From a virus (Duplodnaviria > Caudoviricetes): a stretch of 64,000 bases of DNA. The translations under genes and the position numbers were made by a program. The notes under the pieces were generated by a model, which searched no databases, was not told the origin of the DNA, and saw only the letters and a list, made by a program, of their open reading frames with translations. Location: IMG/VR virus record IMGVR_UViG_3300014043_000503, positions 51,182 to 115,181 of that record; one strand, given 5' to 3'. Of the stretch, positions 1 to 64,000 are shown in pieces. How positions within the stretch are numbered: the first letter of the stretch is position 1; every line of letters starts with the position of its first letter.

Positions 1-1
1 C

Positions 2-961
2 ATGAAGGACTACGCCCTGCTGATGATCCACAATCCATTCATGGAGATGGGTGCGGCAGACGAGAACTCGAAGGCCGCCATTGAAGCCTTCAAGAACCAA
101 ATCAGCATCATCTACCAGAAGCGTTTCGGGATGTCTGAGGAGGAAGTCAAGGACATCATGGACGGAAAGGAGGGTGTTGACGGTACGTGGATGACCGCCC
201 AGCAAGCCATTGAGAAGGGTTTCATCGACCAGCTTCACATCATCGAGACCCCTGAGGTTGTCAGGCAGAGGGTTGCCGCAGCCGTTGAGGGCGTGAGGAA
301 CGTGAAGGCCATTTCACTCGTGATGGAATCCGAAAGCGAAATCTGGAACAAATCCGAAAATCATATTGTTGAACCAAAAAAAGAGAAAATGACAGAAAAG
401 GACATCAAGGTTTTTGCCGCTCAGGTCGGAATGGCTGAGGGTGAAATCACCGAAGAGAAGGTTTCTGCCCGTCTCGCCCAACTCATGAAGGCCGAATCTG
501 AGGCCAAGGCTTCAGCCAAGGAGCTTCTGGAGGCAAGGGACGAGCTGAAGACCGTGAAGGCCGATTTCGACAAGGTTAGCATCGAGCTTACCGGAGCCAA
601 GAAATCGGTTGAGAATCTGACAAACGACCTCAAGTCTGCCAAGGACGAGCTTCAGAAGTATCGCGACGCAGAGGCAGAGGCTTTGAACAAGTCTATCGAG
701 GAAAAGGTCGATGCCGCCATTGACGTGTGCAAGATCGGCAAGGAAGACCGTGAGACGTGGATTGAGATGTTCAGGAACAACTTCGAGCTTGCCGAGAAGA
801 CCCTTGCCACCATCCCAGCCCGCGAAGACCTCTCAGGAAAGCTGAACACACCTGAAGCCAAGGACAAGGCCAAGGAAGGCATGAAGACCGAGGAGGAGAA
901 GGTGAAGGAAGTTGTTGACAACACCGTCGGCAAGGACTTCAAGTTCCGTAAGTTGAGCTAA
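2..961 (+). CDS. ClpP-like head maturation protease with C-terminal coiled-coil scaffold (5'-partial)
   Basis: MIHNP and TWMTAQQAIEKGFID motifs typical of Clp-type prohead proteases; long K/E/A coiled coil; directly upstream of the capsid gene. Confidence 0.75.
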   Translation: MKDYALLMIHNPFMEMGAADENSKAAIEAFKNQISIIYQKRFGMSEEEVKDIMDGKEGVDGTWMTAQQAIEKGFIDQLHIIETPEVVRQRVAAAVEGVRNVKAISLVMESESEIWNKSENHIVEPKKEKMTEKDIKVFAAQVGMAEGEITEEKVSARLAQLMKAESEAKASAKELLEARDELKTVKADFDKVSIELTGAKKSVENLTNDLKSAKDELQKYRDAEAEALNKSIEEKVDAAIDVCKIGKEDRETWIEMFRNNFELAEKTLATIPAREDLSGKLNTPEAKDKAKEGMKTEEEKVKEVVDNTVGKDFKFRKLS

Positions 962-995
962 AAATCATTCAAAATCAAATTAAATTATTCAAGTA

Positions 996-2105
996 ATGGC
1001 TACATTCAGTTTTGGCGCCGGTACGAGCAATTACAATGGTGAGGTTCTTGAGGATCTTCTCACCTATACCGCGCAGGAAAATGAGACCTACAAGGAGGGA
1101 CTCATTCATATCAAGTCGGGTATCCAGAAGAAGTACACCCTGCCATCCATCCAGCTTGGAACCATCATCCAGGATCGCAAGGCCACTCCCCTGTCGCCCA
1201 ATTTCTCGGCTGCAACCCCCACCGTGGACGCAACACGCATGGGTCTTTCCATTGACAGCCTGGGTACTTACACCTTCGCTGAGCGTTATCTGGAGCCTGA
1301 GGACTTCATGATCTACATCGAGTTCAATCCCCGCGACTTCGAGGACTACTACAAGCCCTTCCAGCCCACTGGCACGCTTGTGTTCCGCGAGCTTGACCCC
1401 AAGGTGCAGGCTACCATGCTCCGTCTGCTGATGGAGCGCAAGAACCAGTACATCAACCATGCCATCTGGTGCGCAGCCAAGAATGCAAGCAAGTACACCG
1501 GCACGGCTCCTTCTTCTGGCAGTGCTGCTGCTGAGATTGGCGCCAACGACGTTGCAGGCCCCATGAAGTATTTCGACGGAGCCATCGCACGCATCCTCCA
1601 GAACGCCGTCGCAGCATCCGACAGCGAGGACGCACGCAGCGGCAAGGTCGTCATCACCGGCTCTACCTTGTTTGCTGACGGTCAGGCTGTCGAGGCAGAG
1701 CTCTTCGCCATGCACGAGGCTACTCCGAAGCAGATCCGCAAGAACCCAGGTCTCGTCTATCTGATGGACTACAAGTCTTGGGATGCCTACTCGAAGTACG
1801 TCTCTGCAAAGACCTACAAGTACACCGACAACACTCAGGAGAACCAGTTCCGTTTCCGTGGCAAGCGCATCATCCCGATGGTTGCACTTCCCGACGATAC
1901 CATCGTCCTGGGTAACTTCACCTCTGGAGTCGATTCTAACCTCTGGATGGGCGTTGACTACGCAGACGCTGAGAACGTCGTGCAGATCGACAAGCTCCAG
2001 AACAACTCAGAGCTTTACTTCTTCAAGGCCCTCTTCAAGATGGACGTGAACATCGTGAAGCCCTCTGAGATCGTCGCCCACGTTCCTTACACCTATGCTC
2101 CTTAA
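996..2105 (+). CDS. Major capsid protein
   Basis: 369 aa, follows the protease/scaffold gene, strong codon bias, P-domain-like segment (RGKRIIPMVALPDDTIVLG). Confidence 0.75.
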   Translation: MATFSFGAGTSNYNGEVLEDLLTYTAQENETYKEGLIHIKSGIQKKYTLPSIQLGTIIQDRKATPLSPNFSAATPTVDATRMGLSIDSLGTYTFAERYLEPEDFMIYIEFNPRDFEDYYKPFQPTGTLVFRELDPKVQATMLRLLMERKNQYINHAIWCAAKNASKYTGTAPSSGSAAAEIGANDVAGPMKYFDGAIARILQNAVAASDSEDARSGKVVITGSTLFADGQAVEAELFAMHEATPKQIRKNPGLVYLMDYKSWDAYSKYVSAKTYKYTDNTQENQFRFRGKRIIPMVALPDDTIVLGNFTSGVDSNLWMGVDYADAENVVQIDKLQNNSELYFFKALFKMDVNIVKPSEIVAHVPYTYAP

Positions 2106-2149
2106 CCGGGGAGCATAGGCTTCATTTAAGAACCTAAAGATTGCAAGAT

Positions 2150-2569
2150 ATGGCAAGAAAAGCAAGTACAAAGAAGGATGAGCAGGAGACCAAGGTTGAG
2201 AATCCCGAAGTCAATGCTCCCGAAACCAAAGAAGAAGTGACGGAAGAGACCAAGGCTGAAGAGACCGAGGCCACCGCTCCAGAGACCAAGGTCGAAGAGC
2301 CTGAGGCTACAGCCCCCGAGACCAAAGAGGAGGAAAAGGCACCTGAGGAGACGAAGGGCGAGAAATCCCCCGAAAAGGAGAAAGAGGCTGAGAAGACGGA
2401 GGAAGAGCCTGTCATTCCAAAGAACGTAGATGCAGTTCTGAAGCTGTATCCTAACTATCGGAAGCTGTGGGTTGACGCAAGGGGAATCCGCAAGTTCCCT
2501 GAGAAAACCCCCAAGGCACTTCTCGATGGTTGCACTCTTTACACCAACCCGTATTTCAACAACCAGTAA
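2150..2569 (+). CDS. Hypothetical protein with acidic E-A-T-A-P-E-T-K repeats and a small C-terminal domain
   Basis: ATG at 2150; imperfect repeats NAPETKEE / EATAPETKVEEP / EATAPETKEEE; lies between capsid and sheath. Confidence 0.6.
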   Translation: MARKASTKKDEQETKVENPEVNAPETKEEVTEETKAEETEATAPETKVEEPEATAPETKEEEKAPEETKGEKSPEKEKEAEKTEEEPVIPKNVDAVLKLYPNYRKLWVDARGIRKFPEKTPKALLDGCTLYTNPYFNNQ

Positions 2570-2584
2570 TAAAAATTCAAGCAA

Positions 2585-3955
2585 ATGCCTACAAACACTA
2601 ATTTGGGTGGTGTCTTCATGAAGGACACTGACGGCAATCTGAACACCGGTACATACCTGAGTTCCGAGAACGTCTGTGGTATCATCTTTGACACCAAGGT
2701 CGTTGGAGGTCTCGCAGCAGCTCTCGGAAGCGGCGATGCTGCCACCAACTTTGCAAATGGCAATGTGGTTGAACTGAACACGATGGACGATATTGCCGCA
2801 GCAGGTATCACCTCGTCCGTCATGTGCGGTCTGCCATTGTTCCATCTGACCCAATTCTTCCAGCTGGCAGGCGACAATCAGCGTTTGTTCGTGAGCTTCA
2901 TGGACTCCACGTCCGATGCAAGCTTCACGGCTATTGAGCAGATGCAGCTGGCAGCCAAGGGTCTTATCTATCAGATCGGCGTATGGACAGGTGAGGCTAT
3001 CGCTACCGCTCCTGAAGGCAATGGCGACTACAACGTAGTTACCAACGGAGTCCTCTCCAAGCTTCAGGCACAGGCAGAGGTTCTCGGCGGCAGGATCGGC
3101 CAGACGAACTTCGAGGGCAATGCCCCCGTCAACATCGTCCTCACGGCTCCCATCATCAATGCCGCCACGTGCGACTACAACAAGCTCCCCGACCTGACAT
3201 CCCTGAATATGCCGAAGGTGACTATGCTCGTCGGTCAGGCTGCAGGCAAGGAAGTCCACGACATCCAGCTTGCCCTTGCAACGTCCGTCGGCGAGACTAC
3301 GAGCTATGCACTCGTCGGCTGCGTCGGTGCAGTCCTCGCTTGCCTGGCCGTTGCTCCAGCTGATGAGAGCATTGCCCACGTTGAGAACTTCAACATGGCT
3401 CAGGCAATGACGTCTGCGGAGCTCGGTTTCGGCAACCTTACCGTTACGAGCGGAGCCTACAATGCCGCTGCATCGTTCACCAACATTGACACCATCGGTT
3501 ACACCAAGCGCAACACCAAGCTCCACCAGAAGGGCTATGTCTTCCTGACCACCCTCGACGGCATTGAGAACGGCGTGTTCGCTTCCAGTGACCAGACTCT
3601 CTCTACGGGCGACTACCGCCTTATCTCCCGCTGCCGTGTGATGCACAAGTCTCGCAGGGTTGTCCGTCGCTCCCTCCTCCCCTACGTCAACCAGACCTGG
3701 GAAGTTGACTCAGCCACGGGAACGCTCGGTGAGGATGACATCACCATCATCTCCAACACGGTTTACAGGGCCATTGATAACAACATGGTTCAGCCCGGCA
3801 CCTCGAATCCGCAGATCAGCGGCCGAGAGGTTGTCATCGACCCGAATCAGGACATCCTGTCCTCCGATCAGCTGTTGATCACCTACAAGCTGGTTCCGAA
3901 GGGTACTACGGCTGCCATCTATGTTACCGAAGGGTTTAGTTCAAGCATTGGTTAA
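2585..3955 (+). CDS. Contractile tail sheath protein (DUF2586-like)
   Basis: 456 aa before the tube gene; LHQKGYVF, DQTLS..DYRLISRCRVMHK motifs and C-terminal IDPNQDILS typical of sheath proteins. Confidence 0.8.
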   Translation: MPTNTNLGGVFMKDTDGNLNTGTYLSSENVCGIIFDTKVVGGLAAALGSGDAATNFANGNVVELNTMDDIAAAGITSSVMCGLPLFHLTQFFQLAGDNQRLFVSFMDSTSDASFTAIEQMQLAAKGLIYQIGVWTGEAIATAPEGNGDYNVVTNGVLSKLQAQAEVLGGRIGQTNFEGNAPVNIVLTAPIINAATCDYNKLPDLTSLNMPKVTMLVGQAAGKEVHDIQLALATSVGETTSYALVGCVGAVLACLAVAPADESIAHVENFNMAQAMTSAELGFGNLTVTSGAYNAAASFTNIDTIGYTKRNTKLHQKGYVFLTTLDGIENGVFASSDQTLSTGDYRLISRCRVMHKSRRVVRRSLLPYVNQTWEVDSATGTLGEDDITIISNTVYRAIDNNMVQPGTSNPQISGREVVIDPNQDILSSDQLLITYKLVPKGTTAAIYVTEGFSSSIG

Positions 3956-3974
3956 ACCATAAAAACTACAGATA

Positions 3975-4469
3975 ATGGCAACATACATCAATCACGTCGC
4001 ATACTCCTGGAGTATGATTCAGTTGAAGACCACGCTTGCCGGTGATGCCGGTGGTGAAAGCGGTCTGCTCATCGACGCCACTGCTATCAACTGGAACGTT
4101 AACCGTCAGGTTGACAACATCTACGGTCTGGGAGGTCAGCCCCGTGGCCGTGGCTTTGGAAACGTTGAGTATTCGGCTTCCATCACGCTCCCCTATGCCA
4201 CTCAGGTTACGCTCCGTGCGAAATCCGAGAACGGAACCCTGATGGGTCTGGGTGACTTCGATCTCGTCGTGAGCTTCACCAACGATCTCTCCCAGTCGGC
4301 CAACACCGAGACGATCACCCTGTCAGAGTGCTTCTTCACCCAGGGAGGCATGAGCGCACAGCAGAACGATACTTCTCTCACACAGGAGTTTGACTTGCAT
4401 CCGTACCGCATCTTCAACCCCAAGGCGCAGTCAACTGCCACTTGGTCGTTCGAAATGTACAGCAAGTAA
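3975..4469 (+). CDS. Tail tube protein
   Basis: 164 aa after the sheath; AYSWS and IYGLGGQPRGRGFGNVEYSASITL motifs. Confidence 0.75.
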   Translation: MATYINHVAYSWSMIQLKTTLAGDAGGESGLLIDATAINWNVNRQVDNIYGLGGQPRGRGFGNVEYSASITLPYATQVTLRAKSENGTLMGLGDFDLVVSFTNDLSQSANTETITLSECFFTQGGMSAQQNDTSLTQEFDLHPYRIFNPKAQSTATWSFEMYSK

Positions 4470-4487
4470 CAACGGTTTGCTTAGACC

Positions 4488-4522
4488 AAAGAGGATATCT
4501 TTCGGGATATCCTCTTTTTTTT
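4488..4522 (+). terminator. Rho-independent terminator
   Basis: AAAGAGGATATC-TTTCGG-GATATCCTCTTT perfect 12-bp stem followed by a T run. Confidence 0.9.
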
Positions 4523-4599
4523 CGTGATTTTTTAAGGAAAGTCCTTCACGCATTCTATTATAAAGCGATTTTAAGTCAAACCGTTTAAACATTTATTCT

Positions 4600-5070
4600 A
4601 TGGAAGAAACAATGAAAGCACAGGAGACCGCAGGTGAGAACGTGGCTCCGGCAGTAGAGAACGCAAACCCTGAGAAGGAAGTTGAAACCGGCTCAATCAG
4701 CGGCGACCTGAAGGGGCTTACGGACGAAATGCGTCAGGCCATCAGCGCGAAGATCGCTGAAATCAAGAAGGAGAAGAAGCTGAAGCGCGTCTATGCCATC
4801 GTCGTGTTCGGTGACGATGAGGACGAGAAGGATGTCTATGTGGGCTACTTCAGGCGTCCTGACTTCCCGACCTACACCATGTTCTCCATGAAAGCCGCCA
4901 ACGACCCCATCCAGGCATCGAGGATGCTTGCCCAGAACTGCTTCGTGGCAGGTGACAAGGAACTGGTGGACGATGATGACCTGTTCTCGTTCGGACTGGC
5001 AGCGCACATCACCGCCCTCATCGAAGGAAGGGACTCTGAACTGGTAAAAGGTTCGAGCGTTGGCAAGTAA
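4600..5070 (+). CDS. Tail assembly chaperone (gpG-like)
   Basis: 156 aa acidic protein after the tube gene; ends at a slippery GGTAAAA overlapping a start-less -1 frame ORF. Confidence 0.75.
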   Translation: MEETMKAQETAGENVAPAVENANPEKEVETGSISGDLKGLTDEMRQAISAKIAEIKKEKKLKRVYAIVVFGDDEDEKDVYVGYFRRPDFPTYTMFSMKAANDPIQASRMLAQNCFVAGDKELVDDDDLFSFGLAAHITALIEGRDSELVKGSSVGK

Positions 5071-5255
5071 AGGATGACGGGCTTCGCCAGCGCTACATCT
5101 TCATAGCGTACTACTTCCCCCACATAAGGATTGAAGAGCTCGACGATGAGCAGTTTGCCTTCTGGTCTGAGAATGCGCTCTACATGCACAGCCAGGTATT
5201 ACAGGGAATGCAGGCTCAGGCTTTAGGAGCGGCTTTCGGGGGAGCGGCTAAATAG
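5043..5255 (+). CDS. -1 frame extension of the tail chaperone (gpGT-like), absent from the ORF track
   Basis: -1 frame reads KRFERWQVKDDGLRQRYIFIAYYFPHIRIEELDDEQFAFWSENALYMH...GGAAK* with phage-like codon usage and no start codon near its 5' end. Confidence 0.7.
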   Translation, partial: GKRFERWQVKDDGLRQRYIFIAYYFPHIRIEELDDEQFAFWSENALYMHSQVLQGMQAQALGAAFGGAAK

Positions 5256-5294
5256 GGTTGAGAGTTTTGATAACCGCCAGCCCTTTTTCTAAGG

Positions 5295-5410
5295 AACTGC
5301 AAACCTGTCTTTTGTCAGACTGGATTTACTGCATTGGCGTTTCATAGGGTGTCTGTTGACATTGCCCTCACCGCCCAGAACCCCGTTTCCTTACGGGGTT
5401 TTATTTTTTA
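5295..5410 (-). ncRNA. Putative TnpB omega-RNA scaffold (approximate ends)
   Basis: Hairpins overlapping and following the tnpB stop (AACCCCGT-AAGGAA-ACGGGGTT; GAGGG...CCCT; TGCAG...TGCAG arm), at the position expected for omega-RNA. Confidence 0.5.
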
Positions 5411-6536
5411 TCGCAACCAAAGCTTGAGGGTGCAAGCCAAACTGCAATATGTTCTTAGCTGCATTGACATCCCTGTCATGATGTTCTCCACATACAGGAC
5501 ACGTCCATTCTCTCACTTTAAGGTTTTTCACTTCTTTATTTTGATGACCACAATTACTGCATATTTGTGAACTTGGATCAAAACGCCCAATAAACACAAT
5601 GTTTTTCCCACGCCATTCAGCTTTATAGGTCAACTGTCTTACAAATTCATTCCAGGCAACGTCTGATATGCTTTTTGCAAGATGGTTATTTTTCAGCATT
5701 CCGCTAATGTTTAAGTCTTCCAGACACACAGTGTCATAATTCTTAATAAGGTTCGTTGACAGTTTATGAAGATAATCAACCTTTTGGTTTCTTACCTTTC
5801 TATATTGCCTTGCAACTTTTAACCTTAATATTTCATGACGCTTAGAGTGTTTATCGGTTCTTGCGAATTTTTGCTGAAGCCTTTTTAGTTTCTTTTCTCC
5901 ACATTTAAAATGTTTTGGATTAATATACTTTGTACCATCAGAAAGTATGGCAAAATCCTTGATTCCCAAATCAATACCAATGGCAGTTTCTTCTTGTATC
6001 TTGACTTTCGATACAATGGGATTGTCATCATCAACTGTGATTGAGCACCAATAATCGCCACATCTATCCTTATATACAGTTAACGTTCCTATTTTACAGG
6101 CAGATAGGTCAAATTTACGGTTTTTACACAGTTTAACCCAACCCACCTTTGGAATCTTTACCTTGTAATTGTCAAAATCAAAATGTACATTATTTATAAA
6201 TTTACAAACACTCTTTGAATGTTTCTTTGATTTAAATCTTGGAAAATCCGCTTTTGCTTTGAAAAATCTTGTAAAGGCATTATCGAGATTTCTCAATGAC
6301 TGCTGCAACACGTTTATAGAGCATTCATTAAGCCATTTTGTTTCTTCTTGTTGCTTTAGAACCGTAAGTTCTTTAGCAAGCTGGATGTAAGTGAGATTTT
6401 TCTTGCTTTCTTTGTAAGCATTGATTTTACGATCAAGACCCCAATTATATATGAAACGGGCACACCCGAAGAATTGGGACAACATACGTTGCTGTCTCAC
6501 AGTCGGTTTAATCTTGTATTTATACGCCCTTTCCAT
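5391..6536 (-). CDS. tnpB: TnpB RNA-guided nuclease (IS200/IS605 family), no tnpA
   Basis: N-terminal HTH, RuvC-I GIDLG, RuvC-II LEDL, Zn ribbon CSNC/CPVC, RuvC-III DRDVNAA; AT-rich compared with flanks. Confidence 0.93.
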
Positions 6537-6561
6537 AATAGAAAACTTAAATTTTTTATTC

Positions 6562-6669
6562 TAATAGTATCTCAAGCCAACGAATATTTACAATCAATGT
6601 ATTTTTTAAGTTTTGTTAGCAAGGTTTGAAAATAAATAAATGGAGACTATCAAATCTATTATATAAAAA
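6562..6669. promoter_or_regulatory. Divergent late-promoter unit, copy 1
   Basis: TAATAGTA (6562), CAAGGTTTGAAAATAAAT (6620-6637), CTATTATATAAAAA (6656); same layout as 14883-14990. Confidence 0.65.
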
Positions 6670-6679
6670 TTATACCACA

Positions 6680-8005
6680 ATGCCCGGATTAGGAAAGGTA
6701 ACACTTGGAACCGTCAGCGACAATTCATATATCAACATATCGTTTGACGAAAGTATTTGCGGAATGCTGTTTGACTACAGTTCAGACAGCGGTGTTTTTG
6801 ACGCTCACCAGCTGATAGCCACCAACTTTGCGGACGGCCAGACTGTCGTTCTGAACGGTCTCGGTGACGCTGAAGGCTACGGTCTGCTGGATGAGAGCTT
6901 CATGTACGGCATCCCAGCCTACCATATCAGGAGGTTCTATGAGTTTGCCGACGATGATGCCGAGCTTTATGTCATGTTCGCCTCCTGCATCGCTGAATCT
7001 CAGGTATATACGCCAGACTTCAGCTGCATCCAGACCATGCAGAGGGCCGCGAAGGGAAAGATATTCAACCTCGGTATCTGGACGGAGCAGAGCGTATGGC
7101 AGATGAACGGAGAGGAAATAGGCTTCACCCCGCTCATAGGAAACATACAGTCTCAGGCCATGGAGCTGTGCGGAGGCGACGGCATGTTTGCCAACAACGT
7201 ATCTCCGCTAACCGTCATCCTCAATGCCAACACGTCTTCCATTTCCGGCTCTGACAGTAGGGAGGTGGATTTCAAGCACCTGCCCTATGCCAATTCGCTC
7301 GAATGCAACAAGGTAACGCTTCAGATAGGCCAGGAATCCTCGGACAAGATACACTCCATGCAGCTCTCAACGGTCTCGTTGACACCCGTGGGGCTGATGG
7401 GCGTTGCACTCGGATTCCTCAACAGGGCGTCGGCTGAGGAAAGCATGGGCTTCGTAAAGAAATACGATATCAACGTAAACGACACCCTCCCAGACGTTGA
7501 GCTTGGATTCGGGAACGTCAGCGTGGGAGGCGACAACTACTACACCCCGCTATCAGACGTCAACAGGTTCCGCCAGAACATCATGTCTGAAAGCGGCTAC
7601 GTGTTCCCGACCAGCTATATCCCAAATGAAGGATCGCTGTACTTCAACAACGACCAGACCCTTTCCGAGAAGGACTTCAAGTACATATCAAGGAACAGGG
7701 TCATGAGCAAGGTGAAGCGCATCATCAGGAGCATCATGCTCCCGATGGTCAACGGCAGCCTCCTCGTGAACCATAAGACCGGCTACCTTGACAATGCCGA
7801 GATTACGGTCATCATGAGCAGGATTATCAGCGCGCTTGACGAATACCTCATCAATCCTGAAGGCCAGCTGCAAGTGGGCGGCAGGTGGGTTGACATCCCA
7901 TTGGATCAGAAAGTGCTTGAAACGGATTCTATCAGCATGACCGTCCAGATCGTACCGCTCGACACCTCCGAGGTAATCAAGTTTGAAGACACGTATAGCA
8001 TTTAA
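6680..8005 (+). CDS. Second tail sheath-like protein (paralogue of 2585..3955)
   Basis: Shares ICG, LYVMF, LGIWT, ELGFGN, DQTLS, RVMxK motifs with the first sheath; ATG 6680 follows the late motif. Confidence 0.75.
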   Translation: MPGLGKVTLGTVSDNSYINISFDESICGMLFDYSSDSGVFDAHQLIATNFADGQTVVLNGLGDAEGYGLLDESFMYGIPAYHIRRFYEFADDDAELYVMFASCIAESQVYTPDFSCIQTMQRAAKGKIFNLGIWTEQSVWQMNGEEIGFTPLIGNIQSQAMELCGGDGMFANNVSPLTVILNANTSSISGSDSREVDFKHLPYANSLECNKVTLQIGQESSDKIHSMQLSTVSLTPVGLMGVALGFLNRASAEESMGFVKKYDINVNDTLPDVELGFGNVSVGGDNYYTPLSDVNRFRQNIMSESGYVFPTSYIPNEGSLYFNNDQTLSEKDFKYISRNRVMSKVKRIIRSIMLPMVNGSLLVNHKTGYLDNAEITVIMSRIISALDEYLINPEGQLQVGGRWVDIPLDQKVLETDSISMTVQIVPLDTSEVIKFEDTYSI

Positions 8006-8030
8006 TCACCAAAAAAAATAAGCATATATA

Positions 8031-11000
8031 ATGGCAGATAGGGTTTATTCAGTCAGATATGACATTGTTGCTGAAGCAGGCAAGGCTATAGAAACATTCA
8101 ATTCCTTGCAGAATCCGCTTTATAATTTAAAGCGAAATTCGCAAAAGCTGTCTTCCAGCCTTATGACAACGGTAGAGCGGCTTAATACGCTTAAAGAGAC
8201 TTTGGACAAAATCTCAAGCACGAGCAGAAATATAGAAATAAGCGTTACCTTTGATATTGCCTCCTTTAATAGAAACCTGAAAGAAATGGAGCTAAACGCA
8301 AGGGCTTCTGCAAACAGGATCAGGGGTACGTTTGAATCTGTTTTCAAGGATACTCATGGTGATTACATGAAAAAGCAATCTCTTCTCGGCACGCCAATAG
8401 AGCAGGGCGTGTCTTCGGGAGACAAGGAGTTGAGAAAGAGGCTAAAAAAGGAAAACAAGACTATGCAATCCCTTATTGGTAAAATGAGGGAAGCGAGAAA
8501 GCAGGCTGATATTTATACTATAGCAAAAAGAAATCTGGCCGGTAATGTCAGCGAAAAAGATGCTATCAGCTCAATTTCGAGCATATGGAAGGGCTTTGGC
8601 AAAACATCACTGGCCAGTTTAAAAAAGAAGATAAGAGAAGGAGTTTATGATACGACTGTCTTATTGGATAAGGCTGAGAAAGACTTGTGGAGGTCTTTGA
8701 ATGCAGGGGCGCTTGCTCCTTTGGAGAATGGTTCTTTTTTGAACCTTGTCGATGTGGCAAGAGATAATACTGACAAGATATTTAAAGCTATAGAAGAAAG
8801 AAGGAAGTCAAATATTGCAAATATAGCGTCAGTTCAGAAAGAGCAAAAGGATATTGCAAAGAATACAAAGCCGTTAATGGGTAGCCAAAAGGTTGTTCCG
8901 GGGCAACCTTTCCTTTCTGAAATATCAACCAATCCAAGGGAAATAGCAAAAATCAGCGAGGCATATACAAAAATGCTCAGGAATATCTCTAAGATAGGCA
9001 ACAAGAACATTTCCGTAAATGTACGTGGCAACTACAGAAGTCACATGGAAAGCCTTGCTGAATTTGCCAAGACAATGCCGTTATTGAAAAGTAGGACAGT
9101 TAAAGTTAACGTAAACGTAAGCGGTCTTTCAAAAACAAGTCTTTCAAAAATAAAGGAACTGAGTGGGATAACCGACAAGAAAGTCCCGGTTTCCCTTACA
9201 TTGTCATACAAGAATGCAAGAGATCAGGTTCCACGTACCCTTGGCGTGCTTCAGAGGATCATCGCTGAAAGGGGAGGTGTAAAGGTTCCGCTCACTATAG
9301 ACCGTACAAAGGTCGGTGGGCAGCTCAATAGCCTTGTCAGGAACCTCAGGACGCTTATAGCTGAGAACAGGCTGACAATCCCGGTCAACCTTCAGAGCCT
9401 TGACATGAAGAAGCCTAAGAACGTGCCGACCATTAACGTGAAGGCGAAGGTTACTGGCCTGACGAGTGCCGTGAGGGAGGCTAACAAGGCATTCCAGGAG
9501 AGGGTGAGGAACATGAAGAACTCCCCTGCCCTTAAAATACCCATACAGCTGAAGTGGGGCGACAAGGAGAACAACATGAGGGCTCAGATCAAGCGTATGC
9601 AGTCTTCGATCCCAGCCCTGAAGGTAAGCGTTGACCTGACGCTTGCGAAAGCCCAGATAGATGACCTTGCAGCCTATATCCAGAGAAAGGGTATCATCAA
9701 CATGGGTGCCATGTCAGGGCCTAAGTCTCAGGGGCCGTTCAGGAACTACAGGCCAGGCTCAGGTGAATCGTTCGCTGCTGGCGCTGTCGGTGGCGGAAGA
9801 AGAGGTTCTGGAGGTGGTGACAGCGGAGGCCGTGTATATGGCGGCGGAGGCGAAGGCAGCAACTTCCTGACAAGGCTGAGAAGGTTCGCATACCCACTCA
9901 CAGGAAACCTTTCCTACGGTGCATCATCCCCGATGGCCCTGCAGATGTTCAAGGATATGCCTGTGATGATGGGTGTGGGCGGTGCCATCGGTGCCGTGAC
10001 GAACGGTATCGGACAGGCATTCGAATATCAGGACACAATGCGAGTGGCAAGGTCTATCCTCGAAAGGAGCTATAAGGGCAACAACTTCGAGAAGGACTAC
10101 AGGAACATGGAAATGACCGCGAGGAACGTTGCGAGGAATACCAAGTTCACAGGCAAGGAGGCTGCTGATGCCGTCCGCTTCATGGCTATGGCAGGACTGG
10201 ACATCCCGAAGATCAACAGCTCCATCAAGCCTATCGCGGACATCGCCCTCATCGGCAGGAACAACCTCGGTGACATTGCCGACATCATGACCAACGTCCA
10301 GACCACCTACAAGATACCGGCAGACAAGATGGAGCGCATGGCAGACGCTATGGCCAACACCTTCACCAAGACGAACGTCGATATGATGATGATTGCGGAA
10401 TCCCTGAAGTATGCGGGCGGTATCGCTCAGCTTACGGGAACGTCGCTCGGTGATTCGCTCGCCATGATCGGCATCATGGGTAACAACGGTATCCAAGGCT
10501 CGATGGCCGGTACTTCAACCCGTATGATGATGCAGAACATGATACGCCCGAACAAGGGTCAGGCTGCCATGTGGAAGAGCCTCGGCATCAGCACCACGGA
10601 CGAGCATGGCTTCGTGAAGGATCCAATCAAGCTCCTTGGTGAGCTGAAGGGCTACGTTGACAAGAAATACGGAAGCAAGGAATACATGGAGCTCGGAAAG
10701 GGCGAGGAGTTCAAGAACAAGGCTCTGGGAACGCTTGTCTCCAACATGTTCCGCGTCACCTCTACGGCTGGCGTGGCTGCCCTGCTGCGTGACTATGACA
10801 AGCTGGTAGAGCTTTCGGAATCCAACAAGAGCAGTTCCATCAACGGACTCTCAAGCCGTCTCTCAGGCTTCCAGCAGAATGAGGTGAAGGGTCTTGTCGC
10901 AAAGGTTTCCTCGTCGCTTCAGGAGCAGATACTCCAGATTATCGAGAAGAACACGGGCTGGATCAAGCAGAAGCTCATAGAAGCTAACGAGTGGATGAGC

Positions 11001-13814
11001 TCGCCCGAGACAAAGAGCAAGCTCGAAAGCCTTATCGAGACGCTGAAGAACATCGTTGACGGGTTCATAAACGTCGGCAGGGTCGCTCTCTGGGCCTATG
11101 AGAAGTTTAACAGCATCAAGATATTCGGAAACGGTCTGGTGGATTTCCTTATCAAGTTCCAGCTGTATATGACGGCCATTGGTTCTACGCTCAGGCTTGT
11201 CCTCTCACCACTTAATATCTTCAGCGGATTCAACTTCGGTGGAGGTATGGGCGCTGCTGGTGCTGTTTCAAGCATAGGCAGAATAATGGCTTCTTCTAAG
11301 CCCAGGGTAATTGCCAATGCGATTGGGCAAAGAGTGTATAATACTGAGAATGATGGCCTTGCTCCAATTACTACTGTATATAACTCAGGAAGTTATAAAA
11401 GGCCGTACTCTCGTGGATGGTACTCACCACTTGGGCAAATGCCCGTTGTTCTTGGCCCTATTGGTGCGAGAAATCTTAGGGACGAACAACAAGCATTAGC
11501 TACAATAAGCCCGATACAGCAACGAATGGCCATGTATCAGAGGTCGCGTAGCTATATGACAAGGGGGATGACAAAAAAACAGAAAGCACTTCAATATGCG
11601 TCAATAGACAGGCAGGTTGCCGCAATGCGTTCGCAAATCGCATCAGCAAGAACGGCAGCATATAATGAAACGCTTGCTTATGGCATAATGTCAAATGCAT
11701 TCCCGCTTCTTTATCGTAGGACATCTCCAGTTATTCATGGAAGAACGACGGTGCCTTTTGCTTATAACAGAGAGATGAGACCTATGCCATTCTATCAGTA
11801 TGCAAAAAATGCATCTGCAATCAAATATGGAGGCGCCCCTATAGCAGAATATGCAGGTGAATATAGAAAAAGAGCCGGTATGTATGCGACTATGGCATTA
11901 TCCGGAAAAAACTATAAAAAGCACGCTGAGCATATGAGGCTTGCTGAAATGTATAGAAAGGCAGCGCAACAAGCGGAATGGATGCAAATACAAGAAAGAA
12001 AAGCAGCTTTAGAAAGAATGAAAAAAGCTGCAATGGCTTCAAGAAGACCTCAGCAGCTTCTTGATTCTGAATTAATTTCTGCGTTCATTATGAGCAGAGG
12101 GTTTAAGAGAAGCAAGGGGTTGATTGGCGAATCTTTGAGGGCTAATTTTAGAGCTGGCAGGGCTATGGGTGCTTTCAGGGGCTTAGGAGGCATCAAGAAC
12201 AGTCTTATTTCAAGTTTGACAACTGGATTCATGGGGTTGTCAAAGGCTATGGGGCTTGTGCTCAGTCCTATTGGTTTGGCTACAGCTGCTATCACAACCC
12301 TTGGAGCGGGCGCTTACTACCTTTACAAAAAAGAGAAAGAAGGTAGAGAGGGAGCGCAAAGAACTATGAACCATTTAAAAAAGGTTCAGGAGCTAACCAA
12401 TAGCAGGAATGGTGGTGGTGATTTATCATCGCTTCCAGAATCATCTCCGCTTCATGTTGGCGTAGCTTGGGTAAATAGAAATAAGAACGTTATTAGTCAA
12501 AGTTCCATAAAGGGAAATTCATTATTAAAAAATAATCCGTATTTTAGAGATGTTGTTGATCCTGACAGGGGTGTTCTTGCAAATAGCAAAAGATATAGGG
12601 CCTACAGAAAAGAATTATACGATAAATACATTGCAAATGGATGGAATGTATATGGTGACAACATAATAGATGAATCGACATTTAATAACGGAAATACATG
12701 GTATAAATCCCTCCAAGGAGCATCTATGCTTCAGGGATCAAATTCCAATCGCGTAAGAGCTTGGGAAAAATATATATCAAATCAAGCAGCGAGAATTTCT
12801 GCCATAAAAGATGTCGGTGAGCGCAATAAGGCTTGGGGAGAACTTGAAAAAAGAGTCAATGAGGTTTCAGAAAAATACAAGTTGCAAGCCCAAAATCTGC
12901 AATCCGTTATTGTCTTACAAGAAAAATATGGAGGTAATTTAAAGAACATAGGTCAAGCTGCAATTCTAAACACTTCAGAATATAGGATAGCAGAGGCTAA
13001 AGCTATTGCTAACCTTATGACGAATATGGGTAACAATGCAGTCGGTCATTTTATTGCTTCTCACGTTCTTGATGCTGGAATTAAAGACAAAACTGGAGCA
13101 GCTATAAGGGCGTTAATTAGTGATATGCCCATTGGAGTTGCAAATGATTTTGGCCAATCATATAAAACAAATTTATCATTTGATAAGAGTGGCAATATTG
13201 ATTGGAAAAAGTTACAAGAGACACTTGAAAAGAATGGTATTGATTTTAAGCTTACTGTAGATAATAAAATATCTGTCTTGTCTTCTTTATTAGCACAAAT
13301 TAAGGGGAATCCTTATTATGCTAAGGTAACTGAATATCTACAAAAGATATTGAATGCTCAATTAGCAGTTACGGAAGCTGAAAACACCCTTAAAAGACTG
13401 AATAGCGTTGATTTCTGGAGAGGTTTGTTTGACGGTATTATCGACGGGCCGAATCCAGTCAGAGAAATGCAGCGAAATACAGAAAGCAAAGTCAAAGAGG
13501 ATGTTAAAAAGTGGAATAGTGATGATGGCGGATATATACGCCGTCCAAGAATGTTTAGAAGTCCGTTTGCCGATTATGCTAATAAAGCCTCTTACTCGAC
13601 AACTGAAAGCATGGGCAATAATAAATATATAACAAATGCGAGCTATGGTAAAGGCTATAACACCAGGCAGAATGTTGTTGTTAATGTTGGCGGCATTACA
13701 GTCAATAATGATGCTGACATAAATGAAATTGAAGAGAGAATTGAAAGAGGGGTTGTTACTGCAATGAGGGCAGTGATGACCGACCAAAGCAATGATTCAA
13801 TCTACAATATCTAA
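8031..13814 (+). CDS. Tape measure protein
   Basis: 1927 aa; TP901-type core (TKFTGKEAADAVRFMAMAG, ESLKYAG, GIQGSMAGT); hydrophobic helices in the C-terminal half. Confidence 0.92.
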   Translation: MADRVYSVRYDIVAEAGKAIETFNSLQNPLYNLKRNSQKLSSSLMTTVERLNTLKETLDKISSTSRNIEISVTFDIASFNRNLKEMELNARASANRIRGTFESVFKDTHGDYMKKQSLLGTPIEQGVSSGDKELRKRLKKENKTMQSLIGKMREARKQADIYTIAKRNLAGNVSEKDAISSISSIWKGFGKTSLASLKKKIREGVYDTTVLLDKAEKDLWRSLNAGALAPLENGSFLNLVDVARDNTDKIFKAIEERRKSNIANIASVQKEQKDIAKNTKPLMGSQKVVPGQPFLSEISTNPREIAKISEAYTKMLRNISKIGNKNISVNVRGNYRSHMESLAEFAKTMPLLKSRTVKVNVNVSGLSKTSLSKIKELSGITDKKVPVSLTLSYKNARDQVPRTLGVLQRIIAERGGVKVPLTIDRTKVGGQLNSLVRNLRTLIAENRLTIPVNLQSLDMKKPKNVPTINVKAKVTGLTSAVREANKAFQERVRNMKNSPALKIPIQLKWGDKENNMRAQIKRMQSSIPALKVSVDLTLAKAQIDDLAAYIQRKGIINMGAMSGPKSQGPFRNYRPGSGESFAAGAVGGGRRGSGGGDSGGRVYGGGGEGSNFLTRLRRFAYPLTGNLSYGASSPMALQMFKDMPVMMGVGGAIGAVTNGIGQAFEYQDTMRVARSILERSYKGNNFEKDYRNMEMTARNVARNTKFTGKEAADAVRFMAMAGLDIPKINSSIKPIADIALIGRNNLGDIADIMTNVQTTYKIPADKMERMADAMANTFTKTNVDMMMIAESLKYAGGIAQLTGTSLGDSLAMIGIMGNNGIQGSMAGTSTRMMMQNMIRPNKGQAAMWKSLGISTTDEHGFVKDPIKLLGELKGYVDKKYGSKEYMELGKGEEFKNKALGTLVSNMFRVTSTAGVAALLRDYDKLVELSESNKSSSINGLSSRLSGFQQNEVKGLVAKVSSSLQEQILQIIEKNTGWIKQKLIEANEWMSSPETKSKLESLIETLKNIVDGFINVGRVALWAYEKFNSIKIFGNGLVDFLIKFQLYMTAIGSTLRLVLSPLNIFSGFNFGGGMGAAGAVSSIGRIMASSKPRVIANAIGQRVYNTENDGLAPITTVYNSGSYKRPYSRGWYSPLGQMPVVLGPIGARNLRDEQQALATISPIQQRMAMYQRSRSYMTRGMTKKQKALQYASIDRQVAAMRSQIASARTAAYNETLAYGIMSNAFPLLYRRTSPVIHGRTTVPFAYNREMRPMPFYQYAKNASAIKYGGAPIAEYAGEYRKRAGMYATMALSGKNYKKHAEHMRLAEMYRKAAQQAEWMQIQERKAALERMKKAAMASRRPQQLLDSELISAFIMSRGFKRSKGLIGESLRANFRAGRAMGAFRGLGGIKNSLISSLTTGFMGLSKAMGLVLSPIGLATAAITTLGAGAYYLYKKEKEGREGAQRTMNHLKKVQELTNSRNGGGDLSSLPESSPLHVGVAWVNRNKNVISQSSIKGNSLLKNNPYFRDVVDPDRGVLANSKRYRAYRKELYDKYIANGWNVYGDNIIDESTFNNGNTWYKSLQGASMLQGSNSNRVRAWEKYISNQAARISAIKDVGERNKAWGELEKRVNEVSEKYKLQAQNLQSVIVLQEKYGGNLKNIGQAAILNTSEYRIAEAKAIANLMTNMGNNAVGHFIASHVLDAGIKDKTGAAIRALISDMPIGVANDFGQSYKTNLSFDKSGNIDWKKLQETLEKNGIDFKLTVDNKISVLSSLLAQIKGNPYYAKVTEYLQKILNAQLAVTEAENTLKRLNSVDFWRGLFDGIIDGPNPVREMQRNTESKVKEDVKKWNSDDGGYIRRPRMFRSPFADYANKASYSTTESMGNNKYITNASYGKGYNTRQNVVVNVGGITVNNDADINEIEERIERGVVTAMRAVMTDQSNDSIYNI

Positions 13815-13817
13815 AAG

Positions 13818-13850
13818 TAAGGCTGGCGAAATACGTCAGCCTTATTATTT
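13818..13850. terminator. Hairpin terminator between convergent genes, probably bidirectional
   Basis: TAAGGCTGGCG-AAATA-CGTCAGCCTTA stem with A-rich and T-rich flanks. Confidence 0.75.
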
Positions 13851-13851
13851 G

Positions 13852-14088
13852 TCATTCTATTTCAACCCATGCAGTATCGACTCTTAACGGTGAATCTTCA
13901 GGAAGAGTAGATAGGTCAAAGTCACCATTATTGTTATTTGTCATCTCTTTTACTTTTTCCAAATGATCAAATGTTCGTTTTACACCTTCTTTGGCTCTCA
14001 CTTCTCCTTTATATAGAAAATGCCCCACAATACAGGCTAAAACAAAGAAAAAGGAAATCGCTAAAGCCAAAATAGTATTCTTTTTCAT
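13852..14088 (-). CDS. Small single-pass membrane protein homologous to tape measure residues 1431-1481
   Basis: MKK plus hydrophobic anchor, then 51 aa with 30 ungapped identities to the TMP; has its own promoter. Confidence 0.85.
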   Translation of the reverse strand: MKKNTILALAISFFFVLACIVGHFLYKGEVRAKEGVKRTFDHLEKVKEMTNNNNGDFDLSTLPEDSPLRVDTAWVEIE

Positions 14089-14112
14089 ATCTTTCAGGTT
14101 TTAAGTTTTCGG

Positions 14113-14144
14113 CAAATATATTTCGAAATATCAGAATTTCCAAA
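14113..14144 (-). promoter_or_regulatory. Bacteroidota sigma-A type promoter for the TMP-like small gene
   Basis: TTTG (14144-14141), 20-nt spacer, TATATTTG (14120-14113): matches TTTG-N19-21-TAnnTTTG. Confidence 0.8.
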
Positions 14145-14240
14145 AAGAAAGCGAAAATTTTGTATTCTTTCACAACTTAAAACGATTTTGCCCTTCCCAA
14201 AACTTTCTTTTTGTTTATTTTTTCTTTTAGAAATAAACAA

Positions 14241-14878
14241 CTGCTGGGGACAGCTGGAGAGCAGCATTCCCTTACCCGCAAATGTTGGTTTGCGGTTTGA
14301 AGGGATATTATGACTTACTCTCCGAGGTCGTTACAACTGCAGTACGACGAGCCTTGTATGAGCGCAACATTTGCAGCCGTCTTTTTAGGTTACTGGATTC
14401 ACCATCAGACTGTCACTACTTACACAAATTGGACTGTGCATTTGCGTCGCAGGTTCATTCAGGAGTCCTTTCCTGTGAGTTCCACCACCCCGCTCATCTT
14501 GCAAGTTTCCGGCCTGCAAGCCCTTCCCGTGGTGCCGCCTTTACTAACTCTTCTTCCCTGGCGGTCTCGCTCGCTCCCGGTGGCGCTGAATACCCGTCGG
14601 TTTCCCTCTCCGCTTTCAAAACCTTACTCCTGCCTTTTGAAACCCGTTCAAATACAGTTTCGGTTTATCCATCCCTCAGATTGGTACTCATTAGCGAGCC
14701 AGTCGTCTATCGGATCCCAGCTTGCCATCGCTTTACAGTTGCGGAGTAATCTCGACGCAAAAGGCAGGCCCCGGCCTTCCCCGATGTTTGTGAGTGGAGC
14801 TTACTATCAGACGACGGAGTTCACACCACTAAGGTTTTCTTGAGAACAAAGGCTAACCGTTATGAACCTTGATTTTTT
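14241..14878 (-). ncRNA. Large structured non-coding RNA, ROOL/GOLLD-like (approximate ends)
   Basis: GC-rich island between AT-rich spacers with no credible CDS; local and long-range complementary segments; purine-rich minus strand preceded by CTATTAT. Confidence 0.65.
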
Positions 14879-14882
14879 TGCA

Positions 14883-14990
14883 TAATAGTAGCCTTGTCTT
14901 TCAAATCTTGCAGCATTGGCCTTGATTTATATTTTATTAACAAGGTTTGAAAATAAATGCCATTGCCAAACATGACTATTATTTAAAAAA
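14883..14990. promoter_or_regulatory. Divergent late-promoter unit, copy 2
   Basis: TAATAGTA (14883), CAAGGTTTGAAAATAAAT (14941-14958), CTATTAT (14976). Confidence 0.65.
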
Positions 14991-14999
14991 ATTGAAGTA

Positions 15000-16085
15000 A
15001 TGGCAAAATCAGGATTCATAAAGCTGACGGACGACGTGCTTCAGAGCGGAGCAAGCTCAGCCATCAGCGCAACGGCCTCCATCGGCATAGACTGGCTGAA
15101 CACTCAGTTTGGCAGCGGATTCAGGAGTAGCGGCACGAAGTTCTACTGGAATAAGGACATGCACGGCGGGATACTTGACGTCGTGGTGAGCAGTGCGTTT
15201 ACGACCATGAGCGGCATGCTGAAAGACTATGCCCTGGAACAGTATAAGAACCTGATAGGGCTGAACAAGAAAGGCAATGTCAATGGAACCAACGAGGCTG
15301 TAAAAATCATCAGCGATAACTTCAAGACCCCGACTGACCAGGTTAAAGGGAGCGAATACGGCATTGTCTCGATAGGTGACGGCAAGACTATCTCTGCTCT
15401 TGATTGTTATGGAAACAGATGTGTCGATGCCATCATGCTGAAAATACCCCTGAAGACACCTATCAACATTACAAGGAAGATTGCAAGAAGCAACGGAGAC
15501 AGTTCTGCCGGAAGCTATAAGGAAACAATATCCAGCAAATACCTCGTCTGGTATGACTGCACGGCCATCGTAGCCCCCAACAGCAAGAAGAACATCCTCG
15601 TTACGAAGGTGAGCGGAAGGGACTACAGCCGAAAGGAATTTATCTCGAACGGTGACATAGAGTTCTCAGTCTCTGGCAGGCTCAACAGCAACATTGCCGA
15701 CGTGTATCCTGAGAACGAGGTGAAGAAGTTCAAGCACATCATGGACTACAAGGGGCTGATAGAGGTGAACAACCAGGTTCTCAATACGCTGGGCGTGGAG
15801 AAGATATTGGTTCTGGACTGGGACATCAGCCCCCAGAAGGGATATAAGAACATGCTGGAGTATTCCTTTCACGGCATAGGCATCATGCCGTCCGTGGAGG
15901 TCAAGGCTTCAGAGGACACCGTTACCTTCATCAACTCTGCCATTGCATCCGGTTCTTCTGAAAGGACAGGCTGGAGTGCCCTTCTCAGCAACAAGCTTGA
16001 GGGCTTGAAGGAGGCATCCGTAGGCATACTTGACCAGGGTGCATCCACCGCGATAGGAATACTTGACAACGACTATATACTTTAA
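15000..16085 (+). CDS. Tail/baseplate protein (DUF6046-like tube initiator)
   Basis: KKNILVTKVSGRDYSRKEFISNGDIEF and YPENEV motifs; first structural gene after the TMP. Confidence 0.6.
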   Translation: MAKSGFIKLTDDVLQSGASSAISATASIGIDWLNTQFGSGFRSSGTKFYWNKDMHGGILDVVVSSAFTTMSGMLKDYALEQYKNLIGLNKKGNVNGTNEAVKIISDNFKTPTDQVKGSEYGIVSIGDGKTISALDCYGNRCVDAIMLKIPLKTPINITRKIARSNGDSSAGSYKETISSKYLVWYDCTAIVAPNSKKNILVTKVSGRDYSRKEFISNGDIEFSVSGRLNSNIADVYPENEVKKFKHIMDYKGLIEVNNQVLNTLGVEKILVLDWDISPQKGYKNMLEYSFHGIGIMPSVEVKASEDTVTFINSAIASGSSERTGWSALLSNKLEGLKEASVGILDQGASTAIGILDNDYIL

Positions 16086-16088
16086 GCA

Positions 16089-17591
16089 ATGCCGGCACAG
16101 GGAGGTTTCAAGGACAACGGGATATACAGGTTCTACGGTAGTGAATACGACAAGCTCTATCTTGCGGCTTGTCAGATAAGGATATGGCTCCCGAGCGAAG
16201 AGCGCAAGATGGCTACCACATATACCGAAGTGACCAGCGTTGAGATTCAGACATCCTACAAGGATCCTGTCTCGACGGCAACGGTCGTATTGCCGAGGGG
16301 TTCCGTGATGAAGGTAATCAAGCAAGACAAGGATGTTGTCACAGGAAGCGGAACGGCCCTGAATGAAGAGGACAGCTACCTTGCCCATACCGAGGTGGTC
16401 ACTGACGGAACCACCAAGGACGTTACGGGAAAGGGGATCCTCAATGCAGCTCCCACGAAGGCAGACTACGGGCTTGTGAAGACCTCAGACACCAAGAGAG
16501 TAGGTGAGAATGAACTGGCCGTCGGGAACAGGATCGAGATACAATGCGGCTATGTGGAGACCGAGGAAGACCTTGAGAGGGTGAGGAACGGAGCTGACAT
16601 GGTCTCTGGCATGCAGGTGCTCTTCACGGGTACTATCATCGGCTGCTCAACGACATCGCCATTCAAGCTGGAATGCGAGGGAGGGCTTGCTGTGCTGAAG
16701 AAGATCACCAGCAAGAAGCAGGTCGTGAAGGATAACCTTACTATCAAGGATCTGTTCGGTAGTGACGGACTGAACCTCCTTGCAGGCTCCGGGCTGGAAG
16801 TGTCAGAGCGTTCACTTAACTCAGGCATAACGGTCGGAACCATCGATTTCATGGCCAGCACCACCGTCTTGGAGATTATCAAGAAGCTGAACGAGAGGGG
16901 TATCATGACATGGCTGAACGAGGAGGGAAAGGTGGAGTTTGGCGTGAACCTCTACATGAACGGAGTGGAGGAAACCGACCCGAAATCAATAGCTTACGGA
17001 AACAAAGAAAGGCTGCTCATCCAGTTTGACTGGCATGTGGCACAGGATAACCTTTCCGTGACGAGGGTTGAGAAGAACTACATCGCTGTCAGGGCAAAGG
17101 CCCAGGTGGATGACAGCCACGTCATCAGCGTGCTCGCAAGGAAGGGCGACAAGGATGAATGGATATTCCAGAACGTGAGGGACGTGAAGTATAAGAAATA
17201 CAAGAAGAAGGCCGGAGGAACCACGGTCTATGAAAGGACGCAGTCAAAGGACAGCTCGCTTGACGGCTATACCATCGTAAGGTTCACCTCCACCACGGCA
17301 AAGAACATGGAGGAGCTGAAGAAGGAAGCCCTCGCCTATTGGGGCAAGGTCAACCCGAACGCAATGGAGGGAACCGTTTCCGTGTTCGGTGACTGTAACG
17401 TAAGGGTTCCGTCCGTCGTCGGCCTCGTGGATCCCAGGAATCCTGAGAAGGAGGGTTTCTATCTCGTGGAATCCGTGTCCGTTGAGTTCTCGGTCGAGTC
17501 GGGCTACAGAAGGAACGTCAAGTTCTCCCACAAGCTCGGAGGCTTTGATGACGGGACGACGTATATACCAGATAACGTAATCGGCATATGA
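16089..17591 (+). CDS. Baseplate hub (gpD-like)
   Basis: TATVVLP, IEIQCGY, LFTG and C-terminal GFYLVESVSVEF..GYRR pattern; position in the baseplate cluster. Confidence 0.65.
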   Translation: MPAQGGFKDNGIYRFYGSEYDKLYLAACQIRIWLPSEERKMATTYTEVTSVEIQTSYKDPVSTATVVLPRGSVMKVIKQDKDVVTGSGTALNEEDSYLAHTEVVTDGTTKDVTGKGILNAAPTKADYGLVKTSDTKRVGENELAVGNRIEIQCGYVETEEDLERVRNGADMVSGMQVLFTGTIIGCSTTSPFKLECEGGLAVLKKITSKKQVVKDNLTIKDLFGSDGLNLLAGSGLEVSERSLNSGITVGTIDFMASTTVLEIIKKLNERGIMTWLNEEGKVEFGVNLYMNGVEETDPKSIAYGNKERLLIQFDWHVAQDNLSVTRVEKNYIAVRAKAQVDDSHVISVLARKGDKDEWIFQNVRDVKYKKYKKKAGGTTVYERTQSKDSSLDGYTIVRFTSTTAKNMEELKKEALAYWGKVNPNAMEGTVSVFGDCNVRVPSVVGLVDPRNPEKEGFYLVESVSVEFSVESGYRRNVKFSHKLGGFDDGTTYIPDNVIGI

Positions 17592-18433
17592 AGGAAAAAT
17601 ACAGGGTACTGAGAAGCGATATCGAGGAGAACTTCAGGAAGATGATCCTCGGTAAGCTGGGCAACAAGAGGGGTCTGCCCCTTGGAAGCGAGATAGTGCA
17701 CGGCTATGTGTGCGGTATCAATGATGACATGACCGTTGACGTGCAGGAGTTCGACACTGAGGAGACCGAGGACTGGGACTATCAGCCCATAGGCTTCCAC
17801 AAGGGCGTGCGCCTCAACTCGACCGCTGACATGAAGGACGGCTACGTGCTCATACCCCAGATGTATTCGGAGGTGGCCATCAGCAGGGATCCCGATACGA
17901 TGGAGGAGTTCATAGTAGGCTATTCAAGCATCGGCGACATAAGGCTGAAGGCAGTTGACAAGGTTGAGATATGCGTTGAGGAGGTGGAGCCTTTCAAGGA
18001 GACCAAGGAAGGTCTCGACAAGGACTATTTCGAGCTTGAGAAGACCGGGAAGAAGGCTGGCATCAGATGTACTTCAAAGGAGGGCGGCAAGATAGAGGAG
18101 TTCGTGGACGATGGCTATACGAGGACGGTCACTAAGGACGAGGACAAGATAGTGTTCGGCGATGTCACCATTACGAGGAAAAGCGACGGAAACATCAGCG
18201 TGGCATCGGGCAGCGCGACCATAGAGGTCAAGAGCGACGGCACGATGGAGTTTGACGGAAATTCTAACTGGATGGTCAAGTATAACGAGCTCCAGCAGTT
18301 CCTCAACAAGCTCCTTAACCTCATAGGAACCGGGACGGCTGGCGGCTCTCCCCTCACCACGGCACCGCAGATCATGGCGATGGCCTCAGAGATACCCAAT
18401 TTCAAATCAGCTAAACTCAAACTTGGACAATAA
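17588..18433 (+). CDS. Baseplate central spike (gpV-like)
   Basis: N-terminal OB-fold-like region (TVDV, GVRL, LIPQMYSEV) followed by short beta repeats. Confidence 0.6.
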   Translation: MKEKYRVLRSDIEENFRKMILGKLGNKRGLPLGSEIVHGYVCGINDDMTVDVQEFDTEETEDWDYQPIGFHKGVRLNSTADMKDGYVLIPQMYSEVAISRDPDTMEEFIVGYSSIGDIRLKAVDKVEICVEEVEPFKETKEGLDKDYFELEKTGKKAGIRCTSKEGGKIEEFVDDGYTRTVTKDEDKIVFGDVTITRKSDGNISVASGSATIEVKSDGTMEFDGNSNWMVKYNELQQFLNKLLNLIGTGTAGGSPLTTAPQIMAMASEIPNFKSAKLKLGQ

Positions 18434-18948
18434 TGGCAGCAAACGACACCAACCTACAGGCATTCGCATTGCTTGACACCTCGCCCCAGCTTGGATTGGC
18501 CATAGCTGGTGTACTTATCGATTCAGCTACCAACACCCTCATATCACAGGGCAAGACCTCACCCTCCAGCAGCGATATTCAGCAGATGGTGGAGAACTGG
18601 ACGGGGAACAGCGGCGGCCTGCAGAAGCAGTTCCTTGAAAAACTGGTGCATGACACCGAGATCAAGTTCACCTATGCAGCTAACATCATAGACGCGATTA
18701 CGGCCCAGCTTGCGGCCATCAATGCCTTGTCAGCCATCACGTCGGCCAATGCCCCTGAGGTTCTTACGCTATCTCAGGCAACTGCAAACGTTATGAAGAT
18801 ACAGATAAAGGCTGAGCTTAGCTGCGCCATAATAGCCCTTTCAGACGTTATCAAAAACTATATAGAGATGAACAAGGCTATACCGTCCTCAGTCTCTACC
18901 TACGTCGCAAAGGCTAACGCGGCAAAGGCAACAGTCGGACTTTCATAA
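18433..18948 (+). CDS. Hypothetical helical protein
   Basis: 171-aa ORF translationally coupled to the spike gene. Confidence 0.6.
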   Translation: MAANDTNLQAFALLDTSPQLGLAIAGVLIDSATNTLISQGKTSPSSSDIQQMVENWTGNSGGLQKQFLEKLVHDTEIKFTYAANIIDAITAQLAAINALSAITSANAPEVLTLSQATANVMKIQIKAELSCAIIALSDVIKNYIEMNKAIPSSVSTYVAKANAAKATVGLS

Positions 18949-18979
18949 ATAACGGCCATTTTTTCTATTACATATTAAG

Positions 18980-20362
18980 ATGGCAAAGGATATACTTATC
19001 GACATTGACGAGAGGGACGTGCTTGTAGGGAACGAAGGTGCGGGCACGAGGACGTTCTTTGACGTCATCTGGGGTGACATACTGGATGGCGATGACGGCA
19101 GCAAGCTCTATGCGAACGTCGTTATCCCCACCAACCACATCAATACGCTCACCCCTGGAAGCGACGGGTGCTACTACATGTACATCAAGTCCGACTACAT
19201 GCCTTCGAACAGGTATTTCTACTTCAGGTTCGTCTATAGCGCCGAGGTATATAGGCCGATATCCGACTTCGACGCCAACCTCCCGAGCGAGGCCCCGGCA
19301 TATTCCTACGTCTTCACCGACGAATATGCGAGGAAGATCATGGCTTCCCAGCTGATGATGGTGAACGTTGACGGCTACTACCTGATACGCTTCTACAAGA
19401 GCGGCTACGACATATTTGACAGGGCCTACCTGTACGACGGCCTTGAGACTGATTTCCTCTCAGGATACAGCGATGACCAGAGCGCCCAGGTGCTTGCCAT
19501 CTGTGACGCGGGGAAGCATTACCGCTACCCCACCACCGGCATCGGCATCACGGACTACATCAATTCCGTAGTCACCAACTCGGATATTGCCGGGAAGATA
19601 CTTAGCCAGTATGAATCGGACGGCGTCTCGGTAAGCGATGCGTCGTTCACATCGGCAACCGGCAGGCTTCAGGTGGAGCTTGCAGCCAAGGAACCTGACG
19701 TGGAGGCCGTTCCCCTCATATCCATCGACAAGCTGGACATGAGCATCATATCAGCCATGACGGACAGCTATATGAGGGCCATGAACTACATGGATACATC
19801 GAACAAGGAGCTGTTCCTCTCGCTGATGGCCGAATATGAGGAGTATATCGGACTGGTGTTCCTCAATGACAGCACCTCCACCATGCACCTGCTTACGGAG
19901 ACAGTTGAGGAAGGCCAGATACTTAACGCGGACGGTACGGCGAGCGCGTCACCGAGCTATACCGTAGTCACCGTCAGCATGGAATCGGGCGTTTTCGTGG
20001 TCTTTGACGTACCACACTACAATTCCGACGATGAGCATCCAGTCATGTGCCTGTACGACTCATACGGTACGATGGTGTTCGCCGATACCGTGGGGGCTGA
20101 CAGGAGCCTTGGGAACGAATACATGCAATGCGCCTACATAGCCAAGCCGTGCATCATGAAATACTGCATACTCACTGAAGACTATGAGGCCGGACACGGC
20201 ATCTTCCAGCTTGAGGATACCTGGGACAACTACAAGAACATCGCCATCATCCCGGTGGATTCGATTACCGGAGATGTGAGCGGACTGATATACGTCGGCT
20301 CCAACATAACCGACATCGTAGAGAACGTGAACAGTGGTGAAATCATAACGAACCGAGTCTAA
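18980..20362 (+). CDS. Baseplate-associated protein containing a gp25-like segment
   Basis: MAKDILID start and GKHYRYPTTGIGITDYIN motif; late motif upstream. Confidence 0.45.
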   Translation: MAKDILIDIDERDVLVGNEGAGTRTFFDVIWGDILDGDDGSKLYANVVIPTNHINTLTPGSDGCYYMYIKSDYMPSNRYFYFRFVYSAEVYRPISDFDANLPSEAPAYSYVFTDEYARKIMASQLMMVNVDGYYLIRFYKSGYDIFDRAYLYDGLETDFLSGYSDDQSAQVLAICDAGKHYRYPTTGIGITDYINSVVTNSDIAGKILSQYESDGVSVSDASFTSATGRLQVELAAKEPDVEAVPLISIDKLDMSIISAMTDSYMRAMNYMDTSNKELFLSLMAEYEEYIGLVFLNDSTSTMHLLTETVEEGQILNADGTASASPSYTVVTVSMESGVFVVFDVPHYNSDDEHPVMCLYDSYGTMVFADTVGADRSLGNEYMQCAYIAKPCIMKYCILTEDYEAGHGIFQLEDTWDNYKNIAIIPVDSITGDVSGLIYVGSNITDIVENVNSGEIITNRV

Positions 20363-20958
20363 TGAGCAGCGTCATCAGCATAGGAAAGAAGCCCGTATAT
20401 AGGGGTGTCTATAACTCCACGGTCAAATACTACAGTGAGAACATGGTGGCCATGTGCGCCTGCATGTTCCAGTGCGTAGCCCCGTCCATCGTCGGGGTTC
20501 CCCCAATCACCATAGACGGCAGCGGCAGGGCCTCGTTCGCCAATACGTCTTCGTGGAACGTGGTCATAGACAACCTATCGCTCTACAACAACATAACCTA
20601 CGTGGAGGAAAAGACGAGCCTGATCAGGAACACCGTGGATGAGTTCGTCGTGACCATCTCGGACGATTGGGCTGAGGACACCGACTATGTGGTGGGGAAC
20701 TACGTGATCAGGGGAGGTGCCCTGTATGAATGTATCTCGGCACATAACTCCGGAAGCACGTTTGACCCGACGAAATGGGAGCAGACCACCATCGCGAACA
20801 TGGTTGACACCCTCAGCGCGGACATCATAAGGCTCGCCAATGCCATATCGAGCATCGTGGATTCAGACATCTACCTTACCGAAAGCGAGTATGAGGCACT
20901 CGTGGAGGCCGGTGAGGTTGATCCTGACAAGAGATACTTTACCTACGAGGACGAATGA
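20362..20958 (+). CDS. Virion protein with CBM5/12-like module
   Basis: WAEDTDYVVGNYVIRGGALYECISAHNS...KW; C-terminal LTESEYEAL..DPDKRYF motif. Confidence 0.55.
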   Translation: MSSVISIGKKPVYRGVYNSTVKYYSENMVAMCACMFQCVAPSIVGVPPITIDGSGRASFANTSSWNVVIDNLSLYNNITYVEEKTSLIRNTVDEFVVTISDDWAEDTDYVVGNYVIRGGALYECISAHNSGSTFDPTKWEQTTIANMVDTLSADIIRLANAISSIVDSDIYLTESEYEALVEAGEVDPDKRYFTYEDE

Positions 20959-21131
20959 TATACAGGAACGGTCAGGAAACGACGGGCATCTACCATGCAG
21001 GCAGGGCTATAACCGCAGTATATACTGGGTTAAGGCTCGTATGGCAGAACGTCAGGAGTTGCTTTGGCAAGGGTTACTGGATAGACGAGAAGCCGTGGGA
21101 CGATTCCGACGGCTGGAGTGACGGAATTTAA
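20955..21131 (+). CDS. 58-aa Trp-rich fibre-associated protein (not in the ORF track)
   Basis: ATGA overlap; MIYRNGQETTGIYHAGRAITAVYTGLRLVWQNVRSCFGKGYWIDEKPWDDSDGWSDGI*. Confidence 0.7.
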   Translation: MIYRNGQETTGIYHAGRAITAVYTGLRLVWQNVRSCFGKGYWIDEKPWDDSDGWSDGI

Positions 21132-21144
21132 AAAACAAGATATA

Positions 21145-24100
21145 ATGGCAAAGAAGGATTTATATACCGAGGATATTGACAAGCACGTGAACTGGAACGG
21201 TGACGAGACCACCGGCGGCAAGAAAGTCCGTGGCGACAAGGTTCAGAAGTTTATCAAGGACACTTTCGAGGGGAAGGTCGGGTACGTACATACCGACACC
21301 GAGGAAGCGAGGTGCTACGCCTTTGCCGATGAGGAGGAGTACAAGAAGTGGGAGGCGGACGGAAGACCTGAGGGTGCCTATATCTCGACATGGGAAGCCC
21401 CTGCCAACTATTCCGCTGAGATTATCGACAACGACGGTGCTGCCATCAGGTACGTGGCCGTTGACGATAAGGACGTGTATCTCAACTTCACTCCCAGGAT
21501 CACCAACAAGAGCGGCCAGAACACCAACGAATCCGTAACCGTCACGATCACCTACTCCAACAACGGCACGAACGTCACGGTGACGAACAACTACATATCA
21601 GGAACCTCGGTATCAATCCTGATGGACAGCTACCTTCAGGTCGGCACCAACTCCATTACCATCAAGGTGACTGGTGCAAGCTCAAAAGCAACGACCTCCA
21701 TCGGTATCACGGTGTACAAGCTTGCCCTTACCCTTACCTCCACCTTTGCCTTCAACAGCATGTTCCCGACTGGGTATATCAACGTGCCCTACCACCTTGA
21801 GGGAAACGGAACCAAGACCGTAGAGATATTCCTTGACGGCACAAAGGTAGGTGATTCAAGCACCTATTCAACAAAGACTGATAACTCATTCAACGTCAAT
21901 GCGGTAACTGCTGGTGTGCATACCATTCAGTTAAGGGCTTTCATTGACAATAACGGTACGGCATTCTATTCCAGGACGCTGTATTTCCAGGTAGTCGTTG
22001 GCGAGATTGACCGTGTCGGCTTTGCCATGAGCGCAGAGCTTCCAAGGGGCGGGCTTATCACGTCTGACAATTCGGTAGCCCTGACAGGCGAGCAGTTTGC
22101 GAGGATCAATTTCGACTGGGCCATCGTCACTTCAAGGAGCGCCACCTATTCCGTGGTGTTCAACGATGGCACAAGGGACGTAAGCTCCGTTACCACCTCA
22201 AGCGGCCAGCTCCATACGTTCACCTATCTCTCCAAGACCGCAGGCGTAGTCACCATCAGGGTTTCCTACGGCTCGGAGGAACTGGAGATACCCATCACGT
22301 TCGTAGAGAGCACGCTGAAGATAAGCGACTATACCAACGACCTTATCCTTGACCTTTCCGCTGAAGGGCGTTCCAACAGCGACACGGACAAGGACAGCTG
22401 GATATCGAACGGATATGCCTCTACCTTCAGCAACTTCGCATGGAGCAAGAGGAGCGGCTGGAACGGACAGGCCCTCGTGGTTTCAAACGGCGCGACGCTC
22501 GACGTGAACATCAGACCGTTCTCATTCAACCCGACATCGAGGGGAACGACCATCGAGATAGAGTTTGAGACTGCCGACGTTGAGGATGAGGAGGCCGTAA
22601 TCTGCCGTTGCGGTGCCGGTTCGAACGGCCTTACCATCACCCCGGTAAACGCTACGCTGGCGGCAACCGGAGGCTCCAAGATATTCACTGAGTTCAAGAA
22701 CGACGAGCGCATCAGGCTTGCATTCGTCATCAACCCCTATTCGGGCGTAACGGACTCGAAGCTCCTGTATATCGTCAACAACGGTATCAATGAGCGTGGA
22801 AGATCCTATGCCACCCAGAACGACTTCAATATCTCAGACACGCTCCATTTCTATTCAACTGGGGCGACCATCAAGATATACAATATCAGGATCTACCAGC
22901 AGGCCGTTCCAGTGAGCAACCTGCTGGATAACCGCATCATCAGCTCAGACAACATATCATCCCTGTTTGAGAAGAACGACATCTATGAGGACGGCAAGGT
23001 GTCTCTGACGAAGCTGAGGAACATGATCCCCGTCATGTGCATCACCCACATCAACAGGAGCGGAAACCCCTCGCTGCTCTCACTCAGCGACAAGGACACG
23101 CGCTCCTACAACAACGTGGAATACACGAACCCGTTTGACCCGACGAGGAACTTCACGGCCTTCAACATGCGCTGGAGGCTCCAGGGTACTTCATCGCTCA
23201 AGTATCCGAGGAAGAACTTCAGGTTCTACACCAAATACTGCGACTATCTCTATGATGCTAACGGAATCGAGATCACCAGCAAGAAATACTCGTTCAAGGT
23301 CGGTTCCATCCCGGTGAACTGCTTCTGCCTGAAGGCCGATGCAGCGGAATCCTCAGGAACGCACAACACCGGTATTGCAAGGCTCGTGAACGATGCCATG
23401 AAGAACATGAGGATATCATCGAGCGTGGCAGCCAAGTACGGAAAGTCATACGACACCGAATACCTTGGCAAGACGCAGGCCCAGATAAACGCTGAGAACA
23501 ACGGCTACGAATACGACGTGAGAACCTGTATCGACGGTTTCCCGATCGTGATCTTCTACCGCTATTCCGACGTGAGCGACTGGATCTTCCTCGGCCAGTA
23601 CAACTTCAACAACGACAAGTCAACGGAGGACGTGTTCGGCTTCACAGGAGAGAATGCAACAGGCCATTCGGAGTGCTGGGAATGCCTTGACAACACCAAT
23701 CCCAACGCCCTCTTCACGGACATCTCAAACTGGTATGAGGACGTCACGGACGAGGAAGGGAGCACCGTCAAGGGCTGGGAGCGCGCATTCGAGGCCCGCT
23801 ATCCCGATGATGGCTCAGACGCTAACACGGCCAATCTCTATACGTTCGCCACATGGCTCGTAGGCTCAACCGTAGGCTCCGCAAAGTTCACGGCTGAGAA
23901 GTGGGAGCACATGGACGTATGGAAGATGGCAGCCTACTACGTCTATCTGATGAGGTTCGCAGGTGCCGACCAGTTTGTGAAGAACTCCATGCTGACAACC
24001 GAGGACGGCGAGCATTGGTACTACATCAACTACGATAACGATACGGTCATGGGTCTGGAGAACAACGGAGACCTGACGATCCCCTTCAATGCAGACCGCC

Positions 24101-27100
24101 AGACGCAGGCAGCCGACATGACATACGTATTCGCAGGACACAACTCAAAGCTCTGGAACTGCCTTGAGGGTGACGCTGAGTTTATGAACATCGTGAAGGA
24201 CGTTGACCAGGCACTCTACGGCTACTACAACTATGAGTCTTGCTGCAGGATGTTCGATGAGGAGCAGTCTGACAAGTGGTGCGAGGCCATCTACAACGAG
24301 AACGGACGCTACAAGTATATCGAGCCATACCTTGCCGGAACCGACTACCTTGCCATGCTTCAGGGTTCGCGTAAGTCACACCGTCACTACTGGCTCTCAC
24401 ACCGTTTTGAGATGCTGGATGCACGGTGGGGCACGGGCAGCTTCATCCAGAACTCCATCGAGTTCAAGTGCAATACCGGAACGGTGGTGACGGCTGAAAA
24501 GAAGCTCACCATCATCGCCGGAAAGAAGCTCAACTATGCCTGGGGCCTTGATAACGCAATCTATGAGCACACCGGCGTCCTCGATGCGAACGAGACCAAG
24601 GTGTTCATCCCATACGACCAGGGCGTGAGGGAACTCGCCATCGGTAACTCCGTATGTATCTACCCAGCCCCCTGCATCGAGGGCATAGACGTGTCTGACT
24701 TTGCCGACACCATGCGAGAGATACACTTCTCAAAGGCGGCAAACGGATTCACCGGCTGCTACCTGAAGAGGCTCATCATCGGAGGCGCTTCGGTAAACAA
24801 CCAGCTCGACTTCAACATGGACGGCCTGACAGCCATCGGAAGCGTGGAGTATATCGACGTGAGGGGATTCCACAGGATGACCTCGCTCGACCTCTCAACG
24901 CTCATCAACCTCCATACGTTCCTTGCAGAGAACAGCGGTATCACCTCGTTCATCCCATCCTCAGGCTGCGTGCTTGAATCGGTTTCGCTCCCATCCAGCA
25001 TCCAGACGCTTGAGCTTGTGGACGTGACTATCCCGACCGTCAATACGTTTGCATACACCCCGACCAGCGCCCTCCAGTACCTCACCCTCAGGAACGTGAA
25101 GGGTGATGGCATTGACTCGCTCGCCTTCATCATGACATGGCTGAATGCCATCGGAGATGACGAGGAAAGGCTGGCAGAGGTTGAGCTTATCGCAACCAAC
25201 GTGGCTTGGAGCAACGTAACGGTCGAACAGCTGTTTGCCATCGGAAAGATCGGGAACAGGACGCTCTCAGGCGTGGCATCGCTCTCGACCACACCGAGCG
25301 ATGAAGACCTGCAGAAACTCATCGAGCTTTACGGGACAGACTGCTTCAAGTCTGACGCGCTGTTCATGATCGACGCTGAAGGAGGTACGCTTTTCTACGG
25401 CCCCAGCACCCTGAAGTCCGGAGAGGAAAGCTACTACGGCTATATCGGATTCCCCATCACGGGAGGCTCTTCACAGTATTCGCTACTTATCCCGGGAGGT
25501 GTGTACAACGAGACTACGAGGCTATATGAATACGATACCGTGACGCTGAACCCTGAGACCGGCCTTCTGCTTACGACTGAAAGCGGGACGGACTGCGATT
25601 TCGTCATCAGGGCCAAGTCGAACTTTGACGAGAGCGTCTATTTCGAAAAGCAGGTAAGCGTCAAGGCAAGGTCTTATCCCCAGAGCGTCACCCTCACCGT
25701 TGACAGGGAGAACATCAACAGCACCTCACAGGAATGTATCTTCACGGCAGAGCTTTCCCCTGAGGTGTTTGACGGAACCATAAGCGTCGCATGGAGCTGG
25801 AACGACAACAATTTCTACAAGATATCGGAATGGAAGGTTGACAACAACACATATTGTGCCAAGTTCGGTACGGTGTATATCTCAGACAAGCTGCTTGAGG
25901 TAGATGTGACGGCCACCTTCACAACCTATATCGGAGGCGTCGTCGCGGCTTCGTCCTATGTCGTGGTCAGCAACAAGACGATCGCCATGACGAGCAGGAC
26001 GAACCATGAGGCAATGGCGGCTACATACGCGGCTGGATTCAGCAACAGCAGCAGGGTCTTCAGCACCGAGGAGGCCAGGGCCGTGAAGAGCCTTGGCATG
26101 GCCTATGCCGGATCAGACATCGTGACCTTTGACGAGTTCAAGTATTTCACGGGTCTCACCTCCATTCCTGCAGGTGCGTTTGCAGGGTGCCTGAGCCTTG
26201 AGGAAATCACCATCCCGGCTTGTCAGGCCACCATCGGAGATGCGCTCTTTGAAGGCTGTGCATCCCTTGAGAAGATAACGCTCAACCATCCTTCATGGAG
26301 CAACAGGTATCTCGGAAGCGGAACCGTATTGTCTGAGTATGCCGTAGGAGCTGAGAACACCAACCTCAGGAGTTTCGACGGCATCATATACGACGTGCTG
26401 GGAACGGAGCTCTATGCAGTACCGGCCAACATCACGGAGATAGCGTTCGAAAGCACCATGACCGCCATCCATGCAGGCGCGATGGCTTACTGTGACATAG
26501 AGGAAGTGACCATACCGACAGTCATTACAGTCGTTCCCGATCAGATGTGTAAGGGCTGCACTTCCCTTGTCACGGCCATCCTCTCGACTGGAACCGTAAG
26601 CGTTGGCGCAAAGGCTTTCGAGGGCTGCGCTGCGCTGAAGAAGCTTGAGGTAAGGACGGCATCAGTACCTACCCTCGTCAATGCGGATGCGTTTACTGGA
26701 ACGCCCATCAACGGAGGCGCGGGCTATATCTATGCGACTACCGATACATGGGGGGACTTCAAGGCCGCTACCAACTGGATCACATATGCCAGCAACATCA
26801 TCGCTTACATCATCTTTGAGGACGCTGAGGTCAGCAGGATATGTTGCACGACCTGGGGTGACTATATCGAGGTGAAGGTGACTACTGTCATTACCGACGA
26901 AAGCGACGTGGTGAACATCACGACCGTCACCACCCCCGTATCCATGAGAAACACCACCGCTACAAGGGGAACCTCGGTCACTGAGACATCTACGAGGGCC
27001 AAGACTTCTGAAGATACGGCAGGCTCTACGACCACTACCACAAAGACACCCGTCAGCATGACAACCATGCAGGCTGCTGCTGTAAGTTCTATTGGGACTA

Positions 27101-27480
27101 TTGTTAACGTTCTCGGACACTTAAAGATTGTAGATGTCACACGTACATTCCCAACAACGGTTCCTATTTACGGACTGATAGCAGTTTATACAATCAAAAC
27201 AGCGGATTGCTCTGTTGTTTTCAATACTGACACCAGCCACACTATACGATTGTTCATGTGGAATATGTATTGGGGCTATATTGACGGTGGTGGCTCATAT
27301 AGAGTTATTACAACGTGGAGAAGTATTGGCGATAATAAGTATTTAACATTCTTCGATGATTCACGTTCTAATCCTTATGTTGATGTTTACGTCAACTTTT
27401 CAACCATTAACGGTTATCAACCACAAAACTATAAAACAGGCTATGTATTTGCCCTTGTCGATAGCAGAAATCTTGAATAA
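21145..27480 (+). CDS. Giant tail fibre / receptor-binding protein: Ig/LamG-like, CotH-kinase-like, LRR/BspA repeats, switchable C-terminus
   Basis: ATG 21145; QGTSSLKYPRKNF, DQFVKN, YDND; FDEFKYFTGLTSIPAGAFAGCLSLEEITIP repeats; abrupt GC drop after 27090. Confidence 0.8.
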   Translation: MAKKDLYTEDIDKHVNWNGDETTGGKKVRGDKVQKFIKDTFEGKVGYVHTDTEEARCYAFADEEEYKKWEADGRPEGAYISTWEAPANYSAEIIDNDGAAIRYVAVDDKDVYLNFTPRITNKSGQNTNESVTVTITYSNNGTNVTVTNNYISGTSVSILMDSYLQVGTNSITIKVTGASSKATTSIGITVYKLALTLTSTFAFNSMFPTGYINVPYHLEGNGTKTVEIFLDGTKVGDSSTYSTKTDNSFNVNAVTAGVHTIQLRAFIDNNGTAFYSRTLYFQVVVGEIDRVGFAMSAELPRGGLITSDNSVALTGEQFARINFDWAIVTSRSATYSVVFNDGTRDVSSVTTSSGQLHTFTYLSKTAGVVTIRVSYGSEELEIPITFVESTLKISDYTNDLILDLSAEGRSNSDTDKDSWISNGYASTFSNFAWSKRSGWNGQALVVSNGATLDVNIRPFSFNPTSRGTTIEIEFETADVEDEEAVICRCGAGSNGLTITPVNATLAATGGSKIFTEFKNDERIRLAFVINPYSGVTDSKLLYIVNNGINERGRSYATQNDFNISDTLHFYSTGATIKIYNIRIYQQAVPVSNLLDNRIISSDNISSLFEKNDIYEDGKVSLTKLRNMIPVMCITHINRSGNPSLLSLSDKDTRSYNNVEYTNPFDPTRNFTAFNMRWRLQGTSSLKYPRKNFRFYTKYCDYLYDANGIEITSKKYSFKVGSIPVNCFCLKADAAESSGTHNTGIARLVNDAMKNMRISSSVAAKYGKSYDTEYLGKTQAQINAENNGYEYDVRTCIDGFPIVIFYRYSDVSDWIFLGQYNFNNDKSTEDVFGFTGENATGHSECWECLDNTNPNALFTDISNWYEDVTDEEGSTVKGWERAFEARYPDDGSDANTANLYTFATWLVGSTVGSAKFTAEKWEHMDVWKMAAYYVYLMRFAGADQFVKNSMLTTEDGEHWYYINYDNDTVMGLENNGDLTIPFNADRQTQAADMTYVFAGHNSKLWNCLEGDAEFMNIVKDVDQALYGYYNYESCCRMFDEEQSDKWCEAIYNENGRYKYIEPYLAGTDYLAMLQGSRKSHRHYWLSHRFEMLDARWGTGSFIQNSIEFKCNTGTVVTAEKKLTIIAGKKLNYAWGLDNAIYEHTGVLDANETKVFIPYDQGVRELAIGNSVCIYPAPCIEGIDVSDFADTMREIHFSKAANGFTGCYLKRLIIGGASVNNQLDFNMDGLTAIGSVEYIDVRGFHRMTSLDLSTLINLHTFLAENSGITSFIPSSGCVLESVSLPSSIQTLELVDVTIPTVNTFAYTPTSALQYLTLRNVKGDGIDSLAFIMTWLNAIGDDEERLAEVELIATNVAWSNVTVEQLFAIGKIGNRTLSGVASLSTTPSDEDLQKLIELYGTDCFKSDALFMIDAEGGTLFYGPSTLKSGEESYYGYIGFPITGGSSQYSLLIPGGVYNETTRLYEYDTVTLNPETGLLLTTESGTDCDFVIRAKSNFDESVYFEKQVSVKARSYPQSVTLTVDRENINSTSQECIFTAELSPEVFDGTISVAWSWNDNNFYKISEWKVDNNTYCAKFGTVYISDKLLEVDVTATFTTYIGGVVAASSYVVVSNKTIAMTSRTNHEAMAATYAAGFSNSSRVFSTEEARAVKSLGMAYAGSDIVTFDEFKYFTGLTSIPAGAFAGCLSLEEITIPACQATIGDALFEGCASLEKITLNHPSWSNRYLGSGTVLSEYAVGAENTNLRSFDGIIYDVLGTELYAVPANITEIAFESTMTAIHAGAMAYCDIEEVTIPTVITVVPDQMCKGCTSLVTAILSTGTVSVGAKAFEGCAALKKLEVRTASVPTLVNADAFTGTPINGGAGYIYATTDTWGDFKAATNWITYASNIIAYIIFEDAEVSRICCTTWGDYIEVKVTTVITDESDVVNITTVTTPVSMRNTTATRGTSVTETSTRAKTSEDTAGSTTTTTKTPVSMTTMQAAAVSSIGTIVNVLGHLKIVDVTRTFPTTVPIYGLIAVYTIKTADCSVVFNTDTSHTIRLFMWNMYWGYIDGGGSYRVITTWRSIGDNKYLTFFDDSRSNPYVDVYVNFSTINGYQPQNYKTGYVFALVDSRNLE
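27085..27099 (+). repeat. Shufflon recombination site 1 (inside the fibre gene)
   Basis: AGTTC-TATTG-GGACT, encodes S-S-I-G-T. Confidence 0.85.
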
Positions 27481-27903
27481 TTACAAATCATATATCACAG
27501 TAAATCCACAGTATGACGTACTTGTAAGCTTAGAATAAAAAGTCCAAGACGAATCATATCCAGTGGCACCAACAGGCACATGAAACTCGTTTGTTCCTGA
27601 ATTTCTTGTATTATAACCTGTTGATGTAGCTGAAGCGTTACCGAATATATATCCATTATCTGCTGTTTTAGGAACTGTCTGCGGATAACACAATATTTTC
27701 TTGAGCCTCGGAGTATTTGCAAATGATCCGTTTCCAAAGCGATTTACGGAAGCTGGAATCCAAATCTCAGTTAATTGGCTACATCCATTAACAAATGAAC
27801 GTCCCATAGTCTTTAGTTTAGAAAAGTATATAAGCTCCCTGAAAGTAACTATCTTTGTATTATTAGTGAATACAGTTGTTGAACTTGTGTTTGCAGTCCC
27901 AAT
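27481..27903 (-). other. Silent alternative fibre C-terminus, cassette B (BspA-like)
   Basis: Open frame from site 2: IGTANTSSTTVFTNNTKIVTFRELIYFSKLKTMGRSFVNGCSQLTEIWIP...; its stop abuts the fibre stop. Confidence 0.85.
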
Positions 27904-27909
27904 AGAGCT
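27895..27909 (-). repeat. Shufflon recombination site 2
   Basis: AGCTC-TATTG-GGACT on the minus strand. Confidence 0.85.
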
Positions 27910-27911
27910 AC

Positions 27912-27926
27912 AATCCTATTGGAACT
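27912..27926 (+). repeat. Shufflon recombination site 3
   Basis: AATCC-TATTG-GAACT. Confidence 0.75.
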
Positions 27927-28442
27927 CTAATCAACAAAATAATAAACATTGCTAATAGCCACTTTCCAGAGGGTGTATATTTTACAGGATTATCTACGAC
28001 TTGGACAAATGGTCTTAGAGGCAACACGGGATTGGTAGAGTTATATATGCCAGACCACATATTGTATCTTAACCTTAATTATTTTATTTACTACGACACT
28101 GTTTTAAAGAAAATACATATTCCAAGAAACCTCGTTGAATGGACTGGCTACCAAACACTATTATTTAATGCAAAACCGTCCGTTCCGATTGATTTCCCTG
28201 AAAGTTGCAAAAAGCTTAACTTTAAGTCCAGTAGCGATAAATCGGTTTCAAAATGTGATGTCATATTGCGTTCCCAAACATTAGTTGATGTCCAGCCCTC
28301 TTCCTACACCAACATATTTGCAAATGATGTAAATATATATGTTCCAAGTGTTTTGATAGATAGCTACAAAGCATTAAACCCATTTGCTAATCGTAACGTA
28401 TATGCTATAGAGGGTTCTAAATATGAAAATGTGATATATTAA
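27918..28442 (+). other. Silent alternative fibre C-terminus, cassette C
   Basis: Open frame from site 3: IGTLINKIINIANSHFPEGVYFTGLSTTW...IYVPSVLIDSYKA... Confidence 0.8.
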
Positions 28443-28465
28443 AAACTATGCGGCGAGTACACGGG

Positions 28466-28969
28466 TTAAACTGTGTACTCACTCATAGACTTAATCTTAG
28501 AAGCAATGCCAGACCAAACGGAAGCGGCCTTGTATGCGCTCACGCTTTCATCTGGAACATAGACGGCAGTTAACTTTGTGAGATAGTTATTACTTCCGAG
28601 ATCCGGAGGCGTGACGGCTCTACAAATAACTATAAAATTCTTTTGGTTTGTATCATAAGGTTGAAGAGAATAACCATTCATTGTTTTCATAGTTGACGGA
28701 AAATCAATCAGCGTTATGTTTCTACTTTCCCAACACCACCTGCCATAAGTGGTAGTTAAACCTTCATTAAATTTCAAAGTTGTTAGATTTAGACAATGTC
28801 TGAAACAGTATGAATTAACCGATGTTCCTATATTTCTCAGACTTGTTGGGAATATAATTTCTGCAATACCACTTCCTTCAAAAGCACCATTGGCCAGCGT
28901 AGTTAAGTTGAAGAACATAAATTCATGGAACTTGCGGATTGTGGTATTGTTACGGAACGCCGTCCCAAT
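28466..28969 (-). other. Silent alternative fibre C-terminus, cassette D (BspA-like)
   Basis: Open frame from site 4: IGTAFRNNTTIRKFHEFMFFNLTTLANGAF...VYVPDESVSAYKAASVW. Confidence 0.85.
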
Positions 28970-28975
28970 AGGACG
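28961..28975 (-). repeat. Shufflon recombination site 4
   Basis: CGTCC-TATTG-GGACG (perfect inverted arms), directly after the recombinase stop codon. Confidence 0.85.
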
Positions 28976-29965
28976 TTACCTGAATGCTTTCCTTATTTCC
29001 TTATTAATTGTCCTGTCCTTTATTGTCGTATATACCTGGGTTGTATTGATTGATGTGTGACCTAAGATAGAGGCAATGACAGGCATATTCACACCCTTCA
29101 GCAACAACAGCGTAGCCAAAGTATGTCTTGCACAATGGAAGCTGATGTGTTTTTTTATTCCTATCCTGTTTGTTATCCGCTCAAGTATGATGTTCGTCCT
29201 GGCATTGGACGGTAATCGGAACAGTCTGCCTCGCCCTACATCTTCGGTCATGCCAATAGCCTTGCCTCCGAACATTCTTGATATCGGCACCCTGACTTCC
29301 CTATCCGTCTTCTTCATTCTTATCACCAGCCATTTGTGACGATATAGTGACTTGATATTTGACCGTTGGACGCGCTGGATATCTGAGAAACGCAAGCCCG
29401 TATAGACCGAGAACAGGAAGCCCCTCGCCACTTCCTTCTCGTCGCCGTCCAGCCTGTCAACGGAATTTTCAATCTTCTTTATCTCGCCCTCAGTCAACGT
29501 GTTCTTTTTCGTCTGTTCCTGATGTATGTGGTATTTCCTGAATGGGTTCGTCAGCATGATATCATTGTCGATGGCGAGGTTGACGTAGCGCTTGAAGATT
29601 TTCATGAACTTGGCTAACGTATTTGCTGCATATCCCAGCGATTTCACATAGCTGTCAAATTCAAGGATAAACTCATAGGTAATGTCGCTGAAGGTAAAGT
29701 TATATCGGAATCCTCTCAGCACGTCCAGCGTATTCTGATGATTGCATATCGTTCCCTTTGAAAGCCTGAGAGCGTGTATCTGTTGCTGCATCCATTCAGG
29801 AAATGAACGGTTATCCCTTACTGCAAGATGTTCGGGGTTATCAGCCAGCAGGTTAATACCCCCCACCCTTTTCGTATAATATTTGTCGTTAACCTGGATC
29901 TGGATGAGCGCGTTGGTGCCTGAAAGCTTTGCGGCAATGTCGTTGATGATTGATGATATGTCCAT
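28976..29965 (-). CDS. Tyrosine recombinase (shufflon invertase)
   Basis: SAM-like domain, GLRFSD, HCARH, LGH, TQVY catalytic motifs; adjacent to the inversion sites. Confidence 0.9.
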   Translation of the reverse strand: MDISSIINDIAAKLSGTNALIQIQVNDKYYTKRVGGINLLADNPEHLAVRDNRSFPEWMQQQIHALRLSKGTICNHQNTLDVLRGFRYNFTFSDITYEFILEFDSYVKSLGYAANTLAKFMKIFKRYVNLAIDNDIMLTNPFRKYHIHQEQTKKNTLTEGEIKKIENSVDRLDGDEKEVARGFLFSVYTGLRFSDIQRVQRSNIKSLYRHKWLVIRMKKTDREVRVPISRMFGGKAIGMTEDVGRGRLFRLPSNARTNIILERITNRIGIKKHISFHCARHTLATLLLLKGVNMPVIASILGHTSINTTQVYTTIKDRTINKEIRKAFR

Positions 29966-30112
29966 GATGTCTGATGTTTTTGATGTTAATGAAGCGCAAA
30001 TAAAGCGATAATATCCCTATTCAGACCATTTCATTAACCATTTTTACCATGAATTTTCAAAATCATAATCCCGCAAGCCAAAAAAGACTATTATAGTACA
30101 AAACGAAATCGA

Positions 30113-30730
30113 ATGGTTATCGAAGGGAATCACATCATTGCCGACGAGGGGAAAGTCCTCAGGAGAAAATCTGACAAGCGGGTGTTCAACAGGGAACTCT
30201 GGCTTGGGAAGGCTTTCTACGTCAACGGCAAGAAACTCGCCGAGCCGGTGGATGAGAAGCCGTCAGACTATGAGGACGTTGAGGAGGCCGCTGCCATAGC
30301 CGAATATGACAAGATGATTGCCATGAGGAAGGCGAAGATAGAGATGATAACGGCCTACGACCTTTCCTCTGCCGTCAACGGATTCACGTTCAACGGTATC
30401 AGGATGTGGCTCGACAAGGCCACGAGGATGAGCCTGAGGAACAGCGTGGAGATCACGAAGGCAGCCGGTGGGACATCATACGCATTCTGGTGGGACATGG
30501 ACAAGTACGAGATTGAGTGCGACCTGTTCCTTGAGATGCTTTCAGCCCTTGAGATATACGCCATCAACTGCTATGCCACCACCGAGAGGCACAAGTCTGA
30601 GGTCAATTCCCTCTGCGACCTGATGGACATCGAGGTATATGACATAACGGTGGGTTATCCCCCGCAACCAGTATTCAAGAATGACAATAAAGTACGCATA
30701 CAGGAGAATCAGGAGAAGGTGGAAGAGTAG
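30113..30730 (+). CDS. DUF4376-like tail fibre assembly protein
   Basis: AYDLSSAVNGF..WLDKATR..LEIYA..CY..T..H..YD..GYP pattern. Confidence 0.6.
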   Translation: MVIEGNHIIADEGKVLRRKSDKRVFNRELWLGKAFYVNGKKLAEPVDEKPSDYEDVEEAAAIAEYDKMIAMRKAKIEMITAYDLSSAVNGFTFNGIRMWLDKATRMSLRNSVEITKAAGGTSYAFWWDMDKYEIECDLFLEMLSALEIYAINCYATTERHKSEVNSLCDLMDIEVYDITVGYPPQPVFKNDNKVRIQENQEKVEE

Positions 30731-30956
30731 GATGCCCATCTTCTTTCGCTGGCTTTCGATGGCTGCAGCCGGAGTATCGGCCGTGGCCCTTGCCGTCAAT
30801 ACGTCCATGACTGAAGGCGGCGCTGAGATTCCCGCATGGTGGTCGGCGATATACCCATACCTCATAGGCATAGGGGCTGGCATAGTGGCCACCAGCAAAT
30901 TCACGATGGTACACAAGAACAACAGGAACAATGAGCTGGATCACGGAGAGCCATAG
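30681..30956 (+). CDS. Small two-TM protein (holin-like)
   Basis: Basic N-terminus and two hydrophobic helices. Confidence 0.55.
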   Translation: MTIKYAYRRIRRRWKSRMPIFFRWLSMAAAGVSAVALAVNTSMTEGGAEIPAWWSAIYPYLIGIGAGIVATSKFTMVHKNNRNNELDHGEP

Positions 30957-31170
30957 GTATCTGCATTTGATAGGAGGGGTCATCATAGGTCTCCTCTCGC
31001 TGGGTTCATGGTACACGGCATTGGTAAGCGGTGTCGGTATCGCATCGGCCCTTGAGTTCAAGGACGTGGACTGGAAGGGGAGCTGGGACTGGGTTGACTG
31101 GATCTTGACAATAGCCGGAACCGCGATAGGTTTTGGCACAGTATTCACCATAAAAACGTTTTTAATATGA
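30931..31170 (+). CDS. Small membrane protein
   Basis: HLIGG, EFKD, WDWVD..TIAG; several hydrophobic segments. Confidence 0.6.
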   Translation: MSWITESHRYLHLIGGVIIGLLSLGSWYTALVSGVGIASALEFKDVDWKGSWDWVDWILTIAGTAIGFGTVFTIKTFLI

Positions 31171-31409
31171 AGGATTTGATTAACTGGATCTATGCCATCA
31201 TAGGCATTGTCCTTGCGGTTGGTTCTGCATTGAATGAGGGTATCGGCACCGGAGCATGGGCTGGAGTGGCCTATGCGCTTGCCTTCGGAATCATCATCGG
31301 ATTCGGGGAGAAGCTGATGCGCCAGATTTCATGGAAGACCGTCGGCCTGCGTTGCGCCTTCTGCGTTGCAGCCGCCATCGTAGCCGCCATCGCATGTACG
31401 TTCATCTGA
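31167..31409 (+). CDS. Small three-TM membrane protein
   Basis: Three hydrophobic segments, ATGA coupling. Confidence 0.6.
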   Translation: MKDLINWIYAIIGIVLAVGSALNEGIGTGAWAGVAYALAFGIIIGFGEKLMRQISWKTVGLRCAFCVAAAIVAAIACTFI

Positions 31410-31431
31410 ACTTGCTACGCTTCTTGTGTCG

Positions 31432-31465
31432 CCGGGACATGGTTTCATACCGTGCCCCGGTTTTT
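31432..31465 (+). terminator. Rho-independent terminator
   Basis: CCGGGACATGG...CCGTGCCCCGG plus TTTTT. Confidence 0.65.
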
Positions 31466-31511
31466 AATGCCATGAGACAAAAATAACTATTATATAAAAA
31501 ATTCAGACAGG

Positions 31512-32402
31512 ATGCCAGTATATACCGTAAGGACAGGTGAGAATATCTATGACGTTGCCGTAAACCTATATGGCAGCATAGAGGGTATATTCGACCTCCT
31601 TGTTTCCAACCAGGAAGCCATCAACGGCTCTCCCCTGACAATGGACACGGAACTGAAGAGCGGCATGAAGCTCAGCTACCATGAGGATTTCATCATCAAT
31701 CAGGGCATAAGGAAATGGCTTGCGGACAATGGTGAGATCGTGAGGAACGGAGACCACAGGTACGGCCATCAGGATACGCTCGAAGCCGTCACTGAGTTTA
31801 TCGGTAAGCATAATGCGGGGCTTGTGGAGAGGGCGATCCAGCAATGGCCCTCGGTATATGACGGAAAGAATTTCCTTGAAAACCCTGACGTGGAGGAGGA
31901 AGAGGCTTTCTACAGGTACATGCACGCCTTCTATATCGGCTCAGGCGCATCCGAAATCGAGGTTGCAACAAACAACTACATATACGTGGTACATGGCGAC
32001 GGCATCCTGGAAAGCTATATCCCATCCTATGACGAGATAAAGGAATGGGAGAAATCCATCGTCTCGCCAAGACTCATCATCAAGCAAATCGGTGAGCTGT
32101 GCAGCCTTACCACGAGGATCAGGTTCAACACCATCCTTGGGATAGACTGGGGCGACAACACACCCTATGAGTTCTACGGCTACAGCCAGCAGCCCATTAC
32201 GGTTGAGCATAACTTTGACGGTGCAGGCAGCCATGAGGTAAGGCTGTTCGGAAACTTCCAGCTCTACGGCCTTGACCTTACCGGGGCAAGCGGCAGGCAC
32301 TACCCTCTCGACTCTATCACAATCATAGGAGGCGAAGTACATTCGCTCTATGAATCCGAAAGCGACATCAACACCCTATTCATCTTTACTGAAGAGACAT
32401 AA
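31512..32402 (+). CDS. LysM-domain baseplate protein (gpX-like)
   Basis: YTVRTGENIYDVAVNLYGSIEGIFDLLVSN. Confidence 0.7.
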   Translation: MPVYTVRTGENIYDVAVNLYGSIEGIFDLLVSNQEAINGSPLTMDTELKSGMKLSYHEDFIINQGIRKWLADNGEIVRNGDHRYGHQDTLEAVTEFIGKHNAGLVERAIQQWPSVYDGKNFLENPDVEEEEAFYRYMHAFYIGSGASEIEVATNNYIYVVHGDGILESYIPSYDEIKEWEKSIVSPRLIIKQIGELCSLTTRIRFNTILGIDWGDNTPYEFYGYSQQPITVEHNFDGAGSHEVRLFGNFQLYGLDLTGASGRHYPLDSITIIGGEVHSLYESESDINTLFIFTEET

Positions 32403-33343
32403 TGAGCAGATCAATAAGCCAGATATACGCCGAGGCTCTGGCGACGAGGAACAGCTACCTCCAGATTACAGACCTCGACAGCGGCAGGACGTCAAGCAAG
32501 ATGTCCATCATGAACCTCCTGACGTATGTGATGGCCTCATTGATTTACACCTATGAGACCATACTCGACTACTTTGAAGTCAACATCGCACAGCTCCTGT
32601 CAGCGAGGATCAACGGTACGCCCGAATACTACGTTGCCATGTCGAAGCTGTTCCAGTTCAACTCAAACACCGAGACGGGCGACCAGCTTATCTTCGATGA
32701 GGAGACGCTGAAGCTGAGGTATGCGACCGTCAACGCGGACAACAGGATCATCTCACAGGCGGCATACGACAACTACAACCCCAACGACTCGACCGAGGGA
32801 ATCTACCTGAAGGTATGCCGCAACAACACCTCACAGGACGAGATAGACATGGGAACCCCATACAGCCCGCTCACGAACGCACAGCTGACGGCCTTCAGGT
32901 CTTATATCAGCTCCATCAAGTTCCTCGGGGCCAAGATATACCCCATATCAGTACCGGGCGACATCCTCACCATCACGTCGTGCGAGGTCATCTACAACGA
33001 CCTGTACATCACCGAGGAACAGGCTTTCAACAACGTGAGGAACGCGCTCGTTTCATACCTCGGAAACCTTGCCTATAACGGATATGTGTATTACCAGGCC
33101 ATCATAGATGCCATCCAGAATGCGGAGTACATCGTCAGCGTATCGGCAGGGGCCATTATAAATATCCTGAAGTACAACCCGTCAACGAACTCATACGAAG
33201 GCGAGGCTGTCCAGCTTTCCAACAGGTCGAAAGCCTATGCCGGATATGCCAAATGGATCGACCAGAACGGAGATTCGACCATCATCCACGCGGCCACGTC
33301 AGAAGAGACCGGAATAACATTCGTGCCAAATTCCAGAACATAA
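32402..33343 (+). CDS. Baseplate wedge protein (gpJ-like)
   Basis: MSRSISQIY, GTPEYY, LTNAQLTAFRSYI..IKFLG, IIDAIQ motifs; position in the cluster. Confidence 0.6.
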   Translation: MSRSISQIYAEALATRNSYLQITDLDSGRTSSKMSIMNLLTYVMASLIYTYETILDYFEVNIAQLLSARINGTPEYYVAMSKLFQFNSNTETGDQLIFDEETLKLRYATVNADNRIISQAAYDNYNPNDSTEGIYLKVCRNNTSQDEIDMGTPYSPLTNAQLTAFRSYISSIKFLGAKIYPISVPGDILTITSCEVIYNDLYITEEQAFNNVRNALVSYLGNLAYNGYVYYQAIIDAIQNAEYIVSVSAGAIINILKYNPSTNSYEGEAVQLSNRSKAYAGYAKWIDQNGDSTIIHAATSEETGITFVPNSRT

Positions 33344-33346
33344 GAC

Positions 33347-33925
33347 ATGATACTGAGTCCTGAGAAATACCAGATAGACAACGCGAGGGCCATATGCAGG
33401 CTACTTCCGTTCTGGATAAGGGGGAGGAGGATGATCCTCTTCCTCGAAGCTGTCTCGCACCCCTTGAAGAAGGTTCACGACGCATTCAAGGAATGGGCAT
33501 ACGAAAGGCTGATAGACGCTACGATAACCTCACAGCAGATATCCCTCGTATGGTTCCTGAATCACAGGCTGAGGAAATACTTCATCAACCAGGGCGACTC
33601 ATTCAGGATCACCTCGGACGCATTCTCGGAGGGTGAGATCGTCTATAATTTCTCAGAGAACTTCCTTACAGGGAACCATTACGCCTATGACTACGGGGAG
33701 GAGGTGGAGCCTGCTACCGAGAACATGCTCCTGAAGAACTTCAACGAGGGCGTGACCTACAACGCCGACATCATCATCATAGCCCCGGACATAGTTGAGA
33801 CTGAGGAATACGGTAAGGAGAACTACAAGAACGAGATAAGGAGGTACATAGACTCCTACATTACCGTTCCAGACAAATACGAAGTATTAACCATAAGCGA
33901 CATAGACAGTAATGAAGGAATATAA
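33347..33925 (+). CDS. Baseplate wedge protein (gpI-like)
   Basis: LLPFWIR, TSQQISLVWFLN; follows the J-like gene. Confidence 0.55.
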   Translation: MILSPEKYQIDNARAICRLLPFWIRGRRMILFLEAVSHPLKKVHDAFKEWAYERLIDATITSQQISLVWFLNHRLRKYFINQGDSFRITSDAFSEGEIVYNFSENFLTGNHYAYDYGEEVEPATENMLLKNFNEGVTYNADIIIIAPDIVETEEYGKENYKNEIRRYIDSYITVPDKYEVLTISDIDSNEGI

Positions 33926-34886
33926 AAGCAAGGAAGGTGGAAGACACCTGTTCAACGACGATATCCACAACCTGCAGGAACTTGCGCTCTCCGTCACTGA
34001 GATGTTCAGGAACTCAGGGCAGAAATTCGTCATCAACGGCTGTAACGTAACCGTGGCCAACAGCGCACAGGGAACCGTCATAACCGTAAGCGAGGGCTAT
34101 GTATGGCTCGGAAACAAGATCAGGAAGGTTGAGCAGCGCGTCATGACCAACGTCACCTTCCCGATATATATCCGCTCCGTAAAGGAAGAGGGGCCGCAGC
34201 TGACCTATGCCAACAACACGACAGGAAGCGGCTCTGAGGAATACACAAACTACAAGGCAGCCGTGATGACCAATACCGAGACGGCCCCTGCGGATTCCGA
34301 CTCGATCCAGAGCGACAGCGCGAACAGCAACCAGTTCCCGTCTCTCAGGAGCGCCTTCTTCAACCAATACTCGCTTATCAAGAGCACGAACACCGAGCAG
34401 AAGGTGTCATCGCCCACGAGGTTTGAGGGAACCATGTACATGACGACGCCGTACATAGTCAATCCCACTAACCCCCAGCAGTCGGCGAGGATGACGGTTG
34501 ACACGAGCGGAAACCTCACCATCCTGCTCGGCTCTGCAACGAACGCCTACAGGCTCGTCTTTGAGAAGGCAAGCGGAAATCTCTCGCTCAGGAACAGCGC
34601 GAACAACATCATCTGGAGGATAGGAACCGGCACCATCATATCGAGCGGCCTCAACCTACAGGTTACGCCCATTGCCGTCTCAGCCGTCCCCACCGCGACC
34701 ACGCTCAAGTATGAGGACGAGAACGGCAACCAGCAGAACTTCAGGCAAGGCATGATGGCCATGTACGGGAGCGGGGCTGAGACACAGTTCTACATACTGA
34801 GGGGTATCGTAAACGGACAGGCCCAGTGGTCAAGGATGACTACCGAGGACGATCCCGACTATGAAGCCTACATGGTTCACAAATAA
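33912..34886 (+). CDS. Proximal tail fibre protein
   Basis: GGRHLFNDDIHNLQE, VINGC, EGYVWLGN N-terminal anchor pattern. Confidence 0.55.
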   Translation: MKEYKSKEGGRHLFNDDIHNLQELALSVTEMFRNSGQKFVINGCNVTVANSAQGTVITVSEGYVWLGNKIRKVEQRVMTNVTFPIYIRSVKEEGPQLTYANNTTGSGSEEYTNYKAAVMTNTETAPADSDSIQSDSANSNQFPSLRSAFFNQYSLIKSTNTEQKVSSPTRFEGTMYMTTPYIVNPTNPQQSARMTVDTSGNLTILLGSATNAYRLVFEKASGNLSLRNSANNIIWRIGTGTIISSGLNLQVTPIAVSAVPTATTLKYEDENGNQQNFRQGMMAMYGSGAETQFYILRGIVNGQAQWSRMTTEDDPDYEAYMVHK

Positions 34887-34901
34887 ACTGGAGGACTGGA
34901 A

Positions 34902-35168
34902 ATGTACAAAGCGAATTTCGACCTTACAACCGAGAACAATACCGGCCAGAGGCATGACACGCTCCTTAACCGGCAGTTCAACATACCGACCTTCGAGGAG
35001 GCTCCGAATGAAGAGACCTCATCATACACCGACGTTGACGGCACTACCGTTGAGTTCCATATAGGTGATGAGGTGAGGGTCGTTCAGCCACTCTCAACGA
35101 CGGGCTACGTCTTCTACAAGCTGTATGACATAGGCTCCGGGGTCTATAACTGGATTCAAATCGGATAG
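34902..35168 (+). CDS. Small fibre-associated protein made of one shared module
   Basis: Homologous to the N-terminus of the next gene (FxIGxxVRV...GYxFxKLYDI). Confidence 0.65.
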   Translation: MYKANFDLTTENNTGQRHDTLLNRQFNIPTFEEAPNEETSSYTDVDGTTVEFHIGDEVRVVQPLSTTGYVFYKLYDIGSGVYNWIQIG

Positions 35169-35170
35169 CG

Positions 35171-37066
35171 ATGGCACACAAGGGAAACATAAATGGAACG
35201 AGGAAAGACCTTCTCCTGCAAAGGAGGTGGACGGTTCCCACATTGCCTTCAGCCCCCACTACTAGCACGTGGGCATGGAATGACAATGGCTATATCGTCA
35301 GCTTCAGGATAGGCGAACAGGTAAGGGTTGCCGATGAAAGCCAGGAATCGGGATATCAGTTCTGGAAGCTCTACGACATCAAGGCCAACGGCGACAGGAT
35401 ATGGGCGCCCATCAATTCGTGTGCCGTGTCCATACATGTGTTCAGGGTCATCGAGAACGATTGCGGAACGGGGCAGTCCATCAAGGGGGTTGCAAGGATA
35501 ACCATCACCAGCCCTGATGATGACAGGGATCTCAACTTCACATGGAACGGACAGGACGTGTCGTACTACCTGAAGAAGAATGCGAGATACACATGCACGC
35601 CCGGAGCAGCCGGCGACTATACCATCCCAGGCTCATTCTCCTTTACCACAAGCAATGCAGACCCGCTGAAGGTCATCCATGAAATCACCTACAACTTCAG
35701 GTCTGAGAACGTGGAGGTGATGGTGACGAAGGCAAATGACACGGATATAGAGGCGGTTCCCGTAAGCATCGTATCACAGGGCAGCGTGCTTGCTACGAAA
35801 TCAATAAATACCGTATCGTCAGCCTATACGCTGCTCGGCGACGTACTGTTCAACAAGAGCTATTACCTGCTCGTGGGAGGCTCCACGTTCTGCTGGTCTG
35901 GAACCCTGTTCTCATCATTCAGGACTACCGAGAGGACGGCAAGCGCAAACACCTACAGGATTAGCCTGCCGTTCACCGACGAGCGCATTGACGTCATCAT
36001 AAAGCACACGACATCGAACGGGGAGGTGTTTTTTGACCCTGAGGACGTTGAGGACTACAAGGACACGGACATCTATATCCAGACCCTTGCGACGAAAAAC
36101 TCACAATACGAGGGCAATGCCACGAACGAGGACATAGTGACGGACAGCAAAAGCGCGCCGTACAGGAACAGGATCACGCCCATATCCTCCGATCCGAGGA
36201 ATACTGCGTCGATACAATACAGGATCGCGAAATACCTGCTCCCGGGAAACTACGTGATAGTGGGCTCCTCTACATTCCGTATCAGATCGGCCACCAAGGA
36301 TTTCCTGTATTCGGATTTCTACCAGCTCCAGTCTCCCGTCACGAAGCAGCTGACCGAGAACGATAACATCATAGAGTTCCAGTGGAACCTCATATATACA
36401 TTCCTTATCGTCGAAAGCAGTGACTCGCGCACGCCATCCATCAACGTCAGGAAGACAAGCTCTGGAACGTCGATGAACGTGTCAAAGACCCCTGAAAATC
36501 GCATCGCGTCATTCGGCATGATACCCGTTCCTGGCGACTACTCAATCTCATTTGCCGACATCCCATACACATACAAGGGCGTTGACACATTCCTCAGTTG
36601 TAGTGACATAGACATAAGCCCGAGCAAGCGCAGCTCAAAGAAATATCGCGTAAGTGGCGACGAATATTCATATTGGCACCACTATACCTATGACTACACA
36701 TTCACTGCAGAAGGAAAGGATGTCACAATATATGTAACAATTACGCCGGATGAATTTGGCGAATCGCTTCCGTATGGAACTATTTTAGATGTTGACTCAA
36801 GCAGGCTTAATAGGCACATGGGGCAATTTCAAATAAAATATACCAATGGAAGCGGAACCTATAATGAATATTGTGATATGTATATAAAAGATTTTTCTTC
36901 TGATAACACCTGTACTTTACAAAAAACATTGGAGGGACGTATATCTACATTACCAGTAAACGTAATAGGTGTATCAATGTCAATCGGAGTAAGCTATACA
37001 ATCGGTGGAACGCAAACAGATGAAAACGGAGAAAGATATCTTAGAACTATAAGAGCAACAACTTAA
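35171..37066 (+). CDS. Beta-rich fibre/spike protein
   Basis: 631 aa, S/T/Y-rich, shared N-terminal module, AT-rich 3' end. Confidence 0.6.
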   Translation: MAHKGNINGTRKDLLLQRRWTVPTLPSAPTTSTWAWNDNGYIVSFRIGEQVRVADESQESGYQFWKLYDIKANGDRIWAPINSCAVSIHVFRVIENDCGTGQSIKGVARITITSPDDDRDLNFTWNGQDVSYYLKKNARYTCTPGAAGDYTIPGSFSFTTSNADPLKVIHEITYNFRSENVEVMVTKANDTDIEAVPVSIVSQGSVLATKSINTVSSAYTLLGDVLFNKSYYLLVGGSTFCWSGTLFSSFRTTERTASANTYRISLPFTDERIDVIIKHTTSNGEVFFDPEDVEDYKDTDIYIQTLATKNSQYEGNATNEDIVTDSKSAPYRNRITPISSDPRNTASIQYRIAKYLLPGNYVIVGSSTFRIRSATKDFLYSDFYQLQSPVTKQLTENDNIIEFQWNLIYTFLIVESSDSRTPSINVRKTSSGTSMNVSKTPENRIASFGMIPVPGDYSISFADIPYTYKGVDTFLSCSDIDISPSKRSSKKYRVSGDEYSYWHHYTYDYTFTAEGKDVTIYVTITPDEFGESLPYGTILDVDSSRLNRHMGQFQIKYTNGSGTYNEYCDMYIKDFSSDNTCTLQKTLEGRISTLPVNVIGVSMSIGVSYTIGGTQTDENGERYLRTIRATT

Positions 37067-37080
37067 AAAGCAAATAGACA

Positions 37081-37305
37081 ATGAAAGTAATCAGATTCGG
37101 AAATGACTACGTTCAGCAGCAGATAGCAGCGGGCAACGTAAAGGCCGCAAGGCAGAGTATCGTAAACATCGAGGACTATGGTAGAGTACAACCTGAGGAA
37201 GCCAAGGTCGTTGAGCCAGTTGTCGAAGGAGGAAAGGTCGATGGCGGTGAGAAGACCACAAAGGCCGAAGCAAAGAAAAAAGGAAAGGACAAGGGCAAAG
37301 CCTAA
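37081..37305 (+). CDS. Hypothetical protein
   Basis: 74-aa ORF with A-rich leader. Confidence 0.5.
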   Translation: MKVIRFGNDYVQQQIAAGNVKAARQSIVNIEDYGRVQPEEAKVVEPVVEGGKVDGGEKTTKAEAKKKGKDKGKA

Positions 37306-37594
37306 GAGGGCGAGCCTTGCAGAGACACCGGTAGGTTACCTTATCCAGCACGTATGCCCCGTGGAATGGAGCATGCTGGAGATGCTTATGGAGCAGAGGG
37401 TGAGGATAACCCCTGCATTCATCGACCAGTTTACGAGGAAGTCTGACAATCCTTTCTTCACGACGAGGGAGTTCAGGGAAGCCATGGCCGACTTCAGGAA
37501 GCACGGCTTCAGGACACCAAAGAAGAAAGGGTTTAACCTTGACGCCGAGATAAAGTACATCATCGAGCGCATGAACCAGAGAAAAACGGGCTGA
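37241..37594 (+). CDS. Hypothetical basic protein
   Basis: Likely ATG at 37241; phage-like codon usage; hairpin CGGGCTGA...TCAGCCCG follows. Confidence 0.55.
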   Translation: MAVRRPQRPKQRKKERTRAKPKRASLAETPVGYLIQHVCPVEWSMLEMLMEQRVRITPAFIDQFTRKSDNPFFTTREFREAMADFRKHGFRTPKKKGFNLDAEIKYIIERMNQRKTG

Positions 37595-37627
37595 CAGTCA
37601 AATGAACTGTTCAGCCCGCCATCTTAT

Positions 37628-38933
37628 GAACTTCAAGCGAAAATCCCTATCCTTCAGGTATTGGTAAAAGCCTACAAAGTTAATTAATTGTAAACCAATA
37701 CAATACACCGTTTTAACTGTTTTTATATATAATATCCAATATTATCCTTGTTATTATTTTACCTAATTATTATCTTTGCACCATGATTACGTACAAATAT
37801 AAATTATATCGCACCAAAAACACGAAACATCTGGATAAGATGCTTTGCGAAGCTTGTTTTGTATGGAATCATGCTTTGGCCTTGCAGAAGCGGTACTACT
37901 GCCTGTATCACAAATACATCGGCATCGGTAAGATAAAAGCCCACTTTGCCAAGCGGATTCATCGTAACCTTCTACATAGCCAAACCACACAGGAAATTCT
38001 TGAACGCCTCGATACCGCCTATCAGCGTTTCTTTGAGCGACTGGCCAAGCGTCCACCGAAGTTCCGCAAGGCGAAGGATTTCACATCCATCGTGTTTAAA
38101 CAGGGCGGCTATTCCCTGAATGGCAACGTCATAACGGTGAATACCATCAAGAAACGCTTCAAGTTCTCATTAAGCCGTCCGTATGCCGGAAAGGTTAAGA
38201 CCCTCACCGTCAAACGCAATCCGCTGGGAGAATATTTCATCGCCATGGTGCTTGACAAAGACCCTGTCGCCATCCGAAAGACACATAATGGTGCATCGGT
38301 AGGCATCGACTTCGGCTTGAAGACATACATGACAATGAGCGACGGAACAAAGGTTAAAAATCCTCAGTTCCTGAAGACCACTCTCCCCAAGGTACAGCGT
38401 GCCTCTCGCAATCTTTCAAAGAGCGCATCGCACAGTCATCATCGCAAGAACCGACGGATGGAGCTTGACCGTATCCATGAGCGTATCGTGAACAAACGGA
38501 CTGATTTCCAGTGGAAACTATGCCATAAACTGTGTCGTCAGTATGACCACATCTACATCGAAGATCTCCAGTTGAAGGGTATGACAGCCCTCTGGGGCAG
38601 AAAGATGAATGATCTCGCACACGGAGCTTTCATCAACAGACTGGAGTATGTGGCTACCAAGTACGGTGTAACCGTCCATAAGATTGACCGCTGGTATCCC
38701 TCATCAAAGACGTGTACGTGCGGATATGTCAACAAGCAGCTTCAATTGAAGGATAGATATTGGACTTGCCCTGAGTGTGGCGCAGTCCATGACCGTGACC
38801 TTCTCGCTGCCCAGAATATTCTTCGGCAGGGCATTGCCGAATTGGAGAGCACCAGTAAGACACCTTCCGCAAGGAGGGCGCATGTGCGCCTGCATCCAAG
38901 AATCTCACGTATTCATGCGTGAGAGTATGTCAT
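37628..38933 (+). mobile_element. IS200/IS605-family element carrying tnpB only (IS1341-like)
   Basis: Right end GAAT-CTCACG..CGTGAG-AGTATGTCAT resembles an IS608-type end; putative left end after TTAT (37624-37627) with a degenerate hairpin. Confidence 0.65.
37783..38922 (+). CDS. tnpB: TnpB RNA-guided nuclease
   Basis: GIDFG, IEDL, CTC/CPEC Zn ribbon, DRDLLAA. Confidence 0.93.
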   Translation: MITYKYKLYRTKNTKHLDKMLCEACFVWNHALALQKRYYCLYHKYIGIGKIKAHFAKRIHRNLLHSQTTQEILERLDTAYQRFFERLAKRPPKFRKAKDFTSIVFKQGGYSLNGNVITVNTIKKRFKFSLSRPYAGKVKTLTVKRNPLGEYFIAMVLDKDPVAIRKTHNGASVGIDFGLKTYMTMSDGTKVKNPQFLKTTLPKVQRASRNLSKSASHSHHRKNRRMELDRIHERIVNKRTDFQWKLCHKLCRQYDHIYIEDLQLKGMTALWGRKMNDLAHGAFINRLEYVATKYGVTVHKIDRWYPSSKTCTCGYVNKQLQLKDRYWTCPECGAVHDRDLLAAQNILRQGIAELESTSKTPSARRAHVRLHPRISRIHA

Positions 38934-38944
38934 GAAACGGCAAA

Positions 38945-39505
38945 TTACTTGAAAAACACCTTCGGCACATGCTTCAGGTCTTCATCATCCCTCCATGTGG
39001 ATTCGTTGTACCTGACACCGGGGATGGCCACGTCCATGTAGTAGAAGTCGGTCATCGCATATACCTTCCTCCTGAAGACCTTCGAGGCCACACTCTGAAG
39101 GATGGCATTGGCAATCACGGAGCATACGACTATCTTCTTGGGCGAGCACTTTTCGATGGCCACCTTCGTAATGGCCGAGAGCCTGATGGGGTTGATCGTG
39201 ACCGGCGAGAGGATGGCCAGCGTATCTATCTTCACAGGCTCTATGATGGACGTGAAATACTCGGAATCCCTGAACCAGAACGGGGCATAGCTTACCCTAC
39301 CCTTTATGGCGGACGCAAAGCCGCTGACGATGTGCCCGAAGTCCCTCACGTCGGCTGCTATGAGCGTCCTGCCGGTCGTTCCCATCCTCCTGTTCAGGCA
39401 GGACGCAAACGCAAAGCCAGCCTCATGGAGCGTATTGCATGCGGATTCACGATCCCTGACATCCCAGAAAGACAGGCCGTCATTATTCCAGCTAACCCTT
39501 ATCAT
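38945..39505 (-). CDS. Hypothetical protein, possibly a degenerate phosphoribosyltransferase fold
   Basis: LAILSPVTINP...KCSPKKIVVCSVIA resembles the UPRTase core without the DPMLATGG loop. Confidence 0.4.
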   Translation of the reverse strand: MIRVSWNNDGLSFWDVRDRESACNTLHEAGFAFASCLNRRMGTTGRTLIAADVRDFGHIVSGFASAIKGRVSYAPFWFRDSEYFTSIIEPVKIDTLAILSPVTINPIRLSAITKVAIEKCSPKKIVVCSVIANAILQSVASKVFRRKVYAMTDFYYMDVAIPGVRYNESTWRDDEDLKHVPKVFFK

Positions 39506-39669
39506 CTGTTTCTCATCTTTGAAAACATGACACGTCTTTCCTTCCTATTAGGCCCCTTGTTGACCGTTGAGGGATTGAACATGAAACCGTCCCTGCCAAG
39601 CTGCTCGCTCGTTGCTATCAGCCTTCCTCCCCTTGTGTAGAGGTTGGCGTTCTTATTTAGCTTCCCCAT
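39502..39669 (-). CDS. 55-aa hypothetical protein (not in the ORF track)
   Basis: MGKLNKNANLYTRGG...PNRKERRVMFSKMRNR*; fills the gap and has an ATGA overlap. Confidence 0.55.
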   Translation of the reverse strand: MGKLNKNANLYTRGGRLIATSEQLGRDGFMFNPSTVNKGPNRKERRVMFSKMRNR

Positions 39670-40255
39670 ACTCGATACCCTTGAACCTTATGTACCACTC
39701 AACAAAATCCTGAAGCTTGAAACCCGCTATATTGGCGATGGTTTCCAGGCGTGCTACGACGGCGTTTATGCAGGTGTCGATGCCTACGAACCTGATGCCA
39801 GAGACGAATACGAAGATAACGTCATAGAGAATCCTTGAGATATCGTCCATGAGCACCTTGTAGTTACGCTTCCTGCCTATCACGCCGCCCACCATCATTA
39901 CGCTGAAATGGTTTATCTCGTCTGCACTGGAATCCTTCAGCTTCGAGGAAGAGAACTTCTGGATGGCAATAAGGTAATAGACGGCCTCGGCGATGGATTC
40001 CTCAAACGTGCCGTACACATGCTCCAGGTATTCGCTCCTGAAATCCTCGTCCCCCATCGCATCCATACACAGGGCATCCAGGGCATCCGGGCCCTCCGCA
40101 CAGAACGAGCTGCTTTCAAACCTCATTAGGGCTTCAGATACGGTTCCGATGATCCTGATATACAGGTATTCATTGTCAACGTCCTTGAAGTCTGCTTCAA
40201 TAAGTGAGGCAAGCTTGATAGCGATCCTTTTCTTGTCAATCGTGTTAATATCCAT
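39653..40255 (-). CDS. Hypothetical helical protein (possible MazG-like remnant)
   Basis: 200 aa; VSEAL and GTFEESIAEAV segments; own promoter. Confidence 0.45.
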   Translation of the reverse strand: MDINTIDKKRIAIKLASLIEADFKDVDNEYLYIRIIGTVSEALMRFESSSFCAEGPDALDALCMDAMGDEDFRSEYLEHVYGTFEESIAEAVYYLIAIQKFSSSKLKDSSADEINHFSVMMVGGVIGRKRNYKVLMDDISRILYDVIFVFVSGIRFVGIDTCINAVVARLETIANIAGFKLQDFVEWYIRFKGIEYGEAK

Positions 40256-40338
40256 ATAAATGATTCTAAAAGGAAATTGAGTTGAATCACTTACAAGAAA
40301 ATGCTGGGATCAAGAAATACAATGAATTGAACTCGCTG

Positions 40339-40369
40339 CAAAGATAGCGAATAAAACCCAACCTGCAAA
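40339..40369 (-). promoter_or_regulatory. Bacteroidota sigma-A type promoter
   Basis: TTTG (40369-40366), 19 nt, TATCTTTG (40346-40339). Confidence 0.75.
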
Positions 40370-40540
40370 GGGGATTAACATTATTTACCGAGATTTTCTA
40401 ATCACAACATCTCCAATAGACATTACCAGCCACTAATAACTTTCCAAGACATTCACTTGCCTCTAAAAAAAGACAAGGAACCATTAGCAACCTCCAGTTG
40501 CTTGCTTGTTATTACTTATTAAGTTTTGGAAACACTGTTT

Positions 40541-41533
40541 TTATCCGTGCATCTCATTGCTTTTGGTCTTCGGTCTGTACCCTTTCTTATATCTCCAGAC
40601 ATCATCATGGACACCGTAGATGTTGCCCATCCTCCTGTAGAACTTGGAGTAGTTCTTGCCCTTTCCCAGATATACGTGGCCGCCCATATAGACATGCTTC
40701 ATCAGTCTCGGGTTCGGGACTATGAAATCCTCGTGCGTCAGTTGCTCGTGCTCGATTTCGTAGTCAAAGTCAAGAAACTTCGTGATGCTTTTTTTCGAAG
40801 TGATAAGTCCGCTTTCGATGAGGGACTTCACAAGGCGAGAGATTTGGTATCTTGATAACTTGATACCGTCGTGCCGATCCGCGATAGCCTGGTAACTGAT
40901 TCCTGCGTTCAGGTAGTCGATGCTTTCCATACCCTTCTCATTGACTCGGGAGTGCTCTTTCTTACCATATTTGCGGTTAAAGGTAACGAACATCTTCCTC
41001 CAGTTCCTGAGCTGGTGTAGGATGGATAGCTTCAGTATGACATCGTGAATGTCCCGGAACGTCTGCTTCTTGCCGTCGCTCCTGAATTGCAGGTAGCGGT
41101 CGGCGTCGCACAGGTATTCCGTCATTTGTTCCAATTTCCTTTCCTTTTCCCACTCGTCTTCTATGTCGCTGGAATAGTGCAGCCTCCTGATCAGGTCGCT
41201 GTTGTCCCTTTTCAGGAAGATTTGCGGCCCGCCTTCCTTGTGGACGATGTGGAGCATTGCGTTCTTGCGGCCACCCCTTGAGATTTTCCTTGCCCTGAGG
41301 TGGTTGCCGTCGATATACACCAGTCCTGAGGACAGTCCGTCTTCCAGAATCTCCTTGGCCTTTGCGTAGTTGCAATGGCAGGTTCTCATCAATTTCCTGA
41401 TGGAAAAGTCGTACATGACCGAGTTGGTGTAGTTCATTTTGATAATGACAGAAAGAGTAAGAGCGTTGAGGTTTCTTTCACTCTCAACGGCCTTGTTCAG
41501 ATTCGTAATTGATATGTTGACTTTTTCTGCCAT
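40541..41533 (-). CDS. DNA-binding protein with HTH/wHTH segments (regulator or replication initiator)
   Basis: Probable start MAEKVN; SIRKLMRTCHCNYAKAKEILE and ISYQAIAD...SRYQISRLVKSLIESGLI. Confidence 0.5.
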   Translation of the reverse strand: MAEKVNISITNLNKAVESERNLNALTLSVIIKMNYTNSVMYDFSIRKLMRTCHCNYAKAKEILEDGLSSGLVYIDGNHLRARKISRGGRKNAMLHIVHKEGGPQIFLKRDNSDLIRRLHYSSDIEDEWEKERKLEQMTEYLCDADRYLQFRSDGKKQTFRDIHDVILKLSILHQLRNWRKMFVTFNRKYGKKEHSRVNEKGMESIDYLNAGISYQAIADRHDGIKLSRYQISRLVKSLIESGLITSKKSITKFLDFDYEIEHEQLTHEDFIVPNPRLMKHVYMGGHVYLGKGKNYSKFYRRMGNIYGVHDDVWRYKKGYRPKTKSNEMHG

Positions 41534-41652
41534 TATTCTGTTTTTAAAAGCCAAGCCCGCCAGTCGTTTGAGGAATAATGGAAAGCAAGCGAACAGGCGG
41601 GCTTGCGTGGGAATCGGGTCTTGCAAAACCCTTTCATTCCCGAGATCCGATG

Positions 41653-41660
41653 CAAAGATA
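41653..41660 (-). promoter_or_regulatory. -7 element of leftward early promoter
   Basis: TATCTTTG, followed by a leader containing an AAGCCCGCC...GGCGGGCTT hairpin. Confidence 0.65.
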
Positions 41661-41872
41661 GGAATAATATAATAAAGTTGTATCGTTTGTTAACAATTTT
41701 TACCAACATTTTCTAAAATATTGATTTCATGTACTTTATTTATATATATAGGTATTGTTCCGTAAAATTTTTACGTCTTGTTTATCTGTCTATAAACCAG
41801 GCGGTTATGGGCGTTTAACTTATTTTACCAAAGTTTTCCACCGTTTTTTAGACGCATGATTAAAAAATTCTT

Positions 41873-41880
41873 TATCTTTG
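41873..41880 (+). promoter_or_regulatory. -7 element of rightward replication-operon promoter
   Basis: TATCTTTG-CA upstream of ATG 41920. Confidence 0.65.
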
Positions 41881-41919
41881 CAACCGAAAACAAAAAACAT
41901 TTTTTCTTATGACGTAGAT

Positions 41920-42417
41920 ATGATTAAAGGTAAGGGACGTATCCGCAAGTATGGCGGTGTCCTCCAGCAAACTGAATTGAGGGAAGCGTTGCAGAAGCTG
42001 AAGGACAATGAGGACTACGAGTTCCTGATTGTCGATTCCCAGAAGAACAACAAGATTCCCTGTACGACGTACCTATTCTCAGTGGTCTTGCCGCAGATCT
42101 CACAAGCACTGCCGGATCATCCGACCACTACCGCTCTCTACAAGTATTTTGAGGACATGTTCGCCCCTGTCCATACTTGTACAATCAACGGCCAGGAATA
42201 TGAATACTGGCAGTTAAGGGACGAAAGAGTAAGTGATGTGGATGGTGTAATTGAGAAAATCATCCAGTACGCAAGGAACAAGTGGAACATCGAGATTGTT
42301 GAGGAAGGTGAATTGAGAAGACCTGAAAACCGCGAGTTCTTTGCAGCAGCCTACAAAAATCAAGAAATTGATTGGGGCAGATTCCTCTCAGCAAGATTAA
42401 ACAAAAGCCATGAGTGA
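41920..42417 (+). CDS. Hypothetical protein, NinB-like
   Basis: YLFSVVLPQI and IEKIIQYA..WNIEI pattern; heads the recombination operon. Confidence 0.4.
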   Translation: MIKGKGRIRKYGGVLQQTELREALQKLKDNEDYEFLIVDSQKNNKIPCTTYLFSVVLPQISQALPDHPTTTALYKYFEDMFAPVHTCTINGQEYEYWQLRDERVSDVDGVIEKIIQYARNKWNIEIVEEGELRRPENREFFAAAYKNQEIDWGRFLSARLNKSHE

Positions 42418-43849
42418 GAATCTCAAAAAAGGTATCAGCCGCCTTGAAGCGCTGAGAATGACCGCCCAGACCTACAAGGGCGCGCTTGAAAAACAAAAGG
42501 AGGAATCCCAGAGAAGCAGTATTGAATACTTCAGAACGCCCGATGACGGCACGTACAATATCCGTGTGCTGCCCATCGCGCCTGTCATCAATGAGAATGG
42601 AGAGGTGGAGCCGTTGAAGCGTGTTGGCTACGACTACCCCATCCGCATCCAGTATCTGAAGATTGAGCGTCCGGCGGTGAAGGGAAAGCAGCCGAAGCCC
42701 ATTGTCGTGCCTGTGATCAACACCACGTTCAAGGGCACCGGTTTCGGTGTCGGATATCCCGTTGATATTATCGACAAGTATGTTTCCATTGCCAAGGAGA
42801 TTGCCAGCAACGAGGGTGACGAAGCCCTGCTGAAGAAGCTTGGCGAGAACTCCTATTCCGGTGGTCTGAAGTGGCAGGCCGTAAGAGCCATCTATGTGCT
42901 TGACCTTGATGACAAGCGCAAGATAAAGCTGTGGCAGCCCAGCTATTCACAGTATATGAACCTGCGTGATGCCGAGATCTCCGTATGGGAGAAGCTGAAC
43001 GCGAAGCTCCAGAAGAAGGATGAGAACGCCGAGGCCCCGTCTCCACTGTCTGACTTTGCCGAGTCATATCCCGTTGAGATCATCCGCAAGAACAACAACG
43101 GAAAGACCGAGTACCAGTTTACAATCGACACCGTAAGCGACCCGGACGAGCTTTCCGAGAAGGAGATTGACGCATTGTTTGACGCACCTCGCATTCCGGA
43201 TATTGTCTATCGCTACAGCCGACGTCAGTTTGAGGCTACGCTCGTCTTCCTGAAGCAATGCGACAAGAAGTGGGAGCTTGACGTATGCGATGACGATGAG
43301 TTCATCGAGGCCAAGAACCAGCTTGAGGCAGCACTTTCCAAGGATGACCAGTCTCACTTCGATATCAATGCCTCTACCGACAAGGATTCCGGCAAGAAGG
43401 GAGAGATTACCCTTGATTCCATGTATGCCCTGCTTGACTCCATCGAGGCACAGGATCTGGGTAAGGATTCAGAGGAATACCAGGATCTCCGCGCCCAGAT
43501 AAGCCAGTTCATCAATGACAATGAGCTTGACGTGCGCTATTCTCACAGCAAGACCAACAAGTCGCTGCTGGAGGAGATTGAGCAGGCACTTGAGGAAAAG
43601 GAGTCTGGAGCCGTTGCCAAGGAGCCTGAGAAGAAGGAAGAGAAGAAGGAGGAAAAGGAAGAAGCCCCGGCTGAGACCCCAGCTGAGGAGCCAGCAAGAA
43701 AGCGTCGCTCAAAGCCCGCTGAAGAACCTCAGCCGGAGAAGGAGCCGGAGCCGGAACCAGAGCCTGATAAGAAGGAAGAGGAGCCGGCAGAGGAACCAAA
43801 GCCGGTTGACGAGCAGCCTGTACGTCGCCGCCGTCGTAGGGCTGAATAA
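42410..43849 (+). CDS. Single-stranded DNA-binding protein (gp32-like) with long acidic/Pro tail
   Basis: YFRTPDDGTYNIRVLP; E/K/P-rich C-terminus; context. Confidence 0.55.
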   Translation: MSENLKKGISRLEALRMTAQTYKGALEKQKEESQRSSIEYFRTPDDGTYNIRVLPIAPVINENGEVEPLKRVGYDYPIRIQYLKIERPAVKGKQPKPIVVPVINTTFKGTGFGVGYPVDIIDKYVSIAKEIASNEGDEALLKKLGENSYSGGLKWQAVRAIYVLDLDDKRKIKLWQPSYSQYMNLRDAEISVWEKLNAKLQKKDENAEAPSPLSDFAESYPVEIIRKNNNGKTEYQFTIDTVSDPDELSEKEIDALFDAPRIPDIVYRYSRRQFEATLVFLKQCDKKWELDVCDDDEFIEAKNQLEAALSKDDQSHFDINASTDKDSGKKGEITLDSMYALLDSIEAQDLGKDSEEYQDLRAQISQFINDNELDVRYSHSKTNKSLLEEIEQALEEKESGAVAKEPEKKEEKKEEKEEAPAETPAEEPARKRRSKPAEEPQPEKEPEPEPEPDKKEEEPAEEPKPVDEQPVRRRRRRAE

Positions 43850-43878
43850 TCTCATTTATGTTTTTTGTTTTGATGTTA

Positions 43879-43913
43879 GGGCACGGCATGTCGTTGTGTC
43901 GTGCCCGCCTTTT
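43879..43913 (+). terminator. Terminator-like hairpin
   Basis: GGGCACGGCA...TGTCGTGCCC followed by CTTTT. Confidence 0.55.
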
Positions 43914-43927
43914 AAATACATGAGACT

Positions 43928-44980
43928 ATGGCAAAACCGTGTTTATTACTGCTTAACGACCTTCACGCTGACAAGGATAATCTTGGTGAGTTTGTCAAGA
44001 ACTGGAACGAGGCGCTTGACGTGTGCTCACAGCACGGCATCAGGGAAATGGTTATCGGGGGTGACGTGTTCACTTCCCGCGCAGCCCAGCCCCTTAGCGT
44101 GCTGAAGACCGTCAGGGATTGCTTCAGGATGGCGCATGGCACTGTCGATATCATAACCATTGCGGAGGGAAACCACGACAAGGTTGACCAGGAAGACATA
44201 TTCGGATATAATCACCTGTTTTCCGACATCGAGGGCGTGTGCGTCGTTGACATCTACGATTCCATCTTCCTGAACATCTATGATGCGGAAAGCGAGGTGG
44301 GCCTGTATGTGATGAGCTACTTCCCGGAGAACGGTTCATTCATTGAGAAATATGAGCAGATGGTGAAGGAAAGCGACATTGCGGACGATGATATCCTCTA
44401 TATCCATGAAGGTATCCACGGAGCGCTTGGCGACTTTGACATCCCATCAGAGCTTCCTAATGACATGTTCGGAATCTTCTCGAAGGTTCTTGTCGGCCAC
44501 TATCACAACCGTTGCAGGATCAAGGATACGAACATTGAGTATATCGGCTCTTCCCGTCAGCACAATTTCGGCGAGGACGAGGAAAAGGGATATACTATCC
44601 TCTATTCAGACGGCAAGACCAAGTTTGTCAAGAACAAGGTCAACACCAGATACATTACGCTGTCAGTCAATGCAACCGACATTGACGAGGGCTGGCTTAC
44701 GCAGTTGAAGGCAGACGATGAGATGCCCTACAAGGTTCGCGTCAAGGTCAGCTGTACGGATGCGCAGGCCAAGGCGTTCGACAAGCAGAGGCTCATAGAT
44801 GCCGGAGCCAACAAGGTGGAGCTTGTGACCGAGAAGCTTCAGAAGGTCACTGAGGCACCGACCACCTTGGATGAGAAGTATGACAAGGCCGGTATCGAGA
44901 GGGAGTACCTGAAGTTCTGCAGCGACCGTGACATAGACAGCGAGCTTGGAATCAAATACCTTGACAAGATACAGTCATGA
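43928..44980 (+). CDS. SbcD/Mre11-like nuclease subunit
   Basis: DLH, GGDVF, GNHD, GHYH, YIGS metallophosphoesterase motifs. Confidence 0.88.
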   Translation: MAKPCLLLLNDLHADKDNLGEFVKNWNEALDVCSQHGIREMVIGGDVFTSRAAQPLSVLKTVRDCFRMAHGTVDIITIAEGNHDKVDQEDIFGYNHLFSDIEGVCVVDIYDSIFLNIYDAESEVGLYVMSYFPENGSFIEKYEQMVKESDIADDDILYIHEGIHGALGDFDIPSELPNDMFGIFSKVLVGHYHNRCRIKDTNIEYIGSSRQHNFGEDEEKGYTILYSDGKTKFVKNKVNTRYITLSVNATDIDEGWLTQLKADDEMPYKVRVKVSCTDAQAKAFDKQRLIDAGANKVELVTEKLQKVTEAPTTLDEKYDKAGIEREYLKFCSDRDIDSELGIKYLDKIQS

Positions 44981-45141
44981 GAGAGTTCATAGCCTGCTGG
45001 AGATTCCTCCTTATCGTGGTATTGTTTGGTACAATCTACTTCAGGATCCTTGAAGGGCATTTCGACTGGGTTCTCGTCATCCTCTCAGTTGCGATGGTAA
45101 TCATCGAGATCCTGAACATATACATCGACATTAAAGATTAA
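44977..45141 (+). CDS. 54-aa two-TM protein (not in the ORF track)
   Basis: ATGA overlap; MREFIACWRFLLIVVLFGTIYFRILEGHFDWVLVILSVAMVIIEILNIYIDIKD*. Confidence 0.6.
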   Translation: MREFIACWRFLLIVVLFGTIYFRILEGHFDWVLVILSVAMVIIEILNIYIDIKD

Positions 45142-45146
45142 TCAGC

Positions 45147-47507
45147 ATGTGGAAAATCAAAAACATAAAGGCTGTCAACATCGTGTCGTTCAAGGAGCTT
45201 GACCTTGAAGTGGAACAGGGTGTTGCGACGCTTATCTTCGGCCAGAACAATGATTCTGACGGCCAGAACGCGAACGGTTCAGGCAAGTCGGCCATCATGG
45301 AGGCCATATCTATAGCTCTTACAGGTGACAGTCTGAGAAAGGTGCAGACCGATGAGATCATATCCGACTGGGCTGATGATGGCTCCGTCGGGATGAAGCT
45401 CTGCAATGACTATGACGGCAGGATGTTCATCATTGAGAGAAGGCTTCACAGGAAGGGTAGTCAGGAAGTGAGTTGCAGTATGTATGACGCCAACGGATCG
45501 GAGATCATGAAAGACCTTACCGTCCAGCCGAGCGTGCAGCATTATGACAAGTTCATACTTTCGGAGCTGGGGCTGGAGCGTGACGAGCTTTTCAACTCCT
45601 ACATACTCTGCAAGAATAAGTACAAGAGTTTTCTCGACGCCTCGGACAAGGACAAGAAGGAGCTTATCAACCGGTTCACCAACGGAAGGATTGTGGATGA
45701 GTCTATAGAGGCCCTTGAGGTTGACATAGAGTCGGCAAAGGCCGTTGTCAGCGAGAAGGAGCTTGCCGTGTCCAAGCTGAACGGCTCCATCGAGGCCGTC
45801 AACTCCCAGATGGAGGAGGCTGAGAGGAAACGTATTGACGATCAGGAAAAGCTTGCCGCCAAGATAGGTGAATGCGAGGACTACATTGTCAAGTGCCGTT
45901 CAGAGATCAGAGACCTCAATGACAGGATAGACAAGCAGAACAAGAAGCTTGATGCCATTGACAAGGTTGGTGATGAAATTGAAGCCCTTGAAAGGTCTGA
46001 GTCGAACGTCGGGGAATGCTACCAGACCATCCGCAAATGGTATGGCATATATGGCCTTGGCGAGCTGGCCGACTACGATGGGAAGTTCAAGGATTTGTCT
46101 GACGAGCTGGATTCATCACTGAAGCAGCGCATCGCCCTGAAGGACAAGCTCGCCCACGCGGAGGAGGCCGTCAGGAAGATCCAGAAGGGTTGCGACAATA
46201 CGCTGGAGGAATATACGAAAGCCTCTGAGAAGGTTAAGGAAGACGGACGCAAAGACCGTGAAGAGCTTGAGAGGATTGACGGTGTGCTTGCCGACATTAA
46301 CAAAGAGATTGTTGAGACCGAAAGGAGTATTTCGCAGGAAAACAAGAAGATAGAAGACCTTGGCGAAGAACTTGTTGAACTCAGCAACATTCTTCATGGA
46401 GCCGTGGAATGCCCCAAGTGCAAGTACAAGTTCATCATCAGCAGTGAAAAGACCGTTGACGAGATTTCCAAGGACTATGACCGTGCAAAGGCGGCAAGGG
46501 ATGAATCGCGTGCAAGGGTCGAATCCTATAAGGCTGGGATAGGCAAGCGTGAAGAGGATATCCAGAAATACAGAAACGAGCGTGCCGAGATAGGCAAGCG
46601 CAACGAGAACCGTTCGTGGTCTGTGTCGAACATCAGGCAGGCCCTTGACATGGCGAGGAAGAATCTCTCAGAAGCCAAGCTCAAGGTATCGTCCATCAAG
46701 TCTGACGAAATACTGAATCAGACCAATACGGACAGGCTGAAGAAGGAAATCCAGTCTCTCAGGCAGGTCTTGTTTGACGATGTGCTCAACAATATCGACA
46801 GTACGATGGATGCCGGGGAGAACAGCGTTTCCCTTGACATGGAGCGCGTATCGTTCCTGGAGGGGCAGATCAAGAGCCATCAGGATTTGATTAAGAGGCT
46901 GAACGAGAAGCCTGAGGACATCACTCAGCACCTCAGGGAATCACTCAGCAGGTACAAGTCCGAGCTGAAGCGTGCGACGGGCGAGTATGAGGAAGCCTTG
47001 TCTGCATATAACACGCTTGCTGTCCAGAAAGAGCATTTCCAGATGTTCAAGTCACATCTTGCCAACACCAAGATAGATGCCATTGCCCAGATGACAAACC
47101 TTTTCCTTCAGGAGATAGGTTCGGATATCAGGATAGAGCTTGAGGGCTTCAGGTTGTTGAAGTCGGGCAAGATGAGGGAGAAGATCACGACGAAGATACT
47201 GAGGGATGGTGAGGAGATAGGCAGCTTCAACAAGATGTCAGCCGGTGAGCGGACGAGGGTCTATCTCGCCAATATCCTTGCCATGCAGAAACTCTCCAAC
47301 GGAGGCTGCCAGGACGGTAAGGGCCTTGATTTCCTTGCCCTTGACGAAATCCTTGAGGCAGTTGACTATGAGGGCCTTATGAATAGCTGTCAGGCTCTGA
47401 ACACCTTGAAGGTCACGTCGCTTGTCATCACCCAGAACAGCGTACAGGAGAGCTATAAGAATACTATTATCGTGTGTAAGACCAACGGCATTTCACTAAT
47501 CAAATAA
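45147..47507 (+). CDS. SbcC/Rad50-like ATPase
   Basis: Walker A NGSGKS, coiled coil with CPKC hook, MSAGE signature, LDE Walker B. Confidence 0.9.
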   Translation: MWKIKNIKAVNIVSFKELDLEVEQGVATLIFGQNNDSDGQNANGSGKSAIMEAISIALTGDSLRKVQTDEIISDWADDGSVGMKLCNDYDGRMFIIERRLHRKGSQEVSCSMYDANGSEIMKDLTVQPSVQHYDKFILSELGLERDELFNSYILCKNKYKSFLDASDKDKKELINRFTNGRIVDESIEALEVDIESAKAVVSEKELAVSKLNGSIEAVNSQMEEAERKRIDDQEKLAAKIGECEDYIVKCRSEIRDLNDRIDKQNKKLDAIDKVGDEIEALERSESNVGECYQTIRKWYGIYGLGELADYDGKFKDLSDELDSSLKQRIALKDKLAHAEEAVRKIQKGCDNTLEEYTKASEKVKEDGRKDREELERIDGVLADINKEIVETERSISQENKKIEDLGEELVELSNILHGAVECPKCKYKFIISSEKTVDEISKDYDRAKAARDESRARVESYKAGIGKREEDIQKYRNERAEIGKRNENRSWSVSNIRQALDMARKNLSEAKLKVSSIKSDEILNQTNTDRLKKEIQSLRQVLFDDVLNNIDSTMDAGENSVSLDMERVSFLEGQIKSHQDLIKRLNEKPEDITQHLRESLSRYKSELKRATGEYEEALSAYNTLAVQKEHFQMFKSHLANTKIDAIAQMTNLFLQEIGSDIRIELEGFRLLKSGKMREKITTKILRDGEEIGSFNKMSAGERTRVYLANILAMQKLSNGGCQDGKGLDFLALDEILEAVDYEGLMNSCQALNTLKVTSLVITQNSVQESYKNTIIVCKTNGISLIK

Positions 47508-47511
47508 CATA

Positions 47512-48015
47512 ATGGCAAATCTGACAGAAGAGTTACTATCCACCTTAAAGAGATCGAATGTTCTCGCGCTTGACATTGCGGAACATACGGGTTACTTCAC
47601 GGCTGCGGACTATGGCCAGTGGTTTTTCCCACGTACCGAGGATGCGGCGAAGAAATACGGCGAAGGCTATCAGCAGCACAAGAACTTCAGGGACAGGATC
47701 AAGAAGTTCATCATCAGCAACCACATCAAGGTTGTCGTTGCTGAAGACCTGAATGTCGGCAAATCCTTTATTGCGGCAAGGAAGCTGGGAGAGTTTAGGG
47801 GCGTGCTTTATGAACTGTGCGCCACCATGAACATCCCCCTCATATTCTATAACGTCGCTGCCATTAAGAAATATGCCACCAAGAACGGTAACGCCAATAA
47901 GCAGATGATGATAGAGGCTGCTGAGAAGAGGTGGCATATAGATTGTGAGAAAAACGATAACATAGCGGACGCTGCATGTATCTACTTCATGTTCTGCGAG
48001 CGCTATAACTTATGA
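47512..48015 (+). CDS. RuvC-like Holliday junction resolvase
   Basis: LALD, VAED, IKKYATKNGNANKQMM, NIADA. Confidence 0.8.
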   Translation: MANLTEELLSTLKRSNVLALDIAEHTGYFTAADYGQWFFPRTEDAAKKYGEGYQQHKNFRDRIKKFIISNHIKVVVAEDLNVGKSFIAARKLGEFRGVLYELCATMNIPLIFYNVAAIKKYATKNGNANKQMMIEAAEKRWHIDCEKNDNIADAACIYFMFCERYNL

Positions 48016-48021
48016 ACGCTA

Positions 48022-48765
48022 ATGCAAGAAGAGAAGAGAAAGGGCGAGAAAGCCCTTCAGAGAATACTTAACCTCCATGAGCAGAACACAGCGCTTTTTG
48101 AAAAGTATGTCGTACCGAACATGGCCGACGTAAAGTCGCTGGTCAGGTATTACACGCTGAAGCCGTCGCAGTATGAGGAAAACCTCAGCATCATATTGGA
48201 AGAGCTGTACAGGTACATCAATACCTACGACACCGACAAGCCGATACTGACGTGGCTCCACATCTGCATCAAGCGCAAGTGTGCAAAGATATACCGCGAC
48301 ATGGCTGTTGAGCGTGAGCACATGAGCGGCCTGATGCTGGACGATATCAGGGAGCTTACCAACCGTAGGAGCCAGAGGCCGTTGTTGTCCGAGGGGTTCT
48401 ATGAGCTTGAGGGCGGTTCGCTGATGATGAGCATATCGGATGAGGTCTATAAGGCCCTGATGAGGTTGCCGTCGTTCCTTCTCAGCCCGCTGTTCACCCA
48501 GATGGAGGGGTATTCGATAAGGGAGATTACCGAGATGGAGCATGAGAAGGGGAACATTCCCATCTATTCCCAGAGCATCATCCAGTCGAGGATCTTCAAG
48601 GCAAAGGTTGAATTGAGAAAACTGATAAAGGAATATGGAAGAGAAGAAAAAAGAAAAGGTCAGAATACTTATAGAGAGTCTGACGAGGCTGAACCTCCCG
48701 GAATGGAGGTTCCCGATGACACCCCTGAACTCTGCACTGATAGAGAAGGGGATGGCGAAGGTTAG
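48022..48765 (+). CDS. Phage sigma70/ECF-like sigma factor
   Basis: Region-2-like LYRYINTYD..ILTWL and region-4-like ALMRLP...EGYSIREI...IQSRIFKAKVELRK. Confidence 0.75.
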   Translation: MQEEKRKGEKALQRILNLHEQNTALFEKYVVPNMADVKSLVRYYTLKPSQYEENLSIILEELYRYINTYDTDKPILTWLHICIKRKCAKIYRDMAVEREHMSGLMLDDIRELTNRRSQRPLLSEGFYELEGGSLMMSISDEVYKALMRLPSFLLSPLFTQMEGYSIREITEMEHEKGNIPIYSQSIIQSRIFKAKVELRKLIKEYGREEKRKGQNTYRESDEAEPPGMEVPDDTPELCTDREGDGEG

Positions 48766-49249
48766 CGTGCTCTATGGCATTGGCGTGGAAAGCCTTGCTG
48801 ACGAGCGCATCGTGGATTATATATGCTACCATGTCTATAGGCTGAGGGAGGTCATGGTCAGCCAGAGGGCTGTCTTCAGCGCCTCCTGGTATTTCTCCGA
48901 CAATGCCATCCAGAAATACCACAATCAGTTTATGGGGAGCGGGAACAGCAAGATGATGTACTTCATAGACCGCTGGCTCATGGACAACAAGAAATCGAGG
49001 AGCAGCCTTACGCGCCTCCTGAAGATTGGCGGGCATTCCAAGAAAGCATTGCTGTACCTGCCGTCTGAGGATCCGGTGAAGCTGAGGATGCACAACAAGC
49101 CTGAAGGATATTCCATTTGCCAGATGGCCACTACGGGGTGGTGTCCGGTCTCCATGCCATGCACGCTCTGTAACTATAGCGCAAGGTGTCATGAGGATAC
49201 TAAGAAGAAATATCCGGAGCTTGTGAGGCTCAGGGAGAACATGAAATGA
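48635..49249 (+). CDS. Hypothetical protein with C-terminal Cys cluster
   Basis: 204 aa; CxxC..C motif; precedes the helicase. Confidence 0.55.
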   Translation: MEEKKKEKVRILIESLTRLNLPEWRFPMTPLNSALIEKGMAKVSVLYGIGVESLADERIVDYICYHVYRLREVMVSQRAVFSASWYFSDNAIQKYHNQFMGSGNSKMMYFIDRWLMDNKKSRSSLTRLLKIGGHSKKALLYLPSEDPVKLRMHNKPEGYSICQMATTGWCPVSMPCTLCNYSARCHEDTKKKYPELVRLRENMK

Positions 49250-49270
49250 GAACCATGAAGAGTAGGACTT

Positions 49271-50632
49271 ATGAAAAAGAATGATAACGTATTAACCGAG
49301 GAGTTTTTGGCCGAGCTGTACAATTCGGCTATCAGCAACAACCACGTATGTTCCTCCGTATGTCAGTATATGGAAGACGCTTTCCTTCCAGACAGGGAAT
49401 ATCAGACGCTTCACGATACCCTGAAGAAATTGTGGAAGGCTCATGGCGTTGCACCCAAGATGACGGTAATCAAGCAGGAGCTCAGCGTGTCAAAGGCCGT
49501 GACGGGTCTGCTTGAGGAAATCCAAGAGACGGCACAGGGGGCTGACCCTGAAATCATCATAGAGCAGTTTGAGGCTTTCCTGAAGGCCACAAGGTTTAAG
49601 AAGGCATACAAGGAAATCGGAAAGAAGTTTGACGAAGGCTACCGCATGGAGGCTATCAGGATGTTCTATACAGAAGCCGATTCGCTCAACAAGTTCACCC
49701 TGAAACGCGACGAGCTTATTGACGTGGGCAAGACATTCAATGACCGCCTGATCTCGAACAGGGAGGAGCGGGAAAACGTGGAATCGTCAGGCCACGTCGT
49801 CAACAGGTTCTACATAGACAGGCTCGACGAGATGAACAAGGGGCGCAACCTCAGGACACAGTTGACGGTATGCCTTGCCATGTCCGGTGTGGGAAAGTCA
49901 CATTATGCAAGGTGGGTGGGATATAATGCAGCCTATATTGACGGTCTCAACGTCCTGCATATCCAGCTTGAGGGAAGTGCCAAGGAGATCCTTGACGCTT
50001 ATTCAGCCTCACTTGCCGGAGTGTCAACCTACGAGTATGAGCGTGGCGAGATAAGCAAGGAGGCGATGGACGCGACATTGAAGACCATCATGGAATGTGC
50101 CGGCGCGTTGAAAGTGAAGGCCTATCCGAAGTTCGGTAACAAGGTATCGACGATGGACATAAAGGTGGAATGCGACAACTACAGGAAGAAGTTCGGATAT
50201 TTCCCGGATGTCATAGTCATAGACTCCCTTGACCTTCTACTGGATTCTTCAGGACGTAATTGGGGCGCGAAGGAGACGAGGTTCCAGCGAATTGCCGTTG
50301 CCGAGGATCTGAAAGACCTTGCCGGATATACCGATTCATGGGTGTTTGCTACCTATCAGGCTACCATTGAGAACCGTGATTGGGTGAATGATGAGAAGAA
50401 TGTGCTTGACGGATACAACTTGTCAGAGGCCAAGGGCATCCAGAGGCCATGCACGCACCTCATATCCCTCAACCAGTCGGCCAATGAGGAGAAGGAGGAG
50501 GTTCTGAGGATACACGTTGCAAAGGCGAGGTTCTTCAAGAAATCGCATGGCCGTACCTTCAAGATATGTACTAACTATGACAAGGAAATGTTTTATGACA
50601 GGGGCCGTTCATTGAACTTGCCTCCAGAATGA
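49271..50632 (+). CDS. Replicative DnaB-like helicase
   Basis: AMSGVGKS Walker A, QLE, VIVID, ATYQ, VAKAR. Confidence 0.85.
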   Translation: MKKNDNVLTEEFLAELYNSAISNNHVCSSVCQYMEDAFLPDREYQTLHDTLKKLWKAHGVAPKMTVIKQELSVSKAVTGLLEEIQETAQGADPEIIIEQFEAFLKATRFKKAYKEIGKKFDEGYRMEAIRMFYTEADSLNKFTLKRDELIDVGKTFNDRLISNREERENVESSGHVVNRFYIDRLDEMNKGRNLRTQLTVCLAMSGVGKSHYARWVGYNAAYIDGLNVLHIQLEGSAKEILDAYSASLAGVSTYEYERGEISKEAMDATLKTIMECAGALKVKAYPKFGNKVSTMDIKVECDNYRKKFGYFPDVIVIDSLDLLLDSSGRNWGAKETRFQRIAVAEDLKDLAGYTDSWVFATYQATIENRDWVNDEKNVLDGYNLSEAKGIQRPCTHLISLNQSANEEKEEVLRIHVAKARFFKKSHGRTFKICTNYDKEMFYDRGRSLNLPPE

Positions 50633-50916
50633 TTAAGGATATGAATAAGAATATATATTTTTTAGCGGCCATACTTGGCGGCAAGGTTGTGGATTTATAC
50701 ATCACTGATGATCGCATCATGGCCAGCAAGTTTAGGAGAGATCATAGCGAGTGTGACGAGATAGAGGAGTTTTCGCTTTAGCCTTGGTAAAAAATGCTAA
50801 AAATGGAAGGCCATCCTTGCCATTGTGGAGACTTACCCTTATATTTGCACCGCTAACTGATTCTGGTTATTTTCCCTTATATTTGATGAACGGCATCTTT
50901 CCGAACACGTAGGAAA

Positions 50917-51945
50917 ATGTACTTGACGGAAAGAGAAAGACAGCAGCTTGCAGACGAACTGCTGGTTGACCTTGGCGGCAGGCTTGACGGTTCCAAGAAG
51001 AACATACTCGTAAGGAACTGTCCCTTCTGCGGCCATGACGGAAACAAATACGGCATATACATAGGCCCTGACAAGTCGAACAAGACCTTCGGCATGTCCA
51101 ACTGCTTCCATTGCGGCAGGCGTTTCAGGACGTTGACTGAGACGCTGAAGGCATTGGGGCGTGACGATCTCATACCGAAGGAGACCGAAGAGCTTGCCGA
51201 CGAGGTTACGGAGCTCAATATCCTTGGTGACGAGGAGATTGACGATAGCCTTGTGGACATAGAGATGCCTGAGGGCTACAAGAGAACCTTCAGGAACCAA
51301 TACCTCAAGTCGAGGGGCTGGGGCGTGGATGAGTTCAACTACTTCCCGGCAGGCACGAACAGGGGCATGGACAGGAAGTTTGAGGACTATGTGCTGCTGG
51401 AGATACACGACGCTGGAAGGCTCGTGGGATATGTGGGCAGGCACACATGGAGCAAGGATGACATAGACGAATACAATTCAAGGCACCGCTTCAAGATCAG
51501 GCGCTACCAGAACTCTACCGAAAACGAGTTTTCCAAGCTGCTCTACAACTATGATTCAGTGAAGTATGCGAGGACTGACACCGTCATACTGTGCGAGGGG
51601 GCCTTTGACTGCGTCGGGCTTACCAAGGGGCTGAACCTCTATGAGAACGACAGGATCAAGGCCGTGGCCACATTCGGCAAGAAGATATCCATGTGCCAGA
51701 TGATGAAGCTCCAGGAGAAGCGTGTCAAGACCATCGTCATAGGGTATGACAACGACGATGCGGCCAAGGATGGCATGAGGAGCGTGACAGACCAGCTTGA
51801 GGAATACTTCGACGTGTTCTGCGTGACGTATCCGAAGGGCTGTGCAAAGGACTTCGGCGAGATGGATGCCGATGATATGTATGAGATATTCTGCAATAAC
51901 CTGAAGACTCCGAGGGAGTACTTTCTAACAGCCGAAGCCATATGA
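50917..51945 (+). CDS. DNA primase
   Basis: CPFC/CFHC Zn finger, YVGR, TOPRIM CEGAFD and YDND; TATATTTG at 50840 upstream. Confidence 0.85.
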   Translation: MYLTERERQQLADELLVDLGGRLDGSKKNILVRNCPFCGHDGNKYGIYIGPDKSNKTFGMSNCFHCGRRFRTLTETLKALGRDDLIPKETEELADEVTELNILGDEEIDDSLVDIEMPEGYKRTFRNQYLKSRGWGVDEFNYFPAGTNRGMDRKFEDYVLLEIHDAGRLVGYVGRHTWSKDDIDEYNSRHRFKIRRYQNSTENEFSKLLYNYDSVKYARTDTVILCEGAFDCVGLTKGLNLYENDRIKAVATFGKKISMCQMMKLQEKRVKTIVIGYDNDDAAKDGMRSVTDQLEEYFDVFCVTYPKGCAKDFGEMDADDMYEIFCNNLKTPREYFLTAEAI

Positions 51946-53654
51946 AGGAAGAGATTGCAAAATGGTTTGATGACCATCTTATTACCGGCTACACCTTCAG
52001 GACTGACACCGTCTATATCAAGGGGTTCGGAAAGGCATACCTGTTTGACGTTGACGAAATGGGCGGCGTGTTCAGGAAGAATAAGGATGGCAAGACTGAG
52101 CTGAACCTACCGGAAAGCCCGGACTGGCTTATCAACGACGAGATTTTCTACGTGTTCTTCCGCTTGGGTGATCGCTTCTACATGCAGGATTTGAGGAAGG
52201 ATAAGCTTGACTTCCAGATAATCCGCTGGATAGGGGAATCACCTGAGACGGAAGTTAAATGTGACTTCTATCCTCTCGGGATCCATACCGGCTATGAGTT
52301 GCTGAACGGCTCGGGACTTCTCTCGCAATGGGCTGCCAAGGCGAAGTGGTACGGCTTCAAGGGTCTTGGTGTGTGTGACAAGAATACGTTCGCATCATCG
52401 TTCGACCTGCAGACTGAGGCCACTTCAAAGGGTCTCGGGTATGTGTTCGGCTATTCCCTGACGTTCGAATATGGCGATGACAAGGTAGATGCCAAGATAT
52501 ATGTTTCCACCCAGCAAGGCTTCAGGAACCTGCTGAGAATACAGAAGGCCATAAACGTTGACCGTGAGGACGGGCTTATCTCATATATAGACCTTCTTAA
52601 ATATGCTGGTGGTAACTGTCTGGTGTTCAGTAAGTTTGCTGGCAAGTGGCTCGTTGACAACAAGGATAGCCTCACGGAAATCGTTGAAGCCTTTGAGGGC
52701 TTCGTCTATTACCAGGTTGACATGACCGAATACCGTGCCGACAGGATAGACTCTCAGGTTCTCCTTTCCATGAAGGCATACTTCGACACATACTACAGTG
52801 GCGTGGGAAGCTATCTGAACGATATCAGGCCCGTCCTTATAGAAGACTGCTTCTATGTGGATGCGGATGATTACAAGAACAAGGCGATACTCAACAAGGT
52901 GGATGGAGGAGCAGCCCACAATCAGTCCTACAGGCAGTTCATGAAGACGCTGGACGAGCTATATGATGAGTTTGACGCGCTCTTCTCGGAAAAGTATGGT
53001 GACGAGCTGTTCTATGAGATGTGCGACAATACCGTGGAGATTGCCGAGATGTCTGAATGCGGCTATGACCTTACCCAGAACTATATGCCTGAGTATATAA
53101 TGACCGATGAAGAAAAGAAACTGTATAAGGACAATCACGATATGTTCATCCAGCTTTGTGAGAAAGGTTTTAAGGAGAAAGTTCCAAATGGTCAGGAAGA
53201 GGTGTATCGTGAAAGAATGGAGTATGAGATATACATATTGGAAGAGACTGATAATGTTGACTACTGTCTCATTCAGTACGATACAGTTAATTGGGCTGAA
53301 AGGAATGGAATACTTGTTGGTGTTGGTCGTGGCTCAGCTGGCGGCTCACTTTGTCTGTTCTTGCTTGGGATAACAAAAATCGATCCGATTAAGTATGGAC
53401 TTATCTTTGAACGTTTCCTTATTCCTGAGCGTGCAGGATTGGAGCCTGATGATGTCACAAAGCTGATATGTGAGGGAATTGACTCTGACGATTATGTGGA
53501 GCTGAAGCTGGAGAACGGAAAGATTTATAGGTTTGACAGGGACTCTGTGTTTCGTGTCAGCCGTAACGGAGAGCTTATTACCGTATATGCAGACGAGCTG
53601 CTTGAAGATGATGACATTGTTTTTGATAATAAAGATTTGCTTTTTAATCTATGA
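51942..53654 (+). CDS. dnaE: DNA polymerase III alpha, N-terminal part (PHP domain to FERFL) plus intein-like tail
   Basis: IHTGYELLNG, GRGSAGGS, DPIKYGLIFERFLIPER. Confidence 0.9.
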   Translation: MKEEIAKWFDDHLITGYTFRTDTVYIKGFGKAYLFDVDEMGGVFRKNKDGKTELNLPESPDWLINDEIFYVFFRLGDRFYMQDLRKDKLDFQIIRWIGESPETEVKCDFYPLGIHTGYELLNGSGLLSQWAAKAKWYGFKGLGVCDKNTFASSFDLQTEATSKGLGYVFGYSLTFEYGDDKVDAKIYVSTQQGFRNLLRIQKAINVDREDGLISYIDLLKYAGGNCLVFSKFAGKWLVDNKDSLTEIVEAFEGFVYYQVDMTEYRADRIDSQVLLSMKAYFDTYYSGVGSYLNDIRPVLIEDCFYVDADDYKNKAILNKVDGGAAHNQSYRQFMKTLDELYDEFDALFSEKYGDELFYEMCDNTVEIAEMSECGYDLTQNYMPEYIMTDEEKKLYKDNHDMFIQLCEKGFKEKVPNGQEEVYRERMEYEIYILEETDNVDYCLIQYDTVNWAERNGILVGVGRGSAGGSLCLFLLGITKIDPIKYGLIFERFLIPERAGLEPDDVTKLICEGIDSDDYVELKLENGKIYRFDRDSVFRVSRNGELITVYADELLEDDDIVFDNKDLLFNL

Positions 53655-55786
53655 AAATAATAAGTATATCCCATAAAAAGAGCGGGCAGCCAGTCCATGT
53701 GCTTGACTGTGAGGTTGGCAGTGGCTATGTGAAGCGCCATCATGGATCGTTGGCTGATGTTGACATTGACTACAGCTCGGACAGGAGGGCGGAGGTAAAG
53801 GAATACCTTGAAAAAAGATATAACCATGACGATAAGCAGCGCGTGTTTTCTGCCGGAACGTTTACGACCCAGAGAATCAAGTCTGCTATAAAGGATATTG
53901 CAAGGACACACAAGGTTTCAGTTGGATCGACAAACTATTTCAACGGCATACTGGAAGATGACATGACGTTTACCGACGTTATGGCTCTTGCCTTTGAAAA
54001 TAAAAGGGTCAGGGATTATGTAATGAAGAATCCTGAAGTGTTTGAAGAAATCCCGCCTATATTCAATCAGCCGAGATCAGCAGGTGTCCATGCCTCAGCC
54101 GTAATCACTACACCGGACTGTGTAAAGGGTGAGGATGTTGAATGCTTTGACGTGATTCCTATTCGCAAGATGGATGGGATACTTGTTTCAGAGCTTTCAG
54201 GATATAACCTTGATGACCTTGGGTTTCTGAAGTCAGACTGCCTTTCCATTGCAGAGCTTGAACGCTTGTCCGCAATGATTGAGATATGCAACAGGGAATA
54301 TAAGGCTGGCATATCCATCGAGAGCATCATCAATGGAGATTTGAATGAGCCTCCTGTTTATCAGATGATCCGTGACGGCATTACGCAAGGTATATTCCAG
54401 CTTTCAGGTGAAGGTATTACCCGTTTTATCAAGAAGATGAAGCCAGACAATATAAACGACCTTATAGCTGCCGTTGCACTTTTCCGTCCGGGACCGCTTG
54501 AATCTGGGTCGGCACAGGCATATATAGACTGCAAGAACGGAATGGTTGAACCTGAATATTTATGGGGAACCTATGATATCGTGAAAGATACATGGGGACA
54601 GCTTATCTATCAGGAGCAGGTATCGAAAATCGCGCAGAAGATAGGTGGCCTTACGCTTTCAGACGGTGTTAATCTTGTGAAGGCATTGTCAAAGAAGAAG
54701 ATTGAGAAGGTACGCAAATTCAAGGACAAGTATTTTGAAGGGGCAAGGAAAAACAACTGCCCCAAAGAAGCCGCAGAGCGTATCTGGAGCATTGTAGAGG
54801 ATGGAGCGAGCTATCTTTTTAACCAGTCGCATAGTGTCGCTTATGGCCTTACGGGATATATAGGAGCGTGGATAAAGAAGCATTATCCCATTGCTTTCTA
54901 TACGGTCTTGTTGAAATGGGTTGACAGTGACAAGATACCTACGCTTATGAACGAGATGCGTGAACTTGGAACGGCAAAGATAGTGGAGCCAGACATAAAT
55001 ATTTCCGGAACTGATTTCGTGACAAACTATAAGACCGAGACGATATATTGGTCTCTCAGCCGTATCAAGTATCTCGGCCTCAAGGCTGTTCAGGCCATCG
55101 TCCGGGAGCATGAGATGTTCGGTGAGTTCCAGAGCCTTGAGGATTTCCTTATGAGAATGTTCAGGAGTGGGAATGCCGATACGCGCTCAGTCACTTCAAG
55201 GTCGGTCAAGCAGCTTATATATGCCGGTGCATTCGACGGCGTTGAGAATGCCCGTTCCCCGCTTGAGAGATACGGCATGCTCCAGAGGGCTTCAGCGTTC
55301 CTTGGATTTGAGATTCCAGAGGATGAGATTCCCGAGGAAAGGCGCTCAAAGCACTATTACTGGTCGAAGAAGCAGATTGAGGTGTCAGGAATGGGCTCCA
55401 TTGACTACAAGAGGATATATGATGGGCTGGAAGACAGGATTGCCTACATTCCATACAAGACCCTTGACGAGCTTATGAAGATAGACATGAACATGGGCAA
55501 CTGGAAGCCTATGCAGAAATTCGCCTTCTGTGCAACGGTCAGCGAGGTCAGCGAGAAGAGGTACGTTGACAGGGCGAGTGGCGAGAAGAAGCGGTTCGGC
55601 AAGGTCGTGCTGCTTCAGAATACCGACATGATGCAGCTTACCATCTGGAACGATGCGTGGCTGGAGATGAAGGACTGTTTCAAGGAAGGCTGGATAGTGG
55701 CCGGAAACGCAAGGGTGAAGTACAGCGACTATGACGGCTGCAACACCCTTCAGATAGACAAGAATTTCTGGTGTAAAGTGATATAG
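53651..55786 (+). CDS. dnaE: DNA polymerase III alpha, C-terminal part with intein-like head
   Basis: DVDIDY, GVHASA, LKSDCL, GIFQ, LFRPGP, IYQEQ, YLFNQSH, PDIN, C-terminal OB fold. Confidence 0.9.
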   Translation: MKIISISHKKSGQPVHVLDCEVGSGYVKRHHGSLADVDIDYSSDRRAEVKEYLEKRYNHDDKQRVFSAGTFTTQRIKSAIKDIARTHKVSVGSTNYFNGILEDDMTFTDVMALAFENKRVRDYVMKNPEVFEEIPPIFNQPRSAGVHASAVITTPDCVKGEDVECFDVIPIRKMDGILVSELSGYNLDDLGFLKSDCLSIAELERLSAMIEICNREYKAGISIESIINGDLNEPPVYQMIRDGITQGIFQLSGEGITRFIKKMKPDNINDLIAAVALFRPGPLESGSAQAYIDCKNGMVEPEYLWGTYDIVKDTWGQLIYQEQVSKIAQKIGGLTLSDGVNLVKALSKKKIEKVRKFKDKYFEGARKNNCPKEAAERIWSIVEDGASYLFNQSHSVAYGLTGYIGAWIKKHYPIAFYTVLLKWVDSDKIPTLMNEMRELGTAKIVEPDINISGTDFVTNYKTETIYWSLSRIKYLGLKAVQAIVREHEMFGEFQSLEDFLMRMFRSGNADTRSVTSRSVKQLIYAGAFDGVENARSPLERYGMLQRASAFLGFEIPEDEIPEERRSKHYYWSKKQIEVSGMGSIDYKRIYDGLEDRIAYIPYKTLDELMKIDMNMGNWKPMQKFAFCATVSEVSEKRYVDRASGEKKRFGKVVLLQNTDMMQLTIWNDAWLEMKDCFKEGWIVAGNARVKYSDYDGCNTLQIDKNFWCKVI

Positions 55787-55787
55787 T

Positions 55788-56702
55788 ATGCCGTTTGAGA
55801 AGGAAAAGATAGAATATGAGCTTCCGAAGGACGGCAAGACCGACATTGAAACGATCAATGCGAGGGAAGCCAGGAGGATCAGGAGGGCAAAGAAGAAGGT
55901 ATGGGCTGGAAAGTTCGTAAAGGAATACCTTGCAAATTACTTTTCCTACCGTGGCGGTGAGCTTCACAGAATATGCAACCGTGCGGTGTGGAACAAGAAT
56001 ACCTTTCTGGAAAAGGTGTCGAGGGCCAAGATAAAGGAAAACCTTGTCAAGTGTGCCAGTCATCACGAGAACGGGCGCGTCACCAAGAACATGCTCCTGA
56101 GGCTGCTGAAGGAGATAGAGGCCAACCGCCTCAAGATGTATGTCAGCGAGAAGAAGAGGAGGAAGATCATCTGCCTCCTCGGAAAGAGCGGGAGCGGGAA
56201 AACGCTGGCAGCCATGCACATGAAGCATAAGTTCGGTGTCAACGTCATCGTACCGTTTACCAACAGGCCGCCAAAGGAATATGAGATAGAGGGGCTTGAC
56301 TATCATTTCATCGACATCTGCCCTCCCCCGACGGATGTGCTGACAGTCGTGAAGAGGAAAGGCTACCTGAAATATGCGCTGGTGTCACAGGCCCATGAGG
56401 ACGTTTCCATCTATATGCCGGACACCAAGTCGTTTGAGATTCTTGCCAGCGACTATGCCGATGACTATGAGGTGTTTTCGGTTCTCATTAAGCGCAACAT
56501 CAACAAGAGAAGGCTGGTTCAGATGGATGATGAGCAGGAATTTGGCGACGATGGCCTGAATTATCGTCCGTTAACATATTATAACTATGTAATCGACAAC
56601 AACGGAACCAAAAGAGAACTATTTGATAATATAGAAAGGATTTTTAATGAAGTAAGTTATGGTAAAGGAAAAGAACGGCCCGGTGACGGCCATAGTGTTT
56701 GA
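55788..56702 (+). CDS. Guanylate-kinase-like protein with basic N-terminal extension
   Basis: GKSGSGKT, FTNRPPKEYEIEGLDYHF, YVIDNNG. Confidence 0.7.
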   Translation: MPFEKEKIEYELPKDGKTDIETINAREARRIRRAKKKVWAGKFVKEYLANYFSYRGGELHRICNRAVWNKNTFLEKVSRAKIKENLVKCASHHENGRVTKNMLLRLLKEIEANRLKMYVSEKKRRKIICLLGKSGSGKTLAAMHMKHKFGVNVIVPFTNRPPKEYEIEGLDYHFIDICPPPTDVLTVVKRKGYLKYALVSQAHEDVSIYMPDTKSFEILASDYADDYEVFSVLIKRNINKRRLVQMDDEQEFGDDGLNYRPLTYYNYVIDNNGTKRELFDNIERIFNEVSYGKGKERPGDGHSV

Positions 56703-57420
56703 TTTTGAGACTGGAGGTCTTGACAACAAGGCGTGCGGTGCGACCCAGCTTGCGGCTCATGCCGTCAGGATTGATACGTTTGAGGTTATAGGGAAGTTCA
56801 ATGAGTATATCTATCCCTACAACTATCAGGCTGAGATAGGAAAGTCGAAGAAGAGGCTGAAGAAGAAATACGAGGAGGAAGACGAGGAGCTTATGACGTA
56901 TTCCAAGGAAGCGGAGGCCGTTTCGGGAATCACGATGGAAAAGCTCTATGCGGACGGAAAGCCCATTGAGGAGGTATGCCAGGCGTTTGTTGACTTTGCA
57001 GCCGATGTTGCCAAGAACGTGACGGCAAAGGACAATCCCATACTCGTCGGCCAGAACCCGCTGTTCGACGTCGGCTTCCTCCAGCAGATCATGAGCTATA
57101 CGGGGCTTTGGAAGGAACTCTGCAAGCATCTGAGATGCGTGGAGGATTTCTTCGGAAACAAGCAGCCCTACTATGTGGACACGAGGATTCTTGCCCAGCT
57201 TGCGATGGCCAACGACGAGGACGTGAAGAGCCTTACGCTTGGTGAGATATCGGACAAGCTCGGCATTGACCTTGCCGATGCCCATGATGCGAACGGTGAC
57301 GTGACGGCTACGAGGGAAGTTCTCAGGATGTTTACGGAGAGGATGCGTAACAATGATGGTGAAGCCTCAAGCACCGTATTCACCAAAGAAGAGAAGCTGA
57401 GAGACCACTTTAAAATATAG
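56659..57420 (+). CDS. DEDDh 3'-5' exonuclease (DnaQ-like)
   Basis: DFETGG, QNPLFDVGFL, VDT, HDANGD. Confidence 0.88.
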   Translation: MVKEKNGPVTAIVFDFETGGLDNKACGATQLAAHAVRIDTFEVIGKFNEYIYPYNYQAEIGKSKKRLKKKYEEEDEELMTYSKEAEAVSGITMEKLYADGKPIEEVCQAFVDFAADVAKNVTAKDNPILVGQNPLFDVGFLQQIMSYTGLWKELCKHLRCVEDFFGNKQPYYVDTRILAQLAMANDEDVKSLTLGEISDKLGIDLADAHDANGDVTATREVLRMFTERMRNNDGEASSTVFTKEEKLRDHFKI

Positions 57421-57517
57421 ATGCTATGTACGACTTATCAATTCTATTGGGCGCAAGCCTTTGTACGGGAGTGTTGTTAATCCTTGTATATAACTTGCTG
57501 ACAGGCGACATGGAGGT

Positions 57518-57763
57518 ATGAAGGTAGCGATAATCATAATAGCGGTGCTGCTATTCTTAATCTGGATGGCGGCTATAGGGGTCACGGCCATGCTGAGAGA
57601 CCTTCAGGAAAGGGTCAGTGCGATGGAGAATTGCTTTCCCGCCATATCCCAGAGCATCAGCAACCTGTGTGATGCGATCGAGATCCTTGACAAGAGGACG
57701 AAAGTACTTGATGATGAACACCTTAACGATTTGATGAATGGCAAGGAAGACGATATGGAATAG
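57518..57763 (+). CDS. Small TM plus coiled-coil protein
   Basis: N-terminal hydrophobic helix. Confidence 0.5.
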   Translation: MKVAIIIIAVLLFLIWMAAIGVTAMLRDLQERVSAMENCFPAISQSISNLCDAIEILDKRTKVLDDEHLNDLMNGKEDDME

Positions 57764-58163
57764 TAGTAAGGGAACGTTTGAGACGGTGGAGGACAAGCCT
57801 GAGAAGCCCCTTGAAGACGGTCGCAGGGTGGTCTCTGCAAATGCCCCTGGCGTATTGTCGGACACGGGAGCCGTCAAGTTGGATCTCAGCAAGAAAAGGG
57901 AGCCTGAGCGGAGGATGATGCTCGTCAACTCTAAGCCGAAGGAAAACGACAAGGACGTGGTTTTCAAGACGAGCAGCCTCAGGACGATACAGTTCTCGGA
58001 CAAGAACACGGGAACCGTATTGGCCTACATATCCGGGTATGGGCTTGACATAAACTTCAACATGTCGGCCCTGAAGTCTGTTGAGAAGATTGAGGAATTG
58101 CTGGAGGGCATGAAGGCGGTGTTCAGGAATATCATAACCAACAAGGCGATTAATCCGGAATGA
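57738..58163 (+). CDS. Hypothetical protein
   Basis: 141-aa ORF, phage-like codon usage. Confidence 0.55.
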   Translation: MARKTIWNSSKGTFETVEDKPEKPLEDGRRVVSANAPGVLSDTGAVKLDLSKKREPERRMMLVNSKPKENDKDVVFKTSSLRTIQFSDKNTGTVLAYISGYGLDINFNMSALKSVEKIEELLEGMKAVFRNIITNKAINPE

Positions 58164-58217
58164 GATAATATCGGCCATTCTCTTTTCCTATTATATAAAA
58201 AACAAAGTAATAAGAGA

Positions 58218-58721
58218 ATGGCTGATAACAACAATATCGCGCTTACGGAACAGGAGGAGAAGTTCTGCCTCATGTTCGTCAATGGGCTTGCACCGTATTG
58301 CGGCAATGCAGGCCGGTGCTATCGTGCCGTGTTTGATCCTGACAAGACAAAGACGGATGAGGAGAGCACCTACAAGGCTATGATCCTCATGCGGAAGGAT
58401 AGTGTCAAGAAAAGAATCGAGGAGTTGAACGAGATGAATTCCATGACAGCGGCTGCCATCAGGCCGAGGGTGACATCTACGCTCCTGAAGATCATGGATG
58501 AGTGCTCATCTGACGTCTATGAGGATCAGTATGGAAACCTATTGTCACCGGCAGCCCTGAGGTCGGTAGCCGTCAATGCCGGAAAGGTTCTGAACGACAT
58601 GTACGGCATCAAGGAGGATATCGCACACAGGATCAAGATTGAGGGCGGTGACGGAGGCGGTATTACGTTTAACGTGGTCGTTCCTGACAAGAAAAAGGAT
58701 GACGAAATAGAAGAATTATAA
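58218..58721 (+). CDS. terS: Terminase small subunit
   Basis: LTEQEEKFC..GNAGRCY..VKKRIEEL pattern; late motif upstream. Confidence 0.65.
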   Translation: MADNNNIALTEQEEKFCLMFVNGLAPYCGNAGRCYRAVFDPDKTKTDEESTYKAMILMRKDSVKKRIEELNEMNSMTAAAIRPRVTSTLLKIMDECSSDVYEDQYGNLLSPAALRSVAVNAGKVLNDMYGIKEDIAHRIKIEGGDGGGITFNVVVPDKKKDDEIEEL

Positions 58722-59017
58722 TGAACAGCCTCCAGACTTTTATCGCCAACAACTTCAAGACCATCATGCTATGCGTCGGTTTTGTGGTAGGCTTGTACAT
58801 CCAGTTCCAGGCCAACACTGCAAAGATCAGTGAGCTGGAGAACGACATCAACAAGCTGAACGAGAGAATTAACGACCAGTATTCACGGCTTGACCAGATT
58901 AAGCTTGACAAAACCGTATTCGAAGCGAGCATGAAGCAGCTTTCTGCTATGTCTGAGGATATAAGGGAGATCAGGGCTGGCATGGACACATTCATTCGGG
59001 AGCAGGCAAAGAAATAA
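58721..59017 (+). CDS. Holin-like TM plus coiled-coil protein
   Basis: Single TM then coiled coil; upstream of the endolysin. Confidence 0.45.
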   Translation: MNSLQTFIANNFKTIMLCVGFVVGLYIQFQANTAKISELENDINKLNERINDQYSRLDQIKLDKTVFEASMKQLSAMSEDIREIRAGMDTFIREQAKK

Positions 59018-59295
59018 TGAGTGCAAAAACACAGAGTGCAGTCAAGCAGGGCGAGATCATCAGGATCGTAAAGTCCATCGCCCTTGCTGAATTGAGGCTT
59101 GTTCCGCTTGTCGGCCTGAGGGGTCTCGTAACCGAATGCCTCTATGACAGGAAGGAGCCTGGTGCAATGGTGAAGCTCCTTGACGGAAAGTACATGGGGG
59201 CTACGAACTGGTTCATCCCGCTTGCCTCGCTTCAGAACGAGCAGCTTGCGGAGAAACGTAAGAAGGAAGACTTGATAAACAACCTCAATATTTAA
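59017..59295 (+). CDS. Hypothetical protein
   Basis: Coupled on both sides by TAATG. Confidence 0.55.
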   Translation: MSAKTQSAVKQGEIIRIVKSIALAELRLVPLVGLRGLVTECLYDRKEPGAMVKLLDGKYMGATNWFIPLASLQNEQLAEKRKKEDLINNLNI

Positions 59296-59957
59296 TGACT
59301 ACGTTAAGGAAAGGTGCGAAAGGCGAAGAGGTGAAGACGCTCCAGAGGCTTCTCGGAATAGCGGTCGATGGAGTGTTTGGTATCTATACTGAGAAAGCCG
59401 TCAGGGAACTGCAGTTAAAGAGCGGTCTTTCAGTTGACGGCGTTGTAGGCACTAAGACATGGGATATCCTTCTTGCCGGTAACAAGGCAAATGATTCCGG
59501 CATGCTGACAGGCGCAAGGGGAACGAGGGCCATCACGTGGATCTTCGTCCATGCGACGGCCAGCAACCAGAGGACAACGACCGTCAACACCCTGAAGTCT
59601 GAGTTCAAGGCTCGTGGATGGAAGAGCCCCGGATATCACTATGTGGTGTTCCCAGACGGCCATGTGGTGCAGATGCTTTCAGAAAGCGGAGTGGCCAACG
59701 GTGTGAAGGGGTATAACTCAAATTCCATCCATGTCTCTTGGGTAGGTGGCTACAATGGAGTTGACAACAGGACGGCAGCCCAGAAGCTCACGCTCATCAA
59801 GGTACTGAAGGAACTGAGGAAGAAATATCCAAAGGCAAAGATTCTCGGTCATAGGGACATCAGCCCCGACAAGAACCATAACGGCATCGTGGATCCATGG
59901 GAGAGAATCAAGGAGTGCCCTTGCTTTTCCGCTATTGTTGAATATAGAAGCATATAA
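59295..59957 (+). CDS. Endolysin: peptidoglycan-binding domain plus N-acetylmuramoyl-L-alanine amidase
   Basis: LRKG..VKTLQ..VDGVFG..VDGVVG; VHATA, GYHY, GHRD, KECPCF. Confidence 0.92.
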   Translation: MTTLRKGAKGEEVKTLQRLLGIAVDGVFGIYTEKAVRELQLKSGLSVDGVVGTKTWDILLAGNKANDSGMLTGARGTRAITWIFVHATASNQRTTTVNTLKSEFKARGWKSPGYHYVVFPDGHVVQMLSESGVANGVKGYNSNSIHVSWVGGYNGVDNRTAAQKLTLIKVLKELRKKYPKAKILGHRDISPDKNHNGIVDPWERIKECPCFSAIVEYRSI

Positions 59958-59958
59958 T

Positions 59959-60486
59959 ATGAGAAGAAAAAACTTATCATTTATTGGTTTTCCATTGTAT
60001 GATATTTGTGATGATGGAACCGTTATCAGCTTATTTTACAGAAGAGGCAAAGGGGAGCATCCTATGAAACCAAATAAAGATACAAAGGGTTATTATCAGG
60101 TTGGTCTTAGAAATGATGATGGGAAGAAAATGTGTGTAGTGCATCGGCTTGTTGCAATGGCTTTTTTACCAAATCCAAACAATTACGATCAGGTCAATCA
60201 TAAAGATGAGAATAAGACAAATAACTGTGTAGATAATTTAGAGTGGTGCAATAATAAGTACAATTCTAATTACGGCACAAGAAATGAAAGGATGGCGAAA
60301 ACTTTAAAAGGTATGCCAAAACCTCATTTTCAAAAAAGAGTTGAGCAGTTAGACTTAGGTGGTAATCATATAGCTTATTATAATGGAGTGAGAGAGGCTG
60401 AAAGAATGACTGGTGCGTGGGGTATATCAAAAGTATGCCTAAATAAATCAAAAACGTCTGGAGGATATAAGTGGCGTTATATATAA
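59959..60486 (+). CDS. Free-standing HNH homing endonuclease (NUMOD4/HNH/NUMOD1-like)
   Basis: VHRLVAMAF, VNHKDENKTNNCVDNLEWC, GGYKWRY; AT-rich. Confidence 0.88.
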   Translation: MRRKNLSFIGFPLYDICDDGTVISLFYRRGKGEHPMKPNKDTKGYYQVGLRNDDGKKMCVVHRLVAMAFLPNPNNYDQVNHKDENKTNNCVDNLEWCNNKYNSNYGTRNERMAKTLKGMPKPHFQKRVEQLDLGGNHIAYYNGVREAERMTGAWGISKVCLNKSKTSGGYKWRYI

Positions 60487-60531
60487 TATAAATACTTTAC
60501 TTAATAATTACTTAACAATAACTTAATAAGC

Positions 60532-61122
60532 ATGAAGGACAAGATTATTATCGGGCTGGCAATAGCACTTGTTGCAGCTCTCTCATCAGTCGGGTTCATA
60601 GGCGTAAAGTATCAGAAAGCAAAGGAGAAATCTGAGACGCTTGAGAATACTGTGACAGACATGAACCAGGAGATTAAGAAGAGAATCGTTTCCCTTAATG
60701 ATTCCGTAAAAGCCTATGTGTCAGAGGTTAACGCGCTGAATATGACCATAGACAACCTGAATGCGCGATACGGCGAGACTCTGAAGAAGCTGTCAGTAAA
60801 GCCTAAGGACGTTGACCATTACATAGAGGTTAAGTCTGAGATAAGAGATACGGTTAAGGTTCCAGTCTATTATGATTCATTCGGCGGTATGGAAACGAGC
60901 TATAAGGATGATTTCACGGATATAAACGTTAAGATAGGAACTGACAAGCAGGCTGAGATAGATTATAAGCTTAATACATCGCTCTCAGTTATCAATACTC
61001 AGAAACGTCACTCGTTATTATTTGGTCTCATTAAATGGAAGGAAACCGAGAAGACGCTTGTCCTGAGTAAGAACCCAAAAGAAAACATCGAGAATATCGA
61101 ATACATAAACGTCATAGAATGA
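60532..61122 (+). CDS. Spanin-like membrane-anchored coiled-coil protein
   Basis: N-terminal TM, coiled coil, located after the endolysin. Confidence 0.5.
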   Translation: MKDKIIIGLAIALVAALSSVGFIGVKYQKAKEKSETLENTVTDMNQEIKKRIVSLNDSVKAYVSEVNALNMTIDNLNARYGETLKKLSVKPKDVDHYIEVKSEIRDTVKVPVYYDSFGGMETSYKDDFTDINVKIGTDKQAEIDYKLNTSLSVINTQKRHSLLFGLIKWKETEKTLVLSKNPKENIENIEYINVIE

Positions 61123-61266
61123 ACATGAACGATGCAATCAGGAAAATACAGGAGGCGTCCCTGAAGAATACCGCAAGGGTCAGGAATGTCGTCTGCGGAA
61201 ACAAAAGCCAAAAGTCAATAAAAGGAATGTTATAAGTTAGTTATTAGATTATTAGTCTGTTTCTGG

Positions 61267-61299
61267 AACCTGCTGTCAGTGATTGATGGCAGGTTTTTT
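61267..61299 (+). terminator. Rho-independent terminator
   Basis: AACCTGCTGTCA-GTGAT-TGATGGCAGGTT plus T run. Confidence 0.8.
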
Positions 61300-61340
61300 A
61301 ATATATTACCCTTCTTAATGTCTATTATGTAAGAAAAGAC

Positions 61341-62927
61341 ATGAAGAGACTGGTAGAACCGAAAGGAATCACGATTGATTTCAAACCGTCAGCAAAGCAA
61401 TACCTTGTGTGGGAGCATCTTCAGCCTAACTATTGTCCTAAGTGCCATCACGAGGGGTTGGAGATGAAGAGGGTTGGAGAAGATAAGTTTGGCAATCCCA
61501 TCCATAAGGCTGTATGTTCACATTGTGGAAATGTCAATATTCCTCAGCAAGTGTTGATCGGCGGCGCGGCCGGCGGAGGAAAGTCGTGGCTTATAAGTTG
61601 CTTTCTCATAAGCAGTTGCATCAGATTTCCTGGTATAAGGACCATCGTGGGACGTAGGACGTTGAAGAGCCTGAAAGAATCTACGTGGCTTACTATATTA
61701 CAGGTGCTTGCTGATTGGGGGCTGAAACAGGATGAACACTTCAGGATAAACAACGTGGCATCCACAATAACGTTCTGGAACGGCTCTACTATATTGGGAA
61801 TGGAATTGTCGCCCTCACTTCAAGACCCTGAATATCAGCGCTTCGGTTCATTGGAGGCTACAATATGTGGACTGGACGAGGTGGCTGAAATTCCTGAGAA
61901 GGCCGTTGAAGTGTTGTTTTCCCGACTACGTTACATGACTGCTGAGACATTCAAAGTGCCTAAGATGGTGATGAGCTGCAACCCTACCCTGCAGTGGCCT
62001 AAGAGGGTGTTTGTTATGGACGATGATGGAAATCCCCCACATTTGGATGAGGGTATGTTCTATATCCCCTTCACCCTTTTCGATAATCCCAACAAGGCTT
62101 TCGTCCAGACATACTTCAACCTTCTGAGAAAGATACGTGACAAGGCTACGAGGGAAAGGCTCACCTATGGAAACTGGGATTTCGTGGAAGCTAACAAGAT
62201 GGCTGCGTACTGGAGCTTTGACGGTGAGAAGCATTTGAAGAGTGGGCTGTTCGAAAGCCGGTTCGACCCGACAAAACCGATCATCATATCATGCGACTTC
62301 AACGTATCGCCGTGGATGGTCTGGCTCATGATCCAGGTTGACTATGACGAGAAGTGTCTCTACGTCTTCAATGAGTATGTTGGCAAGCCTGAGGACAAGC
62401 TCAACAACACCCCTGCCCTATCGCGACATGTGGCAAAGGAACTGAGGAAGACTGGATATATCAATGAGATCGTGGTTACTGGCGATCCAGCCGGTCTTGC
62501 AAGGTCAACCCAGACCGAGGATGGCGTGAATAACTATACCATCATAAAGGATGCCATGCTTGAGGAGGGTATCAAGTCCAAGACAAGCGTCCTTCCCAAG
62601 CAACCGGCACAGACCACGAGGCTTGAGTTTATCAATAAGTGCTTCGAGGGGTATGATGGCTGGACGGTCATGATAGATCTCAAATGCAGGAGGCTTACCG
62701 AGGACATGATATACCAGAAAAAGAATCCTGACGGCACGAAGGAGAAGAAGAAGGTACTGGATGAGAACGGCAACAAATCAGAGAGGTATGGCCACGCCTC
62801 AGACTGCCTCGACTATGCCATGTGCTATTTTCTTGACCGTTCCTACAGCAAGTTCAAATCCGGCACCATCCCTACAGTCACAACCATCGGGGATGATGTT
62901 GAGATGTACGACCAGTTTATGTACTGA
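61341..62927 (+). CDS. terL: Terminase large subunit
   Basis: GGAAGGGKS Walker A, LDE Walker B, SCNP, GNWD, DFN, GDPAG, HASDCLDY. Confidence 0.9.
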   Translation: MKRLVEPKGITIDFKPSAKQYLVWEHLQPNYCPKCHHEGLEMKRVGEDKFGNPIHKAVCSHCGNVNIPQQVLIGGAAGGGKSWLISCFLISSCIRFPGIRTIVGRRTLKSLKESTWLTILQVLADWGLKQDEHFRINNVASTITFWNGSTILGMELSPSLQDPEYQRFGSLEATICGLDEVAEIPEKAVEVLFSRLRYMTAETFKVPKMVMSCNPTLQWPKRVFVMDDDGNPPHLDEGMFYIPFTLFDNPNKAFVQTYFNLLRKIRDKATRERLTYGNWDFVEANKMAAYWSFDGEKHLKSGLFESRFDPTKPIIISCDFNVSPWMVWLMIQVDYDEKCLYVFNEYVGKPEDKLNNTPALSRHVAKELRKTGYINEIVVTGDPAGLARSTQTEDGVNNYTIIKDAMLEEGIKSKTSVLPKQPAQTTRLEFINKCFEGYDGWTVMIDLKCRRLTEDMIYQKKNPDGTKEKKKVLDENGNKSERYGHASDCLDYAMCYFLDRSYSKFKSGTIPTVTTIGDDVEMYDQFMY

Positions 62928-62956
62928 AAAATACTATTATATAGAAAATCTCAAAA

Positions 62957-64000
62957 ATGGCTGAAGCAAGATACCTCACAGACAGGGATTACCTGATGAT
63001 CATCACCGAAGAGCACCTGAAGATGCTTCTCAGGGACGTTCATGACAGGATTATACAGGCGGAGCAGAGCGCCGAGATGGACTTCCTTGAATACCTCGAC
63101 CAGTACTATTGCGTAAAGGAAGAGTTCGCGAAGGGTAGGATGATAAGGGAGTACAACGATGACATAACCTATCCGGCTGACGTGTATTTCATGTACCAGG
63201 ATGAGATATACCGCTCTCTCACCCCCATAAACGGCTACAAGAAACCCACCTCGATAAGATACTGGAGGGTTCTCTCAGACTTGTCGGCAGTACGTGACCT
63301 CGACAAAGTTCCCAACTACAGGCAGCTCGGGACATACAGGCCAGGAGATATCGTAAGGTTCTCCAATTCCTATTTCGAGTGCCTTGAGAAGAACGGCTTT
63401 GATTTCGGCAACATAAGGATTCCAGGTCTCGTATGCTGGGTTCCCGTCGCAACAGTCACATGGGAACAGTATGCCGAGTATGGGCTTCACACCGTCGCGG
63501 GCTATCAGGGAAACTACTATATGCTTGATACGCTTGAGGGATTCGATTCCGGCCTGAACCCCGTAGAGAGTGACTGCTGGTCTCAGATCGGCGAGTACAT
63601 TGACGATATCTCCACCTATGCCTACAGCGTTGAGGATGAGGACTACGACTACGTTGTCTCAGAGGGCCTTGTCTTCAAGCCTGTCATAAACCCGAATGCA
63701 GACAAGCTGGAGGAGGGCAAGAACATCGTGAAGGAGGATCCCAGGAACAGGAACATTATCAAGCACCTTGTGAGGATAGCGACGTACTACCTGCACCAGA
63801 CCATCAGCCCCACGAACATATCCGAGACAAGGAGGGTTATGTATGAGGATTCGATGGACTGGCTCTACAAGGCTTCCAAGTTCAAGCTCAATCCCCAGAT
63901 TCCGAGAAGGAAGGATGAGAAGGGCATGGACAAGGTTGACTGGGCAGTGGCGACATTTGAGCGGGCGTTGAACCCTTATGAAAATCCGTGGATGATTTGA
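62957..64000 (+). CDS. Head-completion/connector protein (Mu gp36/DUF1320-like) with internal aromatic repeats
   Basis: N-terminal YLTDRDY..QAEQSA..YL and C-terminal RN..IATYYL..RRVMYEDSMDWL flanking Y/W-rich modules. Confidence 0.5.
   Translation: MAEARYLTDRDYLMIITEEHLKMLLRDVHDRIIQAEQSAEMDFLEYLDQYYCVKEEFAKGRMIREYNDDITYPADVYFMYQDEIYRSLTPINGYKKPTSIRYWRVLSDLSAVRDLDKVPNYRQLGTYRPGDIVRFSNSYFECLEKNGFDFGNIRIPGLVCWVPVATVTWEQYAEYGLHTVAGYQGNYYMLDTLEGFDSGLNPVESDCWSQIGEYIDDISTYAYSVEDEDYDYVVSEGLVFKPVINPNADKLEEGKNIVKEDPRNRNIIKHLVRIATYYLHQTISPTNISETRRVMYEDSMDWLYKASKFKLNPQIPRRKDEKGMDKVDWAVATFERALNPYENPWMI

Follow-up and report, generated by a model that had tools for sequence, protein, structure and literature searches.

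S and its setting in the tail module

The window, by which we mean the whole 64,000-nt stretch of phage DNA analysed here, carries a small gene, called S below, between the gene for the tape measure protein (TMP) and a baseplate hub gene (Table 1). The TMP was recognized by a PhageMin_Tail domain together with its length and position, and its gene is flanked by sheath-like, tube-like and hub genes. We regard the phage as temperate because a tyrosine integrase lies just beyond the tail module. The promoter type found upstream of S and distant homologues of the hub in Bacteroides and Flavobacterium phages point to a Bacteroidota host.

Table 1. Features at and around S, with positions in the window
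Feature	Position	Strand	Basis or remark
TMP gene	8031..13814	+	1927 aa; PF10145, E=7e-35; 13 PHROG tape measure families
Hydrophobic hairpin of the TMP, about residues 1391-1430	12201..12320	+	highly conserved among TMPs
TMP residues 1431-1481, copied by the S ectodomain	12321..12473	+	S/TMP alignment
G+C-rich hairpin separating the converging S and TMP stop codons	13816..13846	.	likely bidirectional terminator
S gene	13852..14088	-	ORF; 78 aa
Conserved 5' leader of S	14089..14112	-	alignment of upstream regions
Bacteroidota-type promoter	14113..14144	-	TTTG (-33), 20-nt spacer, TATATTTG (-7); consensus match
Baseplate hub gene	15000..16085	+	DUF6046; downstream neighbour fixing the position of S
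Tyrosine integrase gene	28976..29965	-	PF00589, 69 bits

The S protein begins with MKKN, followed by one hydrophobic helix (about residues 5-26; Kyte-Doolittle value of 2.5 for residues 6-24), a charged helix (residues 27-56) and a C-terminal LP..SPL motif; the MKK-led anchor described in an earlier note on this DNA is present. A weak AF2 model (pLDDT 65) shows a single long helix spanning residues 2-52. Charge alone leaves the topology ambiguous, since the N side of the membrane helix carries +2 and the 15 residues that come first on its C side carry +3. Could S be a lipoprotein? We rejected this: Leu occupies position -1 in most alleles, and the hydrophobic stretch runs 5-7 residues past the Cys. 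The GC content of S is 31-35% against 38-50% in its surroundings. Among close S alleles dN/dS, a check proposed in the earlier note, is 0.10-0.27. S is hence under purifying selection and not a dead relic; together with its protein clusters and the conserved promoter, leader and terminator hairpin described below, this makes it a genuine gene.

Family searches did not name it. A Pfam scan of S (P0001; E up to 0.1) returned 0 families, with no match to the YebO/HK97 gp15 family profile (PF13974) or to the Imm family, whose multi-helix membrane core is absent from S with its one hydrophobic helix. PHROGs holds no family for S, and an ESM Atlas search gave rows at chance level only.

The transcription signals around S are predicted to be its own. 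The full promoter consensus TTTG-N20-TATATTTG has 3 matches in the 64 kb against 0.49 expected, and one of them, the consensus host promoter named in the earlier note, precedes S. Across all nine allele contexts the promoter motif and the leader are nearly invariant, whereas the coding part of S falls to 33-40% identity. The hairpin beyond the S stop codon is found here in every relative, its stems differing in sequence yet staying complementary through compensatory changes; it is likely a bidirectional terminator. An Rfam search over 5000-15300 gave nothing. The motif CTATTAT, which had been assigned to the structural genes, lies at 4555 and 14976, each time 24-45 nt 5' of a start codon, and a third copy, at 6656, is followed after 28 nt by an internal ATG; the assignment thus receives only modest support.

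S is similar to a part of the TMP encoded next to it. In a single BLASTP comparison, S residues 22-75 align without gaps to TMP residues 1428-1481 with 30/54 identities (E=9e-20), which confirms the hand count of 30/51 at TMP 1431-1481. Only 10 of the 30 identical residues share a codon, in agreement with the 20 different codons counted before. As had also been noticed, the matched segment directly follows a hydrophobic helix in both proteins; the two helices themselves show no similarity (17-18% identity). In the TMP this helix is the second of a hairpin with an invariant SPIGL core (identity 0.73), and it is the positional equivalent of the S anchor. We conclude from the alignment that S is a paralogue of the TMP segment. 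It also has features that are absent from every TMP: its start, an anchor with a conserved Cys, the promoter, and an Asp in the LP..SPL motif.

The copied segment is not a hypervariable region of the TMP. Its variability is the median for the protein, and about 41% of TMP windows vary more; the comparison thus reveals no arms-race signature in the TMP. A structure model of the segment (pLDDT 43) was unusable.

Relatives and orphan copies of S

A profile search places about 18 protein clusters in the S family. An exhaustive phmmer search with S gave only 6 matches, and scans of IMG/VR yielded only one related contig. Cultured-phage records had no match to S by DNA or tblastn, and scans of the GTDB species genomes found no S relative. 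The earlier note had proposed a search for small ORFs downstream of the TMP gene in related phages. This succeeded: every related phage contig has S in the gap between the TMP gene and the hub gene, converging on the former, and in most relatives the cassette is this one gene. The 65-aa ORFs of contigs L021 and L022 were considered as S and rejected, being unrelated to it. Bacteroides phage BS-TP1, a distant relative, has no S cassette between its TMP and hub genes, and no copy of the segment is detectable in its TMP. One close relative, L015, matches the window at 97% identity as far as position 11265 and diverges from there through S; the C-terminal third of the TMP and S have been swapped jointly between otherwise close phages.

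A moron is an extra, independent transcription unit within a phage operon (Juhala et al. 2000, summarised in PMC3594210). S has a promoter and a terminator of its own, both predicted from sequence; its composition deviates by the GC gap, and its presence is patchy, since BS-TP1 lacks it and all close relatives found carry it. In our best explanation, which as a whole we hold to be about as likely right as wrong, S is an accessory gene of the moron type in a temperate Bacteroidota myovirus, arisen from the second membrane helix of the TMP and the roughly 50 residues that follow.

S also occurs away from phage genomes. In bacterial chromosomal contexts we found intact S genes flanked only by 105 nt of the TMP gene end and 173 nt of the hub gene start, so that S is kept intact in chromosomes without a TMP gene. 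Two S alleles of different types occupy one chromosomal site whose flanks are 98% identical, and one chromosomal allele stands in tandem with a second S-like gene. The chromosomal copy is conserved at 96%, no better than its flanks (94-96%), and one variant at least (P0007) is truncated. We rejected the idea that such copies mark an att site or an imprecise excision: the remnant derives from a central part of the phage genome, and those contigs otherwise share nothing with this provirus. PADLOC-DB 2.0 defence models found nothing in S or in the unnamed genes of the chromosomal locus, and PHROGs gave nothing on that locus.

Matching between S and TMP types

About six types can be told apart among the S alleles, and each of them matches a TMP type. 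The earlier note had asked whether S is closer to the TMP segment of its own phage than to other alleles, and it is: among the 10 contigs that hold both genes, 8 carry a matched pair. In a sample that is small (about 55 codons, 10 pairs), the own TMP ranks first for five of eight S alleles and second for two, and the observed assignment of S to TMP is the best of 40,320 permutations. Both mismatched pairs (L007 and L025) are on short contigs from metagenomes, where chimeric assembly could have produced them. The pattern also anticipated a TMP type. A chromosomal S allele and the L025 allele at first had no TMP counterpart in the sample; the L029 TMP was afterwards found to contain the same 13-residue run. 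The matching resides in the juxtamembrane helix, where S and TMP share 55% identity within a genome and 38% between genomes; the membrane helix shows none.

How did the matching arise? A tree of the ectodomains places S alleles together with TMP segments of the same type (type I clade, 98/96), and a single S clade is disfavoured by the AU test at a marginal p=0.043. Cognate S/TMP pairs have a saturated pS of 0.75 and a pN of 0.28, as against 0.61 and 0.39 between S alleles of different types. Codons are shared at 47% in cognate pairs, 48% in cross-type pairs and 59% between S alleles of different types. Peptide runs that are identical in S and TMP are written in different codons, including AGA/CGC and TTA/CTT switches. 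These codon data rule out recent duplication or conversion as the origin of the matching. We conclude from them that type matching is held at the protein level, without copying at the DNA level.

Perhaps, then, the matching is purely historical? All deep comparisons show saturated synonymous sites, so the matching could also stem from ancient segmental conversion, with independent purifying selection thereafter. Old conversions or re-duplications from the TMP segment into S would have recurred lineage by lineage, and S would now have a membrane function unrelated to the TMP, or none. The clustering of S alleles with own-type TMP segments is what conversion predicts, one S/TMP pair still shares 75% nucleotide identity over 76 nt, and the saturation masks the timing. 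However, nucleotide identity between S and TMP now stands at 57-63%, too low for ongoing conversion, and cognate pairs share codons no more often than cross-type pairs do and less often than S types among themselves. The features found in S alone have been kept, so any transfer would need to have replaced the helix by itself, six times over, and the dN/dS values exclude a dead relic. We therefore consider a purely historical origin unlikely.

Candidate function and comparison with known systems

We propose, giving it an even chance, that S is a prophage-expressed, type-specific exclusion protein that acts on the TMP at DNA entry. S would be made in the lysogen from its own host-type promoter and would be anchored in the inner membrane, the N terminus facing the cytoplasm and the C-terminal helix reaching into the periplasm. 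This would be the arrangement of the incoming TMP hairpin as it inserts from outside. Since the S helix matches the TMP type, it may pair with, or replace, the juxtamembrane TMP helix of an incoming phage of the same type. The TMP would then fail to complete the DNA channel, and type-specific superinfection exclusion would result. Expression, topology, binding and exclusion are all steps that we infer. For the decoy-type exclusion put forward in the earlier note, the computational checks proposed there came out favourably: shared position, purifying selection and type matching without copying of DNA all fit, and to that extent the idea is supported in part.

A more specific form of the proposal is possible, and we put it forward tentatively. 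S may be a self-derived "poison subunit", a copy of the membrane-proximal TMP helix that co-assembles with the incoming TMP of its own type and stalls formation of the channel. At least six matched specificity pairs would then exist, as with colicins and their immunity proteins, their diversity kept by frequency-dependent selection, reshuffled by phage recombination and captured by host chromosomes as stand-alone, even tandem, immunity genes.

S might instead block tail assembly, as Tab and Tai do: made by a prophage, it would bind the freshly made TMP of a matching invader or competitor, whose tail would fail. The Tab protein of Pseudomonas phage JBD26 is encoded and expressed by a prophage, and the C-terminal part of the TMP, to which sensitivity maps, sets its specificity (PMC10884400). 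Type matching and the orphan chromosomal copies fit such a block as well as they fit exclusion at entry. However, once the prophage is induced, a matched S would also poison the tails of its own phage, there is no apparent gene for an anti-S partner, and most relatives have a single-gene cassette. We favour a membrane step over assembly because S has a membrane anchor and the TMP part that it copies lies close to the membrane, and we think an assembly block quite improbable. Nor do we give much chance to S serving its own TMP, as a membrane-bound helper in assembly or ejection or as colicin-style immunity against a premature pore of that TMP: the match in 8/10 contigs, the tight linkage and the joint exchange seen in L015 would suit it, but S lies on the opposite strand inside a late operon with a host-type promoter, BS-TP1 does without the gene, and the intact orphan copies in chromosomes without a TMP gene, together with the two mismatched pairs, argue against an assembly role.

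Only now is it becoming clear, chiefly for T4 Imm, how TMPs open a DNA channel across the inner membrane and by what means exclusion proteins recognize them. If exclusion at entry is the right reading, S and TMP would supply about six naturally occurring, matched pairs of "lock and copy". Their specificity would lie in a helix of about 30 residues and would therefore be directly swappable and testable. The pairs would also point to the part of the TMP that self-associates or meets a partner at the membrane. Duplicating a piece of the phage's own entry machinery and expressing it in the lysogen would be a simple evolutionary route to phage immunity. It would become possible to predict from sequence which gut Bacteroidota prophages, or chromosomal prophage remnants, exclude which phages, with a bearing on phage-host dynamics in the microbiome.

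The Imm protein of T4 binds the domain that lies directly on the C-terminal side of the TMP membrane helix, and it stops the genome from entering (bioRxiv 10.64898/2026.03.06.709160). Like S it is a small, phage-encoded inner-membrane protein, and its target region in the TMP is positionally equivalent to the one that S copies. Unlike S, Imm is built of several helices, its gene is among the early genes of a virulent phage, and no similarity to the TMP is reported in that study; S for its part has no Pfam match, one anchor helix, paralogy to a TMP segment and types that match TMP types.

HK97 gp15, the first moron described, is a YebO-like inner-membrane protein encoded next to the TMP gene; expressed from the prophage, it blocks DNA entry, sensitivity to it depends on the phage tail region, and homologues occur outside prophages in bacterial chromosomes (PMC3594210). 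It shares with S small size, membrane location, a promoter and terminator of its own and insertion into the tail operon beside the TMP gene. It differs in deriving from host yebO and in lying upstream of the TMP gene, whereas S is downstream, convergent and TMP-derived, with no YebO match. Ltp of Streptococcus thermophilus phage TP-J34, in the work of Bebeacua et al. in 2013, is reportedly a prophage-encoded envelope protein whose exclusion targets the TMP. Its host, however, is Gram-positive, and it is a lipoprotein whose fold consists of helix-turn-helix-like repeats; most S alleles lack a usable lipobox, and S shows no similarity to Ltp.

As defences, Tab and Tai are carried by prophages or genomic islands, and their specificity maps to the C-terminal part of the TMP. 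They act at a cytoplasmic assembly step and need a paired counter-defence, and TMP paralogy is not reported for them, whereas S is membrane-anchored and stands alone. Colicin immunity proteins offer an analogy only, one that the authors of the T4 study also draw (bioRxiv 10.64898/2026.03.06.709160): as in our model of S, a small inner-membrane protein blocks an incoming pore-forming helical domain in a type-specific manner, but these proteins are not copies of the colicin segment that they block. The earlier note knew of no described case. Exclusion proteins that act on the TMP do exist, namely T4 Imm, HK97 gp15 and Ltp; what is new here is a candidate exclusion protein that is both derived from the TMP and type-matched to it.

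A conserved small gene between the tape measure and hub genes

Exhaustive phmmer searching found few relatives of S, the small minus-strand gene convergent on the gene for the tape measure protein (TMP), and profile searching gathered 18 clusters of 52 to 99 aa, mostly 76 to 84 aa. The order TMP gene, convergent S, DUF6046 hub gene was found in every related phage contig fetched (L007, L008, L009, L015, L019-L025, L029, L032, L034-L036), so the homologues that the earlier note expected downstream of TMP genes are present, and always in the same place. The dN/dS ratio, which that note had proposed to compute, was 0.10 to 0.27 among close S alleles. The consensus promoter that it had placed ahead of S also stands, in the Bacteroidota -33/-7 form: the 64-kb window contains three matches to the full consensus, the S promoter among them, versus 0.49 expected. 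The 35 nt spanning the -7 box and leader are nearly identical across all S alleles, with the coding part down to 33-40% identity, and a G+C-rich hairpin comes after every allele, its arms varying in sequence yet remaining complementary to each other. The GC content of S is 31-35%, versus 38-50% in its surroundings. Bacteroides phage BS-TP1, a distant relative, has no such cassette, and its hub gene begins 3 nt after the TMP gene. Judged by synteny and conservation, S is a real gene at a fixed position; its own promoter and leader, hairpin, selection, low GC content and absence from BS-TP1 give it the anatomy of a moron.

An RNase H gene lies just upstream of S in some relatives (L019-L024), which makes the hub-to-S interval a variable cargo site. 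In the window, the interval from the S promoter to the hub gene includes about 700 nt that lack an ORF, reach 54% GC, are purine-rich on the minus strand and end in a terminator-like hairpin (14256-14238). L019-L023 share this stretch at about 76% conservation, and L008, L015, L025, L029 and L032 lack it. RNAalifold on four sequences gave 170 pairs, 27 with compensatory changes, and a search of Rfam gave no match; the stretch may be a large structured RNA.

Features of the S locus, its relatives and the surrounding tail module
Feature	Coordinates	Strand	Remarks
Sheath-like gene, DUF2586	2585-3955		One of two DUF2586 paralogues in the tail module, as also in L008
Tube-like gene and chaperone-like gene			Near the TMP gene
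TnpB / IS605 OrfB	5391-6536	minus	PF07282, PF01385, PF12323; between chaperone-like and second sheath-like gene; no TnpB-type gene called in the syntenic stretch of L008
Second sheath-like gene, DUF2586	6626-8005		In the tail module; start probably ATG near 6685, 28 nt past a CTATTAT motif, rather than TTG at 6626
TMP ORF	8031-13814	plus	1927 aa; PhageMin_Tail PF10145, E=7e-35; 13 PHROG tape measure families
S ORF	13852-14088	minus	78 aa
ORF-free stretch	14230-15000	minus	Putative structured RNA
Two hub-like genes			DUF6046 and another; after S
2120-aa ORF	21118-27480		Closes the tail module; L008 counterpart 1984 aa
Tyrosine integrase	28976-29965		Just beyond the tail module
RNase H gene	L020:6449-6910	that of S	153 aa
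P0023, S-like gene	L010:2577-2774		65 aa; at the chromosomal site, tandem with 77-aa P0008; family anchor and helix, different short C terminus

Given the integrase just beyond its tail module, the phage is temperate and myovirus-like, and distant hub homologues were found in Bacteroides and Flavobacterium phages. The IMG/VR provirus record of which the window is part is 115 kb long, with two good integrase matches and one weak one, whereas contigs of relatives span 34-56 kb; the record may therefore combine several elements or include host DNA. Comparison with L015 shows the TMP gene to be mosaic. The two sequences share 97% identity over window positions 9769-11265 and 89% across the hub region; beyond 11265, up to and including S, identity is no more than 71-78% or no alignment is obtained. 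By this comparison (window 9769-14144), S and the C-terminal third of TMP have been swapped as one block.

Matching of S to the linked TMP

S residues 22-75 and TMP residues 1428-1481 gave a single ungapped match in a two-sequence BLASTP (30/54 identical, E=9e-20), which upholds, at its coordinates, the likeness that the earlier note had counted by hand. All S alleles begin with MKKN and contain one hydrophobic helix, in which a Cys is almost invariant, followed by a charged helix and an LP..SPL motif. The copied TMP segment lies directly C-terminal to a conserved hydrophobic hairpin and is not unusually variable compared with the rest of TMP. Monomer structure models of S and of the TMP segment were of poor quality.

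The earlier note had made co-variation with the cognate TMP a test of its idea. We took the TMP segment from ten contigs carrying both genes and found that the S ectodomain, the portion after the anchor, scored best or near-best with the TMP from the same genome in each case. For the window S, the score was 68 bits with its own TMP and 41-46 with those of other types; the corresponding values were 67 and 37-54 for L008, 66 and 39-53 for L015, 70 and 48-62 for L019, and 62 and 39-54 for L029. For eight genomes, the observed assignment had the top summed score of 40,320 permutations, a test that ignores kinship; a single old duplication should give an additive matrix, yet the observed one is non-additive. 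About six S types correspond one-to-one to six TMP types. The chromosomal P0008 allele and that of L025 at first had no matching TMP in the sample; a TMP of their type was thus a prediction from the S alleles, and the L029 TMP, obtained afterwards, has the same 13-residue helix run. L034, from another sample, provided an additional matched pair. Two contigs are mismatched: L007 carries an L019-type S and L025 an L029-type S.

Identity between S and TMP of the same genome, versus other genomes, was 18% versus 17% in the membrane helix, 55% versus 38% in the juxtamembrane helix and 64% versus 53% in the C-terminal motif. These values, which like the whole argument draw on ten pairs from metagenomic contigs and some 55 aligned codons, show type matching to be local.

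The earlier note had held that the match is kept at the protein level and is not a recent DNA duplication, and its count of 20 differing codons among 30 identical residues agrees with our recount (10/30 share a codon). At identical residues, a shared codon is expected in 39% of cases if codons are chosen at random. Cognate S/TMP pairs showed 47% (pS 0.75, saturated; pN 0.28), cross-type pairs 48% (pS 0.67, pN 0.42) and S alleles of different types 59% (pS 0.61, pN 0.39). Even in identical runs of 9-15 residues between S and its own TMP the codons differ, including two-step Arg and Leu switches. In an ectodomain tree, S alleles cluster with TMP segments of their own type (type I clade 98/96), and a single S clade is marginally rejected by the AU test (p=0.043). 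No TMP has the start, anchor or promoter that S alleles have in common, nor the Asp in their LP..SPL motif. These results are most simply read as a single S lineage in which the helix is kept like, or tracks, that of the TMP it is linked to. The matching could also stem from ancient segmental conversion predating synonymous saturation. Under tracking or conversion alike, selection has long held both copies similar.

Orphan S genes on bacterial chromosomes

Four metagenome contigs carry P0004, an allele with 97% identity, surrounded by ordinary bacterial genes (RibD, Band_7, PrmA, RecX, phosphoribosyltransferases) and adjoining a DUF4160/DUF2442 pair. Their match to the provirus is confined to two stretches, of 435 nt and 173 nt, which cover S and its promoter together with the final 105 nt of the TMP gene, and the opening ~160 nt of the hub gene. 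P0008, 37% identical and of another type, occupies the same site on six contigs, the flanks being 98% and the S region 74% identical. It is preceded by the shorter S-like P0023 (hhalign probability 88%, E=2.8e-6); a similar short form, P0022 (64 aa), occupies the phage position in L032. Hence, S endures where no TMP gene is present, and alleles have been swapped at this site, presumably via the short tail-gene remnants. Orphan S is conserved no better than its flanks and has one truncated variant (P0007), so the case for selection there is weak.

A candidate role at DNA entry

T4 Imm binds a TMP domain just C-terminal to a membrane helix and blocks genome entry (bioRxiv 10.64898/2026.03.06.709160); HK97 gp15, a moron of the inner membrane encoded next to the TMP gene, likewise blocks genome entry (PMC3594210). 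The TMP hairpin would enter the inner membrane from the periplasm, leaving the copied segment, which comes after the second helix, on the periplasmic side, and an N-in anchor would hold the S helix in the same arrangement. As a copy of the membrane-proximal helix, S could then exclude phages type-specifically at DNA entry. We favour such exclusion because of the hairpin-adjacent segment, the presumed N-in arrangement and the two precedents.

Two S types at one site with 98%-identical flanks suggest one host species, in which a shared host partner that varies by type seems unlikely. Direct S-TMP pairing, or competition for another part of TMP, seems more likely. Mismatched pairs, orphan copies, the placement of S on the opposite strand and its host-type promoter speak against participation in tail assembly of the phage itself.

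Membership of S in the YebO/gp15 or Imm families was ruled out (no Pfam match), as was a lipoprotein on the allele sequences; PADLOC gave no family match. Full-text searches turned up no account of an exclusion protein derived from a TMP. The observation of S is well supported by these comparisons, and its function is a testable candidate. If it excludes, S would act like Imm or gp15; unlike them, it derives from TMP and is type-matched to it.

What the first reader, a model, noticed from the sequence alone, without database searches (positions are those of the whole stretch)
14241..14878. About 640-nt highly structured RNA (ROOL-like) inside the tail operon, antisense to the structural genes
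Seen: a GC-rich non-coding island with many complementary segments. Local stems include CCGCAAA/TTTGCGG nested in TCCCTT/AAGGGA (about 14268-14305), CTTGCA/TGCAAG and TTTCAAAA/TTTTGAAA. Long-range pairs include an 11-bp CCTGCCTTTTG (about 14629) / CAAAAGGCAGG (about 14758), GTCGTCT/AGACGAC and AGGTTCAT/ATGAACCT about 410 nt apart. The minus strand is purine-rich, starts just after a CTATTAT motif and ends before a TTGTTTATTT/AAATAAACAA hairpin. Minus-strand words (CATAACGG, GATGGCAAG, AATGAGTA...CCGAAACTG, AAGTAGTGACAGTCTGA, AGTAAGTCATAAT) resemble, in order, my recollection of ROOL RNAs; this resemblance is unverified. Established: ROOL and GOLLD are large phage-associated RNAs of unknown function. 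Inference: a late-expressed large RNA in a Bacteroidota phage, either a ROOL variant or a new class. No tRNA is seen next to it.
Basis: partly seen in the sequence, partly recalled or inferred. Interest (0 to 1): 0.78.

Follow-up and report, generated by a model that had tools for sequence, protein, structure and literature searches.

The report
New large phage RNA, not ROOL
A gut or rumen Bacteroidales phage carries an optional gene, between its tail tape-measure and baseplate genes, for a roughly 640-base RNA that encodes no protein; the RNA belongs to a small family missing from the RNA catalogues, it is not a ROOL or GOLLD RNA, and its function is unknown.

Summary
The stretch at 14230-14870 is real and non-coding. 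All three minus-strand frames carry stops at random density. The two plus-strand ORFs have un-gene-like codon usage and are not conserved in relatives. The minus strand is 57.5% purine. On that strand a phage promoter-like motif (CTATTATnnAAAA, found before 17 ORFs of this provirus) precedes the stretch and a terminator-like hairpin follows it.

It is an accessory insert. Five close relatives lack it, and a sixth has a TnpB insertion element at the same site. A near-identical copy sits in a phage whose flanking gene is about five times more diverged.

Rfam 15 gives no hit, so it is not a ROOL, GOLLD or intron RNA. MFE folding is no better than shuffles, but long perfect complementary words are enriched.

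Diverged homologues exist. One (L134) lies beside the same baseplate hub gene, on the same strand, in a phage whose hub protein is only 42% identical. Another (L132/L136) lies in a different context. They share five collinear blocks, an invariant hairpin, one hairpin kept by compensatory changes and a long 3' hairpin.

Verdict: a new, rare family of large, probably structured phage RNA. Transcription was not shown. Only three diverged members exist, so the covariation evidence is thin.

The parts
14872..14889 (-). Promoter-like phage motif ACTATTATGCAAAAAAAT pointing into the RNA. It is the inverted partner of the hub-gene motif at 14975-14992.
   Evidence: The 18-nt pattern has 9 matches in the window against 0.48 expected. 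CTATTA[TGA] lies 19-33 nt before 17 ORF starts of at least 100 aa in the 115-kb provirus, with consensus CTATTATAnnAAAA. It is also kept before the hub gene of close relatives and of two more distant ones. This copy has no ORF behind it. The homology of sample X2's contig to the window ends at 14870, 2 nt after the motif.
14230..14870 (-). Body of the candidate non-coding RNA (about 640 nt, 57.5% purine, 51% GC).
   Evidence: There are 10-12 stops in every minus-strand frame, as expected at random. Codon-usage scores of all six frames are -0.09 to -0.32, against 0.39+-0.145 for the phage's genes. No Pfam, PHROG or protein homologue was found. Homologues are L134, L132/L136, L147 and L157.
14791..14830 (-). 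5' hairpin: outer helix GUGG/CCAC around the conserved ...UGAACUCCG..UCUGAUAGUAAG.
   Evidence: The same hairpin position in the homologues has a different outer helix: ACAACCA/UGGUUGU in L134 and CAC/GUG in L132. The loop ends in UAG(A)UAAG in all three. In each the sense strand folds better than the antisense strand.
14741..14758 (-). Invariant hairpin M1: GCG-UC-GAG-AUUA-CUC-CGC.
   Evidence: A 14-nt exact and 19/20 match to L134. It is identical in L132/L136 and L135. All 7 pairs are predicted and invariant in RNAalifold.
14531..14568 (-). Hairpin P2: GAGA-CCGCC-(20-nt A-rich loop)-GGCGG-CACC.
   Evidence: L134 has GAGA-CCGGC-(18 nt)-GCCGG-AACC and L132 has GAGA-CCAUG-(25 nt)-CAUGG-ACCC. 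Three of the five pairs are kept through changes on both sides.
14498..14520 (-). Hairpin CUUGCAGG-CCGGAAA-CUUGCAAG, carrying conserved block M3 (GCCGGAAAC).
   Evidence: Block M3 is shared exactly with L134 in collinear order. By eye, L132 has a hairpin CCAUUGU/ACAAUGG at the matching place (sequence); this was not counted.
14397..14406 (-). Conserved block M4 (GAUGGUGAAU).
   Evidence: A 10-nt exact collinear match with L134.
14253..14323 (-). Long 3'-terminal hairpin: outer GGAGAG(UA)/(UG)CUCUCC, inner CCCUU/AAGGG and CCGCAAA/UUUGCGG.
   Evidence: L134 has the same outer GGAGAG/CUCUCC but an unrelated 13-bp inner stem with three G.U pairs; that hairpin folds at -24.3 kcal/mol on the sense strand and -12.3 on the antisense strand. 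L132 has UAGAC/GUCUA plus CCAGA/UCUGG. The natural indels among near-identical copies cluster in its internal loop at 14312-14327.
14228..14256 (-). Terminator-like hairpin (7 pairs) followed by UUUAUUUCU.
   Evidence: Found by the consensus scan. It is a consensus match only; function is not shown.
14211..14240 (.). A/T-only 10-bp hairpin TTGTTTATTT...AAATAAACAA just beyond the RNA.
   Evidence: In samples X4 and X5 the conserved block runs only to about 14199-14207 before the flank changes.
14145..14924 (.). Extent of the insert relative to relatives that lack it.
   Evidence: L002, L005, L006, L007 and L009 have a gap of about 115-120 nt here. L008 matches the window only up to 14144 and again from 14925.
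14113..14144 (-). Host-type (Bacteroidetes) promoter TTTG-N20-TATATTTG of the small membrane gene 13852-14088. It is not part of the RNA unit.
   Evidence: Pattern match. The region is 91% conserved in L002, which lacks the RNA.
14975..14992 (+). Matching promoter-like motif of the baseplate hub gene (15000-16085), divergent from the RNA.
   Evidence: (inverted pair I4, 89% complementary).

Best explanation
Window 14870->14230, minus strand, is a separate gene for a non-coding RNA of about 640 nt. The RNA belongs to a small family that no catalogue lists.

Shown:
- It encodes no protein on either strand.
- It is a discrete module that close relatives of the phage lack.
- It is far better conserved than its flanks, and its flanks recombine.
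- It has diverged homologues in other phage contigs, one beside the same baseplate hub gene and on the same strand.
- The members keep five collinear sequence blocks, an invariant hairpin (M1), one hairpin preserved by compensatory changes (P2), a 5' hairpin whose outer helix differs in sequence between members, and a long 3' hairpin whose inner stem is replaced.

Inferred:
- It is transcribed from the phage motif CTATTATnnAAAA, the same motif that precedes the sheath, hub and other phage genes, so it would be made together with them. It would end at the hairpin plus U-tract at 14256-14228.
- It acts in trans as a folded RNA, in the way the accessory phage RNAs ROOL and GOLLD are thought to.
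- The invariant M1 hairpin is the most likely contact site for a protein or nucleic-acid partner.
- It spreads among phages as a cassette by recombination in an intergenic hot spot, not by a transposase of its own.

What it does for the phage is unknown. Because it is dispensable and horizontally exchanged, I favour a role in infection or competition over a role in virion assembly.
For: Non-coding:
- Stops occur at random density in all minus-strand frames.
- Codon usage of all six frames is 3 to 5 sd below the phage's genes.
- No Pfam or PHROG hit. No homologue of P0001 among 5.8 billion proteins except itself, and none of the read-through minus-strand frame among 1.84 billion representatives.
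- The plus-strand ORFs are not conserved in L134 or L132.

Own unit:
- A promoter-like motif found before 17 ORFs also sits before this ORF-less stretch.
- A terminator-like site follows it.
- The neighbouring small gene keeps its own host-type promoter.

Accessory and exchanged:
- It is absent from L002, L005, L006, L007 and L009, whose hub proteins are 84-88% identical. L008 has a TnpB element at the site instead.
- Sample X2's copy differs by 4 substitutions and 1 insertion in 641 nt, while the adjoining hub gene differs at 9 of 213 nt. Positions 14871-14987 are replaced by 119 unrelated nt. Sample X4's copy has a different left flank.

Family:
- L134 holds the only ORF-free gap of 350 nt or more among 80 distant relatives, and it lies beside the same hub gene in the same orientation.
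- Five collinear blocks are shared; 8-mer matches are 34 against 9.9+-4.2 in shuffles.
- Alignment z-scores against shuffles are 3.9 (A-B), 7.7 (A-C) and 11.2 (B-C), where A = window, B = L134, C = L132. All three are 57-60% purine with stops in every sense frame.

Structure:
- P2 is CCGCC/GGCGG, CCGGC/GCCGG and CCAUG/CAUGG in the three members.
- The 3' hairpin keeps its outer helix while the inner stem is replaced.
- The 5' hairpin folds better on the sense strand in all three. L134's 3' hairpin has three G.U pairs and folds at -24.3 against -12.3 kcal/mol.
- The natural variant 14637 T>C turns an A-U into a G.U on the minus strand within the 11-bp helix.
- Inverted-repeat words are enriched.
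Against: - No transcript has been seen.
- Folding energy and ensemble measures equal those of shuffles on both strands.
- Many of the long complementary words compete or cross, so they cannot all belong to one fold.
- Only three diverged members exist. I read the compensatory changes by eye or by pattern matching, not from a statistical test. RNAalifold on MAFFT alignments recovered only P2 and M1 cleanly.
- Some natural variants break predicted pairs (14305, 14314, 14491).
- Strand evidence is mixed for P2, for the window's 3' hairpin and for full-length L132.
- The promoter and terminator are motif matches only.
- L132 has no CTATTA motif within 400 nt upstream of M1.
Confidence: 0.68

Rival explanations
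1. It is a long 5' leader, or cis-acting expression element, for whatever gene lies downstream on the same strand, and not a free-standing RNA.
For: In all three contexts, small same-strand genes follow the element. In the window it is the 78-aa membrane gene at 13852-14088. In L134 it is a 253-aa RNase H-like gene and a 140-aa ORF. In L132 it is ORFs of 129 and 101 aa. Several long stems are mutually exclusive, as in switch-like leaders. The terminator after the RNA is weak.
Against: The downstream genes are unrelated to one another. In the window the downstream gene has its own conserved host-type promoter, which serves it alone in relatives without the element. Six hundred nucleotides is far longer than known leaders. 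A hairpin plus U-tract separates the RNA from the gene.
Confidence: 0.12
2. It is selfish or passenger non-coding DNA, such as a non-autonomous mobile element or a fragment captured by recombination. Its conservation and inverted repeats would then act at the DNA level, or it has no function.
For: It sits in an insertion hot spot that holds a TnpB insertion element in L008, and the phage has two TnpB genes of its own. Copies are near-identical in differently diverged backgrounds. Perfect Watson-Crick repeats are symmetrical between the two strands. There is no thermodynamic signal.
Against: It has no similarity to the TnpB elements or their ends. There are no terminal inverted repeats or target duplications. 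It occurs once in the provirus. Members as far apart as 65% identity over aligned positions keep the same blocks in order, and hairpins are kept by compensatory change and by G.U pairs on one strand. A gene-type promoter motif points into it.
Confidence: 0.12
3. It is a diverged member of ROOL, or of GOLLD.
For: It is of similar size (ROOL averages 581 nt; PMC5737381). It lies in a prophage and is an accessory RNA of unknown function.
Against: There is no match to RF03087 or RF02032 even at E<=10. No tRNA lies within about 25 kb. No ROOL-bearing genome was obtained as a positive control, but the same cmscan pipeline found the provirus's three tRNAs.
Confidence: 0.02
4. One of the plus-strand ORFs (14282-14749 or 14310-14843) is a real orphan gene.
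For: Two frames are open for 155 and 177 codons, which is unlikely for random sequence of this composition. The indels in samples X4 and X5 add up to +3.
Against: Codon-usage scores are -0.27 and -0.32, against a minimum of -0.08 for the phage's genes. The sense strand of these ORFs would be 41% purine, against a gene mean of 54%. No homologues exist. The frames are broken in L134 and not conserved at protein level. A +1 insertion after 14327 in samples X2 and X3 hits both ORFs. The open frames are the expected by-product of a purine-rich opposite strand.
Confidence: 0.03

Closest known systems
ROOL RNA (Rfam RF03087; Weinberg et al. 2017, PMC5737381)
   Same: A large RNA of about 0.6 kb with no ORF, carried by prophages as an accessory element, with many helices and unknown function.
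   Different: The ROOL covariance model gives no match at any threshold tried. No tRNA genes lie nearby. The host group is Bacteroidales-type phages, not Firmicutes, Fusobacteria or Tenericutes. ROOL's six junctions and three pseudoknots could not be compared.
GOLLD RNA (Rfam RF02032)
   Same: A large phage-associated non-coding RNA, proposed to be made during lytic growth, with unknown function.
   Different: No match to the model. This RNA is smaller than GOLLD and has no adjacent tRNA.
ncRNA associated with the UG27 reverse transcriptase of gut phages (Mestre et al. 2022, PMC9226505)
   Same: It comes from the same kind of phage. This provirus encodes a UG27 RT (PADLOC E=3e-206) with an ORF-free stretch of about 700 nt next to it. 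Both are uncatalogued phage non-coding regions.
   Different: The RNA studied here lies about 40 kb from the RT and has no sequence similarity to the RT-adjacent stretch. The paper describes three long stem-loops beside the RT, which is not this locus.
Phage 'morons' (accessory transcription units inserted between essential genes)
   Same: It is present or absent among close relatives, sits between two operons, has promoter-like and terminator-like signals of its own, and is exchanged horizontally.
   Different: The cargo is an RNA, not a protein.

Membership tests
ROOL (RF03087) | Match to the family covariance model at or above 99.1 bits. | tested here: not met
   There is no hit at the gathering score and none at E<=10 with permissive filters on 14000-15100. 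Four candidates in the whole provirus were scored and none reached E<=10.
ROOL (RF03087) | Length of about 580 nt, ORF-free, in a prophage. | tested here: met
   About 640 nt, non-coding, in an IMG/VR provirus.
ROOL (RF03087) | Frequent proximity to tRNA genes. | tested here: not met
   There is no tRNA in the 64-kb window. The nearest is tRNA-Arg, about 25 kb upstream.
ROOL (RF03087) | [quoted passage not shown] | not testable with these tools
   Only three diverged homologues were found, so no reliable full consensus structure could be derived.
GOLLD (RF02032) | Match to the family covariance model at or above 150 bits. | tested here: not met
   No match at E<=10.
Group I / group II introns | Match to the Rfam intron models (catalytic core, domain V). 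| tested here: not met
   No intron family appears among the matches up to E=10. RF01998 (group-II-D1D4-1) has no match in the provirus. The element is intergenic.
IS200/IS605 TnpB element or its omega RNA | Adjacent tnpB gene, or sequence similarity to the ends or 3' region of TnpB elements. | tested here: not met
   There is no tnpB next to it. blastn and tblastn against the L008 element and both window TnpB loci give only chance-level hits.
UG27-RT-associated ncRNA | Lies in the intergenic region beside the UG27 RT gene. | tested here: not met
   The RT is at G000 25475-26758, about 40 kb from the element. The RT-adjacent 699-nt stretch shows no significant similarity.
New family proposed here (window, L134/L157, L132/L136/L147) | Collinear blocks: UGAACUYCG..UAGUAAG (window and L132 only), GCGUYGAGAUUACUCCGCA, CGAGACC, then (window and L134 only) GCCGGAAAC, GAUGGUGAAU and GGAGAGUAA. 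| tested here: met
   Alignment scores are 3.9 to 11.2 sd above shuffles.
New family proposed here | Helices kept by compensatory change. | tested here: inconclusive
   In P2, three of five pairs change on both sides. The 5' hairpin's outer helix differs in sequence in each member. The inner stem of the 3' hairpin is replaced. With three sequences no statistical test is possible, and RNAalifold on MAFFT alignments is only partly consistent.

The most novel reading that the evidence does not exclude
This is the first described member of a new class of large (about 520-640 nt), purine-rich, multi-helix RNAs of gut or rumen Bacteroidales phages. The RNA is carried as an exchangeable cassette, twice beside the baseplate hub gene. 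It is made with the structural genes and acts in trans, possibly as a higher-order RNA assembly or a decoy, in the manner now being uncovered for ROOL and GOLLD. It would be evolutionarily unrelated to both.
Probability: 0.45. Interest if true: 0.72.

Novelty: new variant of a known kind. Interest (0 to 1): 0.55.

Why it matters
Large non-coding RNAs with many helices are rare in bacteria and phages, and the few known ones (ROOL, GOLLD, OLE, raiA) have recently been shown to form unusual RNA-only assemblies. What they do is still unknown. A further, unrelated class would help in three ways. It comes from phages of the dominant gut and rumen bacteria. It sits at a defined, dispensable locus. 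Natural relatives both with and without it exist, which offers a clean comparison. The class would also extend such RNAs to Bacteroidales phages.

The recurrent CTATTATAnnAAAA motif may also be useful for mapping transcription units in this poorly known phage group, which carries the UG27 reverse transcriptase.

Tried and rejected
Searches for homologues that found nothing:
- blastn of the region against 50,697 phage records and 72,556 plasmids gave nothing beyond chance.
- blastn against about 800 Bacteroidales genomes gave only chance hits (one search turned out to repeat the same family).
- Back-translated patterns from the spurious ORF P0001 found nothing in viral and metagenome contigs.
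- Exact 18-21-mers chosen blindly found nothing, or chance hits inside coding DNA: L003 and L051.
- nhmmer with the single sequence missed even L134.
- The M1 pattern was not found in 401 Bacteroidales genomes.
- The hits to the M1 pattern other than L134, L132/L136, L135 (viral contigs) and L147, L157 (metagenome contigs) show no homology beyond the motif. L133, L137 and L138 lie inside long ORFs.
- L135 shares only about 28 nt around M1, followed by what looks like its own terminator. Its membership is left open.

Expression: no RNA holder was listed for the sequence, so expression could not be examined.

Positive control: none was obtained for the ROOL model. The search machine failed twice, and 43 Firmicutes genomes held no ROOL.

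Other readings examined and rejected:
- Pseudogene: no Pfam hit on X-read frames and no hit among 1.84 billion representatives.
- Alternative genetic codes: all three stop codons occur in every minus-strand frame.
- Antisense regulator of another phage gene: the longest complementarity elsewhere in the provirus is 14 nt.
- Link to the UG27 RT: the homologue-bearing contigs carry no RT, but most are fragments, so this says nothing.

Tests that gave no answer:
- The G.U-extension test gave no strand call for the window alone.
- The few natural variants neither support nor refute the MFE model.
- The earlier-scan note e1-3884544, on a roughly 650-nt Bacteroidota island RNA, could not be compared because no sequence was available and no shared words were found.

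Full report
**Where it lies.** The window is bases 51182-115181 of a 115-kb IMG/VR provirus. The flagged stretch lies between four features:
- the tail tape measure gene at 8031-13814 (PHROG tape-measure families, E down to 7e-41), which ends in a terminator-like hairpin at 13816-13846;
- a small minus-strand membrane gene at 13852-14088;
- that gene's promoter at 14144->14113;
- the baseplate hub gene at 15000-16085 (DUF6046).

More distant relatives of the hub protein (35-38% identity) occur in genomes labelled Muribaculaceae (Lepagella, Sangeribacter), Porphyromonadaceae, Bacteroides and Prevotella, so the host is a Bacteroidales bacterium. The provirus also encodes a UG27-class reverse transcriptase. 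That RT is typical of gut phages of Bacteroidetes (PMC9226505).

The minus strand is 57.5-57.7% purine. Folding energy does not stand out: MFE, ensemble energy, ensemble diversity and the share of well-defined pairs are within one sd of dinucleotide shuffles on both strands. What stands out is the number of long perfect complementary words: 14 8-mers against 2.9, three 10-mers against 0.14 (P=0.002), and one 11-mer (P=0.02). That places the stretch in the top 2.4% of windows of the provirus, and the higher-scoring windows shown are AT-rich spacer. Many of the stems compete or cross.

**It does not encode protein.**
- The minus strand has 10-12 stops in each frame, the random expectation.
- The two plus-strand ORFs of 155 and 177 aa score -0.27 and -0.32 on the phage's own codon usage. 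The phage's genes score 0.39+-0.145, with a minimum of -0.08.
- Neither ORF has a family match or a homologue other than itself.
- The ORFs are broken or unconserved in the homologous elements.
- A read-through of the best minus-strand frame finds nothing among 1.84 billion representative proteins.

**It is not a known RNA.** Rfam 15 gives no hit at gathering scores in the window. With permissive filters up to E=10 it returns only noise. The ROOL model (RF03087), the GOLLD model (RF02032) and a group II intron model give nothing in the whole provirus. The same pipeline finds the provirus's three tRNAs.

**It is a separate, optional module.**
- Five relatives with 84-88% identical hub proteins (L002, L005, L006, L007, L009) have only about 115-120 nt here.
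- A sixth relative, L008, has an IS605-type TnpB gene at the same site. That gene is 90% identical to a TnpB elsewhere in the window.
- The insert spans about 14145-14924.
- Laying contigs of four public runs on the region shows near-identical copies in other samples.
- In sample X2 the RNA differs at 4 bases plus one insertion in 641 nt, while the adjoining hub gene differs at 9 of 213 nt. Positions 14871-14987 are replaced by 119 unrelated nt, so the homology ends at 14870.
- In sample X4 the left flank changes at about 14199.
- The block at about 14200-14870 therefore travels on its own.

**Transcription signals are inferred, not measured.** The 18-nt motif ACTATTATnnAAAAAAAT has 9 matches in the window against 0.48 expected. 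CTATTA[TGA] lies 19-33 nt before 17 ORF starts in the provirus, including the sheath and hub genes. It is kept before the hub genes of close relatives and of two more distant ones. One copy, at 14889->14872 on the minus strand, points into the ORF-less stretch and forms a divergent pair with the hub-gene copy. A 7-pair hairpin followed by a U-tract lies at 14256-14228. The small membrane gene downstream keeps its own host-type TTTG/TAnnTTTG promoter, which also serves it in relatives without the insert.

**Homologues.** Blind searches failed. I then collected 80 distant relatives of the hub locus from IMG/VR. Only one of them, L054 (the same contig as L134; hub 42% identical), has an ORF-free gap of 350 nt or more. 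The gap is 835 nt long. It lies directly upstream of the hub gene, on the opposite strand, exactly as in the window. It also holds the only blastn hit of the whole set.

The two elements share five blocks in the same order:
- GAGAUUACUCCGCA (19 of 20 with its flanks);
- CGAGACCG;
- GCCGGAAAC;
- GAUGGUGAAU;
- GGAGAGUAA.

Shared 8-mers number 34 against 9.9+-4.2 in shuffles. Scanning IMG/VR and the JGI metagenomes for the first block found a third type, L132 = L136, with L147 as a partial copy. This third type is 83% identical to L134 over 83 nt and lies in a different gene context. The scan also found an identical copy of L134 (L157); the other hits show no homology beyond the motif, three of them lying inside long ORFs. 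Global alignment scores exceed shuffles by 3.9 sd (window-L134), 7.7 sd (window-L132) and 11.2 sd (L134-L132). All three elements are 57-60% purine, with stops in every sense frame. L135 shares only the first block, so its membership is left open.

**Structure.** Five features recur across the three members:
1. The M1 hairpin, GCG-UY-GAG-AUUA-CUC-CGC, is invariant.
2. Hairpin P2 follows GAGA and precedes NACC. It reads CCGCC/GGCGG, CCGGC/GCCGG and CCAUG/CAUGG, so three of five pairs change on both sides. The loop is 18-25 nt.
3. A 5' hairpin ends its loop in UAG(A)UAAG. Its outer helix is GUGG/CCAC, ACAACCA/UGGUUGU or CAC/GUG.
4. A long 3' hairpin has the outer helix GGAGAG/CUCUCC in both the window and L134, while the inner stems are unrelated in sequence.
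5. A hairpin occupies the GCCGGAAAC position in each member. This last point is a reading by eye.

Strand evidence leans towards the minus strand:
- L134's 3' hairpin has three G.U pairs and folds at -24.3 kcal/mol, against -12.3 on the other strand.
- The 5' hairpin is more stable on the sense strand in all three members.
- The natural variant 14637 T>C makes a G.U on the minus strand in the 11-bp helix.

With three sequences this is suggestive, not statistical.

**What it most likely is.** It is an accessory gene for a structured non-coding RNA of a new, rare family. It would be transcribed divergently from the baseplate operon, from the phage's own type of promoter, and exchanged between phages by recombination in a hot spot. 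I put this at about 0.68. The main rivals are a long leader for the variable same-strand genes downstream (0.12) and selfish or passenger DNA (0.12). The downstream genes in question are the membrane mini-protein here, an RNase H-like gene in L134, and two small ORFs in L132. Membership of ROOL or GOLLD (0.02) and a coding reading (0.03) are effectively excluded.

**Earlier notes of this scan.** One note described the neighbouring membrane mini-protein (e1-5865861). I only confirmed that the gene and its promoter are there. Another note reported an unrelated-looking RNA of about 650 nt in Bacteroidota islands (e1-3884544). I could not compare the two.

Noticed in passing
G000:C1:24776-26758 (outside the window; locus L045:340-2322): A UG27-class reverse transcriptase gene (427 aa, PADLOC RT_UG27 E=3e-206). 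On its downstream side is an ORF-free stretch of about 700 nt and about 50% GC that contains long stem-loops. This is probably the UG27-associated ncRNA proposed by Mestre et al. 2022 (PMC9226505). It has no sequence similarity to the RNA studied here.
   Followed up: partly
window 5391-6536 (-) and 37783-38922 (+); L008:1738-2877: Two IS605-type TnpB genes lie in the phage. The second is 90% identical to a TnpB inserted at the tape-measure/hub site of the relative L008. In L008 a remnant hub promoter plus the first seven hub codons remain to the left of the insert.
   Followed up: partly
window 6656, 14976, 30088, 31487, 58188, 61322, 62934 (+), 6567 (-), and further copies upstream in G000: The motif CTATTATAnnAAAA lies 19-33 nt before 17 ORF starts. 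It is conserved before hub genes of distant relatives and differs from the Bacteroidetes TTTG/TAnnTTTG promoter. It is a candidate phage-specific promoter or regulator site.
   Followed up: partly
G000:C1:35400-38300 (locus L049:15400-18300): An AT-rich (26-34% GC), ORF-poor region of about 3 kb. It overlaps the highest inverted-repeat density of the provirus (which starts about 0.4 kb upstream of it) and lies about 2 kb from tRNA-Arg (CCT) at 40031-40104. It may be a regulatory or origin region, or an element boundary.
   Followed up: no
L134:6115-6876 (-): In the homologous locus of L134, the gene immediately downstream of the RNA on the same strand encodes a 253-aa RNase H-like protein (phrog_531, E=4e-29).
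   Followed up: no
window 14184-14209 vs 14985-15010: The left edge of the insert holds an inverted, degenerate copy of the hub gene's 5' end (GATTTTGCC is the reverse complement of GGCAAAATC; 26 nt, 73% complementary). This hints that the cassette arrived by a rearrangement involving another hub locus.
   Followed up: no
window 14276-14287, 14365-14374, 14439-14449, 14753-14770: The word family GCAAAUG/CAUUUGC and the 18-nt segment GGCCUGCCUUUUGCGUCG can each pair with three different partners. These are competing or crossing helices that no single secondary structure accommodates.
   Followed up: partly
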